In this document: positions 1-64,000 of the stretch, piece by piece
How the letters are laid out: every line of letters starts with the position of its first letter
Position numbering within the stretch: the stretch's first letter is position 1
Source of the DNA: Saprospiraceae bacterium
GTDB lineage: Bacteria; Bacteroidota; Bacteroidia; Chitinophagales; Saprospiraceae
Length of the DNA stretch: 64,000 bases
Direction of reading: 5' to 3'
Assembly (NCBI GenBank): GCA_013001975.1
Contig: JABDKX010000215.1
Span: 12,038 to 76,037 of the forward strand
Notes under the pieces: model-generated
The model's input: the letters and a program-made list of their open reading frames with translations, nothing else
Databases searched by the model: none
Told to the model about the DNA's origin: nothing
Made by a program: the position numbers and the translations under genes

Positions 1-1
1 T

Positions 2-2251
2 GGTGTTAATAATGGAATGGCGAGTGTTACGGCAACTGGCGGATCAGGCGGATATACTTATGCTTGGTCAAATGGTCAATCAACTGCAACTATAACTGGA
101 TTACTTTCAGGAGTATATAATGTAGTTGTAACAGATAGTAATGGTTGCTCTACTAGTTGTACTGTAACTGTAGGTGAAATTCTTCCTACTACTTGTCAAA
201 CTGTTTCTACTAATACGACTTGTGGAGAATCTAACGGTACAGCAACTGTAATTGCAAACGGTGGAATTGGAAACTATACTTACTTATGGAGTAATGGCGC
301 AACAACATCTGATATCTCTAATCTTCAAGCAGGTACTTATCAAGTAACTGTGACAGATGGAAATGGGTGTTCTAGTGAATGTGAGGCAACTGTCTTAAAT
401 TCTGGCGGCGGTCCTGTATGTAATGTAACTGGAGTTGATGCAACTTGTGGCGATCCAAACGGTATGGTCATGGTTAGCATTACTCAGGGTCAAGCACCAT
501 TTACATACTTATGGAGTACAGGTGGAACAGGAACAGAAATCTCAGGCTTACTCGGTGGCGAATACAGCGTAACTGTAACCGATGCTACGGGATGTTCTTC
601 AGTTTGCAGTACAACAATTGAGTCCTTAGGAGGACCTTCTGTAACTGTGGTGACTGAAAATGCTAACTGTGGTCTGTCAGATGGAACGGCAACAGCTAAT
701 GCATTTGGTGGAAATGGTCTTTATACTTACTTATGGAGTAATGGTGGAACGACACCAACAATTTATGGTCTTGCTCCAGGAACTTATTCTGTGACTGTAA
801 CAGATCAAAAAGGTTGTGTAGTAATGGCTTCTGGTTCACTTGAGAATTCTCAAGCTAATTGTAACGCAGAAGTTGGAAACTTTGTTTGGAATGATGCTGA
901 TGGTGATGGAATTCAAGATGCTACTGAATCTCCAATTGAAGGTGCAACAGTTACACTTTATGATGCTAATACCGGAAATCTGGTTAATCAATTAATAACT
1001 AACTCAGATGGTGAATACTGTTTCACTGGATTGATTCCAGGTGATTACTATATTGAATTAACATCATTGCCAATTTCATTGACTAATTATGTTGCAACAA
1101 TGCATAATCCTAATTTAATTGGAATCAATAGTGATATTACAGGCGATAATGGACATTGGACTACAAGTACGTTCTCAGTTATACTTGGAGAAGTAAACAA
1201 GAGTATTGACCTCGGTGTTTATCTGGGAGCAACAATTGGTAACCAAGTATTCTGTGATAATCCACTTGAAGGATTACCTAACTTATTCGATATTGCAGAT
1301 ACACCATTTGCAGGTGTAACAGTATCATTATTTAGTTTCGATACGAATACAGGCGTGGCGACCTTTGTTGATTCTCATGTTACTGATGATACAGGTATAT
1401 ATCTATTTGAAGGATTGCCAGCAGGTATTTATTATATTGAAGCAGATGTAATGGCAATGGATAAAGAATTTGTTACAGCCAATGCAAGTTATTTTGATTC
1501 ATCAATCGATGATTATGTACAAGATGATAATATTGATAGTGACATTACATTCTTAGTATTATCTGAGCAAATGGCTAGTGGTGAAACGCACAGTGTAGGT
1601 AGAACTAATTATATTCCTGTCCAAGCTGGAGATGAAAACCTTACAATTGATATTGGATTGGGCGAGACAACAGTTCCAATTGAGTTGTTTGACTTCACAG
1701 GAGTATGGAACGATGACGAACAGCAGACTGAATTGCAGTGGGTTACTGCCACAGAAATAAATACCGACTTCTTTGGTGTTGAAAGAACGAGAGATCTTTC
1801 TGAAGACTTCACAGAAATAGGAACAGTCGATGCTGCAGGAAACAGTGTAGATATCTTATACTACGGATTTAATGACACTGATATTTTTGAATCAGGAACT
1901 TATTACTACAGATTAAGAATTGTAGATCTTGATGGATCTTACGAATATTCTAAAATTGTAGCTGTAAAAGTTATTTATGATGAAAGAGATCAGAAAATCT
2001 CACTCGCAGTTTATCCGAATCCAGTGATTGAAGAAATTACTATAGATGTAACTGTCGAAAGAGAAGCAGCATTCGAAGGTGGAATCTATGACGCGATTGG
2101 ACAATTGATACAGAAAGTAAATATTGCTGTTGTAAAAGCAGGTAGAAATGCGATCAGCATCGATATTAACGACCTACCAGTTGGTACTTATGTACTGAGA
2201 GTAATGGTCGATGATAAAGTACTAATTGAAAAAATTAGTAAAACTGAATAA
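2..2251 (+). CDS. T9SS-secreted adhesin-like protein, 5' end cut by the window edge: 4 SprB-type repeats, 2 SdrD-B/Cna-B-like domains, a pre-CTD Ig/Fn3-like module and a type A C-terminal sorting domain
   Basis: The frame is open from nt 2 with no stop before the Met at 17, and the first residues lie in the middle of a repeat. The pattern CG-x-NG-x-A...GG-x-x-YTY-x-WSNG recurs about every 75-80 aa. B-domain motifs are VGNFVWNDADGDGIQD...TNSDGEYCFTGL and IGNQVFCD...TDDTGIYLFEGL. The C-terminus LAVYPNPV...LPVGTYVLRV looks like a Por secretion tail. Confidence 0.8.
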   Translation, partial: GVNNGMASVTATGGSGGYTYAWSNGQSTATITGLLSGVYNVVVTDSNGCSTSCTVTVGEILPTTCQTVSTNTTCGESNGTATVIANGGIGNYTYLWSNGATTSDISNLQAGTYQVTVTDGNGCSSECEATVLNSGGGPVCNVTGVDATCGDPNGMVMVSITQGQAPFTYLWSTGGTGTEISGLLGGEYSVTVTDATGCSSVCSTTIESLGGPSVTVVTENANCGLSDGTATANAFGGNGLYTYLWSNGGTTPTIYGLAPGTYSVTVTDQKGCVVMASGSLENSQANCNAEVGNFVWNDADGDGIQDATESPIEGATVTLYDANTGNLVNQLITNSDGEYCFTGLIPGDYYIELTSLPISLTNYVATMHNPNLIGINSDITGDNGHWTTSTFSVILGEVNKSIDLGVYLGATIGNQVFCDNPLEGLPNLFDIADTPFAGVTVSLFSFDTNTGVATFVDSHVTDDTGIYLFEGLPAGIYYIEADVMAMDKEFVTANASYFDSSIDDYVQDDNIDSDITFLVLSEQMASGETHSVGRTNYIPVQAGDENLTIDIGLGETTVPIELFDFTGVWNDDEQQTELQWVTATEINTDFFGVERTRDLSEDFTEIGTVDAAGNSVDILYYGFNDTDIFESGTYYYRLRIVDLDGSYEYSKIVAVKVIYDERDQKISLAVYPNPVIEEITIDVTVEREAAFEGGIYDAIGQLIQKVNIAVVKAGRNAISIDINDLPVGTYVLRVMVDDKVLIEKISKTE

Positions 2252-2287
2252 TTAAGAAAATAAAGATTTTCTAAATTGGTATCTCAA

Positions 2288-2315
2288 GGAGCCTTCACTC
2301 GAAGGCTCCTTTTTT
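2288..2315 (+). terminator. Rho-independent terminator after the adhesin gene
   Basis: Perfect 9-bp stem GGAGCCTTC / GAAGGCTCC with a 4-nt loop ACTC, followed by a T-run, in the gap between convergent genes. Confidence 0.8.
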
Positions 2316-2344
2316 AATTTATAATATTGGTTTTGAATTAAGCC

Positions 2345-4459
2345 TTAAGAAATTCTTCCCCAATCCCTTTTACCAGAATTCAAAATAGACAAACGGCCTT
2401 TTAATATTTTATTTTTTTCATGCTCAAGCAGTGGATCATTATCAAGAATGTTTTCTACTATGTGCCTTCCGGTTTGTAATAATGTTTGATCTAAAACAAC
2501 ATTGAAAAGATTAAATTCCTTTACGCCACTTTGTCGTGTGCCTTCAATGTCGCCAGGCCCTCTTAATTTAAGATCAGCTTCAGCAATCTTAAAACCGTCA
2601 TTTGTTGAAACCATTGTATTAATCCTAGTCTTTGCTTCTCTGCTGAGCTTATATCCTGACATTAAAATACAATAAGATTGCTCTGCTCCTCTTCCAACTC
2701 GACCTCTTAATTGATGTAATTGAGAAAGACCAAAACGTTCCGTGTTTTCAATGGCCATAACTGATGCATTTGGAACATTAACGCCAACTTCAATTACAGT
2801 AGTTGCTACCATGATTTGTGTTATCCCTTTTACAAATCGCTGCATCTCCATCTCTTTGTCCTGAGGTTTCATTCTGCCATGAACCACACTTATTTTAAAT
2901 TCAGGAGGTGGAAAATAATTCAGTAGCCTTTCATAACCTTCTTGCAAATTTGCTAAGTCTAATTTTTCAGATTCGTCGATAAGCGGATAAACAATGTAAA
3001 TTTGCCTGCCTTTTTTTATTTCATCATGAAAAAATGCTATCACTTGTGGTCTGTTTCGCTCTGTCTTATGGATCGTTTTGATTTCTTTCCGACCGGGTGG
3101 AAGCTCGTCAATAACCGAAACATCCAAATCTCCATAAACAGTCATTGCTAACGTTCTTGGAATAGGCGTAGCAGTCATGACTAATATATGCGGAGGCTTA
3201 TTATCTTTTGCCTTCAACCAAAGCTTAGATCTTTGCATGACACCAAATCTATGTTGCTCGTCAATAATTGATAATCCCAAATTATGAAATTTGACAGGAT
3301 CTTCTAAAACGGCATGTGTACCAATTAATATGTGAATGTTGCCAAGTTCTAAATGATGAAGTAACTCTTTTCGTGTTTTTCCTTTTACACTTCCTGAAAG
3401 AAATGCCACCCTAATTCCCAATCCTTTAACGGATTCAACTATAGACTGAAAATGCTGTTGTGCTAATATCTCTGTAGGCGCCATTAAAACAGATTGAAAC
3501 CCATTATCTAAAGCGATCAACATAGATAACAAACCAACCATTGTTTTACCACTCCCTACATCTCCTTGAAGCAACCTGTTCATTTGAGTCTTTGATCCCA
3601 AGTCTGCTCTTATTTCTTTTATAACACGCTTCTGCGCACCTGTTAATTCAAAAGGAAGTTTTTCTTTGTAAAAGCGATTGAAGTATTTACCTACTTGGGC
3701 AAACTCATGGCCGTTAAATTTAAGTCTTCTCTTATGCTTGTTAAAAATCATTCTTAATTGAAAGAAAAATATTTCTTCAAACTTAATTCGGTTTTTTGCC
3801 TTTTCTAATAAATCAAATGAATTAGGAAAATGAATGTTTTTTATCGCCTCTAATTTTGGTATCAATTTTAATTGATTCAGAATGTATTCTGGTAGCGTTT
3901 CAGGTAAATCTTCTTCGTTTAAAGTTTTGATAAGTAATCGTAAAATTTTACATCTGGCTTTATTATCGAAACCAAGACGATTTAATTTTTCTGTATTGTG
4001 ATAAACAGGTTCAAAGGAAGTTTTAATAACTTTTCCTGAAGTTATTTTTTCAAGCTCCGGGTGAGCCATCGTAATTTTTCCTTTAAAATTACTAACCTTA
4101 CCATATGCAAGATATTCCGCATTTAAGTCAAGATATTTTTCAATGTAATTGACACCTTTAAACCAGACTAATTCAATGAAACCAGACCCATCCTTAAGGG
4201 TTGCTGTAAGTCTGGCCTTTCTCTGACCTTTGACAATTTTTTTTGATATTATTCTCCCTTTAACTTGAACCGCATCGCTGGTTCCTAAATCTTTAATGTG
4301 GGTGATAACACTTTTGTCTACATATCTGAACGGAAAATGAAAAAGCAAATCATATGCAGTAAAAATGCTGAATTCCTTTTGTAACAAATCAGCTTTTAAA
4401 GGACCTATCCCTTTTAAATATGCTACTGATTTGTTTAGTTTGTCTGAATTCATTTGCAT
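2345..4459 (-). CDS. recG: ATP-dependent DNA helicase RecG
   Basis: Walker A GDVGSGKT, motif II IIDEQHRFG, an N-terminal wedge/OB region and full RecG length. The start was chosen at the internal Met (MQMNSDKL); the 10-codon upstream extension in the ORF track is probably not translated. Confidence 0.9.
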   Translation of the reverse strand: MQMNSDKLNKSVAYLKGIGPLKADLLQKEFSIFTAYDLLFHFPFRYVDKSVITHIKDLGTSDAVQVKGRIISKKIVKGQRKARLTATLKDGSGFIELVWFKGVNYIEKYLDLNAEYLAYGKVSNFKGKITMAHPELEKITSGKVIKTSFEPVYHNTEKLNRLGFDNKARCKILRLLIKTLNEEDLPETLPEYILNQLKLIPKLEAIKNIHFPNSFDLLEKAKNRIKFEEIFFFQLRMIFNKHKRRLKFNGHEFAQVGKYFNRFYKEKLPFELTGAQKRVIKEIRADLGSKTQMNRLLQGDVGSGKTMVGLLSMLIALDNGFQSVLMAPTEILAQQHFQSIVESVKGLGIRVAFLSGSVKGKTRKELLHHLELGNIHILIGTHAVLEDPVKFHNLGLSIIDEQHRFGVMQRSKLWLKAKDNKPPHILVMTATPIPRTLAMTVYGDLDVSVIDELPPGRKEIKTIHKTERNRPQVIAFFHDEIKKGRQIYIVYPLIDESEKLDLANLQEGYERLLNYFPPPEFKISVVHGRMKPQDKEMEMQRFVKGITQIMVATTVIEVGVNVPNASVMAIENTERFGLSQLHQLRGRVGRGAEQSYCILMSGYKLSREAKTRINTMVSTNDGFKIAEADLKLRGPGDIEGTRQSGVKEFNLFNVVLDQTLLQTGRHIVENILDNDPLLEHEKNKILKGRLSILNSGKRDWGRIS

Positions 4460-4640
4460 AAAAAAAATCAAAATCCTTTTGCCAGTCAAATATTATGAGA
4501 CAAATATTAATAAAGAACATATATATTTTTTGCTAAAAAATTGAAATTCGTTCAACAAATTAAATAAATTACAATTTTTAGAACTTATTTGCAGGATAAT
4601 CGCTTAATTGATGAGGAAGCAAATTTAATTCTTATTTATA

Positions 4641-5018
4641 ATGACAGAATCAAAAAGACAAAGGCAAACGGCAGAAATAATACGAAGACATTTTGGTGTC
4701 GTATTACAACAAGAGGGTAGCTATATTTATGGACAGGCATTTGTAACTGTAACTAAAGTATATGTGACACCTGATATTAGCCAAGCCAAAATTTATTTAA
4801 GTGTCTATAATGTTGAAGATAAGCAAGTCATCATAGATAAGATATCAGCACATTCACACCACCTTAAAAAGAATTTAGCTTACCGAATAAAAAAGCATGT
4901 TCGAAGAATTCCTGAAATAGCATTTTACAATGATGAAACACTTGATGAGATGTACAAAGTAAATTCTCTACTAGATGAAGTACTAAAAAATGATGCAAAT
5001 ATTCGAGAACAAGAGTAA
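4641..5018 (+). CDS. rbfA: Ribosome-binding factor A
   Basis: 125 aa. The RbfA-like N-terminus RQRQTAEIIRRHFGVVLQQE and the segment VTVTKVYVTPDISQAKIYLSV are typical of the family. Confidence 0.85.
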   Translation: MTESKRQRQTAEIIRRHFGVVLQQEGSYIYGQAFVTVTKVYVTPDISQAKIYLSVYNVEDKQVIIDKISAHSHHLKKNLAYRIKKHVRRIPEIAFYNDETLDEMYKVNSLLDEVLKNDANIREQE

Positions 5019-5132
5019 AACACTCATTATTTTGAGGTAAAAAGGAGATATTCAGCTTTATGTATTAAAAAGTTAGTAATATGTTAGGGCTTTTCCTATT
5101 TTTGGCTTTTAATAAGCTTTAACTTAGTTTAT

Positions 5133-6401
5133 ATGCCAATCGATGTATTATTAGGTCTCCAATGGGGAGATGAAGGCAAGGGTAAGATTGTAGATTACCT
5201 AGCCAACAATTACGATATTATAGCAAGATTTCAAGGTGGTCCAAATGCAGGTCATACGATAGTAATTGGTGATCAAAAACACGTATTGCACACAATACCT
5301 TCAGGAGTCTTTAGATCTGAAGTTATAAATGTCATAGGAAATGGTGTCGTGATAGATCCTATTGTATTGGCAAGGGAATTAAATGAATTGCAAGCATTAG
5401 GTGTGGATACCAGTAATATTTATATTGCGAGAAAAGCGCATTTAATATTGCCAACGCACAGGTATCTTGATGCTGCTTCTGAAGCGTCAAAAGGCAAGCA
5501 AAAAATTGGTTCAACTTTAAGAGGGATTGGGCCAACCTATATGGATAAAACTGGTCGAAATGGATTACGAATAGGAGACCTTGAACATCCAAACTTTAAA
5601 TCAAAATATACAAGTTTAAAAGAAAAGCATTTACAGCTAGGCAAGATTTATGCTGACGTAGATTTTGATTTTGAAGCAGAAGAAAAACAATGGTTTGATT
5701 GCCTTGAAAAAGTAAAAGAATTGAAGTTTATTGATAATTCATATTTTATAAATAATGCATTGAAAGAAGGGAAAACCATCTTAGCTGAAGGGGCGCAAGG
5801 ATCAATGCTAGATATAGATTATGGAACCTATCCATTTGTGACTTCTTCAAATACATTAACAGCTGGAGTATGTGTCGGTTTGGGTGTTTCCCCAAAAACG
5901 ATTGGCAAAATATTTGGAATAACTAAATCATATTGTACTCGAGTTGGAAGCGGACCTTTTCCAACAGAATTAGATAATGAAGTAGGAGAGGAGCTTAGAA
6001 AAATCGGTAATGAATTTGGTGCAACGACAGGTCGTCCACGTCGAACAGGTTGGATTGATCTGCCACAATTAAAATATACCATTATGTTGAATGGTGTTGA
6101 TCATCTTTGCATTACCAAAATGGATTGTCTCAATACATTTGAAAATATCGAAATGGCAACCCATTATAATTATGATGGTAATAGAACACAGGAATTACCT
6201 TACGATCTGGCTTCTGATAAACTAAAACCTGAATACCAATCAATCCCAGGTTGGAATGAAGACATTTGTTCTATTAAAGATTATGCTTCGTTACCAGTTA
6301 AAGTAAAAGACTATGTTCAGTTTTTAGAAGATTATTTGGAAGTAAAAGTGACAATGTTAAGTACGGGTCCAGAAAGGGATAGCCTGATAATCAAAGATTA
6401 A
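5133..6401 (+). CDS. purA: Adenylosuccinate synthetase
   Basis: P-loop QWGDEGKGK at the N-terminus, GPTYMDK and TTGRPRR motifs, 422 aa. Confidence 0.95.
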   Translation: MPIDVLLGLQWGDEGKGKIVDYLANNYDIIARFQGGPNAGHTIVIGDQKHVLHTIPSGVFRSEVINVIGNGVVIDPIVLARELNELQALGVDTSNIYIARKAHLILPTHRYLDAASEASKGKQKIGSTLRGIGPTYMDKTGRNGLRIGDLEHPNFKSKYTSLKEKHLQLGKIYADVDFDFEAEEKQWFDCLEKVKELKFIDNSYFINNALKEGKTILAEGAQGSMLDIDYGTYPFVTSSNTLTAGVCVGLGVSPKTIGKIFGITKSYCTRVGSGPFPTELDNEVGEELRKIGNEFGATTGRPRRTGWIDLPQLKYTIMLNGVDHLCITKMDCLNTFENIEMATHYNYDGNRTQELPYDLASDKLKPEYQSIPGWNEDICSIKDYASLPVKVKDYVQFLEDYLEVKVTMLSTGPERDSLIIKD

Positions 6402-6402
6402 A

Positions 6403-7104
6403 TTATTTATGGGCAGTAATTCGGTATTGGTATTCTAAATTGGTATCGTCAGTTTCAATAAAAGAAAAACCTGCTTCATATAATTCTTCCTCTACAACAT
6501 GAAGATAAGCTCTATATTCATATAGAGGGGCTTCAATTGAATCAGGAATGCGCTTTGTTTTGAAATCAACAATAACCACTTTACCGCCTTCTTTTAAGTT
6601 TTTCCGTAAGTTTCTAAAGTAATCTAATCGATTTGAAATATAAGCGATTGTGTTTACAATCAGTGCGATATCGACTTCGTTGGGTTCTAATTTTGGATCA
6701 TTTTCTTGCGCCAATCTTGTGGATAATCTGTCTTGCTGGTTGGCAGGTAATGCTGATTTTATTTGATCTAATACCTTGACAGCTTCAGGATCAATATCAA
6801 TAGCAATAACATGTTTTGCTTTAGATTGTTTGATTAATTTAAAAACAAAATATCCTAGTTCTCCAGCTCCAATATCTGCAACGACCTTTCCTTCTAAATC
6901 TCCTAATTGACTGATTATAAATCCTGGTTTTTGCCAATTATTTCTCGGATCAATAGTGTCTTGTGGTTTTTCTTCTTCTTTCTTTTGAACATCTTCAGCA
7001 ACAACATTATCTTCATTTTCTAATTTAGGTTTATCGTTTTCATTGCATCCTGTATTGAGTATCATACAAGATAAAAATAAAAACAAGGTCAAAATTTTAC
7101 TCAT
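6403..7104 (-). CDS. Class I SAM-dependent methyltransferase-fold protein with a lipoprotein signal peptide
   Basis: N-terminus MSKILTLFLFLSCMILNTGC (hydrophobic core plus Cys lipobox), then an acidic/lysine-rich linker, then motif I VADIGAGELGYF and a Rossmann-like pattern (VIAIDID, ALIVNT). Confidence 0.7.
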   Translation of the reverse strand: MSKILTLFLFLSCMILNTGCNENDKPKLENEDNVVAEDVQKKEEEKPQDTIDPRNNWQKPGFIISQLGDLEGKVVADIGAGELGYFVFKLIKQSKAKHVIAIDIDPEAVKVLDQIKSALPANQQDRLSTRLAQENDPKLEPNEVDIALIVNTIAYISNRLDYFRNLRKNLKEGGKVVIVDFKTKRIPDSIEAPLYEYRAYLHVVEEELYEAGFSFIETDDTNLEYQYRITAHK

Positions 7105-7159
7105 AAATTAGAAATTGAAAAGTGAAAGTTAATAAAACTTTACGTGAATAATCTATAAT

Positions 7160-8608
7160 TTATATTTTTTGATATAAGTCAGAAATAAAAGCCTCTATTG
7201 CTTTACGCACCCTTCTTCCTTTTACTGAGAAGCCATTTACAATAATTGAAAAACTATACCATTTTTTTGAATTAGAATAAAAGTATCCTGAATAACTCTG
7301 TACCCCTTCCATACTGCCGCTCTTAAGCCAAATCCGACCTTTAATGTTTTTATTTTTAAACATATGTTTTACTGTTCCTTGGTAACCTCCCTTTGGTAAT
7401 AGCAGTGTGGCTTCCTTTATGCTCATTTCATCAGCATATTTAGATAAAAAACTAGCCATTGCAAAGCTTGATATATTGTTGCGTGCAGATAGACCACTGC
7501 CATCGTGAATTATAATATTAGAGTTATTTATCCCATATGATTTAAGATGCTTTTTTACAACTGCTATTCCATTCTGACCACTTCCTTGACCCCTTTCTTT
7601 TAATCCCATAATCTTCAAATTTGATTCAGTAAAAAGATTATGACTTTCTAGGTTTGCTAATCTTGCAATAGACTTGAGGGGAGGTGATTTATAATTCCAA
7701 ATTATTTTATACTTTTTCTTATATGGTTTTACCAATACTTTTAAATCGTCAGATTGTATATTTTCACTTATCAGTTTTTGTCTTAATTTCTCCCCAAAAA
7801 ATTTAGGTGGATCAGGAATAGAACCTTTTATTTGAAAACCATTTTTGCCTTGAGGAATAGTGCCTACAATTCTTTTATCATAGTTGTAAGGACCTCCAAA
7901 AATATAGGCTTGATCTCCTGTATGACTGCTATCGATGCTTATTTCATTCGATAATTTTAAATTATTTATTGATGGTTTAACATAATTTATTTTTGGGACA
8001 GATCCAATGGGACCATTATTGTTAAATCCAATGGCATATAAATTCTCGTTAATATTGAATCCCCAAGCTCCTGTTGCATAATAATTTCCTAAATCATTCC
8101 ACTGCCAAGTTGGAGCAACAGGGTAGCTGTCAAAAATTGATTCATCAATAATTAAATTACCTTTTATACAATTAATTCCTACTGAAAGAATTTTATTACA
8201 AACAAGTTCTAAAAATTGATCCATAGAATAGGTTCCTTTAATTTTTTTTGAACCAAGACTGGGATCTCCACCACCAACAATAATGATATCACCTTCAAGC
8301 GTACCGTCAGCTCTTATCTTGCCAGAATAAGCTACTGTAGTTTCATATGTGAAGTTAGGACCAAGAACTTGTAAAGCGATTAAGTTAATGAAGAGTTTCA
8401 AAGATGATGCAGGGACTAAATTCTTTTGTGATCTATAAGCAATTATTTCTTCTTGAGATGAAATATCAATAACGGATACACTTGCATTTGAAGAAGTAAA
8501 TATACCTTTGTTAAAATACCGTTCAATTGAAGCATTAATTTTACCTAAATCTTGGCTAATGAGATTTACAGTAAAAAATAATAAAATAATTAATTTATAA
8601 TGTTTCAC
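7160..8608 (-). CDS. dacB: D-alanyl-D-alanine carboxypeptidase/endopeptidase, PBP4 (peptidase S13) family
   Basis: Signal peptide, SxxK motif (PASSLKLF), DGSGLS and KSG (LKSGSMEGV) motifs, 482 aa. The GTG start overlaps the upstream gene by 14 nt. Confidence 0.85.
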   Translation of the reverse strand: MKHYKLIILLFFTVNLISQDLGKINASIERYFNKGIFTSSNASVSVIDISSQEEIIAYRSQKNLVPASSLKLFINLIALQVLGPNFTYETTVAYSGKIRADGTLEGDIIIVGGGDPSLGSKKIKGTYSMDQFLELVCNKILSVGINCIKGNLIIDESIFDSYPVAPTWQWNDLGNYYATGAWGFNINENLYAIGFNNNGPIGSVPKINYVKPSINNLKLSNEISIDSSHTGDQAYIFGGPYNYDKRIVGTIPQGKNGFQIKGSIPDPPKFFGEKLRQKLISENIQSDDLKVLVKPYKKKYKIIWNYKSPPLKSIARLANLESHNLFTESNLKIMGLKERGQGSGQNGIAVVKKHLKSYGINNSNIIIHDGSGLSARNNISSFAMASFLSKYADEMSIKEATLLLPKGGYQGTVKHMFKNKNIKGRIWLKSGSMEGVQSYSGYFYSNSKKWYSFSIIVNGFSVKGRRVRKAIEAFISDLYQKI

Positions 8609-9563
8609 TTTCGTAACCTATATGAAAAAGGGCATCACCTTGATTAACAACAGATGCATTGTTGTGACCAATAATAAATCCAGTTTTATGGCTTATTACG
8701 CTAATTGATTTTTGGCCATTCGGATCATTAATAGTTCCCAGTTTGTCTCCTCTACTAACAGATTCCCCAGACTGTTTTGTCCAAATAAATATACCAGAAT
8801 AGGAAGCACGAAGCCAGGATGTTTTTTTAATAAGTACTTTTTCTTTTTTCTTATTCAACTTTCTAAATGATGCAGGTAAAATGCCTAGAAAGCCTAAACA
8901 ATTTTTAAGTCCTCTCAAGCCATTATCGATTGCAAGACTGCTTAACCTTACAGATTCTCCACCTTCATATACTAAAGTTGGTATAGATAGATCTTTGGCT
9001 GTCCTTCTTAATGATTTAGGAATTGTTCCGCCTTGAATTAAAAGAGGCGCATCAAATTTAATGGCCAACTCAGCAGCAACTTTGTCAAATTTGCTGTATC
9101 TGATTTGAGGGTAATTAAATCTAGAATCTCCTCCAGTATGAAAATCGAAAATATAATCTACATTCGGTAATATATATTTCGTAACGGTTCTTGCAATTCT
9201 CGATGCCAAAGAGCCATTCATAGTGCCAGGAAAACTTCTGTTTACATCCTTACCATCTGGGACATACCTGTTAAAATTTATAAAGCCATACACATTTAAA
9301 AGTGGAATAACAATTACACTCCCTGATTTTAAATTATCTAATGTATCGCCATTTAAAAAACGTCTGACAATTTCAATGCCATTTATTTCGTCACCATGAA
9401 CGCCACCTAAGATTAAAGTTGTAGGTCCTTCTACCTTACTTCTAAATACATGAGCGAATATGGTTATTTTAGTATCTGAAGGTAAACGTCCTACATTTAA
9501 TTTTACAACACCACTTTCTCCTGGTTTAAAAACTTCTTTATCTATTACAATATCTTTAGCCAT
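8595..9563 (-). CDS. Succinylglutamate desuccinylase/aspartoacylase (AstE/AspA) family zinc deacylase, M14-like
   Basis: Zinc-ligand motif GGVHGDEINGIE and a second His in DFHTGG. The start was chosen at MAKDIV (9563), which leaves 1 nt after the rimK stop. The longer ORF-track start would overlap rimK by 50 nt. Confidence 0.8.
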   Translation of the reverse strand: MAKDIVIDKEVFKPGESGVVKLNVGRLPSDTKITIFAHVFRSKVEGPTTLILGGVHGDEINGIEIVRRFLNGDTLDNLKSGSVIVIPLLNVYGFINFNRYVPDGKDVNRSFPGTMNGSLASRIARTVTKYILPNVDYIFDFHTGGDSRFNYPQIRYSKFDKVAAELAIKFDAPLLIQGGTIPKSLRRTAKDLSIPTLVYEGGESVRLSSLAIDNGLRGLKNCLGFLGILPASFRKLNKKKEKVLIKKTSWLRASYSGIFIWTKQSGESVSRGDKLGTINDPNGQKSISVISHKTGFIIGHNNASVVNQGDALFHIGYESETL

Positions 9564-9564
9564 T

Positions 9565-10446
9565 CTACGCTTGTTTTGCATTTCTTTCCACGAAATTAAT
9601 AATTCGTCCAGCAATATCTACTTTAGTTGTGGTTTCTATACCTTCTAGACCAGGAGAAGCATTAACTTCTAATACTAATGGGCCACGTTGGGATCTTAAC
9701 ATATCCACTCCTGCTACAGTTAGTCCTAGACTTTTTGCTGCCTTTAGAGCAACTTCCTTCTCGTTATCCGTGATTTCTATTTTTGATGAAGTGCCGCCTC
9801 TATGCAGATTAGATCTGAATTCGCCTTCTTTAGCCTTTCTTTTCATACTGCCTACAATTTCTCCATCGACAATAAAAATCCTGATATCAGTTCCTTTTGA
9901 CTCTTTAATGAATTCCTGCATCATAGACTTTTGTTTGGCTCTATTGAAAGCATCAAGAATTGATTCGGCTTGTACTTTATTGTCTGCCAGAACAACTCCT
10001 ATACCATGTGTGCCATTTATTAATTTTACAACAACTTGATCTCCAGGAATTTCTTTTAATAAATTTTTATATAAGTAACTGTTGTTAGAAACTATTGTCT
10101 TAGGTAATTGCAGACCGTTTGCTGCTAATATTTGTGAACAACTTAATTTATTTCTTGCTTTTATCAAAGCATCTGAAGAAAGACTTGTGAAAACATTAAG
10201 ATGTTCGAACTGTCTTATAACGGCTGCTCCAAAGTTAGTCCAGGAAGCCCCTATCCTTGGAATGATGGCATCAATATCTTTAAGAACTTGTCCTTGGTAT
10301 GATATAGTTAATTTTCCATCTTCTATTATTAAATCACAATTAACATAATCAATAATTCTTGCGTAATGGTGCCTAAGTCTAGCAGCTCTCGCTAAACTTT
10401 GAGTGCTGTAAAGTCCTGGGTTTCTGGAAAGTATAGCAATATTCAT
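9565..10446 (-). CDS. rimK: RimK-type ATP-grasp ligase (ribosomal protein S6--L-glutamate ligase family)
   Basis: 293 aa. N-terminus MNIAILSRNPGLYSTQSLARAA, ATP-grasp motifs (VVKLINGTHGIGV, DIRIFIVDGEIVG, LEVNASPGLEGIE). Confidence 0.9.
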   Translation of the reverse strand: MNIAILSRNPGLYSTQSLARAARLRHHYARIIDYVNCDLIIEDGKLTISYQGQVLKDIDAIIPRIGASWTNFGAAVIRQFEHLNVFTSLSSDALIKARNKLSCSQILAANGLQLPKTIVSNNSYLYKNLLKEIPGDQVVVKLINGTHGIGVVLADNKVQAESILDAFNRAKQKSMMQEFIKESKGTDIRIFIVDGEIVGSMKRKAKEGEFRSNLHRGGTSSKIEITDNEKEVALKAAKSLGLTVAGVDMLRSQRGPLVLEVNASPGLEGIETTTKVDIAGRIINFVERNAKQA

Positions 10447-10657
10447 AACTATTTTTTATCGCTCGTACAACAATTTAATAAAAGATGGGGTCAGTAAAAT
10501 TAAATAAGAATTTAATTTACTTAAATTATTATGACATATTTATTTTCTGCTTATGAATATATTCCTAGCTAATATTAAATATGTCTTTATGATATGAAAT
10601 TTATTATATCTTAAAGTTTCCAGAATTGCGATTAAATAACATTGAACAAAAGTATTT

Positions 10658-11941
10658 ATGGATTTTGTAAAGAACGATAAGAAAATTATCAATGGATGGG
10701 CTTTCTTTGATTGGGCAAACTCTGCATTTACTTTGGTTATATCAACAGCAGTGTTCCCACCATATTTTGCAGAATATGCTCCGAATATGGTGACAGTTTT
10801 TGGGTCGGAAATTGACAGTAATTCATTATTTTCTTATTCAATAACGTTTGCCTATTTACTTATTGCATTTATGACCCCGATGCTATCAGGGATTGCTGAT
10901 TTTAGTGGTAGAAGGAAAATATTTTTAAAGCTATTCACCATAATTGGTTCTGTCAGTTGTGTTGCTCTTTATATTTTTGATCCAGAATCTCAATTATTTC
11001 TTCTGTTAATGTTTTATGTTTTAGGTACAATCGGATTTGGAGGAGGCATTGTTTTTTATAACGCCTATCTTCCAGAAATAAGTACCGAAGATCAATATGA
11101 TGCAGTCAGTGCTAAGGGATATGCTTATGGTTATGTAGGGTCTGTTTTTTTATTATTGATCATTTTATTGATGATAACTTTTAATGAAAGCCTTGGGATC
11201 GAAAAAAAGGAAGCGGTGAAGCTTGGGTTTATTTTGGTTGGTGTTTGGTGGATTGCATTTGCACAAATAACATTCAGAAGACTACCTGAAGATAAGTCTA
11301 GTCCGTTCAGTTTAGGCTTGCTAAAAAAAGGTTTCGATGAAGTTAAATTGGTAGGTAGAAAAATTATGACAGAGCTGAATACAGTCAAGTTTTTATCTTC
11401 ATATTTTTTCTTTATTGCTGGAGTAAACGTTGTTATTTTATTAGCCAGTATCTTTGCCAAAGATGAGTTGGGCTTTGAAAGTAGCCAATTGATTTTACTC
11501 ATTTTATTGTTACAATTTCTAGCCGCTATTGGTGCTTATTTATTTGCATATATTTCTGATAAATTTGGAAATAAAGAATCTTTAATGATTCAAATATTTA
11601 TTTGGATAGGCATTTGTATCGCAGCTTACTTTACGAATAGCGTGGCAAGTTTCTATATCGTTTCAGTTTTTGTAGGTTTGGTTTTTGGAGGTATTCAATC
11701 CTTATCAAGGTCAACATACTCAAAACTTATCTCGGATGATGAGATACCTTTAACATCCTATTTTAGTTTTTATGATGTCTTAACTAAATTGGCTGTTGTT
11801 TTAGGAACTTTTGTATTTGGATTTGTTAATCAGATAACAGGGAATATGAGATATTCTGTCTTAGCATTGTCAGTATTTTTTGTGATAGGAGCAATTATTT
11901 TAGCAAGTGTCAAAGTGGCTCACGCAAAACAAAAAACTTAA
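10658..11941 (+). CDS. MFS transporter, UMF1/Atg22-like family
   Basis: About 12 predicted TM segments. The N-terminus GWAFFDWANSAFTLVISTAVFPPYF is typical of UMF1 family transporters. Confidence 0.7.
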   Translation: MDFVKNDKKIINGWAFFDWANSAFTLVISTAVFPPYFAEYAPNMVTVFGSEIDSNSLFSYSITFAYLLIAFMTPMLSGIADFSGRRKIFLKLFTIIGSVSCVALYIFDPESQLFLLLMFYVLGTIGFGGGIVFYNAYLPEISTEDQYDAVSAKGYAYGYVGSVFLLLIILLMITFNESLGIEKKEAVKLGFILVGVWWIAFAQITFRRLPEDKSSPFSLGLLKKGFDEVKLVGRKIMTELNTVKFLSSYFFFIAGVNVVILLASIFAKDELGFESSQLILLILLLQFLAAIGAYLFAYISDKFGNKESLMIQIFIWIGICIAAYFTNSVASFYIVSVFVGLVFGGIQSLSRSTYSKLISDDEIPLTSYFSFYDVLTKLAVVLGTFVFGFVNQITGNMRYSVLALSVFFVIGAIILASVKVAHAKQKT

Positions 11942-13470
11942 TCAATCAATTCGTAACAACCAATGTCTGGTGAAGTTGTACTTCTTAATTCTTCTAAAAT
12001 ATCTAAAGTTACAAATGGTATAATTGATCCTTTATTTTGGGCAACACTCATCGTATCTAAAGAGTAGATATCCTCATCAACATTTAGGAATACGGTATCT
12101 TGTCGTGTGGCTGTGACACAATCTTTACAATTGTCAAAGAAGTTTGGAAATTGATCGGCATTAAGCAGCTCATCCACTGTAACGACACAATTATTAAAAT
12201 CATAATTAAAAAGAAATGGATCTTCGCCATTTGAAATATCAAAAAATCCGATTTCATCATCATCATTGCCTGTGAAAATGCAATTATTAAAAGTTCCTCT
12301 CAAACCATTAAAAAGTACAGTTGCACAATCTGCATCTAAACATTTTATATTATTGGCATTTAAAGCAGGATCCTGATTGTTATAATTGGCTATTGTACAA
12401 TAATTGAACAGGTAGTCTCCGCCAAAATTTAAACTCAGGCCTGATCCTCCATTTTGATAAAACAAAGAATTTTCTGCATAAATATTGGCATGTGATGCTG
12501 TTAAGCCGCTTCCAGAAGTATATGCAAATATTGATGATTCTATTCGCAGACTTGCTGCTGAATCGACAGACACGCCAACTATTGAATTTCTAACATGTGT
12601 ATGACTTAGAACATTTCCTTTCGAGCCTTGACTAATTAATATGCCTGACCACTGACCTTGCACTTCTTCAAATTCCATTTCCAACCTGTCAGTCTGAAAT
12701 GTTACAGGCTCTTCTAAAGTTCCATTTGACACAAGAGATCCATTTTCTAATAACACCAAAAGACCATCATTGAAAACACCTAAATCATTTATAGCAATGC
12801 CACCATGTACAAAAACTTCCGTCCCTGGAGGTAATACAAGATCACAACTGTCAATCAATAACACACCATACAAGACATATGGTTTTGGATCATCCCAAGT
12901 CCATGTTCCAAAATCACAACTTACATAATTGACTGTCCCGCCACTCTCTCTACTTGGAATATAATTTGCATTTTGACCCCAAGCTTCTAAAAGAACGCTA
13001 TAATCTGAGTCATTGACTTTAAAATTTACATTTTCCTCAATGAAAAATGGACTTATGCTGACTGGGTTATCTGGGTCAATAGTTACTTCAGCAAAAACAT
13101 ATATACTATCTGTAGGCTCAATCCTTATATTTTCAACAGCATTCATCTGAATACCATCAACATTAATTCTGAAAAAGCTTCCTGAAGGCTTGTCAAGAGA
13201 AATGGAATTGATAATTACAGTTTCTTCCAAATCATTATAAATCTTAAAAAATCTTGTTGCAGACCCAGCTTGAGTAAAAACCGTATCAAATCTTAATGTA
13301 TCTAAGGAAAATCTAAGTGGAATATTACTATCTGTTGCAATAACTTCTTCTTGGCAAGCGCTCAATGAAATCATTATACCGCATAAGATAACAAAGAAAT
13401 AAGTGATAGACTTTTCAGGCATGCTTTGAATTGAATCTTGAATTATGGGTACTAAACGTTTTGATGGCAT
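11938..13470 (-). CDS. Lipoprotein with right-handed parallel beta-helix (PbH1) repeats
   Basis: Lipobox ISLSAC. Repeated short segments rich in G/N/S-x-I/L (NSIVGVSVDSAASLRIESSIFAYTSGSGLTASHANIYAENSLFYQNGGSGLSLNF) are typical of pectate-lyase-fold proteins. The start could instead be the second Met (13422). Confidence 0.6.
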   Translation of the reverse strand: MPSKRLVPIIQDSIQSMPEKSITYFFVILCGIMISLSACQEEVIATDSNIPLRFSLDTLRFDTVFTQAGSATRFFKIYNDLEETVIINSISLDKPSGSFFRINVDGIQMNAVENIRIEPTDSIYVFAEVTIDPDNPVSISPFFIEENVNFKVNDSDYSVLLEAWGQNANYIPSRESGGTVNYVSCDFGTWTWDDPKPYVLYGVLLIDSCDLVLPPGTEVFVHGGIAINDLGVFNDGLLVLLENGSLVSNGTLEEPVTFQTDRLEMEFEEVQGQWSGILISQGSKGNVLSHTHVRNSIVGVSVDSAASLRIESSIFAYTSGSGLTASHANIYAENSLFYQNGGSGLSLNFGGDYLFNYCTIANYNNQDPALNANNIKCLDADCATVLFNGLRGTFNNCIFTGNDDDEIGFFDISNGEDPFLFNYDFNNCVVTVDELLNADQFPNFFDNCKDCVTATRQDTVFLNVDEDIYSLDTMSVAQNKGSIIPFVTLDILEELRSTTSPDIGCYELID

Positions 13471-13590
13471 CTTCTATTGAAAAAATACGTGTAAAAATAG
13501 AGTTTTATGAAGACTATTGTCATTTTTTGTCATTTAATCACATAGTAATAAGCTAGATTTGTGCTTCAATCGTAATTAATATAATGATTA

Positions 13591-14274
13591 GTGATAACTG
13601 ATGTAATTATTCCTGCGTATAATGAGGAAGAATCAATATCGAAGGTGATTCTTGATATTCCTAAGTCGATTGTCAGACACATTATTGTTTGCAATAACAA
13701 CAGTAGTGATAACACTAAAATAGTGGCTGAGCAATGTGGTGCTGTTGTAGTAGACGAACCAAAAAAAGGCTATGGTGGCGCTTGTCTTAAAGGAATGGAT
13801 TATATTAAAAGTTTGGAAGTCAAACCAGATATTATTGTTTTTTTAGATGGAGATTATTCCGATCATCCAGAAGAGATGCCCAAGTTATTAAATCCGATTA
13901 TAAATGATAACATGGATATGGTCATTGGTTCAAGAGCCTTAGGAAATCTTGAAAAGGGGGCAATGCAACCACAGCAAGTGTTTGGGAATTGGTTGGCAAC
14001 TTGCCTGATTAAAATGATTTATCAATATACATTTACAGATTTAGGACCTTTTCGTGCAATTAAATATCCAGTATTAATGGAGATAGATATGCAAGACAAA
14101 GATTTTGGATGGACGGTTGAAATGCAAGTCAAGGCAGCTAAGCTAAAATTAAAATGTACTGAAGTGCCTGTTTCTTACAGAAAACGAATTGGTGTTTCTA
14201 AAGTTTCGGGTACTGTAAAAGGGACAATATTGGCGGGGCATAAAATTTTATGGACAATTTTTAAATTGATATAA
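13591..14274 (+). CDS. Glycosyltransferase family 2 (small, DPM1/polyprenyl-phosphate glycosyltransferase-like)
   Basis: N-terminus VIIPAYNEEESI, DxD motif FLDGDYSD, 227 aa, GTG start. Confidence 0.8.
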   Translation: MITDVIIPAYNEEESISKVILDIPKSIVRHIIVCNNNSSDNTKIVAEQCGAVVVDEPKKGYGGACLKGMDYIKSLEVKPDIIVFLDGDYSDHPEEMPKLLNPIINDNMDMVIGSRALGNLEKGAMQPQQVFGNWLATCLIKMIYQYTFTDLGPFRAIKYPVLMEIDMQDKDFGWTVEMQVKAAKLKLKCTEVPVSYRKRIGVSKVSGTVKGTILAGHKILWTIFKLI

Positions 14275-14275
14275 T

Positions 14276-15763
14276 ATGGGTTTGTTGGGATATATAGTTA
14301 TTGGTTTGTATTTGTTTTGCTTAAGCTATATAACCATATATTGCCTTTTTCAATTTCATCTTTTGCTGCATTATACAAAGCATAAAAGAGCAGAAAAAAA
14401 ATCAGAAATCATTGTTCCTGAAATGAATGGGGAATGGCCATCCGTTACGATTCAGTTGCCTATTTTTAATGAATACTTTGTTGTAGAGCGTCTGATTGAT
14501 AATATTGCAAGCTTAGATTATCCAAAAGATAAATTTGAAATTCACATTTTGGATGACAGTACAGATGAAACAATTGAACTATCTAAAAAGAAAGCAGCGG
14601 AGTACAGAGCAAAAGGATTTAATATACAATGCATAACAAGGGAAGAACGCAAAGGATACAAAGCAGGTGCATTGAAGGATGCTATGGCTTTTGCAAAAGG
14701 AGAGTTTATTGCCATCTTTGATGCTGACTTTTTACCGAACCCTACTTTTCTAAAAGATACAGTGCCTTATTTTAATGATGATAAAGTTGGTGTGGTACAA
14801 ACAAGATGGGGACATATCAATCAAGGGTACTCGCTTATTACAGAACTTCAAGCATTTCAATTAAATGTCCACTTTACAGTTGAGCAACAGGGCCGTGAAT
14901 CAGCAGATTACTTATTACAATTTAATGGAACAGCAGGCGTTTGGAGGAGGCAAACAATTGAAGATGCTGGCGGATGGGAAGCAGATACTTTAACTGAAGA
15001 TTTAGATCTCAGTTACAGAGCGCAACTCAAAGGTTGGAAAATAAATTACTTGGAGGAAGTCTTGTCTCCTGCGGAATTGCCTGCAGAAATGATTGGATTA
15101 AAATCTCAACAGTTCAGATGGATGAAAGGTGGAGCTGAAACTGCTAAAAAGTTGCTTCCGACAATATGGAAAAGCAAATTGAATCTCATGAAAAAGATTC
15201 ATGCATCAATTCACCTGATGGGGAGTACGATATTTTTATTTGTATTCTTTATGGGTGTTCTGAGCGTGCCGTTATTATCAGTAATTAATCCGCTTAATCT
15301 CAATACTGATATCTTAAGCATATTTTTAATCAGCCTAGTTGCTATTATTGCTGTTTATTATGTAGCTAATGTTAATACAGCTTGGGATAATCAAAATAAG
15401 CTAAAGTCATTTATTAAATTCATTTTTATATTTCCTTGCTTTTTAGCTTTGTCAATGGGCTTATCTTTCCATAATTCACTGGCTGTGTTGCAAGGATACC
15501 GAGGTAAAAAATCTTCATTCGTCAGAACACCAAAGTTTAATATCAAAGGCATCACCGATAGTTTAAATACAACAAAATACAGGGGAAGTAAGATTTCAAT
15601 GGTAACGATATTAGAAGGCATATTGGCACTTTACTTTCTACTAGGGATTGGTCTTGGAATAAAATTAGGTGATAACTCATTAATTTTGTTCCATGCATTA
15701 TTATGTTTTGGCTACGGGACAATTTTTTATTATTCGGTAAAGCATTTAAGATATCAAACCTAA
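14276..15763 (+). CDS. Membrane-embedded processive-type glycosyltransferase family 2 (cellulose/chitin/glucosyl-lipid synthase-like)
   Basis: N-terminal TM helix, LPIFNE, DDSTD, FDADF, QTRWGH, TEDLDLS and a QxxRW motif (QQFRWMKGG), followed by several C-terminal TM helices. It starts 1 nt after the previous gene. Confidence 0.8.
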   Translation: MGLLGYIVIGLYLFCLSYITIYCLFQFHLLLHYTKHKRAEKKSEIIVPEMNGEWPSVTIQLPIFNEYFVVERLIDNIASLDYPKDKFEIHILDDSTDETIELSKKKAAEYRAKGFNIQCITREERKGYKAGALKDAMAFAKGEFIAIFDADFLPNPTFLKDTVPYFNDDKVGVVQTRWGHINQGYSLITELQAFQLNVHFTVEQQGRESADYLLQFNGTAGVWRRQTIEDAGGWEADTLTEDLDLSYRAQLKGWKINYLEEVLSPAELPAEMIGLKSQQFRWMKGGAETAKKLLPTIWKSKLNLMKKIHASIHLMGSTIFLFVFFMGVLSVPLLSVINPLNLNTDILSIFLISLVAIIAVYYVANVNTAWDNQNKLKSFIKFIFIFPCFLALSMGLSFHNSLAVLQGYRGKKSSFVRTPKFNIKGITDSLNTTKYRGSKISMVTILEGILALYFLLGIGLGIKLGDNSLILFHALLCFGYGTIFYYSVKHLRYQT

Positions 15764-15779
15764 TTTTAAATATACGAAT

Positions 15780-17099
15780 GTAATTCTGGCATTTTGCTTT
15801 TTAACGAGTGTCTACTTATTAGCTTTTGTTACCGATCAAAAATCATTTTATAAAACCATCACATTCTTTACTTGTGGTTTCGTCTTCTATATTCTTTTAT
15901 TAAAAAGAGCCTTTTCGAAAAAAGTAAGCGTAAAGTTCCTTATTATAATTGCAATAATAGCGCGGATACTGATACTGCCTAGTTTTCCAAATCTCTCCGA
16001 TGATATTTATAGATTTATATGGGATGGACACTTGGTCCATAATAATATAAATCCATTAACCTTTACACCTCAACAATTAATGGATGCAAGGATTCTTCAA
16101 TCGAATGGACTTGAAAATCTTTTTGCTCAGTTGAATTCAAAAGAATACTTTACGGTTTACCCGCCAATTAGTCAATTCGTTTTTTTTATAGCAGCCTCAA
16201 TAGGAATATCTGAATTACTAGTGTCTTCTATAATTATAAAAGTAATTTTATTAGCATTTGAGTTAGGTAGTATTTTGTTGATTGCGAAGCTTTTAGAGAA
16301 GTATAATTTGAACAAGAGCAATGTACTTATCTATGCGTTAAATCCATTGGTTATTATTGAAATAATGGCTAATGTTCATTTTGAGGCCATCATGGTTTTT
16401 TTCGTCGTGGCCACATTTTATTTTTTAAGTAATAAGAAAATAATTGTAGCCTCTTTAATGATGTCCTTGGCTGTGGCTGCCAAACTGCTGCCATTAATAT
16501 TTATGCCGGCGATCTTACTCTATCTTAAATCTGATTTTAAATGGGTTAAATTTTTATCCTACTTCACCACATTCACGATCCTTTTATTTATTCCATTTTT
16601 TATCACCTTGGATATTCATCATTTCTTGCAGAGTATAGATTTATATTTTCAAAATTTCGAGTTCAATGCAAGCATCTATTACGTGCTTAGATGGCTTGGA
16701 AAAATACTTACTGGGTACAATCAAATTATAATTTTGGGCCCCTTGTTAGGATTAATTACGTTTATAATAATAATAAGAGAATTGAAGAAAGTAGCAGGTT
16801 TTAATTTATTGGGCTTAATCAACTTCTGTTTGTTTTCTTTTGTGACATATTTGGTACTCAGTACAACTATTCACCCTTGGTACTTAATTCTACCCATTGC
16901 ATTAACGGTTTTCCAACCAAGATTATATTTAATGGTTTGGTCATTGCTTATTATTCTAAGTTACGCGACCTATCAAACCGCTGATTTCGAGCAGAATTTG
17001 TTTTTAATATTTATTGAGTATTTGTTAGTCTTTATTGTTTGGACTTTAGAAAGGGTAGGGAAGATTTCGTTTAAAAAGTTCTTTTATCAAGTGGCATAA
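15780..17099 (+). CDS. Polytopic membrane protein, putative GT-C-like/DUF2029-like glycosyltransferase; the start codon is unresolved
   Basis: The ORF track starts at TTG 16032, but the same frame is open from 15750. It encodes obvious TM helices and a conserved-looking LPSFPNLSDDIYRFIWDG loop upstream of 16032. There is no ATG/GTG/TTG in that frame between 15750 and 16031. ATG at 15778 is out of frame by one base. Confidence 0.6.
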   Translation, partial: VILAFCFLTSVYLLAFVTDQKSFYKTITFFTCGFVFYILLLKRAFSKKVSVKFLIIIAIIARILILPSFPNLSDDIYRFIWDGHLVHNNINPLTFTPQQLMDARILQSNGLENLFAQLNSKEYFTVYPPISQFVFFIAASIGISELLVSSIIIKVILLAFELGSILLIAKLLEKYNLNKSNVLIYALNPLVIIEIMANVHFEAIMVFFVVATFYFLSNKKIIVASLMMSLAVAAKLLPLIFMPAILLYLKSDFKWVKFLSYFTTFTILLFIPFFITLDIHHFLQSIDLYFQNFEFNASIYYVLRWLGKILTGYNQIIILGPLLGLITFIIIIRELKKVAGFNLLGLINFCLFSFVTYLVLSTTIHPWYLILPIALTVFQPRLYLMVWSLLIILSYATYQTADFEQNLFLIFIEYLLVFIVWTLERVGKISFKKFFYQVA

Positions 17100-17100
17100 A

Positions 17101-17138
17101 AAAACCGACTTTGAAAACAAAGCCGGTTTTATATTTTT
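17101..17138. terminator. Bidirectional rho-independent terminator between convergent genes
   Basis: 12-bp stem AAAACCGACTTT / AAAGCCGGTTTT (one mismatch) with loop GAAAAC, an A-run on the left and a T-run on the right. Confidence 0.7.
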
Positions 17139-17151
17139 CATTTTGAGAATA

Positions 17152-18018
17152 TTAATATTCCCAAAGATCATGTTCAAAGTTAAACAGTTCAGCTTTAATC
17201 TTATCTGATTCTAATAATCTGTCAATACCTTCTCTATCGTAACCATAGAAAAGATCTTGAACTCTCAGGTCAAGCGTGTTAGATTGTTTGATAATATAAC
17301 TCGCAAAAAATCTTTGTTCAAACAAATCAAACCAAGACATTGTAGAAATTTCATTAAAATCATTTTCAACTCTAAACCTAGATAAAGGCTCCCTTGCTTC
17401 AGGGTAGTAAATCCAAAATAAAGGTAAAGCATACTTAAATTCTCCAGTTGCAGGATCTATAACATTTTGAATTGGTGAAATTCCTAATATTCTAGATTTC
17501 ATAACTGAAAGTTCTTTATCAAAGTACCAAACTTCTTTTAACCTGAATTGCTCAATATCTTCCCAGTTAACCTCATTTTTAACGATCTCAATTTTCTCTT
17601 CATAAGTATCATAATCAAATACTGTTGTTGTATCTATTCTATTCAACTTACCTTCGATTTCTTCAAGTGTCATAGGCTCTCTAAAGAATTCATCTTTAAA
17701 AACGGCGATATCACCATTTTCAGCTAATTCTCTAAGGATACTAAAAAAAGGTTTTAACGGGCTTTTGAAAGATATGTTCATCTTCTCTCTGATATCAATA
17801 ATTCTCCACAATTTTCTTTCCCATGTTACATCAGCTTCACGTACATGATCATAATCTAATACACGTGTTTCTTCGATTAGGTTTCTATTGACAACACCAT
17901 CGATATAAATATCTTCTAAAGGTGTACCAGATTCTCCTACGATGACTGTATCATCTTGAGCAAACATGCTGCAAGAGAAGAGTACAAAACACAGTAGAAA
18001 TAAATTTTTGTTTAACAT
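17152..18018 (-). CDS. gldN: Gliding motility/T9SS protein GldN (PorN)
   Basis: Signal peptide, about 290 aa, last gene of a gldKLMN-ordered operon. The call relies mainly on conserved gene order plus size. Confidence 0.8.
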   Translation of the reverse strand: MLNKNLFLLCFVLFSCSMFAQDDTVIVGESGTPLEDIYIDGVVNRNLIEETRVLDYDHVREADVTWERKLWRIIDIREKMNISFKSPLKPFFSILRELAENGDIAVFKDEFFREPMTLEEIEGKLNRIDTTTVFDYDTYEEKIEIVKNEVNWEDIEQFRLKEVWYFDKELSVMKSRILGISPIQNVIDPATGEFKYALPLFWIYYPEAREPLSRFRVENDFNEISTMSWFDLFEQRFFASYIIKQSNTLDLRVQDLFYGYDREGIDRLLESDKIKAELFNFEHDLWEY

Positions 18019-18041
18019 GATCTTTAATTTTTTGCTTGTTA

Positions 18042-19637
18042 TTATCTGATATTAAATACCATACCACCTAAATCCCTTGGAGCAGGATCACCTGGGCATT
18101 TACATTTAATATCTTCAAAAAAGAATTTATCAGAAGGTTTTGCTTTTTGAATTAAACCCTTAGATTCTTGAGTATATTTTCCTCCTCTGTTAACTGAAAC
18201 GATTGGATCTTGTCTTTTTGGTACTCTTACCAATCTGAATCCAACGATGTTACATTTGGCATCAAAGTCAAAGTTTTCAAGAACAGGGAATACACCTGGT
18301 TGAATTTTAAATTCACCCGATCCCATTGCACCACCTCTACTTTTACTTAGTTTCGGCACTGGATCTGGAATTCTTTTAACTCTAAATATTTTCTTGTCAT
18401 TAAGACCTGGAGCAGAAACATTAATTTCAGCATACTCACCTTTTTTAGTTGGTGTAGTCACATTTACAGTATAACCGCCATTACCAGCTGGTTTGATTTT
18501 TCCACCACCTTTACCGCTCATAGATACTTTGATCTGATTTGAGGCAACACCGGCTGCAGACACTTCCACTGGATTATCAACACCAATATAAAAAACGTTC
18601 ATTTTAGATGCTGAAACAGTTACGGATCTTTCACCTACTTCATATTCAAATTCCTTTTTAAAAGACTTTGTTTCACCAGTTACTGGATCTGTAAGCGATG
18701 CTGTAGCAGTATATTTTCTAACACCATTTTTAGTAGCTGTTTCTTCAAATTTAGCTACACCATCTTTGGCATTTATTCTTCTTCCGTTAACAGCATATGT
18801 GATTCCAGTGTTGGAATCTGCTCCTGCTGCGGCACTTAAGAATATATCAGTTTTGTACTTTTCACCTTTGATAATGTAAGATTTTTCAGGTGCAGAAACT
18901 ACTGTATATTGATCTAAAACAACAGTTGTTCCACCAGCTCCTACTTTATTTGCTAAGTATTTTAAAGCCGCAGCTTCAGTTGACTTAACATCGTTAATAT
19001 ATTTGTTGAAAAGTGGTATAACAGCTTGAAGGGGCATATGATCGAAATTCATGTGAGCCCAACTGGCTTTCCCTTTTTTCTTCCAAGTATCGTCATCGAT
19101 TTGAACAGCAACTTCCTTTTGGAAAGCAGCTTTATCTTCATCATCGATATAAGTCATCATTGAATCTCTGAAAGCTTCAAGTTTAGCTTTAATTTCATTA
19201 CCTAATCCACCATCGGGATCATTAGGATCAATTAAAGTTCTTGTTGTAACGTCATAATCTTTTGCTTTCTTAAGATCATCAGTAAAAGTACCAGGATTTT
19301 CGCGATCCTCTACAAAACCGCCTCTTTCTCCACCATCTTCAATCATAGTTGTTACCACACCTTTTAAGAAAGTAGATATTTCATCGGCCTTAGTTTGGAT
19401 AGGATCAATTCTTTCCGCGTATGTAGCTAGTGATGGTCTTGTTTTTGCGCCATCTCTAATTGCTGTAGGTAAAGGTTCCATAGATTCATCTAATGCTTTA
19501 TTAGATTTCACCAAACCTTTATCTACTAATTTAAAAGCGTTAAAAACTTCTGCAGATACATTCAATGCAAGTAATGCGGTAAGCACTAAATACATAATAT
19601 TGATCATCAGTTGTCGGGGTTCCTTAGGAATAGACAT
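18042..19637 (-). CDS. gldM: Gliding motility/T9SS motor protein GldM (PorM)
   Basis: N-terminus PRQLMINIMYLVLTALLALNVS (single TM helix with the conserved Arg just before it), 531 aa, periplasmic Ig-like C-terminal region, positioned between gldL and gldN. Confidence 0.9.
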   Translation of the reverse strand: MSIPKEPRQLMINIMYLVLTALLALNVSAEVFNAFKLVDKGLVKSNKALDESMEPLPTAIRDGAKTRPSLATYAERIDPIQTKADEISTFLKGVVTTMIEDGGERGGFVEDRENPGTFTDDLKKAKDYDVTTRTLIDPNDPDGGLGNEIKAKLEAFRDSMMTYIDDEDKAAFQKEVAVQIDDDTWKKKGKASWAHMNFDHMPLQAVIPLFNKYINDVKSTEAAALKYLANKVGAGGTTVVLDQYTVVSAPEKSYIIKGEKYKTDIFLSAAAGADSNTGITYAVNGRRINAKDGVAKFEETATKNGVRKYTATASLTDPVTGETKSFKKEFEYEVGERSVTVSASKMNVFYIGVDNPVEVSAAGVASNQIKVSMSGKGGGKIKPAGNGGYTVNVTTPTKKGEYAEINVSAPGLNDKKIFRVKRIPDPVPKLSKSRGGAMGSGEFKIQPGVFPVLENFDFDAKCNIVGFRLVRVPKRQDPIVSVNRGGKYTQESKGLIQKAKPSDKFFFEDIKCKCPGDPAPRDLGGMVFNIR

Positions 19638-19679
19638 ATTTCTTTGTTTTAAATGTTAATAAATAAATTAGAAATAAGA

Positions 19680-20264
19680 TTATTCAATTCCTTTTCGGAA
19701 TGCACCTAAAACGTTTCCATACACTGAGTTAAGAGATGTTAAATTTCTATTCAATGATGCAATCTGTTCTTTGTAAATTTTTGTATCTTCTACAGTTTCT
19801 GTAAGTGAGCTCATTGCTGCATTCATTTGACTGTAAAAATTGTTCATACTTTCCATTTGTCCTTTAGTTTCAGAAAAGTCAACTTCTTGAAGTGCTTTTA
19901 AGCTACCTAAACTTTTAGACATGCCTTGTAGTTCGTCTAGCATACCACCTAACCTTGTTTCAACAGCGTCTGCATCAAGAGGTCTCAAAGCTTTGCTTTG
20001 AGGACCAGCTGTTAGTGGTGCAATGTTTGAATTGTAATTTTCAATTCCTGGGTAAAGTTTTTCCCAGTAGTAATCTTTTTCAGGAGGTAATACTCCTAAC
20101 ATTAAGAATAAGAAAGCCTCTGTTAATAATCCTGCTGTGATTAGAACATTACCTAGAGGGTGACTTAAAATTTTCGCTAATGCACCTATCATTACAACAG
20201 AAGCACCAACACCGATTATAAAATTCTTTAAATACTTAAATCCTTTAGATTTGTGAAAAGCCAT
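19680..20264 (-). CDS. gldL: Gliding motility/T9SS motor protein GldL (PorL)
   Basis: 194 aa with two N-terminal TM helices. The second carries an intramembrane Glu (LLTEAFLF, residue 49). A cytoplasmic coiled-coil-like tail follows. Confidence 0.9.
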   Translation of the reverse strand: MAFHKSKGFKYLKNFIIGVGASVVMIGALAKILSHPLGNVLITAGLLTEAFLFLMLGVLPPEKDYYWEKLYPGIENYNSNIAPLTAGPQSKALRPLDADAVETRLGGMLDELQGMSKSLGSLKALQEVDFSETKGQMESMNNFYSQMNAAMSSLTETVEDTKIYKEQIASLNRNLTSLNSVYGNVLGAFRKGIE

Positions 20265-20338
20265 TAGTTAGATTTTTAAATTAGTTAAATAACTGATAAT
20301 TAATAAATAAATATTGTACCTGTATTCCTAAATTGGAA

Positions 20339-21574
20339 TTAGAAATCGTTGATTGATCTACCTAAGAAGGTAAGTGCGCATCTGAAACCAACATATGATT
20401 TGTTGGTATCTTGGTATTCCCAGTTTCTAGTACCTGTCTGACAATAGTAAGAGATATCTTTCCAAGATCCTCCTCTAATTACCTTACGTTTCCAAGCTTC
20501 TGGATCATCATCTTTTGCATCATATTTCACATCTGGGTTTAAATCGTGCATTAATGAATAAGCATTTGGATGGTACGAAGTTTCAGTCCATTCAGAGACA
20601 TTTCCAGACATATTATAAAGTCCGTAGTCATTCGGGAAGTAAGCATCAGCTTTAACAGTGTAAAATCCACCATCTTCTGGATAATTACCTCTTCCAGGTT
20701 TGAAGTTTGCAAGTAAACAACCTTTTGCATTTCTTATGTAATAACCACCCCAAGGATATGGAGCAATTGCTCTACCACCTCTGGCAGCCCATTCCCACTC
20801 AGTTTCGGTTGGAAGACGGAATTCCTCAGTATTAGGCTCTTCACCTCTGAATGCATTCCATATTTTTGTTCTCCAATGAGCGAATGCTCTTGCTTGCTTC
20901 CAATCAATACCTACAACAGGATAGTCATCAAAGGCAGGATGCCAAAAATAGTTTCTGGTAAATGGTTCGTTATATGAATAAGCGAAGTCTCTGATCCAAA
21001 CTAAAGTGTCTGGGTAAACTTCAACAGTTTCTTCATTCAATAATGATGTTCTTACAACATCTGGATTATGAGCAGCTTTTTGCCAATCTATCCACTTGTA
21101 AGTGTATTGCAATTGAGACATATCCATAGATCTTTCGAACTCGTCCATTCTCATATCACCTTGATAAAACATATCTTCTAGTGTTTCATCTTGATAATCA
21201 AGTTCATATTCCCAATCGATACGAGTCGCACCGGTTAGTTCATCTTCATATACATCATCCATCATGAGATGAGCAATTGAATCTCTTACCCAATAAACCA
21301 TTTCACGGTATTCATTATTGGTGATTTCTGTATCATCCATAAAAAATCCGGAAATTGATATGGCTTTTGGCCTTTGAGAATGGGTAGTGAAGACATCTTG
21401 ATCACTTTGACCTATTGTTAATGTTCCAGAAGGAACGTAAACCATTCCATAAGGATTGATACCTGTCCAACTAGGTCTGTCTTGGACACCTATTAATTGT
21501 CCTGATTCATCTCTTCCACACGAGCTTAATAACAAGGTTACTATAGCTAAGGAAAACAGCGCTTTTCTTTTCAT
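20339..21574 (-). CDS. gldK: Gliding motility/T9SS lipoprotein GldK (PorK), FGE-sulfatase (SUMF1) fold
   Basis: Lipobox LLSSCG, SUMF1-type motifs (TNNEYREM, WEWAARGG, RGGSW, GFRC), 411 aa. Confidence 0.9.
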   Translation of the reverse strand: MKRKALFSLAIVTLLLSSCGRDESGQLIGVQDRPSWTGINPYGMVYVPSGTLTIGQSDQDVFTTHSQRPKAISISGFFMDDTEITNNEYREMVYWVRDSIAHLMMDDVYEDELTGATRIDWEYELDYQDETLEDMFYQGDMRMDEFERSMDMSQLQYTYKWIDWQKAAHNPDVVRTSLLNEETVEVYPDTLVWIRDFAYSYNEPFTRNYFWHPAFDDYPVVGIDWKQARAFAHWRTKIWNAFRGEEPNTEEFRLPTETEWEWAARGGRAIAPYPWGGYYIRNAKGCLLANFKPGRGNYPEDGGFYTVKADAYFPNDYGLYNMSGNVSEWTETSYHPNAYSLMHDLNPDVKYDAKDDDPEAWKRKVIRGGSWKDISYYCQTGTRNWEYQDTNKSYVGFRCALTFLGRSINDF

Positions 21575-21812
21575 GTTTTATTAACTGATTTTACAATTCT
21601 AATTTTCGCCCTTACAAATAAGACGTAAAAATAAACTTTGTTGCCTATTTTCAAAAAAAATGCCCTCTAAATAAATATTGCCTGTATCCCAAATATAACT
21701 TAGGAACAAGTTAAACGTGAAAGCAATTTAATGTATTATGTCGATTTTACATTTTTTTAACAAAATCTTTTTTCCACCTTTTCTTTAAAAAGCGATAAAT
21801 GTCACTAATTGA

Positions 21813-22772
21813 TTAAAAATGCCTAGGATTATATATGATTTCAGGAGGCAACCCGATCCCAATTAACTTATTAAAGTTGTAATTAATGTTGATTTCATGG
21901 GTGCCTTCAGAGAAATTGCTCAATTCATTTAAAATATAATCATATCCATATGATAATGTATAATGCTCATTTAATCTAATTCCTCCAATAAAACTCAAAG
22001 CATCGAAAGAATTTTTATTAAAACCTCTAAGGCCTAAGCCTCCAAAAATATTGCCACTTTTAACTAAAACAGAGATATCCGATTGAATTTGAAGTGTATT
22101 TGATTTAATATATAAAGAAGGTTGTATTTCTAATCCGTTGACTAAGAGAGGCATTGCGCCATAAAAGCTGATTTTCTTAGTATTTTGGAAATTAATTTGA
22201 TCCAGATTTCCTGCTTGAAAGAATAAATTTTCTATTGTTAAACCAACATCAAAAAAATCGTTTCTTCCAAAGAATCCTAAGGTCCAATCAGGCATTATAC
22301 CTGAAATATTGCCATTGGGTAAAATGGGATCTAAATGTTGGATAGACCCATCATAAATACCATTTGGTGTTCGAATCTTACTCCCATCTAAAGCTATTTG
22401 TTTCATACCGATAGCTAAACCAATTGAAAGGATGCCATTAGCAAAACTTTCAACCCTATTAAAAGAAACTTTTACGGAAGTAGAACGGAATGCACCAGAT
22501 GTCTCATTATTCAACTTAAGACCAGCACCTCCTTTTAATAAATAAATGGGCAGGTGAACATTAGCATTGATTTGCGTTGGATGTTCTAAAACGCCCGTCC
22601 ACTGCGTACGGTAGTTAAAATTAGCAGATATTGATTTGTCAAAGCCCGCATATGCAGGGTTATCTTTGTAAATATCGATCATGTACAGAGAACTTTGCAG
22701 AACATTCTGTCCATAATTACAATTTATAACGAGACAAATTGTGAAGATTAAACTTGCTAGGATTCGTATCAA
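21813..22772 (-). CDS. porP: PorP/SprF family T9SS outer-membrane beta-barrel protein
   Basis: 319 aa, signal peptide, N-terminal QSSLYMIDIYKDNPAYAG motif typical of PorP/SprF, alternating beta-strand pattern, directly upstream of gldK as in porP-porKLMN operons. TTG start. Confidence 0.75.
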   Translation of the reverse strand: MIRILASLIFTICLVINCNYGQNVLQSSLYMIDIYKDNPAYAGFDKSISANFNYRTQWTGVLEHPTQINANVHLPIYLLKGGAGLKLNNETSGAFRSTSVKVSFNRVESFANGILSIGLAIGMKQIALDGSKIRTPNGIYDGSIQHLDPILPNGNISGIMPDWTLGFFGRNDFFDVGLTIENLFFQAGNLDQINFQNTKKISFYGAMPLLVNGLEIQPSLYIKSNTLQIQSDISVLVKSGNIFGGLGLRGFNKNSFDALSFIGGIRLNEHYTLSYGYDYILNELSNFSEGTHEININYNFNKLIGIGLPPEIIYNPRHF

Positions 22773-22840
22773 CTCGGGTTTTTTACTTCACTCACAAAAT
22801 AGATAAAAAAATCTTACTCAAAGTAAGTAACTGCTTAATT

Positions 22841-23602
22841 TTATAAGGTAATCACCATATTGTCTTGCAAAGGTTCTACATTTTCTGGAAGATGTTTGGC
22901 CCAATTGTTAAACGGACCCATTCTGTGGCTAATGTGTGTCAAGTATGCTTGTCTCGGATTAATTTTGTTGATAAATAATAAAGCTTCCTTAAGATTGAAG
23001 TGAGAACGGTGATCTTCTCTTTGTAGTGCATTGATTATCAATGTGTTAATGCCTTTAATTTTATTGATTTCACTTGGTTCAATATCGCTGGCATCGGTAA
23101 TATATGCAAAATCACCAATTTTAAATCCCAATATTGGAAGGTTGCCATGCATCAATCTGATTGGAATAATTTCTTCTCCATTCAGTGTAAATGGTTCATT
23201 AGTAATAGTGTGAAGTGTTATTTGTGGAGCTCCAGGATATTTATGCTTTCCAAATGCATAGTGAAACCTTTCTTTAATGGATTCTAATACCCTTGCTTCT
23301 GCGTATATGGGTATTGACTTTTTTTGAGTAAAATTTATCGCTCTTAGGTCATCGATACCAATAATGTGGTCATTGTGTTCATGCGTAATTAAAACATGAT
23401 CCACCGTAGTTAATTTGTTAACAAGAAATTGTTGCCTGAAGTCAGGACCGACATCAATTTGGAATGCATTATTATTCGTTTTAATGTGGACAGAGCTGCG
23501 CAATCGAAAATCTCGAATATCACCTGATGTACATGTTTTGCAAGTGCAACCTATAATAGGAATACCTTGCGAAGTACCTGATCCTAAAGCGATAACTTTC
23601 AA
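22841..23602 (-). CDS. MBL-fold metallo-hydrolase (PhnP/PqqB-like)
   Basis: HxHxDH motif LITHEHNDHIIG, N-terminal GSGTSQGIP plus a Cys cluster CTCKTC, 253 aa. Confidence 0.8.
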   Translation of the reverse strand: MKVIALGSGTSQGIPIIGCTCKTCTSGDIRDFRLRSSVHIKTNNNAFQIDVGPDFRQQFLVNKLTTVDHVLITHEHNDHIIGIDDLRAINFTQKKSIPIYAEARVLESIKERFHYAFGKHKYPGAPQITLHTITNEPFTLNGEEIIPIRLMHGNLPILGFKIGDFAYITDASDIEPSEINKIKGINTLIINALQREDHRSHFNLKEALLFINKINPRQAYLTHISHRMGPFNNWAKHLPENVEPLQDNMVITL

Positions 23603-23671
23603 ATTAATGAAGTTTAGATTTGAAATGCAGTAAGAAATACACTAAATCAATTGATAAATTAGAAATCGGTC

Positions 23672-23962
23672 TTAAGCTACTAGTTTTTCAGGATATCTAA
23701 TAATATTCATGTAATGGTTGTAGAGTCCATTTGTTTCTTCATCAAACCCCTCTGTAGAAAGTTTAACTTCTGCTAAAATATCAAGTAGACTTTCTATTCT
23801 GCCTTTGTTATCAAAAAATTTGTTGATAACTATTATTTTTTTCTGATAAATTAAACAATATCCAGATTTGAATTGTCCTTTTTCGTATCGTACCTTATAT
23901 TCTGCCTCTTTAAATATTCGTTCTAAATGAGAAAGAGTAGTTTTTGTATATTTAATTTTCAT
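23672..23962 (-). CDS. Hypothetical small cytoplasmic protein
   Basis: Intact ORF with no recognisable motif. The start was chosen at the internal Met MKIKYTK. Coding status is inferred only from ORF length and the position between genes. Confidence 0.4.
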   Translation of the reverse strand: MKIKYTKTTLSHLERIFKEAEYKVRYEKGQFKSGYCLIYQKKIIVINKFFDNKGRIESLLDILAEVKLSTEGFDEETNGLYNHYMNIIRYPEKLVA

Positions 23963-24004
23963 CCGCGCTATTTCTAAAAGCAAATATAAAAGATTTTCAT
24001 ATAT

Positions 24005-24625
24005 ATGAATAAATATAATATCAGACTTATTATTTTTCTTGTGGTTGCTGTTTTATTGTGCCAAAATGCCCTCTTTTGTCAAAACAAATTTAAGGCGGCA
24101 GCAGTTGGGGGCATTACTGCAGCTCAGCTAGGTGGAGACAGTATAAGCGGATATGATAAACTTGGATTTACCTTTGGAGGGAAATTAGGATATTCGCTTA
24201 GTGATGTCGTTGAATTAAACTTTGAATTATTGTATACTCAAAGAGGAAGTAGCAACTCACTTTCATTCAGTAATAGTGGATTTAATGTAACGTCACTTAA
24301 TTATCTAGAGATTCCTGTATATCTGACATTTAATGATTGGTTAATTGAAAAAGAAGATTATTATAAAGTGGGGATTTTCGGTGGCTTTAGTTATGGTTAT
24401 TTAATTTCAGCTAATTCAACCAATAATATATTAGCAGGAAGAGAGGATGAATTTCGAACGAATGATATAAGTGCAAGAGCTGGTGTTTATTATTCTTTTA
24501 CAAAAAGCTTAACTTTCCGCACTTATTATACCGATTCGTTGGTAAAATTGGTAGAAGGGGAATTATTTAATACTGATGGATTAGATAGTTTTTATTGGAC
24601 ATTTAGAATAGATTATAATTTATAA
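24005..24625 (+). CDS. Small outer-membrane beta-barrel protein (OmpW/PorT-like family)
   Basis: Signal peptide, about 8 amphipathic beta-strand segments with aromatic girdle residues, Gly-rich first strands (AAVGGITAAQLGGD, GFTFGGKLGYS). Confidence 0.6.
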   Translation: MNKYNIRLIIFLVVAVLLCQNALFCQNKFKAAAVGGITAAQLGGDSISGYDKLGFTFGGKLGYSLSDVVELNFELLYTQRGSSNSLSFSNSGFNVTSLNYLEIPVYLTFNDWLIEKEDYYKVGIFGGFSYGYLISANSTNNILAGREDEFRTNDISARAGVYYSFTKSLTFRTYYTDSLVKLVEGELFNTDGLDSFYWTFRIDYNL

Positions 24626-24631
24626 AATACT

Positions 24632-25111
24632 ATGGTACGTAAAATAGGGTTGATATTATTAATGGGTATTCTTATTACATCTTGTAAAAATGAAAGTAAA
24701 GAGCAGCCTAAATCAAAAACTAAAGAAGCTGTTGGATATGAAATGTTGCCTGCAGATATTTTAAGAAAAATGTGGAATGAAGCTGAGAGTTTAGATTATA
24801 TCTTTCACCATCTGCCATTTTCGATGAATCAAACTGAAAAACCTAGTATTCAAGCTAATATGACTTATATTGAACAAGCGCCGCAACCTAATGTGCCTCA
24901 AGGGTGTACACCAGCAGCTCGACAATTTTATCAGGTTAATGGAAATATTGAACTGGAAGCAGATATCTACTTTAGTGAAGGATGTTACTTTTATGTGTTT
25001 ATTATAGATGGTAAACCAAAGTATGCAAATAAGATGTCTGAGGCAGGGAAGAACTTTTTCAACACCATGATAAATAAAGCTAAGGAAGCGACGCAAGGTG
25101 CAGGACAGTAA
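24632..25111 (+). CDS. Hypothetical lipoprotein
   Basis: Lipobox LITSCK, 159 aa, starts 6 nt after the preceding barrel gene. No recognisable domain. Confidence 0.5.
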   Translation: MVRKIGLILLMGILITSCKNESKEQPKSKTKEAVGYEMLPADILRKMWNEAESLDYIFHHLPFSMNQTEKPSIQANMTYIEQAPQPNVPQGCTPAARQFYQVNGNIELEADIYFSEGCYFYVFIIDGKPKYANKMSEAGKNFFNTMINKAKEATQGAGQ

Positions 25112-26015
25112 AAGATTTGCAGCCATTGACCTTGGAAGTAATACTTTTCATTTTATGGCTGTTGAAAGTCACCACGAACCACCATATTTTAACGTTTTAC
25201 ATAAAGAAAGACACTTTGTTTATTTGCTAGGACCTAATGCTAAACATTTTGAGGCAGATGCCATAGTCAGGGCAGTAGATAGTCTAGAGAAATTTCAAGA
25301 ATTAATCTCCAAATATGATATACCATCTGTTAAAACAGTAGCAACTGCCGCTTTCAGATTATCTGAAAACTATGCTGATTTCATTGAAGCTGTGGCACCT
25401 GTTTTTAAGCATTCAATTACCACTATTTCAGGAGAACAGGAGGCTTCTTATGCTTTTAAAGGTGTTCAACTCATGAATCATGACTTTTCGGATAACAATT
25501 TAATTGTTGACATAGGAGGAGGCAGCGTAGAATTGATTTTTTTCGATAAAAATGGAACATATGAAGTAGAATCATTAAAAATGGGTATTACATTTTTAAG
25601 ACACCATTTTGATCCATCCGATCCGATAAAAGAAGAGGAGAAAATTCAAATGTTTGGTTATTTCGATAATCTGTTGTTTGATTTTTGGTCTTCATTACCT
25701 GAGTTACCAAATATGTTGATTGGCATGTCTGGACCTTTTGAAATAATAGAACACATGACTTCAGCAAAGCCTTCAATCTATGGCAATGCGTATTCAAGTG
25801 CTGAAATATTGAAAATGTCTCAACAAATAACTTCCAAGACTGCGGAAGGGCGTAAAAATATTGAGCTTATGCCAAAGGAAAGATACGATTTGAGTAAAGA
25901 ATCTTTTTTAATCATAGAATACTTGTTAAAGAAGTGCAAATCTATTAATTCAGTGATGGTAAGCCCCTTTGGAATTAAGGAAGGCATTGTATCTGAAGCA
26001 TTAAATTTAGTATAG
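25098..26015 (+). CDS. Ppx/GppA family phosphatase (short form, N-terminal actin-like ATPase domains only)
   Basis: AAIDLGSNTFHFM phosphate-1 motif and DIGGGSVEL phosphate-2 motif. 305 aa. The GTG start overlaps the upstream gene by 14 nt. Confidence 0.8.
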   Translation: MQDSKRFAAIDLGSNTFHFMAVESHHEPPYFNVLHKERHFVYLLGPNAKHFEADAIVRAVDSLEKFQELISKYDIPSVKTVATAAFRLSENYADFIEAVAPVFKHSITTISGEQEASYAFKGVQLMNHDFSDNNLIVDIGGGSVELIFFDKNGTYEVESLKMGITFLRHHFDPSDPIKEEEKIQMFGYFDNLLFDFWSSLPELPNMLIGMSGPFEIIEHMTSAKPSIYGNAYSSAEILKMSQQITSKTAEGRKNIELMPKERYDLSKESFLIIEYLLKKCKSINSVMVSPFGIKEGIVSEALNLV

Positions 26016-26060
26016 TCTAAAAATTTAATTATATTCGTCTAAAATTATTGTAATAAGCTT

Positions 26061-27362
26061 ATGAGCTTAATGTTTTTAATAGATTTCTTAGACACTTTTA
26101 CGTCAGTTTGGGCTATACGCGCTATGATAGCTTCATCTTTAGTAGGTCTAATGTGTGGTATTCTAGGGTGTTTTATTGTTTTAAGAAATATGTCTCTTAT
26201 TGGCGATGCATTATCTCATGCTGTTTTACCAGGCATTTTCTTTGCTTTTTTAGTTGTTGGCTACAGCACAATAGGATTTTTCATTGGTTCTACGATTGCA
26301 GGATTGGTTACGGCATTGGCTATTTCATGGATTCAACAAAATGTACCTACCAAAAATGATGCGGCAATTGGAATCATATTTACTGCTATGTTTTCAATTG
26401 GCGTTATTGGTATTTCATGGATAAGTAGAAAGGATGGCGTTCATTTGGATTTGGATCATTTTCTGTTTGGAAATGTATTAGGCATTTCAAATCAAGATAT
26501 TTACCTGACATTAGGCGTTGCGATTTATACTATTCTTTGCACTATTTTATTTTACAGATACCTTTTTATTACGACTTTTCAACCGACAATAGCACAAACA
26601 ATGGGTATTTCACCCAAACTGATTCATTACTTTTTGATGTTATTGTTGTCATTTGCTATTGTTGCTTCACTCAGAACGGTAGGTGTAATTTTAGTAGTTG
26701 CCATGTTAATCACGCCTGCAGCTACTGCTTTATTATTTTCAGATCGACTACAAAAGGTCATTGTGCTGTCTGCTTTTATTGGATTGCTCAGTGCCTTACT
26801 CGGCTTTGTAGTTTCTGTTGCTTTTGATACAACGCCTGGACCTGCTATGACCCTGGTGGCAACTTTTATATATTTTACTGCGGTATTATTATCTCCTTCA
26901 AAAGGATTATTATTTAAGATGAATCAGAAGCGGATTGAGAAAAAAAGAATCATAAGAGAAGATATTTTGCGGCAGGTTATTAAAAAGCCTTTAAACGTCG
27001 GCATGTCTGTAGGTGAAATTTCAGTGAACTTAAAGTTACCATTAAAGATTGTAAAGTCTTTTGCGAATAAAATGTCGAAAAGTTCTTTGTTAACCACAAA
27101 TGGTCAAAATGTTATATTAAGTGATGCGGGTGTTTTAAAAGCTGAACAATTGGTGAGAGCGCACAGGCTTTGGGAAACATATCAAGTGAGGCAAATGGGT
27201 TTGGATTCAAATCAAATTCATGATGAAGCGGATCAATTAGAGCATTTTTTATCTGAAGAATTGATTGATGAAATAGACAAGCAATTGGGTTATCCTGTAA
27301 AAGATCCTCATGATTCTCCAATCCCAAAAGGCTTAAGCAAATCAAGCACACCTAGTCAATAG
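26061..27362 (+). CDS. Metal (Mn/Zn/Fe) ABC-transporter permease (ABC-3 family) fused to a DtxR/MntR-like regulator
   Basis: The N-terminal 285 aa or so are a polytopic ABC-3 permease (GDALSHAVLPG, TPAATALL). The C-terminal 145 aa or so have a winged-helix-like segment and the DtxR dimerisation/metal-binding signature LVRAHRLWETY...HDEADQLEH...DPHDSPIP. Confidence 0.8.
   Translation: MSLMFLIDFLDTFTSVWAIRAMIASSLVGLMCGILGCFIVLRNMSLIGDALSHAVLPGIFFAFLVVGYSTIGFFIGSTIAGLVTALAISWIQQNVPTKNDAAIGIIFTAMFSIGVIGISWISRKDGVHLDLDHFLFGNVLGISNQDIYLTLGVAIYTILCTILFYRYLFITTFQPTIAQTMGISPKLIHYFLMLLLSFAIVASLRTVGVILVVAMLITPAATALLFSDRLQKVIVLSAFIGLLSALLGFVVSVAFDTTPGPAMTLVATFIYFTAVLLSPSKGLLFKMNQKRIEKKRIIREDILRQVIKKPLNVGMSVGEISVNLKLPLKIVKSFANKMSKSSLLTTNGQNVILSDAGVLKAEQLVRAHRLWETYQVRQMGLDSNQIHDEADQLEHFLSEELIDEIDKQLGYPVKDPHDSPIPKGLSKSSTPSQ
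26928..27359 (+). other. DtxR/MntR-like domain (HTH plus metal-binding/dimerisation) at the C-terminus of the permease
   Basis: Residues 290-433 or so of the 26061..27362 ORF; the motifs are listed under that CDS. Confidence 0.7.
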
Positions 27363-27363
27363 G

Positions 27364-27858
27364 TTAGCTTACGAAATTATCTATTGGTTTGTTGTTGTCA
27401 CAAACATCCTTTCTGCATTTCCCATATAAATTTAGTGAGTGATGGGTGACTTCAAAATTCAAAATATCTCCCATTGTATCTTTTATATTCTGAATTCGTG
27501 GATCGCAGAATTCTAATACTTTTCCACAATCAATGCATAATAAATGATCGTGTTGTTTAAAACCATATGACTTTTCGTACTGTGTTAAGTTTTTGCCAAA
27601 TTGATGCTTAGTCACAAGATCACAGTTTACCAATAATTCTAACGTATTGTAGACAGTTGCTCTAGACACACGATAATTTTGATTCTTCATATGAATATAA
27701 AGCGCTTCTGCATCAAAGTGATCGTTACGTCGATATATTTCTTCCAAAATAGCATATCTCTCAGGCGTTTTACGACATTGATTTTTTTCTAAGTAATTTG
27801 TGAAGATGCTTTTAACTTCTATTATTATTTTTTGAATATGTTCTTCAGCTATTTTCAT
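27364..27858 (-). CDS. fur: Fur family transcriptional repressor
   Basis: HTH region [14 protein letters not shown], metal site [15 protein letters not shown] plus HH and a C-terminal CxxxxC. 164 aa. Starts 2 nt after the stop of the RelA/SpoT gene. Confidence 0.85.
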
Positions 27859-27860
27859 AT

Positions 27861-30107
27861 TTATTCCTTGATTATTCTAGTAACACTTTCAACGCCATCA
27901 AGTTTACCAATTGAACTTAAGACCAGATTTAATTGATCTTTATTTTTAACAAAAACACTAATTTTTCCTTCAAAATAGCCCTCTTTTCCTTCAATACTGA
28001 AAGATCTGATATTGATACTCAAGTTATTAGATAATTCATTGGTAATTGATTGAATCACCCCTGGTCCTGAGTCTACACCTATAATAGATATTTCTGTAAT
28101 AAAGTTTGTTTGTGATTGTCCCGCCCATTCGGCTTTCAAAACACGATAAGAGTAGTTGGCTAGTAAATGGGTTGCATTTTTACAATTTATTCTGTGGATT
28201 TTCAGACCTTTTCCTGAAGTTAAGTAGCCAAATATATCATCACCTTGTACAGGATTACAGCAAAGGGCGAAGGAGTATTCATATTGATCCAATGATTCTC
28301 CATCAATCAGAATATTAGAACTTCCAACTTTCGGTTTCTTTTTACTTTCTTTTACTGGTAAATCAGCTGGGGCCTGTTTGCCTTGGGTTTCGATATTTCC
28401 TTGAGCTGCAATCGGTTGTTTTTTATCAACTAATTTGTTGTTTTCTACAACATAAGTCTTCAAATCTGGCATCTTAATATCTCCTGTTGCTAAGGCAAAG
28501 TAATAATCTGGTCTGCTGTTGTAACCGTTTGATTTAACTAAAAAGTCAATATTGTCTTCAAAATTAAATTTAGCATTTTTAAGTTTTCTAAATAATGCTT
28601 CCTTCCCAAATTCACCTTTTTGCCTTTTTTCTTCTTTCATGGCAGATCGAATTTTTGACCTGGCCTTTCCTGTGACAGTAAGTTTCAGCCAATGTTCGGA
28701 AGGTTTTTGGTTTTTGTTGGTTGTAACTTGGATTTGATCACCATTGTTAAGCACATGGCCCATAGGCACCAACTTATTGTTGACTTTTATAGCTGTGGCG
28801 TGATATCCAACATCTGAATGGATGTCAAAAGCAAAATCTAATGCAGTTGCGCCTTCTGGTAATATTCTCATATCCCCAGTTGGGGTAAAAACGAAAACTT
28901 CTTTTTGAAAAAGATTAGATTTAAAGTCATTTAAAAATTCAAGTGCATCGGAATGTTGCGTATCCAACAATGCACGAACGTTATCCAACCATTTATCATA
29001 AACATTATTGTTGTTCTTGACACCTTTATATTTCCAGTGTGCTGCAAATCCTCTTTCTGCAATATCATCCATTCTTTCTGAACGAATTTGAACTTCAACA
29101 TATCGCCCTTTTGGCCCAATAACGGTAGTATGAAGAGATTCATAACCATTACTTTTCGGTGTGGTAATCCAATCTTTTAATCGTTCAGGAATTGGTTTGT
29201 ATACATCTGTTATGATCGAGTAGATTTGCCAGCATATACTTTTCTCCTTTTCTACATCAACATCTACAATTATTCTGACAGCGAATAAGTCATATATTTC
29301 TTCAAAAGGAACTTGTTTGACTTGGATTTTATTCCATATTGATGAGATGGCTTTGGGTCTTCCAAGTACACGGAAATCAACATCAAGTTCATTTAATTTT
29401 TCTGTCATTGGATCAATGAACTCTTTGATGTAGGTATTCCTATCAGATTCAGTTTTTTGAAGTTTAGAAGCGATTTCTTTATAGCCATCAGGTTCATTGA
29501 TTTTCATGCAAATATCATTGAACTCTGTTTTTATATTATACAAACCAAGCCTATGGGCGAGTGGAGTATAAATATAGCTGGTTTCGGCGGCAATTCTAAT
29601 TTGCTTTTGCTTTGGCATGGCATCGATGGTTCTCAGATTGTGGAGCCTGTCTGCCATTTTAATCAGAACTACGCGCACGTCGTAAACGAGAGAACTTAAT
29701 ACTTTTTTGAAGTTTTCAGCTTGCTTATTTTCGACGTTATAAGTACCATCTAATTTTGTCAATCCATCAACAATACGTTTGATCTTTGGACCAAACATTT
29801 CATCTATTTCTTCTAATGTTGTATCGGTGTCTTCAACGACATCGTGTAACAAAGCACTTACAATCGAAGTAGCACCAAGGCCAATTTCTTCATAACAGAT
29901 TCTTGCAACTTCAATAGGATGAAAGACATATGGTTCACCTGATTTCCGTCGTTGGTATTTATGTGCATCAACAATAAGATCAAATGCCTTTTTTATATGG
30001 ACTATATCTTCATCATTACATTTGGGTTTGACCTTTTGCAGTAATGATTTGAATTCCTTTTCAATTTCAAGGTATTCACCTTTTGATATTGCTTTTCCTT
30101 TTGGCAT
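27861..30107 (-). CDS. Bifunctional (p)ppGpp synthetase/hydrolase, RelA/SpoT homolog (RSH)
   Basis: 748 aa. HD hydrolase motif LLHDVVEDT, RelA/SpoT synthetase core, then TGS- and ACT-like C-terminal regions. Confidence 0.9.
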
Positions 30108-30371
30108 ATAAACTAGATAGCCAATAAAAGTACTGATTCTACATTTAAGTTGCCATCAAACGGAGGTATAGTTTAAGCTATACATAAGATTTAATCCTTT
30201 TTTTGGAAATGTATCTCATTTATAATTAAAAGAAACTGACTGTAATATTTGAAAAAACGACATATCATTGATATTTGGTGATTTGAGCACCCAAAAAGAG
30301 TCAAAAATTAGCGAAATAACAGTTGCTCAATGAGTAAAAAGATATATCTTTGCGCCTCGTTAATTTGAAAT

Positions 30372-30453
30372 GCGGGTGTGATGAAATTGGTAGACATGCT
30401 AGACTTAGGATCTAGTGCTTCACGGCGTGGGGGTTCGAGTCCCTCCACCCGCA
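30372..30453 (+). tRNA. tRNA-Leu (anticodon UAG)
   Basis: Cloverleaf read by hand. Acceptor GCGGGTG/CACCCGC plus discriminator A, anticodon stem CTAGA/TCTAG with loop CTTAGGA, a 13-nt variable arm, and T-arm GGGGG-TTCGAGT-CCCTC. No encoded CCA. Confidence 0.9.
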
Positions 30454-30496
30454 CTTTTAAAAAACAAGCCTCTCCATAATACTTTATAAATAGCAA

Positions 30497-31852
30497 ATGA
30501 AAATTGAGAAGAAAGACTTAAATGCTTTGACAGCTGAGCTTACGATCGTTATTGAAAAGGATGATTATTTGTCAGATTTCAACCAACAAATCAAAACATA
30601 TCAGCAGAAATCTGCGATGAAGGGATTTCGAAAGGGTAAAACGCCCATTGGATTAGTAAAAAAAATGTACGGTTCAGCAGCATTGCAAGAATCAGTATCA
30701 AAGATTTTAAGCAATAAAATCAATGAAATAATCAGTGGAGAAGAATATCAAATTATTGGTGAGCCTTTATTTTTAGATGAAGATAATCTGCCTACCATCG
30801 ATTATACTGATCCACAAGATTATTCCTACAGATTTGAAATTGGTCTTGAACCGGAATTTGATGTTCAAGGTGCATCTGAAACGGATACTTATTCACAATA
30901 TAAAGTTGATATTTCAGATGAAATGATTGATGAAGAAGTAGCTGAAATGTGTAAGAAGTTTGGAAACCAAATTGAAGTTGACGATACGATTGTTGAAAAT
31001 GATGTTGTCTACGTGAAGGTTTCAGAGCTTGAAGGTAAGAACATTAAGGAAGGTGGCGTAGAATCGGAATTTTCTTTTAATATAGACAAAGTTGAGGAAG
31101 CGTACCAAGAATCTATACTTAAAATGAAAAAAGGAGATTCTTTTGATATGAACATCTTCAAATTTGAAAAGGATCTTCCAGAAGATAATGTTTATAAATA
31201 TCTTTTAAAAATTGATAAGCCTGCTGAAGAAGATGCTCAGATCAGCGAAATGTTTAAAGCTGAGATAACAAAAGTTGTTAGAAATGAGCCGTCAGAGTTT
31301 AATCAAGAGTTATTTGATAAGTATTTTGGAAAAGATGCCGTTAAATCTGAAGACGAAGCTCGAGAAAAGATAAAAAGCTTTATTGATGATTATTTCACAA
31401 CAGAAACTGTAAATTATCTTAATAGAGAGATAATGGAGGCATTAGTTGCAAAAAATCAATTTGATCTTCCTGAAGGGTTTATAAAAAAATGGATCAATAA
31501 GGAAAAGGAGATGCCTGAAGATCAGTTTGAAAACTTCATCAAAGAAATGAAATGGCGTGTCATTAAGAAAAAATTGGTGAAACAGTTTGAAGTAAATGTT
31601 GAAGAACAAGAAATTTTAAACTATTTCGTTAATATGATTCGCAATTATTCGCCTTATATTGACGAAGCAACGTTAAAAAATACTGCTTTTTCGTTGATGA
31701 AAAACCGAGAACAGGTGAATTCTGCAATAGAAGCAGTCAGTAGTGGCAAGTTATTTGATGAAGTAAGAAAGGTGGTAAAGATTGAAAGTGAGGATATTGA
31801 TAAAGATGGGTTTACAGAAAAAGTAAAAGAAATTAATAAAAGAATGCAGTAA
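30497..31852 (+). CDS. tig: Trigger factor
   Basis: 451 aa. The N-terminal ribosome-binding motif region contains GFRKGKTP. It lies directly upstream of clpP-clpX. Confidence 0.9.
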   Translation: MKIEKKDLNALTAELTIVIEKDDYLSDFNQQIKTYQQKSAMKGFRKGKTPIGLVKKMYGSAALQESVSKILSNKINEIISGEEYQIIGEPLFLDEDNLPTIDYTDPQDYSYRFEIGLEPEFDVQGASETDTYSQYKVDISDEMIDEEVAEMCKKFGNQIEVDDTIVENDVVYVKVSELEGKNIKEGGVESEFSFNIDKVEEAYQESILKMKKGDSFDMNIFKFEKDLPEDNVYKYLLKIDKPAEEDAQISEMFKAEITKVVRNEPSEFNQELFDKYFGKDAVKSEDEAREKIKSFIDDYFTTETVNYLNREIMEALVAKNQFDLPEGFIKKWINKEKEMPEDQFENFIKEMKWRVIKKKLVKQFEVNVEEQEILNYFVNMIRNYSPYIDEATLKNTAFSLMKNREQVNSAIEAVSSGKLFDEVRKVVKIESEDIDKDGFTEKVKEINKRMQ

Positions 31853-31892
31853 ACTCTTTAGAGAAAATTGCGTTATTAATAAAAATTTGAAT

Positions 31893-32600
31893 ATGTCATT
31901 AACAAATGAATTTAGAAAGTATGCGACAATGCATCTTAATTTAAATGCAGATGCTGTCGATCATCATATTGATTCTATAAAAATTCCAGGCATTACTGGA
32001 TTTACACCGCAGGTAATAGAAGAGAGACAAATGAACGTTGTTGGAATGGATGTTTTTTCCAGACTTATGATGGATCGCATTATCTTTTTAGGTGTTCCAA
32101 TTAATGACTATGTAGCCAATGTTGTACAGGCACAACTGTTATTTTTAGAGTCTACAGATCCAAAAAGAGATGTTCAAATGTTTATAAACAGTCCTGGTGG
32201 GTCTGTTATTGCAGGTTTAGGTATTTATGATACAATGCAATATGTCTCTCCTGATGTTTCAACAATCTGTACAGGATTAGCAGCATCAATGGGTTCTGTT
32301 TTATTAATGGCAGGGACAAAAGGAAAACGAACTTGTTTGCAACACAGCCGTGTTATGATTCATCAACCATCTGGTGGCATGCAAGGTCAATTTTCAGACA
32401 TGGAAATTACTTACAAATTGATCAAGGACATGAAACGAGAGTTGTATACTATTATGGCAACATGCTCTGGTCAAGAATATGATAAAATTGAGAAAGACAG
32501 TGATCGAGATAACTGGATGACTGCTTTAGAGGCAAAAGAATATGGTATCGTTGATGAAGTATTAACAAGAGAAAATCCTCGTAAAACCGATAAAGCTTAA
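31893..32600 (+). CDS. clpP: ATP-dependent Clp protease proteolytic subunit
   Basis: Catalytic Ser in GLAASMGS and His in MIHQP. The ATG at 31893 is preferred over the TTG at 31887. Confidence 0.95.
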
Positions 32601-32602
32601 CC

Positions 32603-33847
32603 GTGGCAACTAATAAAAATAAAGGGCAAAAGTGTTCATTTTGTGGTAGAGATAAAAAAGATACGCTTTTATTAATTGCTGGTGTAGAAGGCCATATTTG
32701 TGAAGCTTGTGTAGAGCAAGCTTTCGAAATTGTCGATGAAGAGTTAGGAGCAAAATCCAAAAATAAAAGTAACTACAGTTTCAAATTACCAACTGGAACA
32801 ACGCCTGCCAAAATCAAATCTTTTTTAGATCAATATATTATTGGTCAAAATGAATCAAAAAAATATTTATCGGTCAGTGTATATAATCACTACAAGAGGT
32901 TGAATCAAAAATCAACCGATGATATAGAAATTGAAAAGTCCAATATTTTATTTGTTGGCCAAACAGGTACTGGTAAAACATTATTAGCAAAAACAATTGC
33001 TAAATATCTGAATGTACCTTTTTCCATTGTTGATGCTACTGTTTTTACTGAAGCTGGTTATGTGGGTGAAGATGTCGAAAGTATGTTGAGTCGATTATTA
33101 CAAGCGGCAGACTATAATGTTGAAGCTGCTCAAAAAGGCATCGTCTATATTGATGAAATCGATAAAATAGCGCGTAAACGAGATAACCCGTCAATTACCA
33201 GGGATGTTTCAGGTGAAGGCGTTCAACAAGCCTTATTAAAGATGCTAGAGGGAACGGAAGTTAATGTACCTCCTTATGGCGGAAGAAAGCATCCAGAGCA
33301 AAAAATGATACAAGTAAACACCAGTAATATATTGTTTATTATGGGTGGTGCATTTGATGGTATCAGTAAGATAATTGCTAAAAGACTCAACACGCAAGTT
33401 ATTGGCTTTAATAATAATAAGGAAGACTTAACTAACGAGGAGAACTTACTTAAGTACTTGTCTCATCAAGACCTTAAAGCATATGGCTTAATTCCAGAAT
33501 TGATTGGAAGAATGCCAGTGTTAACTTATTTAAATCCTTTAGATCAAGAAACGTTGGTTCGAATCTTAACAGAACCTAAAAACGCTTTAGTGAAACAATA
33601 TGAAAAATTGTTTGCATTAGAGGGAATCAAATTAACCATTGAAAATGATGCTGTTAATTATATTGCTAAAATGGCAATGGAGTATAAATTAGGTGCTAGA
33701 GGATTACGTTCGATACTAGAAGCAATTTTAACGGATGCTATGTTTGAGTTACCATCCCAAGCTGACATAAAAGAATTTTCAGTTGATGAGCTTTATGCAT
33801 CAGAACAATTGAAACGTTCTTCTATTTCAAAATTAAAAGTAGCTTAA
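32603..33847 (+). CDS. clpX: ATP-dependent Clp protease ATP-binding subunit ClpX
   Basis: N-terminal zinc finger CSFCGR...CEAC, Walker A GQTGTGKT, Walker [13 protein letters not shown] start 2 nt after clpP. Confidence 0.95.
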
Positions 33848-33855
33848 TTTAAATA

Positions 33856-35124
33856 TTAAGCGTATAAATCAAATTGCTTCATCATCTTATTGACTTCTTT
33901 TTTAACACTAGAAAGATAGGCTTCATCTTCTTTTCTTGTTAGTATTTCGTCAATCCAATCTACGATTTGGATACAATGATATTCTTTTAATCCACGCGTT
34001 GTTATAGCTGCTGTTCCCAATCTGATTCCAGATGTTACAAATGGACTTTGATCATCAAAGGGAACCATATTTTTATTAACCGTAATATCCGCTAATTCAA
34101 GTGTTTTTTCAGCAACTTTTCCAGTAATGTCTTTAGATCGTAAGTCAATAAGTAATAGGTGGTTATCAGTTCCTCCAGATGAAATTTGGTAACCTTTATC
34201 AAGGAATGCTTTTGACATTGCTTGAGCATTTTTAATGACTTGTTTTCCATAAGTTTTAAATGAATCATTTTGCGCTTCTTTAAAAGCGATTGCTTTTGCT
34301 GCTATGACATGTTCCAGTGGTCCACCTTGCATACCAGGAAAAACGCCACTATTTAAAATGGAAGACATCTTTATCAAGTTACCTTTTTTGGTTGTTCTAC
34401 CCCAAGGATTTTCAAAGTCTTTACCCAGCATGATTATACCGCCTCTTGGTCCTCTCAAAGTTTTGTGTGTAGTAGAGGTGATAATATGACAGTGGGGCAG
34501 TGGGTCATCTAATAAGTTAGCTGCAATTAATCCAGCGGGATGTGCGATATCAGCAAGTAAAATAGCATTTACAGAATCAGCAATTTCTCGAAATCTTTTA
34601 TAATCCCAATCTCTCGGATAAGCTGAAGCACCACAAATGATTAATTTAGGTTTTTGAAGGTGGGCAATCTTTTCCACTTTATCCATATCAATTCTACCTG
34701 TATCAGCTTCAACGCCATAAAATACAGGATTATAAACTTTGCCAGAATAATTGACCGGTGATCCGTGTGACAAATGACCTCCATGAGCTAAATCGAAACC
34801 TAAAACAGTATCTCCAGGTTGTAGTAAAGCTAAAAATACAGCAGCATTGGCTTGTGCGCCTGAGTGAGGTTGGACATTGGCATATTCAGCTCCAAATAAA
34901 GCTTTTAATCTATCAATGGCCATATTTTCAATTTCATCCACAAACTGACATCCACCATAATACCGTTTGCCAGGATAGCCTTCAGCGTATTTATTTGTTA
35001 AGCAAGTTCCCATAGCAGCCATTACATCAGGGCTAGCAAAGTTTTCTGACGCTATCAATTCAATACCTTCTGTTTGTCGCTTTAATTCTTTTTCGATTAA
35101 TGCGTTGATTTTTTTATCTACCAT
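33856..35124 (-). CDS. glyA: Serine hydroxymethyltransferase
   Basis: PLP-lysine motif [12 protein letters not shown]. The start is set at [17 protein letters not shown]. The 22-codon ORF-track extension covers the upstream terminator and is rejected. Confidence 0.95.
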
Positions 35125-35160
35125 ATTGGTTTCTAATTCACTAAAATTAAATGATTGCCA

Positions 35161-35198
35161 AAAATAAAAAAAGCCTTGCGTAATAAACACAAGGCTTT
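35161..35198 (-). terminator. Rho-independent terminator of the giant repeat-protein gene
   Basis: Perfect 9-bp stem AAAGCCTTG / CAAGGCTTT with an 11-nt loop. On the minus strand it is followed by TTTTTTTATTTT, about 24 nt after the stop at 35222. Confidence 0.8.
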
Positions 35199-35221
35199 CT
35201 ATTTATTTTAATACATGTGTA

Positions 35222-38200
35222 TTATTGAATTCCTAATGCAGTTAATGTTTCAAAATCTAGGTTACCTACAGGTAAGCCATTGTCTTTTTGAAACTTAACC
35301 AATGCTGCTTTTGAAGATCTTCCAAATACACCATCAGCACCAGCACTTCCAATATCGTAATTTCTTTCGATAAGTGCGTTTTGTACTTTCATGTAGAAGT
35401 TCTTGTCTAAATCAGCTGCACAAACAACTTGTTTCCACTCAGTAAATCCACCTTTTTTAACCAACTGTCTTTTAGAAACAGTTTTGTATTGAGCTGGTAC
35501 TTCAGTTTCTGAAATTGTTTGAGGAGAAGTACTTGTGTAAGTTCTTGTCTCCATAACTGTAGAATTTGCAGTAGATGTTGTTGTGGCATCAGCAACTAAA
35601 GTCTGATACGTTCTGTTCACAAACTGATCTTCACCTCTTACTTCTTCGTAAGTTGCATCTGTAGCTAATTTCTGGTAACTAACATCCTCATAAGTTGCAG
35701 GAATTGGCGTCGCTTCAGTTGTTGCATCAGCTACCAAGTTTTGGTATGTTCTAGTTGTAAACTGATCATCTCCTCTTACTTCTTCTGCCGTTGCATCATT
35801 AGCAAGTCTTTGGAAAGATCTTGTCGTGTAAACTTTTCCATCACCTGTTCCTTCACCGTAAGAAACCAATTCTGTTCTTCTGTTTTGTCTTCTACCTTCT
35901 GCAGTTGAATTATCTGCAATTGGAGAAGATTCGCCTCTTCCATCGTAAGACATTTGCGAAACAGGAACACCAGCATCTACCAATGCATCATAAACTGATT
36001 TAGCTCTATTTCTAGATAAAGTTCTGTTAGATGCTTCTGATCCTTGAGAATCAGTATGTCCAAGAATTTGAACTTGACCTTTACCGTCCATAAGATCTTT
36101 GGCAATTCTTTGAATTTCAGCATTTGATGAACTTGAAAGAACAGAAGATCCCGAATTAAATTTAACATCAATTGTTACTGCAGAAGATCCAGCTCCTGTG
36201 ATCTCCTCGAAAGAAGCATCAGAAACTAATTTTTGCATTGTGATTGTTGTCATTCTGTCGTCACCTTGAATAGTTTCAGCAGACGCATCGTTTGCTAATA
36301 CTTCATAAGTGTAAGTACCGTAGCTAGGCTCTCCTGTGATAGTTTCAGCAGAAGCATCTGTACCCAACCTTTGAACTGTTACGTTCGTATATTGCGCTTG
36401 ACCATAAATTGGTTCAGCATAAGCATCAGAAACTAATTTTTGAGAATTTACATTTGTAAATTTATCATCAGCTCTAGATTCGCTTGCAGTAGCATCGGCA
36501 ACTAAACTTTGGTAAGTTCTAGAAGTAAATTGATCATCACCTCTAACTTCTTCAGCAGTAGCAGCCGTAGCCAACCTCTTATAAGTTCTTGGAGCATACT
36601 TAGCAGGTACTTCAACAACTTCTGTTGTTGCTGCACTTACTAATTTTTGGTAAGTTCTTGTTTCGTAAACTGCTGGTACAGTAGAAGAAGTCGTTGTAGC
36701 TGGTGTCACTAATTTTCTTGTAGAAACAGTTTCATAAACTGCAGGCACTTCAACAGCTTCAGTAGTAGCCGGTGTCACAAGTTTTCTAATTGTTCTTGTA
36801 GTATACACAGGATCAACAGTTACAGTTTCAGTTGTAGCTGGAGTAACTAATTTTTGATACGTTCTTGTTTTATATTGAGCAGGCACTTCAACAGCTTCAG
36901 TTGTAGCTGGTGTCACTAATTTCCTCATAGAAATAGTAGCATATTCAGCAGGTACTTCAACAGCTTCAGTAGTAGCCGGTGTAACAAGTTTTCTAATTGT
37001 TCTAGTAGTATAAACAGGATCGACAGTTACAGACTCCGTAGTAGCCGGTGTAACAAGTTTTCTCCAAGTTCTTGTTTCGTATTTAGCAGGCACTTCAACA
37101 GCTTCAGTTGTTGCCGGTGTCACTAATTTCCTATAAGAAACAGTTGTATAATCAGCAGGCACTTCGGTAGCCTCTGTTGTAGCGTCAGTTACTAACCTTT
37201 GGTATGTTCTAGTAGTATATTTAGCCTCAACTTTATTTGTACTTACAGAAGCAGGACTAGCTAATTTTTGGTAAGAAATTGTTTCATATACTGCAGGCAC
37301 TTCAACAACTTCGGTTGTCGCATCAGCAACTAATCTTTGGTAAGATCTTGTTGTATATTTAGCAGGCACTTCAATTGTTTGAATACAATCATCACCGCTG
37401 TTTGTCCATCCTTCGTCACATCCTTCTCTTACTTTTCTTTCTACATTTCTAAAAGAAGCTGGTGTTTCAACAAGACACCAAACCAAACAATCATCTGGGT
37501 TAGCAGAAAGACAAGCTGGATCAGCTTTTTTCTTTACCCATCTTGATGAAGCAGGAGAAGTTTCAATTCTAACTGTTTCAGTACTGTATCTAGCTGGTTT
37601 CTTATTAATTCTACTTGTTGCTTCAGAAACTAACACATCCTCAGTTACAGTTTCATATTTAGCAGGAATAACTTTAATTACATTGTAAGCTGGCTTTTTA
37701 AGTTTTTCTTCCGTAACAGTTTCGTAAGTTGCAGATACAGGACTTAAAGTAGAATATCCTTCTTTTACTAAAACTTCTTCAGTAACAGTTTCAAATTGTG
37801 CAGGTATAACTCTTAAAGTTGTATAAGCCGACTTTTTAAGTTTTTCCTCAGTCACAGTTTCGTAAGTAGCAGGTACAGCTCTTAAAGTTGTATGAGCATC
37901 TTTTACTAACACATCTTCAGTAACAGTTTCATAAACAGCAGGTACAGCTTTTAAAGTTGTGTAACCATCTTTAGAAAGTACTTCTTCCGTTACTGTTTCG
38001 TAAGTTGCTGGCACTTTTCTTAAAGTTGTGTAAGCTGGCTTTTTAAGTTTTTCTTCAGTTACTGTTTCATAAACAGCAGGAACTGCTCTTAAGGTAGTAT
38101 AAGCATCTTTTACTAATATATCCTCAGTAACAGTTTCGTATACAGGTGGTATATTTTTTACAACAGTATATCCATCTTTAGAAAGTACTTCTTCCGTAAC

Positions 38201-39709
38201 AGTTTCGTAAGTTGCAGGCACAGCTTTTAGTATTGTATAAGCCGGATTTTTAAGTTTTTCTTCAGTTACTGTTTCATAAACAGCTGGTACTTCAGTTAAA
38301 ACTTCGTAAGCTTCTTTAACTAATTTTTCTTCGGTAACAGTTTCAAATTTAGCAGGAACAACTCTGATCGTTGTATATGCATCTTTAACCAAAACTTCCT
38401 CAGTTGCATCTTCAAAAGTTGCGCCTGAAATTCTTACAGAAGAAGAACCATCAGCTTTAAGAATTTCTTCAGTTTGAGTTTCAAATTGAGCAGGCGTAAT
38501 GCTGATTGTAGACTCACCATCGCTAGCAAGCATTGATGCAGTACTTGTTTCAAATTTAGCAGAAACAATTCTATTGTCAACAACACAGTTAGGATCTTTA
38601 GGCGCAGCATCTTTACCAGTATAAGTAACCATTTCGGTTCTTCTGTTCTGTCTTCTTCCGTCAGCAGTTGCGTTATCAGCAATTGGAGAAGATTCTCCTC
38701 TACCATCATAGCTCATTCTACTGGCATCGATTCCTCTTTCAATTAGTGCATTATAAACAGCTTTCGCTCTGTTGCTTGATAAAGTTTGGTTGGCAGCTTC
38801 TCCACCTTGAGAATCTGTATGTCCAATTAAGCCAATTGTCATGGCTGAATCATCATTCATCATTGCAGCGATTCTATCAATCTCTCTATTTGAACTGTTT
38901 TTAAGTACTGATGAACCAGATTCAAAATTGATGTTTCTTAAAATTGAAGAACTACCAGCGCCACAAGTGTTGGCAATTACAGATTCTGTATCTGTATTAA
39001 AAGTTGCTGGTGCGATTCTTACACTTGAAGCGCCATCAGCCTTTAGCACTTCTTCAGTTGCTGTTTCAAATGTTGCAGCAGAAATTCTAACATCAGAATC
39101 TCCATCACTTGCTAAAACAGTAGAAGATACAGTTTCAAATGTTGCAGGTGTAATTCTAACATCAGACGATCCGTCATTTACAAGTACTTGTTCTGTAGCA
39201 GTTTCGAATTGTGCTGGTGTTATTCTAACTGATGATTGTCCATCAGATTTAAGAATTTCTTCAGATACATTTTCAAATTGTGCTGGAATAACTCTTAGTG
39301 AATTAGCAGCTTCTTTGGCTAGCTTTTGTTCAGTAACAGTTTCGAAAGAAGCAGGTGTAATTGTAACTGTAGATGAGCCCTCTGATTTTAAAACAGATTC
39401 TGTAGCTGTTTCAAATTGAGCGGCAACAGCAGTTAATGTGTTACTAGCTTCACGCGCTAAAACTTCTTGAGATATCGTTTCTGTGTTTCCAGAGTTGATA
39501 TTTACTCGTGTAGTAGCTTCTTTTACCAAAACGTCTTCCGTTATGGTTTCATATTGGTCCTCGATCAAACATCTGGCCCAACATCCATTGCCTGTAGGCA
39601 TATCTTGAGAAGGCACAGCACTCTGAACTTCATTAGATTGGATTTGCGCATTTAATGAAAATGCACCAAATAGTAAGAAACAAGAAAAAATTAGACAAAC
39701 TTTTTTCAT
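35222..39709 (-). CDS. Giant exported envelope protein: about 47 x 23-residue repeats, two OmpA-like peptidoglycan-binding domains and a C-terminal PG_binding_1-like domain
   Basis: Signal peptide MKKVCLIFSCFLLFGAFSLNAQ. Two near-duplicate OmpA C-terminal-like domains (F-x-SGSSVL...GHTDSQG...N-x-x-LS-x-NRA...DGRGESSPIADN...GRRQNRRTE). C-terminus DGVFGRSSKAALVKFQKDNGLPVGNLDFETLTALG. No T9SS sorting domain. Confidence 0.9.
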   Translation of the reverse strand: MKKVCLIFSCFLLFGAFSLNAQIQSNEVQSAVPSQDMPTGNGCWARCLIEDQYETITEDVLVKEATTRVNINSGNTETISQEVLAREASNTLTAVAAQFETATESVLKSEGSSTVTITPASFETVTEQKLAKEAANSLRVIPAQFENVSEEILKSDGQSSVRITPAQFETATEQVLVNDGSSDVRITPATFETVSSTVLASDGDSDVRISAATFETATEEVLKADGASSVRIAPATFNTDTESVIANTCGAGSSSILRNINFESGSSVLKNSSNREIDRIAAMMNDDSAMTIGLIGHTDSQGGEAANQTLSSNRAKAVYNALIERGIDASRMSYDGRGESSPIADNATADGRRQNRRTEMVTYTGKDAAPKDPNCVVDNRIVSAKFETSTASMLASDGESTISITPAQFETQTEEILKADGSSSVRISGATFEDATEEVLVKDAYTTIRVVPAKFETVTEEKLVKEAYEVLTEVPAVYETVTEEKLKNPAYTILKAVPATYETVTEEVLSKDGYTVVKNIPPVYETVTEDILVKDAYTTLRAVPAVYETVTEEKLKKPAYTTLRKVPATYETVTEEVLSKDGYTTLKAVPAVYETVTEDVLVKDAHTTLRAVPATYETVTEEKLKKSAYTTLRVIPAQFETVTEEVLVKEGYSTLSPVSATYETVTEEKLKKPAYNVIKVIPAKYETVTEDVLVSEATSRINKKPARYSTETVRIETSPASSRWVKKKADPACLSANPDDCLVWCLVETPASFRNVERKVREGCDEGWTNSGDDCIQTIEVPAKYTTRSYQRLVADATTEVVEVPAVYETISYQKLASPASVSTNKVEAKYTTRTYQRLVTDATTEATEVPADYTTVSYRKLVTPATTEAVEVPAKYETRTWRKLVTPATTESVTVDPVYTTRTIRKLVTPATTEAVEVPAEYATISMRKLVTPATTEAVEVPAQYKTRTYQKLVTPATTETVTVDPVYTTRTIRKLVTPATTEAVEVPAVYETVSTRKLVTPATTTSSTVPAVYETRTYQKLVSAATTEVVEVPAKYAPRTYKRLATAATAEEVRGDDQFTSRTYQSLVADATASESRADDKFTNVNSQKLVSDAYAEPIYGQAQYTNVTVQRLGTDASAETITGEPSYGTYTYEVLANDASAETIQGDDRMTTITMQKLVSDASFEEITGAGSSAVTIDVKFNSGSSVLSSSSNAEIQRIAKDLMDGKGQVQILGHTDSQGSEASNRTLSRNRAKSVYDALVDAGVPVSQMSYDGRGESSPIADNSTAEGRRQNRRTELVSYGEGTGDGKVYTTRSFQRLANDATAEEVRGDDQFTTRTYQNLVADATTEATPIPATYEDVSYQKLATDATYEEVRGEDQFVNRTYQTLVADATTTSTANSTVMETRTYTSTSPQTISETEVPAQYKTVSKRQLVKKGGFTEWKQVVCAADLDKNFYMKVQNALIERNYDIGSAGADGVFGRSSKAALVKFQKDNGLPVGNLDFETLTALGIQ
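35231..35404 (-). other. PG_binding_1-like domain at the C-terminus of the giant protein (residues 1436-1493 or so)
   Basis: VQNALIERNYDIGSAGADGVFGRSSKAALVKFQKDNGLPVGNLDFETLTALG matches the three-helix putative peptidoglycan-binding pattern (DG-x-x-G-x-x-T/S-x-x-A-L-x-x-F-Q). Confidence 0.75.
35465..35845 (-). repeat. 23-aa coding tandem repeat, block 4 (about 6 units, after the second OmpA-like domain)
   Basis: Anchors at 1294, 1317, 1340, 1363, (1386) and 1408. The last unit is shifted by one residue. Confidence 0.75.
35861..36178 (-). other. OmpA-like peptidoglycan-binding domain 2 of the giant protein (residues 1178-1283 or so)
   Basis: DVKFNSGSSVL...ILGHTDSQGSEASNRTLSRNRAKSV...YDGRGESSPIADNSTAEGRRQNRRTELV. 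Confidence 0.85.
36194..37378 (-). repeat. 23-aa coding tandem repeat, block 3 (17 units, flavour VEVPAxYxTRTYxKLVTPATTEA, degenerating toward the C-terminal side)
   Basis: Anchor Y/F at positions 785, 808, ... 1038, 1061, 1084, 1107, 1130, (M1153). It includes two identical 27-aa stretches 69 aa apart. Confidence 0.9.
37574..38578 (-). repeat. 23-aa coding tandem repeat, block 2 (15 units, flavour VPAxYETVTEE-K/V-L-x-K-x-x-Y-T-x-L-x-x)
   Basis: Anchor F/Y at positions 386, 409, 432, 455, 478, ... 685, 708, with exact 23-residue spacing. Units are organised in a 3-unit (69-aa) super-repeat. Confidence 0.9.
38624..38944 (-). other. OmpA-like peptidoglycan-binding domain 1 of the giant protein (residues 256-362 or so)
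   Basis: NINFESGSSVL...LIGHTDSQGGEAANQTLSSNRAKAV...YDGRGESSPIADNATADGRRQNRRTEMV. Confidence 0.85.
38975..39568 (-). repeat. 23-aa (69-nt) coding tandem repeat, block 1 (about 9 units, flavour PAxFET-x-TE-x-VL-x-x-DG-x-S-x-VRI)
   Basis: The aromatic anchor residue falls at protein positions 53, (76), 99, 122, 145, 168, 191, 214 and 237, an exact spacing of 23. Confidence 0.85.
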
Positions 39710-39777
39710 GGTTGATTAAAAATTTTTATTAGTAATGTCATTAAAAGGTCATTTTTTTCAAAATGGCCACAAAAGTA

Positions 39778-40974
39778 TTAATTTATCTTAGGAAAGCACA
39801 TATAATGCTTTGTTATCTCATTTACATTCACTAGAATATCTAGAAAATCAGAAATCGGTTTTACAGAACCATTTTTCTTTAGAATATTAATCTCTTGATA
39901 ATCAGTATTGTAAGCTCTTGATTTCTCAGAACCTGTCAATATTAATTTTTCAATTAACTCATCGTTAAATCCAAATTTATTTTGTAACTCTGAGTGAATG
40001 TTGTTAACAAAATCTTCTTCAAAGGAAGCTTTTTGGAGAATGACCTTAAACAATTGTCTGTTTAGTATTCCTTTTGATAACAATTCCAGGATAGGATCAG
40101 CAAAATTACCAGCAATTTTCAAATTGTGATAAACATCAACATCATCCAATTTTATAAAACTAGATAGGATGTTAGCTTTATCGGATAATTTTGAACGCAG
40201 CAAAGTTAACAAAACTGACTGGTTAAAGCCAATTTTATTTGAATTAACTAGCTCTTTTAACCTAATTAAATAACTTTTAAGCATTTGTTCCGCAACAATT
40301 GAAGTTTTATGAAGGTAAACTTGCCAATACATTATGTGGCGAGAAACTAAAAATTTCTCAATAGAAAAAATGCCCTTTTCTTCTACAACCAATTGATTAT
40401 CAACCACATTTAGCATAGAAAGGATTCGTTTGTACCCAATAACACCCTCAGCAACGCCTGAAAAATAGCTGTCTCTTGTTAAATAATCCATTCTGTCAAC
40501 ATCCAATTGACTCGAAACAAGTTGTGTTAAAAACTTTTTATGATATTGACCTTTAAATATTGAAATTCCTGTTGATAATTGGCCATTCAACTCATTATTG
40601 ATGACTTGCATCAATTGTAATGATATGTTTTCATGAGAATCTTCGATAATAATTCCTTCTAAAGCATGAGAAAAAGGACCATGACCGATATCATGCAAGA
40701 GAATAGCGACACAAGCGCCTAAATATTCTTCATCTGAAATATCGTGTCCTTTTGATCTCAGTGTTTGAATGGCAATGGTCATTAGATGAAGCGCACCTAA
40801 AGCATGACTGAATCTTGAATGCGTAGCTCCAGGATAAACATAAGTTGAAAGTCCCATTTGTGAAATTCTTCTTAATCTTTGAAAAGAAGGGTGGTCTATT
40901 ATATCGTAAAGCAATTCAAATGGGAAAGAAATCAACCCATAAATAGGGTCATTTATAATTTTTCTTCTATTCAT
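39778..40974 (-). CDS. HD-domain phosphohydrolase (dGTPase/SAMHD1-like superfamily)
   Basis: HSRFSHALGALHL and LLHDIGHGPFSH motifs, plus DVDRMDYLTRD. 398 aa. Confidence 0.8.
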   Translation of the reverse strand: MNRRKIINDPIYGLISFPFELLYDIIDHPSFQRLRRISQMGLSTYVYPGATHSRFSHALGALHLMTIAIQTLRSKGHDISDEEYLGACVAILLHDIGHGPFSHALEGIIIEDSHENISLQLMQVINNELNGQLSTGISIFKGQYHKKFLTQLVSSQLDVDRMDYLTRDSYFSGVAEGVIGYKRILSMLNVVDNQLVVEEKGIFSIEKFLVSRHIMYWQVYLHKTSIVAEQMLKSYLIRLKELVNSNKIGFNQSVLLTLLRSKLSDKANILSSFIKLDDVDVYHNLKIAGNFADPILELLSKGILNRQLFKVILQKASFEEDFVNNIHSELQNKFGFNDELIEKLILTGSEKSRAYNTDYQEINILKKNGSVKPISDFLDILVNVNEITKHYMCFPKIN

Positions 40975-41076
40975 GCAAACAAAGGTACTATATGGATACT
41001 TTAAACCGTTGGATAATGATTAATTTATGCAATTCAGCATAATTGTCAATAATTAATATAAAAACCTAGATTCTAA

Positions 41077-42630
41077 ATGACGAAAATCAAACTATTGTGG
41101 GCAGATGATGAAATTGATTTACTAAAGCCACAACTGTTCTTCTTGGAAAAGAAAGGATATGAAGTGCTTCAAGTAACGAATGGGTATGATGCTTTGGAAG
41201 TATTAGATGAAGAGAATGATATTGAATGTGTATTCTTGGATGAATCGATGCCGGGGATCACAGGATTAGAAACACTTGAAAAAATCAGAGAAAAAAATAA
41301 AACTGTGCCCATTGTTATGATAACAAAAAATGAGGCAGAAGATTTAATGGAGCAAGCCATTGGTTCTCAAATAAATGATTACTTGATCAAGCCTGTTAAT
41401 CCAAATCAGATATTATTGTCATTAAAAAGGATTATTGATAATAAAAGACTTGTCAGTGAGAAAACAGCGTCTGCGTATCAACAGGAATTTCGCAATATCG
41501 CTATGGATATCAATAGTGGTCTTAATTTGGAAGAATGGGATAACCTGAATAAACGAATTATAGATTGGGAGTTGCGTCTTGACAGTTCTGACAATGAGTC
41601 TATGAAAGGCATCTTGGAAATGCAAAAAAAAGAGGCCAATAAATCATTCAGTAAATTTATCGACTCAAATTATGAAGACTGGATAAGGGATCAAGATGGT
41701 CCGACGATGTCTCATAATCTTTTTCGAAACTATTTGTTTCCTAACTTGAGTGAGGATAAGCCGAACATCGTTATTTTATTCGATAATCTAAGATATGACC
41801 AATGGAAAATCATTGAACCTATTGTAAATGAACAGTTTAGGGTTTTGGATGAAAAGACATTTTATTCAATTCTGCCAACAGCAACACAATATTCAAGGAA
41901 CGCCATATTTGCTGGTATGCTCCCTAAGGATATTCAAAAGCATTTTCCGGATAAGTGGTTAAATGATAACGAAAAAGGAGGGAAGAATCAGCATGAAGGA
42001 TTTTTCTTAGAGAAGCAAATTCAGCGCATTGTCAAAAAGAATATAAAATCAGAATATATCAAAGTTAGGAATATCAATGATGCCAGATTGTTGCAAGATA
42101 ATATTCATAATTACCTTAAAAATGATTTGACTGTTATCGTTTATAATTTTATTGATATGTTATCTCATGCCAGGACTGAAATGGAAGTTTTAAAAGAGCT
42201 TGCGGCAGATGAAAGAGGATACCGTTCATTGACAAAATCATGGTTTATTAATTCACCAATATGGAGTGCACTACAAGTGATAGCGGAAAAAGAAATTTCT
42301 TTATTTATCACAACAGACCATGGAACGATAAGAGTCAATCAACCTTCAAAAGTTATCGCTGATAGAGAGACTTCTACAAATCTTAGATACAAAGTTGGAA
42401 AAAATTTGAGATTTAAAAATGGGGATGTCTATGAAGCAAAAGATCCTAGTGCAATCGGCTTGCCAATGCCAAACTTAAGTTCCAGATTTATTTTTACCAA
42501 GGAAGATTACTTTTTTCTCTATCCCAATAATTACACATATTATAACAACATGTATTCTGATACTTTTCAGCATGGTGGCATCTCTTTAGAAGAGATAATT
42601 TGCCCATTTGTGAAATTGGAAAGTAAGTAA
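41077..42630 (+). CDS. porX: PorX-type response regulator: CheY-like receiver fused to a PglZ (alkaline-phosphatase superfamily) domain
   Basis: Receiver motifs WADDE, phospho-acceptor FLDESMPG and LIKP. The C-terminal PglZ-like region has ILFDNLRYDQW and ITTDHGT. At 517 aa it matches PorX in size. Confidence 0.8.
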   Translation: MTKIKLLWADDEIDLLKPQLFFLEKKGYEVLQVTNGYDALEVLDEENDIECVFLDESMPGITGLETLEKIREKNKTVPIVMITKNEAEDLMEQAIGSQINDYLIKPVNPNQILLSLKRIIDNKRLVSEKTASAYQQEFRNIAMDINSGLNLEEWDNLNKRIIDWELRLDSSDNESMKGILEMQKKEANKSFSKFIDSNYEDWIRDQDGPTMSHNLFRNYLFPNLSEDKPNIVILFDNLRYDQWKIIEPIVNEQFRVLDEKTFYSILPTATQYSRNAIFAGMLPKDIQKHFPDKWLNDNEKGGKNQHEGFFLEKQIQRIVKKNIKSEYIKVRNINDARLLQDNIHNYLKNDLTVIVYNFIDMLSHARTEMEVLKELAADERGYRSLTKSWFINSPIWSALQVIAEKEISLFITTDHGTIRVNQPSKVIADRETSTNLRYKVGKNLRFKNGDVYEAKDPSAIGLPMPNLSSRFIFTKEDYFFLYPNNYTYYNNMYSDTFQHGGISLEEIICPFVKLESK

Positions 42631-42801
42631 CTAATTGTTAGCTTATCAACTTTCTGAATTTTATCGTATATCACTAAACCGTTAGGATAGTAAGTTGCTT
42701 TAAACATGTGGCACTCTTTAGCTTAATGTGTTCTGATAAACCGTTTAAAGGGTTGTTTTACAATACATTTACACATTAAAATTATATCTAATGTGATAAA
42801 A

Positions 42802-43617
42802 TTAATTGTCCTCTGAATATTTGGCATGCGCTCTCTTAGAAACAAAAATACTTATTTCATAAAGTACTAAAACCGGGATGCCGATTAAGATCTGAGTGAT
42901 CACTTCTGGCGGGGTAATTATAGCTGCAAAAATAAGAATAACAATCACGGAATGTCTTCTGTATTTCCGCATAAATGAAGGTGTTAAAAGTCCTATTCTA
43001 GAAAGAAAATATACAATAACGGGTAGCTCAAAAATAAATCCAGTCGGAATTGTAAACATCGTTAAGTAGTTGACATAAGATGCCAAACTTGTAGTATCAT
43101 TGACTAAAACATCATCAACCGATAATGAATATCCAGCTAGAAATTTTATAGCAAAAGGAGCTATTATAAAAAAGCCAAACATAATACCGAGAATAAATAA
43201 ACTAGAACAAATAGTTACCATTCCTCTTGCAGCTTTTTGCTCTTTTTTGTATAATCCAGGTTTGATAAATCGCCAAAGTTCATAGAAAATATAAGGAATA
43301 GAAATCGTTATGCCCATCCAAAAAGAAACTTTTAAGTGCGTGAAAAATTTCTCTCCAAATTCCCTGGGAACAATGTCAAAATTTGGTGGTCCAAAACAAA
43401 GAAAATCAGCAATATTACATAGGATTCTATAAGTGAAAAAGTTCTCTTTTTTATGAGCAAAAACGATGTCTTCAAAAACAAAATCCTTAAATAAAAAGAC
43501 AACAATAGCAAAGAAGATAATTGAGAACAATGACCTGATGATATGCCATCTGAGTTCTTCCAGATGTTCTAAAAATGACATCTCTTTTTCTTCTTGAATT
43601 TTTTTTACTTCTCCCAT
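42802..43617 (-). CDS. tatC: Twin-arginine translocase subunit TatC
   Basis: MSFLEHLEELRWHIIRS N-terminal signature and 6 TM segments. The true start may be the internal Met 12 codons downstream of the ORF-track start. Confidence 0.9.
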   Translation of the reverse strand: MGEVKKIQEEKEMSFLEHLEELRWHIIRSLFSIIFFAIVVFLFKDFVFEDIVFAHKKENFFTYRILCNIADFLCFGPPNFDIVPREFGEKFFTHLKVSFWMGITISIPYIFYELWRFIKPGLYKKEQKAARGMVTICSSLFILGIMFGFFIIAPFAIKFLAGYSLSVDDVLVNDTTSLASYVNYLTMFTIPTGFIFELPVIVYFLSRIGLLTPSFMRKYRRHSVIVILIFAAIITPPEVITQILIGIPVLVLYEISIFVSKRAHAKYSEDN

Positions 43618-43789
43618 AGATTAGACGCCAAATTTAGTCCCATATTATATAAGAAACTACTTTTAAAAGGCTTTTTTTAATTAAATCTTGATCTCATTTA
43701 CAGAAAAAACGATATCAAAGAATAATCCCTAACAATTTGTAATGAACTTGCAATTAGGTTACTTTTGACCCACAATAATTTATAGTCTA

Positions 43790-44707
43790 TTGATTACATT
43801 TATATTAATATCTGCGGTTGCACTTGGGTTTCTATTGTTTGCATCTGATGTTTTTATTGCTGCTGCGGAAAAAATTGGCTTATCATTAGGTATCTCTCCA
43901 TTTATAATTGGAGTTACAATTGTTGCATTCGGAACATCTCTTCCGGAGTTAGCCACATCTATTGCAGCAGTATATGCTGGAACATCTGAGATAGTTGCTG
44001 GTAATGTAATTGGTTCTAATATTACCAATATTCTTTTAGTGCTTGGTTTGACTGCATTGGTTGGCAAGCGCATAAACTTGAATTTTAATATTTGGGAAAT
44101 TGATATGCCCTTACTAATAGGTTCAGCTTTACTTTGTTTCCTTATGCTTCGCGACAGTCAGTTTACATTATTGGAAGCAGTTATATGCTTAATAGCATTG
44201 GTTGGTTTCTTGATCAATTCTGTAAAAGGAGAAAAAACAGAAAAGGAAGATCGCCCTAAAACTCGTCTTAAAGATGTTGGACTTTTATTGCTCGGTGGAC
44301 TCATCGTTTACTTTGCTGCCGATTACACGATTGTTGGCATCAAAGGAATAGCTGAATTGGCAGATATTGACCCAGATGTGATTTCATTAACTTTTGTTGC
44401 CCTTGGAACCTCATTACCCGAAGTGGTGGTAAGTATTGCAGCAGCAAAACGTGGAAAGCATGCAATCGCAGTAGGGAATGTTTTAGGTTCCAATATATTT
44501 AATACGTATGCTGTCATGGCCATTCCACGATTTTTAGATGATTTAACTATCGCGGACTCTATAACACAACTTGGATTACCATTTATGCTGGTATCTACAA
44601 TTGTATTTGGTTGCATTACGATTTCTCAAAAAATTAGTCGCTGGGAGGGACTTCTGCTCTTATTGCTTTATGCATGTTATATTGGTGAATTATATAATTC
44701 GCTATAA
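43790..44707 (+). CDS. Ca2+/Na+ antiporter, CaCA (YrbG) family
   Basis: Two alpha-repeat signatures GTSLPELATSI and GTSLPEVVVSI, about 10 TM segments, TTG start. Confidence 0.85.
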   Translation: MITFILISAVALGFLLFASDVFIAAAEKIGLSLGISPFIIGVTIVAFGTSLPELATSIAAVYAGTSEIVAGNVIGSNITNILLVLGLTALVGKRINLNFNIWEIDMPLLIGSALLCFLMLRDSQFTLLEAVICLIALVGFLINSVKGEKTEKEDRPKTRLKDVGLLLLGGLIVYFAADYTIVGIKGIAELADIDPDVISLTFVALGTSLPEVVVSIAAAKRGKHAIAVGNVLGSNIFNTYAVMAIPRFLDDLTIADSITQLGLPFMLVSTIVFGCITISQKISRWEGLLLLLLYACYIGELYNSL

Positions 44708-44812
44708 ATTAAATATTTACACATAGGGACATTTTACATTCGATTTTCGTTTATTAATTGTAAGCTGGTTTACATTTATTTTTTAGATTTTAGCATAATA
44801 ACGCCAGTTAAA

Positions 44813-45946
44813 TTGACCAAGCTACTAAAGACGATTATATTTCTATACTTAGCATTATTTCTCAATAATGCGACTGGTCAATGCTTGCTTGACAGTGTCA
44901 TTATCAATTCAATTTTAGTTGATCCATCAGGTTTTTATTTTAGTTACGATACTAATGATGATGGCTTTTTTAATTCTAATGATGAATACATTGAAATATG
45001 TAATACTGGATCTGATTCTATAGACGTTTCGGGCTGGCAAATAGGTGATGATGATCCACCACCTTTTCCTGACTTTCAAATTCCTGATAGTACATTGTTA
45101 GCTGCAGGAGAATGTCTTCTTGTAGTGGCTAATTATTGTCCTGGTGTTCCCATAGATTCATGCTCAACTCCTACAGGTGTCCTCAATATGGGCCTTACAT
45201 TTACTGGATTTCTTGGAAATTCTGGTGATGTAGTTTCTATCGTTGATACATTAGGAAATAGTTGTTCTGTTGTCTATGGGGGAGTTCTCTGCAGTGATGT
45301 TGATACTTTAGACATTCCTGATTTTGATATTATGGCATGCAATGATTGGGGTGGCGATATAGATGGTTGTGCCTTACTTGCAGTAGGAGATAGTTGCACA
45401 TTTACGCCTACCGTATTACCAATAACTTTTATTGATTTTACCACAGATATTGGCATTGAAAAACAGGTGATTTGCAATTGGAGCGTCTTTGAGAATGCTT
45501 CACTTCATAAGTACCTAGTTCAATGGCGAGGTGAAAATTATGATCAATATAAAACCATAGCAGAAATAGATAATATCGGCGCGGTTCCTGCCGTTCATGA
45601 ATATTCATTTACACACGCAAATGTACCATCTGGATTAAATTACTATAGAATTTTGATAATCGATTTGTCTGGGAATGAGATTACCTCAAATGTCAATGTC
45701 ACCTTGATTGATTTTGAGAATGATATTATAATCTATCCAACTGTATTTTCAGAGGCGTTAATTATTGATGGTTCTAAAGAATTTTACCATGTGAAGATTT
45801 TTGATGCGCTTGGCAAAATGGTATTTAACCAAAAGCAAACATTTAAAAAACAGCCCATTGATTTAATAGGACTTCAACCCGGTTATTACTTTATAAATGT
45901 GAGCTCAGATGAATTAAATCTTACACAAAAGATTATTAAACAGTAA
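44813..45946 (+). CDS. Secreted lamin-tail-domain (LTD) protein with a pre-CTD Ig/Fn3-like module and a T9SS type A sorting domain
   Basis: LTD-like segment INSILVDPSG...DEYIEICNTGSDSIDVSGWQIGDD...GDVVSIVD. LPITFIDF...YYRILIIDLSGNE module. C-terminal IIYPTVF...LQPGYYFINV tail. TTG start. Confidence 0.7.
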   Translation: MTKLLKTIIFLYLALFLNNATGQCLLDSVIINSILVDPSGFYFSYDTNDDGFFNSNDEYIEICNTGSDSIDVSGWQIGDDDPPPFPDFQIPDSTLLAAGECLLVVANYCPGVPIDSCSTPTGVLNMGLTFTGFLGNSGDVVSIVDTLGNSCSVVYGGVLCSDVDTLDIPDFDIMACNDWGGDIDGCALLAVGDSCTFTPTVLPITFIDFTTDIGIEKQVICNWSVFENASLHKYLVQWRGENYDQYKTIAEIDNIGAVPAVHEYSFTHANVPSGLNYYRILIIDLSGNEITSNVNVTLIDFENDIIIYPTVFSEALIIDGSKEFYHVKIFDALGKMVFNQKQTFKKQPIDLIGLQPGYYFINVSSDELNLTQKIIKQ

Positions 45947-46022
45947 TTATTAATATTACCAAAAGATAATTCAATATTCACAGATTAATTTTTATCATAT
46001 TTGCGTTAATTACGCATATCTT

Positions 46023-47243
46023 ATGAATAAAAGAGGTACCATATCCTTAGTGTTTATCGCATTAGTATTTAGTCTAACGGCTCAAATGGATCCAATCGCA
46101 CATTTTAATTTTGATGATTGCATCATCACAGATGACGCTGGTACGTTTAATCCAGGAACCATCACTTCTGGGATCGATTGTGAATGTGGTGTAGGTGGCA
46201 ATTCAAATGCTTTGTATTTTAATAATACAGCAGACACAGTCACATTGGATGGAGACTTGAAATCTGTTTTTAGTTCAGACTTCTCAATTGGATTTTACTT
46301 ATGGGTTGATGATGCCACTATGAACTTTCCGGTGATGTCAATTCAAGGAGACTGTTTGACAGCTAGAGATTCTGCTTTTTTTATTAGATACCTTCCTTCG
46401 AATAATGAAATAGTAGTCGAATTAACTAAAAATTTTGGTGAGGTCATTGCGTTGAGAAGTAATTTGGAAACAACCTCTTGTTGGAATCATATTATGTTTA
46501 CAAGAGAAGCAAACACCTATACGCTCTACATTAATGGGCAGTTTATTGAAAGTTTTGTTTTTCTTAGTGAAGTTGTTCTGGGGCAAAACTTTCCTTTTTA
46601 TATTGGTGTAAGCCCATGTGTTGGGGTTAATGATCAGTATTTTGAAGGCCGTATAGACGAACTGAAGTTTTTTAATTACGCTATAAAAGAAGATCAAGAT
46701 TTAGCAAGAATTACTATTCCTGAAGATAGAATTATCACGCAGGATACAACGATTTTTGAAGGTACTTCGTTTCCGATTATCACAGGAACTTCTTGCGTTA
46801 ATCAAGCCAATTGGTCTCCAGCTTTGGGCTTAAGCGATCCGACTGATTTTTCTCCAATTGCAGGGCCAACTGAAACGACGACATATACACTTTCTTTAGA
46901 TCATGGGACATGCCTTAGTCAAGATGAAATAACCATTAGTGTATTATCACAAGATCAGATAGAATGTAATAATATTTTGTTGGCTAACGCCTTTACACCA
47001 AATAATGACGGATTAAACGATACTTATGGAATCAGTAATGATTTTATAATTGAAAACATCTCTCGGTTTGAGATATATGATCGTTGGGGTTTGAAATTAT
47101 TTGAAACATTGGATAAATCTGATGTTTGGGATGGTACATTTAAAGGCGAAAAAATGCCTTCAGGTACTTATGTTTATAAAATTGAATACACTTGTTTAGG
47201 AGATTTATACAGAAAAACTGCTAGTTTTAATATTTTAAAGTAA
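46023..47243 (+). CDS. Secreted LamG/concanavalin-A-like lectin-fold protein with a T9SS type B sorting domain (gliding motility-associated C-terminal domain)
   Basis: LamG-like motifs (FSIGFYLWV, WNHIMFTREANTYTLYINGQ, FEGRIDELKFFNYAI). C-terminus NAFTPNNDGLNDTYG...FEIYDRWGLKLFE...WDGTFKGEKMPSGTYVYKIEY. Confidence 0.8.
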   Translation: MNKRGTISLVFIALVFSLTAQMDPIAHFNFDDCIITDDAGTFNPGTITSGIDCECGVGGNSNALYFNNTADTVTLDGDLKSVFSSDFSIGFYLWVDDATMNFPVMSIQGDCLTARDSAFFIRYLPSNNEIVVELTKNFGEVIALRSNLETTSCWNHIMFTREANTYTLYINGQFIESFVFLSEVVLGQNFPFYIGVSPCVGVNDQYFEGRIDELKFFNYAIKEDQDLARITIPEDRIITQDTTIFEGTSFPIITGTSCVNQANWSPALGLSDPTDFSPIAGPTETTTYTLSLDHGTCLSQDEITISVLSQDQIECNNILLANAFTPNNDGLNDTYGISNDFIIENISRFEIYDRWGLKLFETLDKSDVWDGTFKGEKMPSGTYVYKIEYTCLGDLYRKTASFNILK

Positions 47244-47269
47244 TCTGGGCAGATTCTTTTGTATTAATT

Positions 47270-47905
47270 ATGATTAACCAACTCAAATTTTTAGCTTTTT
47301 TCATTATCGCCGGAATGGCTTGTTCCGGTTGTACGGATCCCAAAAAGGAAAGCCTCATAAAGAGTGATTCAAAAGCTAAAATTGAGGAATTAAAGCTGAC
47401 AAAAAAAGATTCTACTGCCTTTCAAATTCAAGATACGACTGAACAACAAAAAGATTCTTTAACTATAGTTGAAGATGAATCTTCATCACAAGAAGAAGAA
47501 ATTATTGAGAAGCCAAAAAAAATCAAGAAAAAACAATACTCTAAAATCCATTTCGAAGTGGTCGACTTTGATTTTGGAGAAATAACAGAAGGAGATACTA
47601 TTGACTACAAATTTAAATTTACTAATCTTGGAAAAGCGGAATTGGAGGTCTTATCCGCTAAGGCAACTTGCGGCTGTACCCAACCCAGTTTTCCTTTTAT
47701 AGGAATTCCATATAAAGGAGAAGGGGTGATCGGTGTCAAATATATTTCTGTTGGAAAATCTGGCAAACAAGAAGCATCAATTACTGTTAAAACGAATGGG
47801 GCTAATTCTCCTGTCGTTTTAAAGATTTTCGGATACGTAAAAGATAAACCAACACAAAAAGGTTTCGAAAATGAACGGATTGACACATCCGAAACGAATA
47901 AGTAA
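47270..47905 (+). CDS. DUF1573 domain lipoprotein
   Basis: Lipobox AGMACSGC, an acidic/lysine-rich linker, then FDFGEITEGDTIDYKFKFTNLGKAELEVLSAKATCGCTQP, which is characteristic of DUF1573. Confidence 0.8.
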   Translation: MINQLKFLAFFIIAGMACSGCTDPKKESLIKSDSKAKIEELKLTKKDSTAFQIQDTTEQQKDSLTIVEDESSSQEEEIIEKPKKIKKKQYSKIHFEVVDFDFGEITEGDTIDYKFKFTNLGKAELEVLSAKATCGCTQPSFPFIGIPYKGEGVIGVKYISVGKSGKQEASITVKTNGANSPVVLKIFGYVKDKPTQKGFENERIDTSETNK

Positions 47906-47910
47906 GATAT

Positions 47911-50900
47911 TTATCTGATAACAGTTACCTCACCACTATATACTTGTTCTGCGCCATCAATGAACCTTATTGTTGCTGTGTAAACATAAACCCCAGGAAC
48001 AACTTTATTATTTGGTCCATTACCGCGTCGGCCATCCCAACCATCATCTATATTTAATGGTGCTCTTAAGTTTTGTGCATCATGCATAAGATTTCCCCAT
48101 CTGTCATAAATTCTAAATGAAATCATTTCTTCAACTCCAACGCCAGTTAATGGAATAAATTTATCATTAGGAGGTAATGCAAAAGGATTGAAAATATTGG
48201 CAATGTAAACGTTTCGTTCTGTCTTAATGTCGACCAAGATTTCATCTTTTGAAGTACATCCATTGGCATCAGTCACAATAACTTCATAGGTTGTGAATGA
48301 TGTAGGTGTAATTGAAATTGATTGACAGGAATCTCCAACACAAGAAAATTCAGAACCAGAAAACCACATAAAACTAAATTCAGGTGTTCCTCCTGTAGTG
48401 ACTGCTGTTAATTCGGCAGCATCTTGTCCTAACTCAAATGTAATATCATTTCCTAGAGAGACACTAAAAGGATCTGGATTTTGAACATCTACAGTCAATT
48501 CAATGGAACAACCTGCAGAATCAAATACCAAGAGGGTGTAGATTCCAGGGCCTACCATGACGCATGAATCGATTGGTAATCTTTCTCCAAAATTGATACT
48601 GTAAGTGAAATTCATATTTGTTCCTCCCAAAGCGGATTCTATACCAATACACGTTTTGTCCGTTTGACATTTTGGATTTTCAAAAGGCAGAGCAGTAGCC
48701 ATCAATTCGGAAGTCCCTACAAGCTCATATGAAGTTTCTGCAGTACAGCCGCAATCATCAACAACAGTAACGGTGTAAATACCAGGACCTAAATCACTAG
48801 CTAAACTTGTTGTTGAAACATTATCAGCCCATTGATATTCATAGTTGCCACACCCACCACTTGCAATGACTGGAATAGCGGCAATATTTTGATTTGTGCA
48901 ATCTAATTGAATAACGCTCATAGAATCAACTCGGACTATTAATGTATCAGGTTCTGCAATAGATATTAACCCAGTTCCTTCACAATTATTATCATCAAAA
49001 ACTGTAACATTATATTCTCCAGCGCACAAATCCATGCGTGTCTGATCAGTATTGCCATCTTCCCACAAGTAGGTGTAATCACCAACAACATTTCCGCCAG
49101 TACCAAAAAGTGCAATTGATCCGTTACATTCTCCCTTACAATCAGTATTCGTAATAACGACATTGCTAAAATCTAACATGACTGCAGATGGTTGATCAAT
49201 CGTGAAAAACAATGTGTCGGTTGCACACGTACCGTTAGAAGCAATAACAAAATTTTCTCCAGGCAGTAACTGAGTGGCGTCATCTGTTAGGCCGCTACCA
49301 TCATCAGCTGGATTAGACCAAAGGAAGTTATAGTTGCCTACATTCAATGGATCATTGGTAATTTCTGCTGTTGCTTGTCCACTTGGCGTTTCAAAACATA
49401 AAGCTCCAATAACATTTGAAACTGCAACTTGTAATGTATCGGTTATTGTTAAGTCGATAAAAGTATCTTTTTGACATCCATTTGCATCTGTCAATGTTAC
49501 ATTATAAAACCCTGGGGCAAGTTGTGTCAATGTACAGTTTTGAGCATCTAAAGTTGGGTCTCCCCATTCACATGTGCCATTGACTGAATCAAAGCCAGGG
49601 AAACTGATAGCACCATCACTAATGCCAGTTGCACAAGAAGGGAAAACAACATTAATATCAATGATTAAATCAGTACTCGTGTTGATTAACGTAACAGTTG
49701 TATCCGTTGTACAGTTTCTTGCATCTGTAAAGCTGATTGTGTAATCGCCAGCTATTAAGTCTTCTGCTTTTATACCAGATAGACTTGAATCAGACCATGC
49801 GATATCAATTGGCAAATTGGCACCATCTAAGTTATTGACACAAATGACACCTAAGTCTCCAGAGCAAGATGGATTATTAATATCTAAATCGAATGTAATA
49901 TTTTGAGTTGGTGCAAAAATCTGAACAAAGGTATCTTTGCTGCAATTGTTATTATCTATAATGGCAAAATTATATATGCCTGCAGATAAATTGCTAGGGT
50001 TGCATGTAAAAACACTGTTGTCTTCCCATATGCATTGATAGGGCCCAGTTCCACCAGTAATATTATCTATATTCACTGATCCATCACTTCCACCTGGACA
50101 AGTCACATTTGTTTGTATAATATCAAATGTGAAGTCTGTGGGTTCAACTGTTACGGTTGCAAATGTATCGAGAGAACAACCATTCAAATCAACCACAATC
50201 AAATTGTAGGTTCCGGCCATTAAGTTCATTGGATTACAAGAAGTTATGCTGCCGTCTTCCCATTGACATTCGTAAGGTGGTTGACCTCCTTGAATATTTA
50301 TAACGTTTATGGATCCATTTTCACTTTCTGCACATTCAGTATCTTGAATATCAAACTCAAGTGTTAAACCCAATTCTACAGGTATATTTACAGTATCTGT
50401 TGCTTCACAGTTGTTATCTGTAGTGGTTACAATTATTATGTAATCACCTGGGCTGTTAAACGTTAAAGATTGTGTATTTGCCAATGGAGATCCATTTATA
50501 TCTTGCCATTCAAAAGTTGGATTGTCAGATGATGAACTTGCAAGGATATCTATATTAAGAACACCAGGCGTCGTGCCATCGCAAGAAATGTTGGTTTCAA
50601 TAAAGGCATCGATCTCTAGAACATTATCTGAATCAATAGTTATAGATGTATCAATGACACATCCTAGATCATCCGTAATAGTGACATTATAAGTTCCTGT
50701 TCCAATATCAGACAATTGGTTTGTCGTGTTCGATGGATCCGCTTCCCAATTAAATTGATATGGCATCATTCCACCTGTAACATTAGCTGTAATCTCTCCG
50801 TCCGGTCCACTACATGATGCTGTATTTGTTATAAATGAAACAAGCAATTCTTCAGGGGGCTCATTTATAGTTATAAAAGTATCTTTCATACAGCCGGTTG

Positions 50901-52458
50901 AAAAATCCTCTATTACAATTGAATAAGTGCCTGCACAAAGAACTGAGTCGGCGATCAATATTGTTCCATTAATTGAACCTAGGTTTGTAACAAAATTAAA
51001 GTTTTCATCTCGTACTAAAAAAGCATAGTTGCCAGGTGGATCAAGCACTTCTAATTGGAATGATCCATCACAATCTCCTTTACAACTGATATCTTCAACA
51101 CCTGTGATATCAATTTCGATTTCTGACAATACCGGAATTACAATATCGTCGTCCAATCGGCAACCGTTAGCATCTTCTATTCTTAATCTGTAACTATCAG
51201 TTAGTGAACTGTATTCTGGATCTAAAAAAGGTGTTGTTGTAGATAATGAAGTTGTTTGAATGCCATTGATTAAATATTCATCTCCTGCAAATGGCGTACC
51301 TCCTGTTACCGTTACCATTAAGAAACCATCATCAGATCCAGGACATGAAGCAGCGGTTGTTTCAACCATGATTTCAAGTGGGGGAGTAAATACCTCTACG
51401 ATATCTACCGTTTCACATCCGGTTGCGTCTGTAATAGTAAACATATATTCTCCGTTAACGAGTCGCGTTAATTCAGCGTCATTGACATCTTGAAATGTTA
51501 TTCCATTTGAAAAATTGATATCAAATAATTCTCCAGGAATTCCACTAACAATATTATTAATTTGTATTGAACCATTTGTTGTATTGGAACAAACTGGGTT
51601 TGTGACAATTAAAGGATCGTATGTGACGGGGTCAATATTGTCGATAATAATTGGTCTTGAAATCATGCCTCCGTTAGCATCGGTTATGTTTAATGTGTAG
51701 TTCATTGGTGGAAAATTTGCCAATAAACCGATAGGGCTTTCAAATGGATTAAAAATGGTATCTCTAACTACTGTAAAATTTGAAGTGGCTATCTCGTAAA
51801 CGTAAGGAGCCGTTCCTCCACATAATCTGAAATCTATAGATCCTGTATTGCTTGTTGTATTACATACTGCCAGATCAATAATGGTTAATTCAGAACAAGC
51901 CACTTCAATGCATGTTGAACTTCCACCATCTAATAATAGAATGTCACTTGTACATGATTCCAAATCATTTACTTGATAATTAACTTCAATGTCAGGGAAC
52001 TCAGCTAATTCATTGTTGAATCCTAATTCATAACAATCATTAGGTTCTCCACAAGCAGTGAAACAAACTGTAAATATCAAAGTGCCATCTGTAAATGATT
52101 GTCCTTCAGCATTCAAATTAGACCAAATGAAAGTAAGAATCCCAGCATTTACTTGCGTGTCATTTGCTGCTAACTGACCTGTAAGCGTTCCGTTTTCTGC
52201 AAAAAAGGAATCGTAACATAATTCAGTGGGGTCAAAGTTAAAGGTATACTGAAACGCAATAATCGATTCGAAATTATCAGTGCTGAATTGGACGCAAAAA
52301 GCATCTCCAGGAAACACGACAGCTGGAACCAAATTAGTTGTAAATCCTACTGGATCTGTAATTCCTATGGCCTCACAATCTGGTTCTATTTGAGCCTCAG
52401 CTTCATGACTAATGAAAACCAAAGTACAAAACAAAAACATCCACTTAAAACACTTCAT
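47911..52458 (-). CDS. 1,515-aa SprB-repeat adhesin with an N-terminal cohesin-like domain and a T9SS type B sorting domain
   Basis: Signal peptide MKCFKWMFLFCTLVFISHEAEAQ. About 14 Cys-anchored repeats of the form C-x-G-x-x-(D/N)G-x-I...GG-x-x-PY-x-x-x-W. C-terminus NIFNP...FRIYDRWGNLMHD...WDGRRGN...VPGVYVYTATI. Confidence 0.85.
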   Translation of the reverse strand: MKCFKWMFLFCTLVFISHEAEAQIEPDCEAIGITDPVGFTTNLVPAVVFPGDAFCVQFSTDNFESIIAFQYTFNFDPTELCYDSFFAENGTLTGQLAANDTQVNAGILTFIWSNLNAEGQSFTDGTLIFTVCFTACGEPNDCYELGFNNELAEFPDIEVNYQVNDLESCTSDILLLDGGSSTCIEVACSELTIIDLAVCNTTSNTGSIDFRLCGGTAPYVYEIATSNFTVVRDTIFNPFESPIGLLANFPPMNYTLNITDANGGMISRPIIIDNIDPVTYDPLIVTNPVCSNTTNGSIQINNIVSGIPGELFDINFSNGITFQDVNDAELTRLVNGEYMFTITDATGCETVDIVEVFTPPLEIMVETTAASCPGSDDGFLMVTVTGGTPFAGDEYLINGIQTTSLSTTTPFLDPEYSSLTDSYRLRIEDANGCRLDDDIVIPVLSEIEIDITGVEDISCKGDCDGSFQLEVLDPPGNYAFLVRDENFNFVTNLGSINGTILIADSVLCAGTYSIVIEDFSTGCMKDTFITINEPPEELLVSFITNTASCSGPDGEITANVTGGMMPYQFNWEADPSNTTNQLSDIGTGTYNVTITDDLGCVIDTSITIDSDNVLEIDAFIETNISCDGTTPGVLNIDILASSSSDNPTFEWQDINGSPLANTQSLTFNSPGDYIIIVTTTDNNCEATDTVNIPVELGLTLEFDIQDTECAESENGSINVINIQGGQPPYECQWEDGSITSCNPMNLMAGTYNLIVVDLNGCSLDTFATVTVEPTDFTFDIIQTNVTCPGGSDGSVNIDNITGGTGPYQCIWEDNSVFTCNPSNLSAGIYNFAIIDNNNCSKDTFVQIFAPTQNITFDLDINNPSCSGDLGVICVNNLDGANLPIDIAWSDSSLSGIKAEDLIAGDYTISFTDARNCTTDTTVTLINTSTDLIIDINVVFPSCATGISDGAISFPGFDSVNGTCEWGDPTLDAQNCTLTQLAPGFYNVTLTDANGCQKDTFIDLTITDTLQVAVSNVIGALCFETPSGQATAEITNDPLNVGNYNFLWSNPADDGSGLTDDATQLLPGENFVIASNGTCATDTLFFTIDQPSAVMLDFSNVVITNTDCKGECNGSIALFGTGGNVVGDYTYLWEDGNTDQTRMDLCAGEYNVTVFDDNNCEGTGLISIAEPDTLIVRVDSMSVIQLDCTNQNIAAIPVIASGGCGNYEYQWADNVSTTSLASDLGPGIYTVTVVDDCGCTAETSYELVGTSELMATALPFENPKCQTDKTCIGIESALGGTNMNFTYSINFGERLPIDSCVMVGPGIYTLLVFDSAGCSIELTVDVQNPDPFSVSLGNDITFELGQDAAELTAVTTGGTPEFSFMWFSGSEFSCVGDSCQSISITPTSFTTYEVIVTDANGCTSKDEILVDIKTERNVYIANIFNPFALPPNDKFIPLTGVGVEEMISFRIYDRWGNLMHDAQNLRAPLNIDDGWDGRRGNGPNNKVVPGVYVYTATIRFIDGAEQVYSGEVTVIR

Positions 52459-52916
52459 ACAAAAATCAACTTATATGTAACAATCCTACATTCTTAATTA
52501 ATCAGTTTTGAATACCCATAATAAATAAAGCATTCAAAATCTTATTCCATTACTGGATAAAACGATAATTGGGATTGGAATTAGTATATTCTTGTTAATT
52601 CATTTAACATAAATAGTGGGGGAGTCTTGGAAAAAGCAACAATCGGGAAGTTGACTTTTGTAATATGTTGTAAATGAATATACTACATATTTAATAATAC
52701 TCTATTTGAAATCCACTTATGTTTAAATGAGTTCAAGAATAAACTAGGCGCAAATATAATTGAAAGTTATAATATGTTAGGGTAATTACCCTTCTATTAT
52801 TCGATGTTGTAAAGATCACATTATCATTAACAAGAATATTAATGGGATACCCTGATTTATGACACAAAAATTACTAAGAACGCTGCGTAAAAGGCTGCAT
52901 TTTTTACTAATAGGGT

Positions 52917-52950
52917 ATAAAAAAGCAAAAGCCCAACTAAATAGCTGGGC
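52917..52950 (-). terminator. Probable rho-independent terminator after the thioredoxin-SPOR gene
   Basis: On the minus strand, stem GCCCAGC / GTTGGGC (one G-T pair) with loop TATTTA, followed by TTTTGCTTTTTT, about 50 nt after the stop at 53002. Confidence 0.6.
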
Positions 52951-53001
52951 CTTGATCTTTGGAATAGGGATTATCATTTTACAGATGATAAATATTTTAA
53001 G

Positions 53002-53784
53002 TTAGTAGATGATAGCATCTATGTCATGATTTTTCTTTAAGATTTTACGATAACTCTCCGCTTCACTCATTGTTTTGAATTCACCCATTAATACCTTGTA
53101 TTGGGTAGTATTTTCGACATAATCATTCATTACAACTATTGGTTCAGCGAATTCTTCTTTAAGCGATTTTACACGATTATAAGCTTCACTGTAATCAAAG
53201 TAAAAGCCCACTTGCAACTTATAATTTGTTCTAAACCTCTCAGCAATTTGGTATTGACTAAACAAATTGTCCAAGTTAGGACCACGTGTTCCGCCTGCAT
53301 TTATTGGAGATTTATTAATGCTGTGATTGATAACTATTCTGTTTTCTGGGTTATCATGAAAAGACAGTAGTGTATTCATACTCTCAGAACTCAAAGTTTT
53401 TTCAACTCTTTCAATCATTCGACCTTGCGAATTAAAGATCAAAATAGTAGGCAAAATCTTCACTTCGTATTGATTCTTTAGATTTTGACCTTCATTTGAC
53501 TCGATATCCAATTTGAGTGGGACATAATTTTGGTTTAGCTGAGAAACGACGTTTTCGTCTTTAAAGGTTGTTTTATCCATCCACTTACATGGTGTACACC
53601 AATCAGCGTAGAATTCAACAAAGAATAATTTTCCTTCATTGCCAGCTTTTACTTTAGCATTTTCAAAGCTTCCAGCAAAGAATTTGACATTGTTAGAAGG
53701 GGATACACCTTCAGTGATATTATTTGCCAAAATAAATGTCACCGGCAATATTAATGCGAGCACTGTTCCGATAAACTTATTCAT
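53002..53784 (-). CDS. Exported thioredoxin-fold protein with a C-terminal SPOR domain
   Basis: Signal peptide MNKFIGTVLALILPVTFILA. The start is chosen at 53784 and the 23-codon ORF-track extension is rejected. WCTPC active site at 53587..53598. The C-terminal 74 aa, YKLQVGFYFDYSEA...YKVLMGEFKTMSEAESYRKIL, fit the SPOR pattern. Confidence 0.8.
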   Translation of the reverse strand: MNKFIGTVLALILPVTFILANNITEGVSPSNNVKFFAGSFENAKVKAGNEGKLFFVEFYADWCTPCKWMDKTTFKDENVVSQLNQNYVPLKLDIESNEGQNLKNQYEVKILPTILIFNSQGRMIERVEKTLSSESMNTLLSFHDNPENRIVINHSINKSPINAGGTRGPNLDNLFSQYQIAERFRTNYKLQVGFYFDYSEAYNRVKSLKEEFAEPIVVMNDYVENTTQYKVLMGEFKTMSEAESYRKILKKNHDIDAIIY

Positions 53785-54039
53785 ATTATTATTTTTTAGT
53801 ATTCGTAAAATCATGATTACATGGTATTTACGTAGTAGCAAAAGCTGTTCCAAGTGGATTAATAAATGAATAAATTTGGAAAATTCTTAATACATATAAT
53901 ATTATGTAATTTATAAATAATTAATAATCAACAATATAAAGATTATAAAAAAAAGTAATATTATTTTTAGAATTTCTGTTTATTAAGCTTATCTCATTAA
54001 TATTTTGTTTATTTGCCTACCGTTTTAAATTCATAATCG

Positions 54040-55029
54040 ATGGGTAAAATTAAAGCAGCTATAACAGGTGTATCGGGCTATGTTCCCGAAGATATCATGA
54101 CCAATTTTGACTTAGAAAAACTTGTTGAAACTAACGACGAGTGGATTGTCAGTCGAACTGGGATCAAACAACGACATATTCTTAAAGATCCAAAAAAAGC
54201 GATGAGCGACCTGGGCGTTGAAGCTGTCAACAAATTGCTTGCTAAAACCGGCACGAAACCAGAAGAGATTGACATGCTGATTGTTGGAACAATTACTGGA
54301 GATTATGTATTTCCGGATACTGCAAACCTCATTTCTCACAAGATTGGTGCAAAAAATGCCTTTGGTTTTGACATCAATGCAGCGTGTTCAGGATTTATTT
54401 ATTCCTTGATGGTTGGGGCAAAGTTTGTAGAAAGTGGATCTCACAAGAAAGTCATTATTGTTGGTGGTGATAAAATGTCTTCCATTTTAAATTATGAAGA
54501 CAGAGCTACTTGTATCTTATTCGGAGATGGTGCTGGAGCCGTTTTACTTGAACCAAGTGAAGATGGAAATGGCATTCAGAATGCAATATTAAAATCTGAT
54601 GGTTCAGGAAGTGAATACTTATATATGAAAGCAGGAGGAAGTTTGAATCCACCAACTGCTGAAACGGTTGCTAATAGGGAACATTTCGTCACCCAAGATG
54701 GCAGAATTGTATTTAAAGCTGCTATCAAAGGAATGAGTGAGAGTATTCGTGACTTAATGGAAAAAAATAATTTAACTCAAGAAGACATTGATTGGGTCAT
54801 CCCTCATCAAGCAAATAATAGAATTATTACAGCAGTTGGCGACCAAGTTGGATTTCCATCTGAAAAAGTGTTGGTAAACATCCATAATTATGGGAATACC
54901 ACCGCAGGTACAATTCCATTGGTATTAAGCGATTTTGAAGACAAATTTAAAAAAGGCGACAAAATAATATTAACAGCTTTTGGTGGAGGGTTTACTTGGG
55001 GATCTATCCTCTTACATTGGGCATATTAA
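54040..55029 (+). CDS. fabH: 3-oxoacyl-ACP synthase III
   Basis: Catalytic Cys in NAACSGF, His in PHQANNRI, Asn in YGNTTAGTIP. 329 aa. Confidence 0.95.
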   Translation: MGKIKAAITGVSGYVPEDIMTNFDLEKLVETNDEWIVSRTGIKQRHILKDPKKAMSDLGVEAVNKLLAKTGTKPEEIDMLIVGTITGDYVFPDTANLISHKIGAKNAFGFDINAACSGFIYSLMVGAKFVESGSHKKVIIVGGDKMSSILNYEDRATCILFGDGAGAVLLEPSEDGNGIQNAILKSDGSGSEYLYMKAGGSLNPPTAETVANREHFVTQDGRIVFKAAIKGMSESIRDLMEKNNLTQEDIDWVIPHQANNRIITAVGDQVGFPSEKVLVNIHNYGNTTAGTIPLVLSDFEDKFKKGDKIILTAFGGGFTWGSILLHWAY

Positions 55030-55105
55030 TTGATATAAATATGGTCTCAGATATTAAGTTTGAGGTCTATTTTTTTAAATTAGCAAATAATAATTAAAGC
55101 AGAGA

Positions 55106-55669
55106 ATGGCATCTACAGCAGATATTAAAAATGGACTGTGCATGGTTTTTAATCATGATATTTATAAAGTTGTTGAATTCTTACATGTTAAACCTGGAAA
55201 AGGACCTGCGTTCGTAAGAACAAAATTAAAAAGTCTTACAAACGGTAAAGTCGTTGATCAAACTTTTCCTTCTGGACATAAGCTTGAAGTCGTAAGGGTA
55301 GAGAGAAGAAAGTATCAATTTCTTTATAAAGACGGTGATGATTTTCATTTTATGAATAATGAGAATTATGAACAGATGATGATAGAAGGAAAAATGATTG
55401 ATAATGGAGATTTACTCAAAGATGGAGAAAATGTAGAAATTCTTTTCCATGCTGCAGAAGAAAGACCATTAACCATTGATTTACCTCAGTATGTAATCTT
55501 GACAGTTACTTATACAGAACCAGGTCAAAAAGGAAATACAGCAACCAATGTAACAAAACCAGCAACTGTAGAAACAGGAGCTGAAGTCAAAGTGCCTATA
55601 TTTATAAATGAAGGTGATAAAATAAAAATTGATACCAAATCAAGATCGTATTCCGAACGTGTAAAATAA
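55106..55669 (+). CDS. efp: Elongation factor P
   Basis: 187 aa. N-terminus [37 protein letters not shown], typical of EF-P. Confidence 0.95.
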
Positions 55670-55674
55670 TATCT

Positions 55675-56181
55675 ATGAATTATAAAGAAATTCAAGATCT
55701 GTTAAAATTTATTTCGAAATCTGAGCTCGCTGAAGTGCGTATTAAAGAGGGCGAATTTGAATTAACAGTTAGAAACAAAAACTATTCTAAAAATAAGATT
55801 ACATCAGCTCCATTGATGGCGTCTCCGACTGTAGTTTCTGGAATCCAAGCGTCTGCATCACAAGAAACACCTGTGGCACAGACTCCTGCTCAAGCAGCAA
55901 AAGCACAAGAAGCTCCAAAAGCTGAAGCATCAGATAATCTTTTAGAAATCAGATCTCCAATTGTTGGAACCTTTTACAGGTCTGCTTCCCCAGACAAACC
56001 ACCTTATGTATCTATAGGTGATAATGTAAGTGTTGGCAGTGTCGTATGTATCGTTGAAGCCATGAAACTATTTAATGAAATTGAAAGTGAAGTAGAAGGT
56101 AAGATTGTAAAAGTTATGGTAGAAGATGCCAGTCCTGTGGAATATGACCAAGTATTATATCTCGTAGATCCAAAAGGATAA
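55675..56181 (+). CDS. accB: Acetyl-CoA carboxylase biotin carboxyl carrier protein
   Basis: Biotinyl-lysine motif [11 protein letters not shown], Ala/Pro-rich linker, 168 aa. Confidence 0.95.
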
Positions 56182-56226
56182 TATTTTAAAGATTTTTGCC
56201 ATTCTTGTGGCTCCCAAACTAATGCT

Positions 56227-57564
56227 ATGTTTAAAAAAGTATTGATTGCAAATAGAGGTGAAATCGCTCTTAGGGTTATCAGAACATGTAAAGAAATGGG
56301 TATCAGCACAGTAGCTGTATATTCAAAAGCAGATAAAGAAAGTCTTCATGTTCGATTTGCTGATGAAGCTGTTTGTATTGGACCTGCTAGTTCAGCGGAA
56401 TCATATTTAAGTATTACAAAAATTATGGCAGCTGTTGAAATAACCAATGCGGATGCCGTACATCCTGGATATGGTTTTTTAGCAGAGAATGCTGACTTTG
56501 CTGAAGTATGTGAAGAATATGGTGTGAAATTTATTGGCCCTAGTGCATCGATGATCCGTTCAATGGGAGATAAAATTACAGCCAAAGAAACAATGATCAA
56601 GGCAAAGGTTCCTGTTGTGCCTGGTTCAGATGGCGCTGTTAAAACTGTAAAAGAAGGACTGAAAATAGCAAAGAAAATTGGCTATCCTATTATTTTAAAA
56701 GCTACAGCAGGTGGTGGCGGTAAAGGTATGCGTATTGTTTATCACGAAGATGAGTTTGAGGATCAAATGGATCGTGCACAACAAGAAGCCAGTGCATCAT
56801 TCGGTAATGATACGATGTATTTAGAAAAATTTATTGAAGAACCTCGTCACATTGAAATTCAAATTATTGGTGACCAACATGGAAATGTTGTGCATTTATC
56901 TGAAAGAGATTGTTCAATTCAACGTAGGCATCAGAAACTATTAGAAGAATCTCCTTCTCCTTTTATGGATCAAAAGTTGAGAAAGAAAATGGGTGAAGCT
57001 GCAATCAAGGCAGGTAAATCCATCAATTACGAAGGCGCTGGAACTGTAGAATTTCTAGTAGATAAATATAGAAAATTCTATTTCATGGAAATGAATACTA
57101 GAATTCAAGTTGAGCATCCAGTTACCGAAGAGGTAATAAATCGAGATTTAATAAAAGAGCAAATTAAAGTGGCTGCTGGAGAAGAATTGAGTGGTGAAAA
57201 TTACTACCCAACGCTTCACTCTATTGAATGCAGAATAAATGCCGAAGATCCTTATCATGATTTTCGTCCAAGTCCAGGTTACATTTCTTCTTTCCATAGT
57301 CCTAAGGGCCATGGTGTTAGAGTGGATACTCATGTTTATGCCGGTTATAGTGTGCCTCCTTATTATGATTCTATGATTGCAAAATTGATTTGTAAAGCTG
57401 AAACAAGAGAGGAGTGTATAAAAAAAATGTCAAGAGCATTGGATGAGTTTATTATTGAAGGCATTAAAACTACCGTTCCTTTTCATCAACAATTAATGAA
57501 AGATGAAAGGTTTTTATCTGGGAATGTAACAACAAAGTTCATGGAGGACTTTGAATTAAAATAA
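56227..57564 (+). CDS. accC: Acetyl-CoA carboxylase biotin carboxylase subunit
   Basis: N-terminus [19 protein letters not shown]-grasp motifs ([22 protein letters not shown]), 445 aa. Confidence 0.95.
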
Positions 57565-57656
57565 ATACCAATTTTCAAATACATCGTCTTGCTTCTGCGT
57601 TTCTTTGTATGTAAACCATCTATTTGTTTTAATTTTCAAAAACTTACTTGCTCGGC

Positions 57657-59459
57657 ATGCAAGATTTAACCAAACTTTTTAAATACTTATCGCCTTACCA
57701 AGCTAACGTATACGTAAGTATTTTATGTCATATTTTAATGGCCATTTTTACGGTTATATCTATTCCTCTTATTATTCCATTTTTTCATTTTTTATTTTCA
57801 ACAACGCCACAAACCTCAACACCACCTGAAGGTCTTTTAGATGTCATCGGCTGGTTAGAATACTATTTTGTCAAGCTTATAGATTTGAATGGTCCTGAGA
57901 AAGCTTTGATTTATACGTGTGTCTTTTTATTAGCGACGATTTTTTTAAAAAATGTATTCAGATATTTAGCAATGTACTTTATGGTTCCTGTTAGGAGCGG
58001 TGTTGTTCGTGATTTAAGAAATAAGTTATACAAGAACTATATCAATTTTACATATCAAAAGAAAAAGGACTCTAAAAGAGGAGATCTGTTAACACGGATT
58101 AATACGGATGTACAGGAAATTGAATGGAATATTTTAAGGTTTATCGACACAATTATTAAGTCTCCAATAATTATTGCAGGTGCTATATTATTAATGCTCA
58201 GTATTAGTTACAAATTAACGGCCTTTGTATTTGTCCTTATGTTATTTACGCTTGTAATTATTGGCACGCTCTCTAAACAATTAAAAAGGCAATCTAATGA
58301 CTTGCAAATGGGCATATCAAATTTGACATCACTTATTGACGAAACGTTAGATGGTGCAATGTTGCTCAATATATATCGTGTTAAAAATATTTGGATAAAT
58401 AAATTTAAGAAAGCAAACGATCAAGTCAAGAGTAAGTTTAATCAAGTTACACGAAGGCAAGAATTGTCTTCTCCTTTATCGGAATTTTTAGGAGTAGGTG
58501 TTGTTGTAGTCCTATTGTGGTATGGTGCCAAATTAGTAATGGCTGATGAATTAGAGCCTGAAGCTTTTTTTGCATTTGTATTGGCATTCTACCATGTTAT
58601 AGAACCACTAAAATCATTCTCTACCGCCTATTACTTTATAAAAAAAGGAGCGGCTTCTTTAGACAGAATTGAGGCGATTAAAACTGAATTACCTAATGAA
58701 GTTGGAAGTGGAAATCAAAAGTTTGATTTCAAATCTGAAATTTCTTTTGAAAATGTGACTTGTAAGTATGAAGAAAAGGACGTCATTAAAAATCTTAATC
58801 TTAAGATTGCAAAAGGCAAGAAAGTAGCTTTAGTGGGTGCATCAGGTTCAGGAAAATCTACATTAATCAGATCTTTATTAAAAATCATTCAACCTGTTGA
58901 TGGATCAATTTATATTGATGGTGTTAATATTAATGATATTGAAACGAACAATATTTATAGTCAAATTGGTTACGTAACACAAGATGCATTTCTTTACAAT
59001 GATACCATTAGAAATAATATTTTGTTAGGGCGATCAGGTGTATCAGATGCTAAAATCATGGCATGTTTGGAATTGGCTTTCGCAGATCAATTTATTTCTA
59101 ATTTACCATTAGGCTTGGATACAGTTATAGGTGATAGAGGCGCTTCGTTGAGCGGAGGAGAGCAGCAACGAATAACCATTGCAAGGGCTTTGATAGATGA
59201 TCCAGAAATATTAATTTTAGATGAACCAACATCGGCATTAGATCCTGAATCAGAAAGAAAGGTGAGTCAAGCAATAATAAACATCCTCAAAGATCGAACA
59301 GCTATTATTGTGGCACACAGATTATCGACTATCAAATTTGTAGATGAAATTTATGTTTTGGATAAAGGACACGTTGTTGAATCTGGATCACATGAGCAAT
59401 TATCTACCAATCAAGGGATCTATGCTAATTATGTAAACATTCAATCAATAAATAATTGA
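57657..59459 (+). CDS. ABC transporter, fused permease/ATPase exporter (MsbA-like)
   Basis: Six N-terminal TM segments, Walker A GASGSGKST, signature LSGGEQQR, Walker B ILILDEPTSALD. The ATG at 57657 is preferred over the TTG at 57648. Confidence 0.9.
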   Translation: MQDLTKLFKYLSPYQANVYVSILCHILMAIFTVISIPLIIPFFHFLFSTTPQTSTPPEGLLDVIGWLEYYFVKLIDLNGPEKALIYTCVFLLATIFLKNVFRYLAMYFMVPVRSGVVRDLRNKLYKNYINFTYQKKKDSKRGDLLTRINTDVQEIEWNILRFIDTIIKSPIIIAGAILLMLSISYKLTAFVFVLMLFTLVIIGTLSKQLKRQSNDLQMGISNLTSLIDETLDGAMLLNIYRVKNIWINKFKKANDQVKSKFNQVTRRQELSSPLSEFLGVGVVVVLLWYGAKLVMADELEPEAFFAFVLAFYHVIEPLKSFSTAYYFIKKGAASLDRIEAIKTELPNEVGSGNQKFDFKSEISFENVTCKYEEKDVIKNLNLKIAKGKKVALVGASGSGKSTLIRSLLKIIQPVDGSIYIDGVNINDIETNNIYSQIGYVTQDAFLYNDTIRNNILLGRSGVSDAKIMACLELAFADQFISNLPLGLDTVIGDRGASLSGGEQQRITIARALIDDPEILILDEPTSALDPESERKVSQAIINILKDRTAIIVAHRLSTIKFVDEIYVLDKGHVVESGSHEQLSTNQGIYANYVNIQSINN

Positions 59460-60541
59460 GAAACCAATTAAGACATATTCTTGTATCTGTAATGGTTATA
59501 TTCATATGCAACCTTGGATTAAGTCAAGATGTTCATGAGTTTTCGATTGGAGATACTTTTTATAGGTACAGTGCTAACCTCTACAATAAATTCAATAAGT
59601 TTAGTGAAATAGGATTACAGTATTTGGATTTTTCGTGTGCCGAAGAAGTTGTTGTTAAAAAAGCATCTCACCCCAACACAACCTTGGAACTACATTCAGA
59701 TTTACGACAAGATTATAGGCAAATTTCAGGTGTTCAGATGATTGCGACTGGGGGAAGGATGATTGACCCTTTTCTTGGACTAACGCCCATTGAGATAAAT
59801 TTAAAGTCACCTATTCCCATTTCAAGGTCTGCCAACAAAGATGTATTGTATCACAAGACCAATGATAACTTTTTTGTTGAGTTCAGCACGGATGAATTGT
59901 ATGGTGAAATTAAAATTTGGGCTGAGAAAAATGAAGTCACAAATATAAGAGTGTTATGCGATGTGCATTGGTCCACTGTTTATAAAAGAAAAGACAGTTT
60001 TGATAATCTGGAAGGCATCATACAAGGTTTTGTTGTTGAAAATATTCTTGATTTTAGTGTAATTACACTAGAAGTTAAGAAGCGAGATTGGGTGGTTTAT
60101 AATTTCACTTCGGAGCGCGTTTTGTCTGAAGCTTTTATAAAAAAGACAATTCGATATCAAAGTTTTTACGATAATCGTTCTATCGCCGAAGTTGTAAGAT
60201 ATTATCAATCGCCTTCATTTGCTATTGAGTTCAATACAAAATATAAAAGTGAAGATTTGCCTTTATGCTCCAATGGATCACAAGAAATATATTTATTTCC
60301 TAACCCAACTTTTCATAATGTAAAATTGAGGTTTTTAAATGCCAAGCCAGGAAATTATACTTTCAATCTTATCAATATAATTGGGAAACCTATTTGGACT
60401 TATAGTTTTAACATCACAAAAGTTCATCAAGAGATTTTGCTTCCAATGCCCAGCTTTTCAAAAGGTATTTATTTGTACAACATTAAAAATGCTTTTGGAA
60501 AACGGATGCAATCCAGACGATTAACCATTGTCGATCCTTAA
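59456..60541 (+). CDS. Hypothetical secreted protein with a T9SS type A sorting domain
   Basis: Signal-peptide-like N-terminus MRNQLRHILVSVMVIFICNLGLSQ. C-terminal IYLFPNPTFHNVKLRF...FSKGIYLYNIKN tail. The TTG start overlaps the ABC gene stop (TTGA). An alternative ATG lies at 59492. Confidence 0.65.
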   Translation: MRNQLRHILVSVMVIFICNLGLSQDVHEFSIGDTFYRYSANLYNKFNKFSEIGLQYLDFSCAEEVVVKKASHPNTTLELHSDLRQDYRQISGVQMIATGGRMIDPFLGLTPIEINLKSPIPISRSANKDVLYHKTNDNFFVEFSTDELYGEIKIWAEKNEVTNIRVLCDVHWSTVYKRKDSFDNLEGIIQGFVVENILDFSVITLEVKKRDWVVYNFTSERVLSEAFIKKTIRYQSFYDNRSIAEVVRYYQSPSFAIEFNTKYKSEDLPLCSNGSQEIYLFPNPTFHNVKLRFLNAKPGNYTFNLINIIGKPIWTYSFNITKVHQEILLPMPSFSKGIYLYNIKNAFGKRMQSRRLTIVDP

Positions 60542-60553
60542 GTTGACCTAAAT

Positions 60554-60587
60554 AAAAAAAGGCCTACCAAATGGTAAGCCTTTTTTT
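60554..60587. terminator. Bidirectional rho-independent terminator between convergent genes
   Basis: A-run, stem GGCCTACCA / TGGTAAGCC (one mismatch), then a T-run TTTTTTT. Confidence 0.75.
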
Positions 60588-60608
60588 ATTTATTCTAAAG
60601 AAGCGATT

Positions 60609-62267
<1,659 letters not shown>

Positions 62268-62295
62268 TTAAAAACTGAATAAATTAAGGAATAAA

Positions 62296-62559
62296 TTATA
62301 AGATAACTAAGATGTCATCTTCTCTCATAATAAGGTAATCTTCACCTTCGTAATTAAGTTCTTGTCCAGCGTACTTGCCGTAAAGAACTGTATTTCCTTT
62401 TTTTACAGTCATGGCGTTGCCATCTTTTCCTGGCCCTACTGCTATGACTTTCCCTTTTTGCGGTTTTTCTTTTGCAGTATCAGGTAATATTATACCACCT
62501 GCTGTTTTCGTTTCTGCCTTTGCAGGCTTCACAACAACTCTATCGTTAATAGGCTTCAT
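62296..62559 (-). CDS. groS: Co-chaperonin GroES
   Basis: 87 aa. [11 protein letters not shown]...TAGGIILPD mobile-loop region, directly upstream of groEL. Confidence 0.95.
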
Positions 62560-62725
62560 GAATACAATTTATATTGATTAAGTAAAGAATAATTATTTAA
62601 CATAGAAGTACCATCATTAAATGTGCCAATGGAATATCTCTGACATATTTGCATATGATGAGGAAAAATGTCAGAAATTAGGCAGCTAAGCCATTACTGA
62701 CAAGACAAAATGACAATGATGTTGA

Positions 62726-62992
62726 TTAGTTAGGACCAGATAATAATCCAGAGTCACCAGCAGAACCAGATACGATTACTGCAGTAATTATTGCAAGAAC
62801 AAACATTGAAATCGCAAGACCCCAAGTAAGTTTTTCAATAAAATCAGTAGATCTAGCAGCACCAAACACTTGGTTAGCACCTTGTCCTCCAAAAGTTGAG
62901 TCAACACCTCCTCCTTTTGGATTTTGAATAAGTACAACCGCCATTAATAGAATTCCATTTAAAGCTATTAGTATTGTTAATGCTGTAATCAT
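62726..62992 (-). CDS. secG: Preprotein translocase subunit SecG
   Basis: 88 aa with two TM helices. LIQNPKGGG motif after TM1. Confidence 0.85.
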   Translation of the reverse strand: MITALTILIALNGILLMAVVLIQNPKGGGVDSTFGGQGANQVFGAARSTDFIEKLTWGLAISMFVLAIITAVIVSGSAGDSGLLSGPN

Positions 62993-63948
62993 TAGATTTC
63001 CTTTTTTAATTTTTCAATTAGAGCCGCAAAGAAACTACTTTTTTTGGGATTTTTCAAGCTTAAACGTTCATAGATGTCGATGGCTTTGCGAATATATCCT
63101 TGTTCGGCATAAAGTTCGGCTAGGGTTTGGGTAGCAATATCATCTTTCTTAACAATACTCTTTGATATTTTAGCTTTTAACGCAGCTTTTCGCTTAGATT
63201 TCTTACCTTTTTTATCCTTTTTGTCCTTCTTTTTAGAAGATTTCTTGCTCTTTATCTTTTTTGATTTCTTCTCTTCTTTTTTTGCGTCATTAGAAAGATT
63301 AAGTGCTTTTTTGTCATTTTCCTTCAGACTATTAATCCAAATCGTATATGCATCAAGGTTTGTTTCAAGTTGAGGCTTAAAAACCATACCTTCTTTCTTT
63401 TTACGCTTCTTTGCATCTTTCTTTTTAGAGGCTTTTTTCTTTGATTTTGAAGGCTCGCTGATTAATGATTTCGCTTTTTTTAGAGGTTTAGCCTTTTTGC
63501 CAATTTTCTTCTTTTTCTTTTTAGGACCTAAAGGAGCTGCTTTTTTCTTCTTTTTTGGATTGATCGGCTTTATTTCTACCGATTCCTGCACCTTAATTTC
63601 ATTGACAGGTTGATTTTCAGTTCTGTTTTCAACTGTCTCAATCGCAGCAGCATTTTCTTTTACCTGCTTTTTAATTTTTTTCTTAGACTTGTTTTTTGAC
63701 TTTTTAGACTTAGATTTCAATTCTATTGTATGAAAATTAATCGCATCTTCTTTAGTCTCAAATGTAGAAGGTTGAATGCCTTCCATCCAAGAATACTGAA
63801 AAAGTGGAAATTTATTATCCTGATCTGATTTAGAATTAATAAAATGAAGCGATTGAGAAAATGGCGCCTTTTTAATCTTCTTCTTTAAGATTTCCGGATC
63901 TGGACTTTTATCCTTCTTGATGATATTTCCTATAGAATCTTTCGCCAT
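62992..63948 (-). CDS. Lysine-rich (histone H1-like low-complexity) protein with a C-terminal TPR-like helix pair
   Basis: 318 aa. Long K/S/A tracts (KSKSKKSKNKSKKKIKK, PKKKKKKIGKKAKPLKKAK, SKKKDKKDKKGKKSKRKAALKAK). C-terminus LAELYAEQGYIRKAIDIYERLSLKNP. Its stop overlaps the secG start (TAATG). Confidence 0.7.
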   Translation of the reverse strand: MAKDSIGNIIKKDKSPDPEILKKKIKKAPFSQSLHFINSKSDQDNKFPLFQYSWMEGIQPSTFETKEDAINFHTIELKSKSKKSKNKSKKKIKKQVKENAAAIETVENRTENQPVNEIKVQESVEIKPINPKKKKKAAPLGPKKKKKKIGKKAKPLKKAKSLISEPSKSKKKASKKKDAKKRKKKEGMVFKPQLETNLDAYTIWINSLKENDKKALNLSNDAKKEEKKSKKIKSKKSSKKKDKKDKKGKKSKRKAALKAKISKSIVKKDDIATQTLAELYAEQGYIRKAIDIYERLSLKNPKKSSFFAALIEKLKKEI

Positions 63949-64000
63949 TTAGTTTTAATGTGTCATAAAGGAAAGAAATATATTTCAATATTCTTAGTGA

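Follow-up and report, generated by a model that had tools for sequence, protein, structure and literature searches.

A Predicted Envelope Protein of Saprospiraceae with Two Matched Arms of 23-Residue Repeats

We describe here a repeat protein of 1,495 aa, encoded in a 64,000-nucleotide stretch of Saprospiraceae DNA (the window), that consists of an acidic "E" arm followed by a basic "R" arm, the two being joined by a Cys-rich linker. In the window protein the arms are 690 and 691 aa long and hold 24 units each. The best explanation of this organization, which we put forward tentatively, is a folded-back, peptidoglycan-anchored periplasmic rod of paired arms.

Domain Organization of the Repeat Protein

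The open reading frame extends from ATG to stop at positions 35222..39709 (1,495 codons plus the stop codon), as had been reported in a preliminary description that gave no strand; it lies on the minus strand, as do all elements given with coordinates below. Residues 1–21 (MKKVCLIFSCFLLFGAFSLNA; 39647..39709) read as a signal peptide with a predicted signal-peptidase-I site and Gln at +1. They are followed by an N-cap (C43-x3-C47) and the distal E arm, comprising nine acidic units (block 1, residues 43–249; 38963..39583), by a first OmpA-like domain (residues 250–375; 38585..38962), which is flanked by C249 and C375 and interrupts the E arm at a distance of 15 units from the linker, and by the proximal E arm of 15 acidic units (block 2, residues 376–720; 37550..38584). 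The linker, or "tip" (residues 721–781; 37367..37549), carries W724, C733, C741, C745, C764, and C775, and contains one cryptic R unit together with the caps that close the E arm (C-cap) and open the R arm (N-cap). Beyond it lie the proximal R arm of 17 basic units (block 3, residues 782–1165; 36215..37366), a second OmpA-like domain inserted 18 units from the linker (residues 1166–1290; 35840..36214; AF2 pLDDT 80–97), and the distal R arm (block 4, residues 1291–1430; 35420..35839), which consists of five in-register units, one unit shifted by -1, and the C-cap GGFTEW1425KQVVC1430. The chain ends in a PG_binding_1 domain (35225..35419; Pfam match at residues 1441–1492) modeled as a three-helix bundle (AF2 pLDDT 82–97).

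The three putative peptidoglycan-binding modules of the preliminary description were recovered by profile searches. Pfam matched OmpA (PF00691) twice (E=1e-42; 144.8 bits against a cut-off of 27.2), with the best stretch at residues 262–356, and NCBIfam placed the second domain at approximately residues 1168–1283; the two domains are 63% identical. The C-terminal PG_binding_1 domain (PF01471) scored 39.6 bits against a cut-off of 23. In solved homologs, the Asp of the HTD motif and the Arg of LSxxRA contact the diaminopimelate stem; both motifs are kept in the two domains (GHTDSQG...LSSNRAKAV and GHTDSQG...LSRNRAKSV) and align with those of Escherichia coli YiaD (2k1s), which was also their best match in the PDB (E=5e-21). 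The short Cys motifs noticed earlier proved to be among the most conserved columns of the family, and the linker is its most conserved segment. In the window protein the pattern W...CLSxxPxDCxxWC...GC...DC joins the E and R units, and the columns W, C, S, P, C, W, E, C, G, and C of the linker are invariant among orthologs. The Cys counts are odd, with five at the tip and 2+1 at the base.

The 23-Residue Register

When the protein was laid out in lines of 23 residues, its four blocks were in register at the previously proposed anchor positions, with nine units at 53–237, 15 at 386–708, 17 at 785–1153, and five at 1294–1386, and the spacing was exactly 23 in 42 of the 42 within-block intervals. 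The anchor had been described as aromatic, which applies to most positions, the exceptions being T76, M1153, and M1386. Similarly, the earlier count of about 47 strictly 23-residue repeats was close: 46 units are strictly phased and two are offset, giving a total of 48. The offset units are the cryptic unit in the linker (anchor F754), after which comes an 8-residue Cys loop, and the final unit at 1408, which is shifted by -1. Self-identity reached its maxima at lags of 23 (0.353) and 46 (0.346) and was at most 0.097 at all other lags. At the DNA level, single units are only 68–69% alike, and higher-order periods of two and three units (138 and 207 bp) are 75–85% alike; these results indicated that the array is old and diverged rather than an assembly artefact.

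The consensus of the E units is PAxYETVTEEvLxK[DE][AG]YTTLRxV (block 2) and that of the R units is PAxYTTRTYQKLVT[PD]ATTExVEV (block 3). Comparison of the two showed that Y/F4, T6, T8, and L12 are common to both unit types and that the remaining positions differ. The Bacteroidota O-glycosylation motif D-[ST]-[AILVMT] occurred only once in the protein, too rarely to be informative.

The register is also a property of the family, since among 79 orthologs 2,066 adjacent spacings were exactly 23, with 35 near-misses, and the number of units per ortholog ranged from 13 to 54.

Two Arms Matched in Length and in Insert Position

The equality of the arms extends beyond the window protein. Among 74 orthologs, which come from related species and represent approximately 15 distinct count states rather than 74 independent points, the numbers of E and R units were correlated with r=0.98, ranging from 7/7 to 28/28; a single ortholog with 24/16 units was the exception. 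An ortholog with seven units in each arm has a length of 461 aa. In orthologs that are free of OmpA domains, the R arm is longer than the E arm by exactly 10 aa. Of 242 diverse family members, 199 have their E units ahead of the R units, with a correlation of the two counts of r=0.58, and a family protein of Variovorax holds 10 and 10 units when counted by eye.

The inserts within the arms are matched as well. In 43 orthologs, the distances of the inserts from the linker were correlated between the arms (r=0.95), and the positions differed by a mean of 1.6 units if the arms were paired antiparallel, compared with 5.6 units if they were paired in parallel. Consistently, the cross-arm mutual information peaked at a shift of -1/0 for antiparallel pairing and was flat for parallel pairing. 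Because both the unit numbers and the insert positions have stayed matched through evolution, we infer an antiparallel, side-by-side arrangement of the arms. A simple acid-base zipper as the basis of such pairing is not supported, since the net charge is negative in both arms (-36 for blocks 1 and 2, and -11 for blocks 3 and 4) and opposite charges are satisfied inside each hairpin. Crude proxies for matched "flavour zones", namely an aromatic residue at E position 17 and Pro at R position 15, were not correlated between the arms as fractions (r=-0.44), and we propose no zoning beyond what a listing of the two arms next to each other shows.

Predicted Structure of the Repeat Unit

In the AF2 model, DSSP assigned to each unit a 12-residue strand and a 7-residue strand connected by 2-residue turns with a period of 23, that is, antiparallel hairpins. 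The pLDDT near the linker was 80–94, and with a pTM of 0.30 the model summary is compatible both with arms that touch and with arms that do not. In a second model (residues 1040–1495), the degenerate R units alone had a pLDDT below 50, so that this model confirms only the two peptidoglycan-binding folds. The modeled hairpin register would place R21 opposite E10 and E5' in the E units and E19 opposite R7' in the R units, and the charges would thus be complementary across the strands. In a mutual-information analysis with APC correction on 46-residue double units, the E/R class signal and end effects dominated, and only the pair 14–17 emerged, weakly. The repeats are very polar in composition (Thr, Val, Glu, Ala, and Lys), and the hydrophobic core of the ribbon would accordingly be small or absent.

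The AF2 model was compared with the PDB by Foldseek: the best match had an E value of 0.011 with TM of at most 0.12, the only matches were the long hairpin stems of pore-forming toxins and phage tails, and no solenoid was among them. Thus, we concluded that the repeat region has no structural homolog in this comparison. The beta-solenoid that the preliminary description had offered as one form of the fibre was not borne out, because the predicted units are antiparallel hairpins and not parallel coils.

A Proposed Folded-Back Rod and Its Alternatives

In the folded-back rod that we proposed, the product would be a Sec-exported, soluble, structural protein of the periplasm that holds on to peptidoglycan noncovalently. 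Each unit would run through strands of 12 and 7 residues, with a 2-residue turn between them and a Pro-Ala turn, also of 2 residues, after the second, and consecutive hairpins would build a long antiparallel beta-ribbon. After the 24 acidic E units of the N-terminal arm, the chain would reverse at the disulfide-rich linker and return through the 24 basic R units of the C-terminal arm, giving in its simplest form a hairpin-shaped rod of 24 paired units. The linker would then form the free tip, with the N-cap, the C-cap, and PG_binding_1 gathered at the base, and the two OmpA-like domains would adjoin each other approximately one third of the way up the rod. Three sites would thus fix the base third to the sacculus, and the tip with its conserved Trp, Lys, and Cys residues would project, at a distance set by the number of units, on geometric grounds roughly 1–2 nm per unit. 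The protein would likely serve as an envelope strut, spacer, or tether, or as a scaffold presenting the tip to a partner. The matched-arm rule is a concrete, testable structural hypothesis, and the orthologs, with 7 to 28 units per arm, provide a natural length series for relating the rod to envelope dimensions. The 23-residue hairpin unit, as a modular, strictly phased, coreless beta-ribbon, may also be of interest to protein designers.

The equal arms, the inserts matched about the linker, and the antiparallel mutual-information peak would be predicted equally by an antiparallel homodimer or polymer, in which the chains stay extended and each E arm pairs with the R arm of a different molecule. 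The product would be a rod twice as long, or a meshwork or filament within the periplasm, attached to peptidoglycan at numerous points. With five Cys at the tip and 2+1 at the base, both odd numbers, intermolecular disulfides would be possible, and such a form could reinforce the sacculus of the long, flexible, gliding filaments of Saprospiraceae. However, the linker is covalent and is the most conserved part of the protein, and it is read most simply as a turn; we consequently regard the intermolecular arrangement as unlikely.

The preliminary description had favored a fibre or beta-solenoid that grips peptidoglycan at three points and acts as a tether, spacer, or ruler, which we read as a single linear body of approximately 47 units whose spaced grips set the width of the periplasm. 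The strict 23-residue period and the spread of three peptidoglycan-binding modules over the sequence agree with such a fibre, but the two equal arms and the matched positions of the OmpA domains are left unexplained by it, and the AF2 hairpins argue against parallel coils. Its role as a fixed periplasm ruler is moreover hard to reconcile with arm lengths that span a four-fold range (7 to 28 units) in syntenic orthologs of one family. We therefore consider the linear fibre quite improbable.

Alternatively, the repeat ribbon itself could be a ligand surface, with a flat Tyr/Thr ladder (Y4, T6, and T8) running along glycan strands, so that the protein would act as a multivalent peptidoglycan "carpet" or as a chaperone instead of a projecting rod. 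The conservation of Y/F4, T6, T8, and L12 in unit types that otherwise differ would fit this possibility, as would the co-occurrence of the repeat with PG_binding_1, 2, or 3 and OmpA across the family. However, this proposal is purely inferential, carries no match to a carbohydrate-binding family, and offers no reason for equal numbers of two unit types; it appears very unlikely.

Cellular Location and Family Spread

The sequence evidence is read most naturally as that of a fibre in the periplasm that associates with peptidoglycan. The predicted signal peptide noted earlier is supported by a signal-peptidase-I site between Ala and Gln that is conserved in 79 orthologs, and, in line with the reported absence of a lipobox, there is no conserved one: the orthologs do not keep the Cys that the signal peptide has at position 10. 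No T9SS sorting domain was found either: neither Por_Secre_tail nor CHU_C was matched in Pfam, and the C-terminus is occupied by PG_binding_1. The invariant Cys residues and the presence of PG_binding_1 in 79 of 110 sampled repeat-family proteins also point to the periplasm. Export across the outer membrane, as an adhesin of the cell surface or a protein resembling an S-layer, might be suspected from the long Thr-rich tandem repeats of a T9SS-bearing organism, with T9SS cargo genes and porX nearby, but this is extremely improbable for a protein that lacks Por_Secre_tail and CHU_C and ends in PG_binding_1, given that a T9SS tail occurs in only 1 of the 110 family members and that three peptidoglycan-binding modules would make no sense beyond the outer membrane.

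The repeat is widely distributed, its profile matching at least 1,450 protein clusters from several phyla. Nearly all Saprospiraceae have the family, in a syntenic position, and it is not known to have a name, a structure, or a phenotype. As the preliminary description had suspected, the 23-mer corresponds to no named domain, since the credible matches in Pfam and NCBIfam were only OmpA and PG_binding_1. Pfam matches to DUF1659, Mrr_cat, HTH_57, and ApbA_C were discarded as sums of weak repeat matches, in which no single stretch passes. Searches of the PDB with the repeat region sequence and with the repeat profile gave no matches, a literature search found no description of the repeat family, and the cluster annotations of ten members contained almost no names.

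Comparison with Known Envelope Systems

The OmpA-family anchors (Pal, YiaD, YfiB, the C-terminal domain of MotB, and PorE of the T9SS) resemble the repeat protein in having bona fide OmpA-like domains with the Asp and Arg motifs. However, they are lipoproteins, beta-barrels, or inner-membrane proteins with one C-terminal OmpA domain, whereas the repeat protein has its OmpA domains inserted in the repeat rod, has no membrane anchor, and ends in PG_binding_1. The NCBIfam lipoprotein equivalogs YiaD, YfiB, and PA1041 were rejected as assignments, because their cut-offs were passed only by summing the two OmpA domains and no conserved lipobox is present; the profiles were covered in the OmpA part only (102–204 of 206 for YiaD and 44–159 of 163 for YfiB), so that the N-terminal part with the lipobox and glycine zipper stayed unmatched.

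Braun's lipoprotein Lpp is the envelope ruler and tether of Enterobacteria, a trimeric coiled coil of 58 residues with a lipid anchor in the outer membrane and a covalent link to peptidoglycan through its C-terminal Lys. If the folded-back rod holds, the repeat protein would resemble it as an elongated periplasmic protein that is fixed on peptidoglycan and whose length could set a distance. It differs from Lpp in being all-beta, in the absence of a conserved lipobox, in ending with ...ALGIQ (Gln), and in its predicted noncovalent binding, and it is thus not of the Lpp type. To our knowledge, Bacteroidota are without Lpp, and the repeat protein may bear on how bacteria outside Proteobacteria connect and space their outer membrane, cell wall, and inner membrane. 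A further-reaching proposal, which we consider unlikely, is that the repeat protein represents an undescribed periplasmic class of "adjustable strut", namely a disulfide-capped fold-back rod of coreless hairpins that is anchored to peptidoglycan at its base, engages a membrane or partner with its tip, has its length tuned by matched gain and loss of units, and plays an Lpp-like role in spacing or tethering or else shapes gliding filaments. If this were true, it would fill the envelope-spacing and tethering role of Lpp in Saprospiraceae and other bacteria that lack Lpp, or, alternatively, would account for the shaping of long gliding filaments.

The G5-E rods of SasG and Aap and the single-layer beta-sheets of the OspA type share with the repeat protein polar tandem beta repeats and an elongated coreless sheet, which is predicted in our case. 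As among the orthologs of the repeat protein, the copy number in these systems differs between strains or species; it sets the length, and the rod projects from a wall-anchored end, as would be the case for the folded-back rod. However, there is no similarity to SasG, Aap, or OspA in sequence or by Foldseek, no G5 domain was matched by Pfam in the repeat protein at E<=1, and the unit has 23 residues rather than approximately 128. Furthermore, SasG and Aap belong to the Gram-positive surface and the repeat protein presumably to a Gram-negative periplasm, and the matched two-arm architecture has no counterpart in them. Scaffolds of the FimV/HubP type likewise have a module that binds peptidoglycan and a long acidic region of repeats whose length varies, but they reside in the inner membrane, carry LysM domains, and have repeats that are disordered or lie in the cytoplasm, whereas the repeat protein is predicted to form ordered beta-hairpins, probably in the periplasm.

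Gene Neighborhood and Expression Signals

The locus is conserved in Saprospiraceae in the order PorX, HD protein, repeat-protein gene, and glyA. Among 80 related loci kept for the neighborhood counts, all from Saprospiraceae or allied Bacteroidota, the HD protein was found in 72, PorX in 67, and glyA in 60. The gene is thus real and conserved, and its product is an unnamed, predicted envelope protein of Saprospiraceae. The organism bears a T9SS, and porX and T9SS cargo genes lie in the vicinity of the repeat-protein gene. TAnnTTTG is the -7 promoter consensus of Bacteroidota, and a candidate element of this kind (TACTTTTG; 39770..39777, minus strand), a weak match to a single motif, was located directly past the stop codon of the HD gene and approximately 60 nt 5' of the ATG. 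At the other end of the gene, a consensus scan detected an intrinsic-terminator-like hairpin (35168..35200, minus strand) that has a stem of 14 bp with a T run behind it and lies 22 nt past the stop codon, which suggests that the transcript of the repeat-protein gene may have its own end before glyA.

Anatomy of the Repeat Gene

The gene at 35222-39709 lies on the minus strand and encodes, from ATG to stop, a protein of 1,495 residues. When the translation was laid out in lines of 23 residues, the register that a preliminary description had reported at its listed anchors was perfect in all four blocks (9, 15, 17, and 5 units). Two further units were slightly off phase, one with its anchor (F754) hidden in a Cys-rich linker and one at the end of the array (position 1408, shift -1), giving a total of 48 units. 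At lags of 23 and 46, self-identity of the protein was 0.353 and 0.346, respectively, whereas no other lag exceeded 0.097. The 69-bp DNA units were only 68-69% alike, and blocks 2 and 3 also showed higher-order periodicity at 138 and 207 bp (75-85% matches); thus, the array is old and diverged rather than an assembly artefact.

Pfam recognized OmpA twice in the protein, together with PG_binding_1 at the C terminus, and gave no credible match over the repeats; the OmpA pair, previously noted as near duplicates, was 63% identical. NCBIfam matches were limited to OmpA-type models, of which just the OmpA part of each profile was covered. The labels DUF1659 and Mrr_cat were rejected: their scores (28.0 and 23.5) passed the gathering cut-offs (24.1 and 21, respectively) only through the summing of weak repeat matches; such false labels could enter the automated annotation of family members. 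The PDB, searched by sequence and by profile, contained no entry matching the repeat, and literature searches found no paper mentioning the family, in agreement with the preliminary description, which did not recognize the 23-mer as a named domain.

Predicted Structure of the Unit

Residues 583-935 (six acidic units, the linker, and six basic units) were modeled with AlphaFold2 using 53 homologs. The model was all-beta, with 12- and 7-residue strands alternating at a period of 23 and joined by two-residue turns, and pLDDT was 80-94 over approximately 170 residues around the linker. Mapped onto the unit (numbered P1 A2 x3 [YF]4), the long strand covers positions 3-14, the first turn ([DEP][AG]) positions 15-16, the short strand positions 17-23, and the second turn P1-A2. 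Because consecutive strands are joined by two-residue turns, the units are modeled as antiparallel hairpins and not as a solenoid, and the beta-solenoid suggested previously was not supported. In our cross-strand mapping of the consensus sequences, R21 of the acidic unit falls opposite E10 and E5 of the next unit, and E19 of the basic unit falls opposite R7 of the next unit; these opposite charges provide an independent, sequence-level consistency check on the predicted hairpin register. The arms are rich in Thr (14-20%), Val, Ala, and Glu and contain few large hydrophobic residues, a composition that would fit a hairpin ribbon with little or no core. Foldseek comparison of the model with the PDB returned nothing significant (best E 0.011, TM ≤0.12), and the sub-significance matches were long hairpin stems of pore-forming toxins. 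Estimated from strand lengths alone, each unit would add 1-2 nm to a rod.

Orthologs and the Wider Family

When genomes were scanned with a linker-region alignment as the query, more than 546 relatives were recovered; the 80 best came exclusively from Saprospiraceae, Lewinellaceae, or unclassified Bacteroidota, with Portibacter marinus and P. lacus among them. Neighbors of the window gene recurred at these 80 loci, namely, an HD/HD_assoc_2 protein (72/80), a PglZ response regulator (67/80), and glyA (60/80), with clpX/clpP nearby in 33; these relatives are therefore orthologs. Their lengths ranged from 461 to 1,712 residues, with zero, one, or two OmpA domains and 13 to 54 units detected by a 23-residue unit HMM, and 11 species showed both a length of 1,491-1,497 residues and the window-like 9/15/16-17/5-6 block layout. 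The 23-residue register is conserved among them, so the refuting result named in the preliminary description, loss of the register in orthologs, did not occur: with the same HMM, adjacent spacings were exactly 23 in 2,066 cases and 20-26 but not 23 in only 35.

A double-unit profile of 46 positions was run against a set of 1.84 billion representative proteins; 1,450 of these passed E ≤1e-3, and 712 also passed E ≤1e-10. Among 110 sampled matches, PG_binding_1 occurred in 79 and OmpA in 6; a few carried PG_binding_2 or 3, VWA, or CAP domains, and a T9SS tail was found in only one. The family reaches the Betaproteobacteria, with a member in Variovorax sp. PCZ-1 (P0005). The Variovorax gene (6001-8511 of locus L081) encodes an extra N-terminal Cys-containing domain and directly follows a ybgC-tolQ-tolR-tolA-like cluster and an HHH_3 (ComEA-like) gene, a single-locus arrangement that may be coincidental. 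An embedded cassette of basic and acidic units that includes the WVKRKANRNCLSADPNDCQVWC tip is also present in P0014 (2,034 residues) and P0017 (2,114 residues), giant proteins of the alpha-2-macroglobulin type that contain CarboxypepD_reg and Plug domains; judged from these sequences, the cassette appears to behave as a portable module outside peptidoglycan-binding proteins.

Two Matched Arms

The linker divides the protein into two arms. The N-terminal E arm, of acidic units (consensus PAx[FY]ETVTEEvLxK[DE][AG]...), runs from an N-cap, C43xxxC47, to a C-cap, W724...C733; the C-terminal R arm, of basic units (PAxYTTRTYQKLVT[PD]ATTExVEV), runs from a second N-cap, C741xxxC745, to a second C-cap, W1425...C1430, just before PG_binding_1. 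The E/R junction is the most conserved stretch of the family, with invariant W, C, S, P, C, W, E, C, G, and C. In the window protein, the arms measure 690 and 691 residues, with 24 units and one OmpA insertion each. A 207-bp (three-unit) DNA repeat adjoins the linker in both arms (36693-37219 and 37744-38387), which suggests that each arm grew by multi-unit duplications.

E and R unit counts were tightly correlated across 74 complete orthologs (r = 0.98, range 7 to 28), which occupied approximately 15 distinct count states, including 7/7, 8/8, 10/10, 12/12, 20/20, 22/22, 24/24, and 28/28; the sole outlier was the ortholog at locus L040 (24/16). In OmpA-less orthologs of every length class, the R arm equaled the E arm plus exactly 10 residues. 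E units preceded R units in 199 diverse family members, a set in which the HMM has lower sensitivity, and the counts were within two of each other in 157 of them; in the Variovorax protein, 10 of each were counted by eye. Insert-to-linker distances were also matched between arms in 43 orthologs (r = 0.95), with a mean difference of 1.6 units when counted from the linker (antiparallel) compared with 5.6 units under parallel pairing. After the terminal units had been trimmed, the mutual information shared by E unit i and R unit i+shift peaked at shifts of -1 and 0 under antiparallel numbering (0.146 and 0.141 versus ~0.11 at ±7), and parallel numbering gave no clear peak.

From the matched counts, the insert distances, and the mutual-information peak, statistics that are not phylogenetically independent and that measure co-registration rather than physical contact, we infer that the two arms lie side by side and antiparallel, as these data would otherwise be hard to explain. 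In this protein, known peptidoglycan-binding modules are joined to a repeat family and an architectural rule that are both undescribed.

A Proposed Fold-Back Rod

We proposed that, after Sec export and cleavage at the predicted site A21|Q22, the chain would fold back at the linker, placing E unit i beside R unit i in a hairpin-shaped rod of 24 paired units with the linker as its free tip. At the base, the N-cap would meet the C-cap and PG_binding_1, and three Cys would mirror the C-cap plus N-cap makeup of the tip. OmpA1 and OmpA2, at 15 and 18 units from the tip, respectively, would lie side by side; OmpA1 is flanked by C249 and C375, as is to be expected of a loop-inserted domain. The three modules, all predicted to bind peptidoglycan, would pin the base third of the rod to the sacculus, and the conserved tip (RWVKKKAD...CLVWCLVE) would project. 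An antiparallel dimer or polymer would predict the same matched-arm statistics, and we regard it as a less likely alternative to the fold-back monomer. The two-arm proposal is specific enough to be tested.

A periplasmic fibre that is built of an unnamed repeat and bound to peptidoglycan remains the natural reading, as in the preliminary description, but neither the solenoid nor a simple linear fibre held at three points was supported. We infer a peptidoglycan-anchored structural protein of the envelope, probably acting as a strut, spacer, or tether, or as a scaffold presenting the tip. Lengths that vary four-fold between close relatives are a poor fit to a fixed ruler of periplasm width, unless the rod is oblique or runs along the wall.

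Gene Context

A strong terminator-like hairpin 3' of the stop codon and a TAnnTTTG motif approximately 60 nt upstream of the ATG suggest that the repeat gene may be its own transcription unit. The PorX ortholog, a T9SS response regulator with receiver and PglZ domains (41077-42630, plus strand; NF052313, 773 bits versus a cut-off of 300), is divergent from the HD-protein gene. This order of porX, HD gene, and repeat gene was kept in 67-72 of the 80 Saprospiraceae loci, and was also found around a 416-residue member on an unrelated 2.2-Mb contig (L082). Also in the window are a 377-residue protein that carries a Lamin Tail Domain together with the T9SS sorting domain Por_Secre_tail (44813-45946, plus strand) and a 1,515-residue ORF in which SprB repeats are combined with the type-IX secretion signal CHU_C (47911-52458, minus strand), the latter probably a gliding or adhesion surface protein. 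On the other side, the repeat locus adjoins glyA (SHMT; 33856-35190, minus strand) and a group of clustered housekeeping genes, namely, relA/spoT, trigger factor, clpP, and clpX (27861-33847). Because the repeat gene's terminator hairpin (35168-35200) overlaps the listed GTG start of glyA and the GlyA Pfam match opens at residue 23, the true start is probably further downstream.
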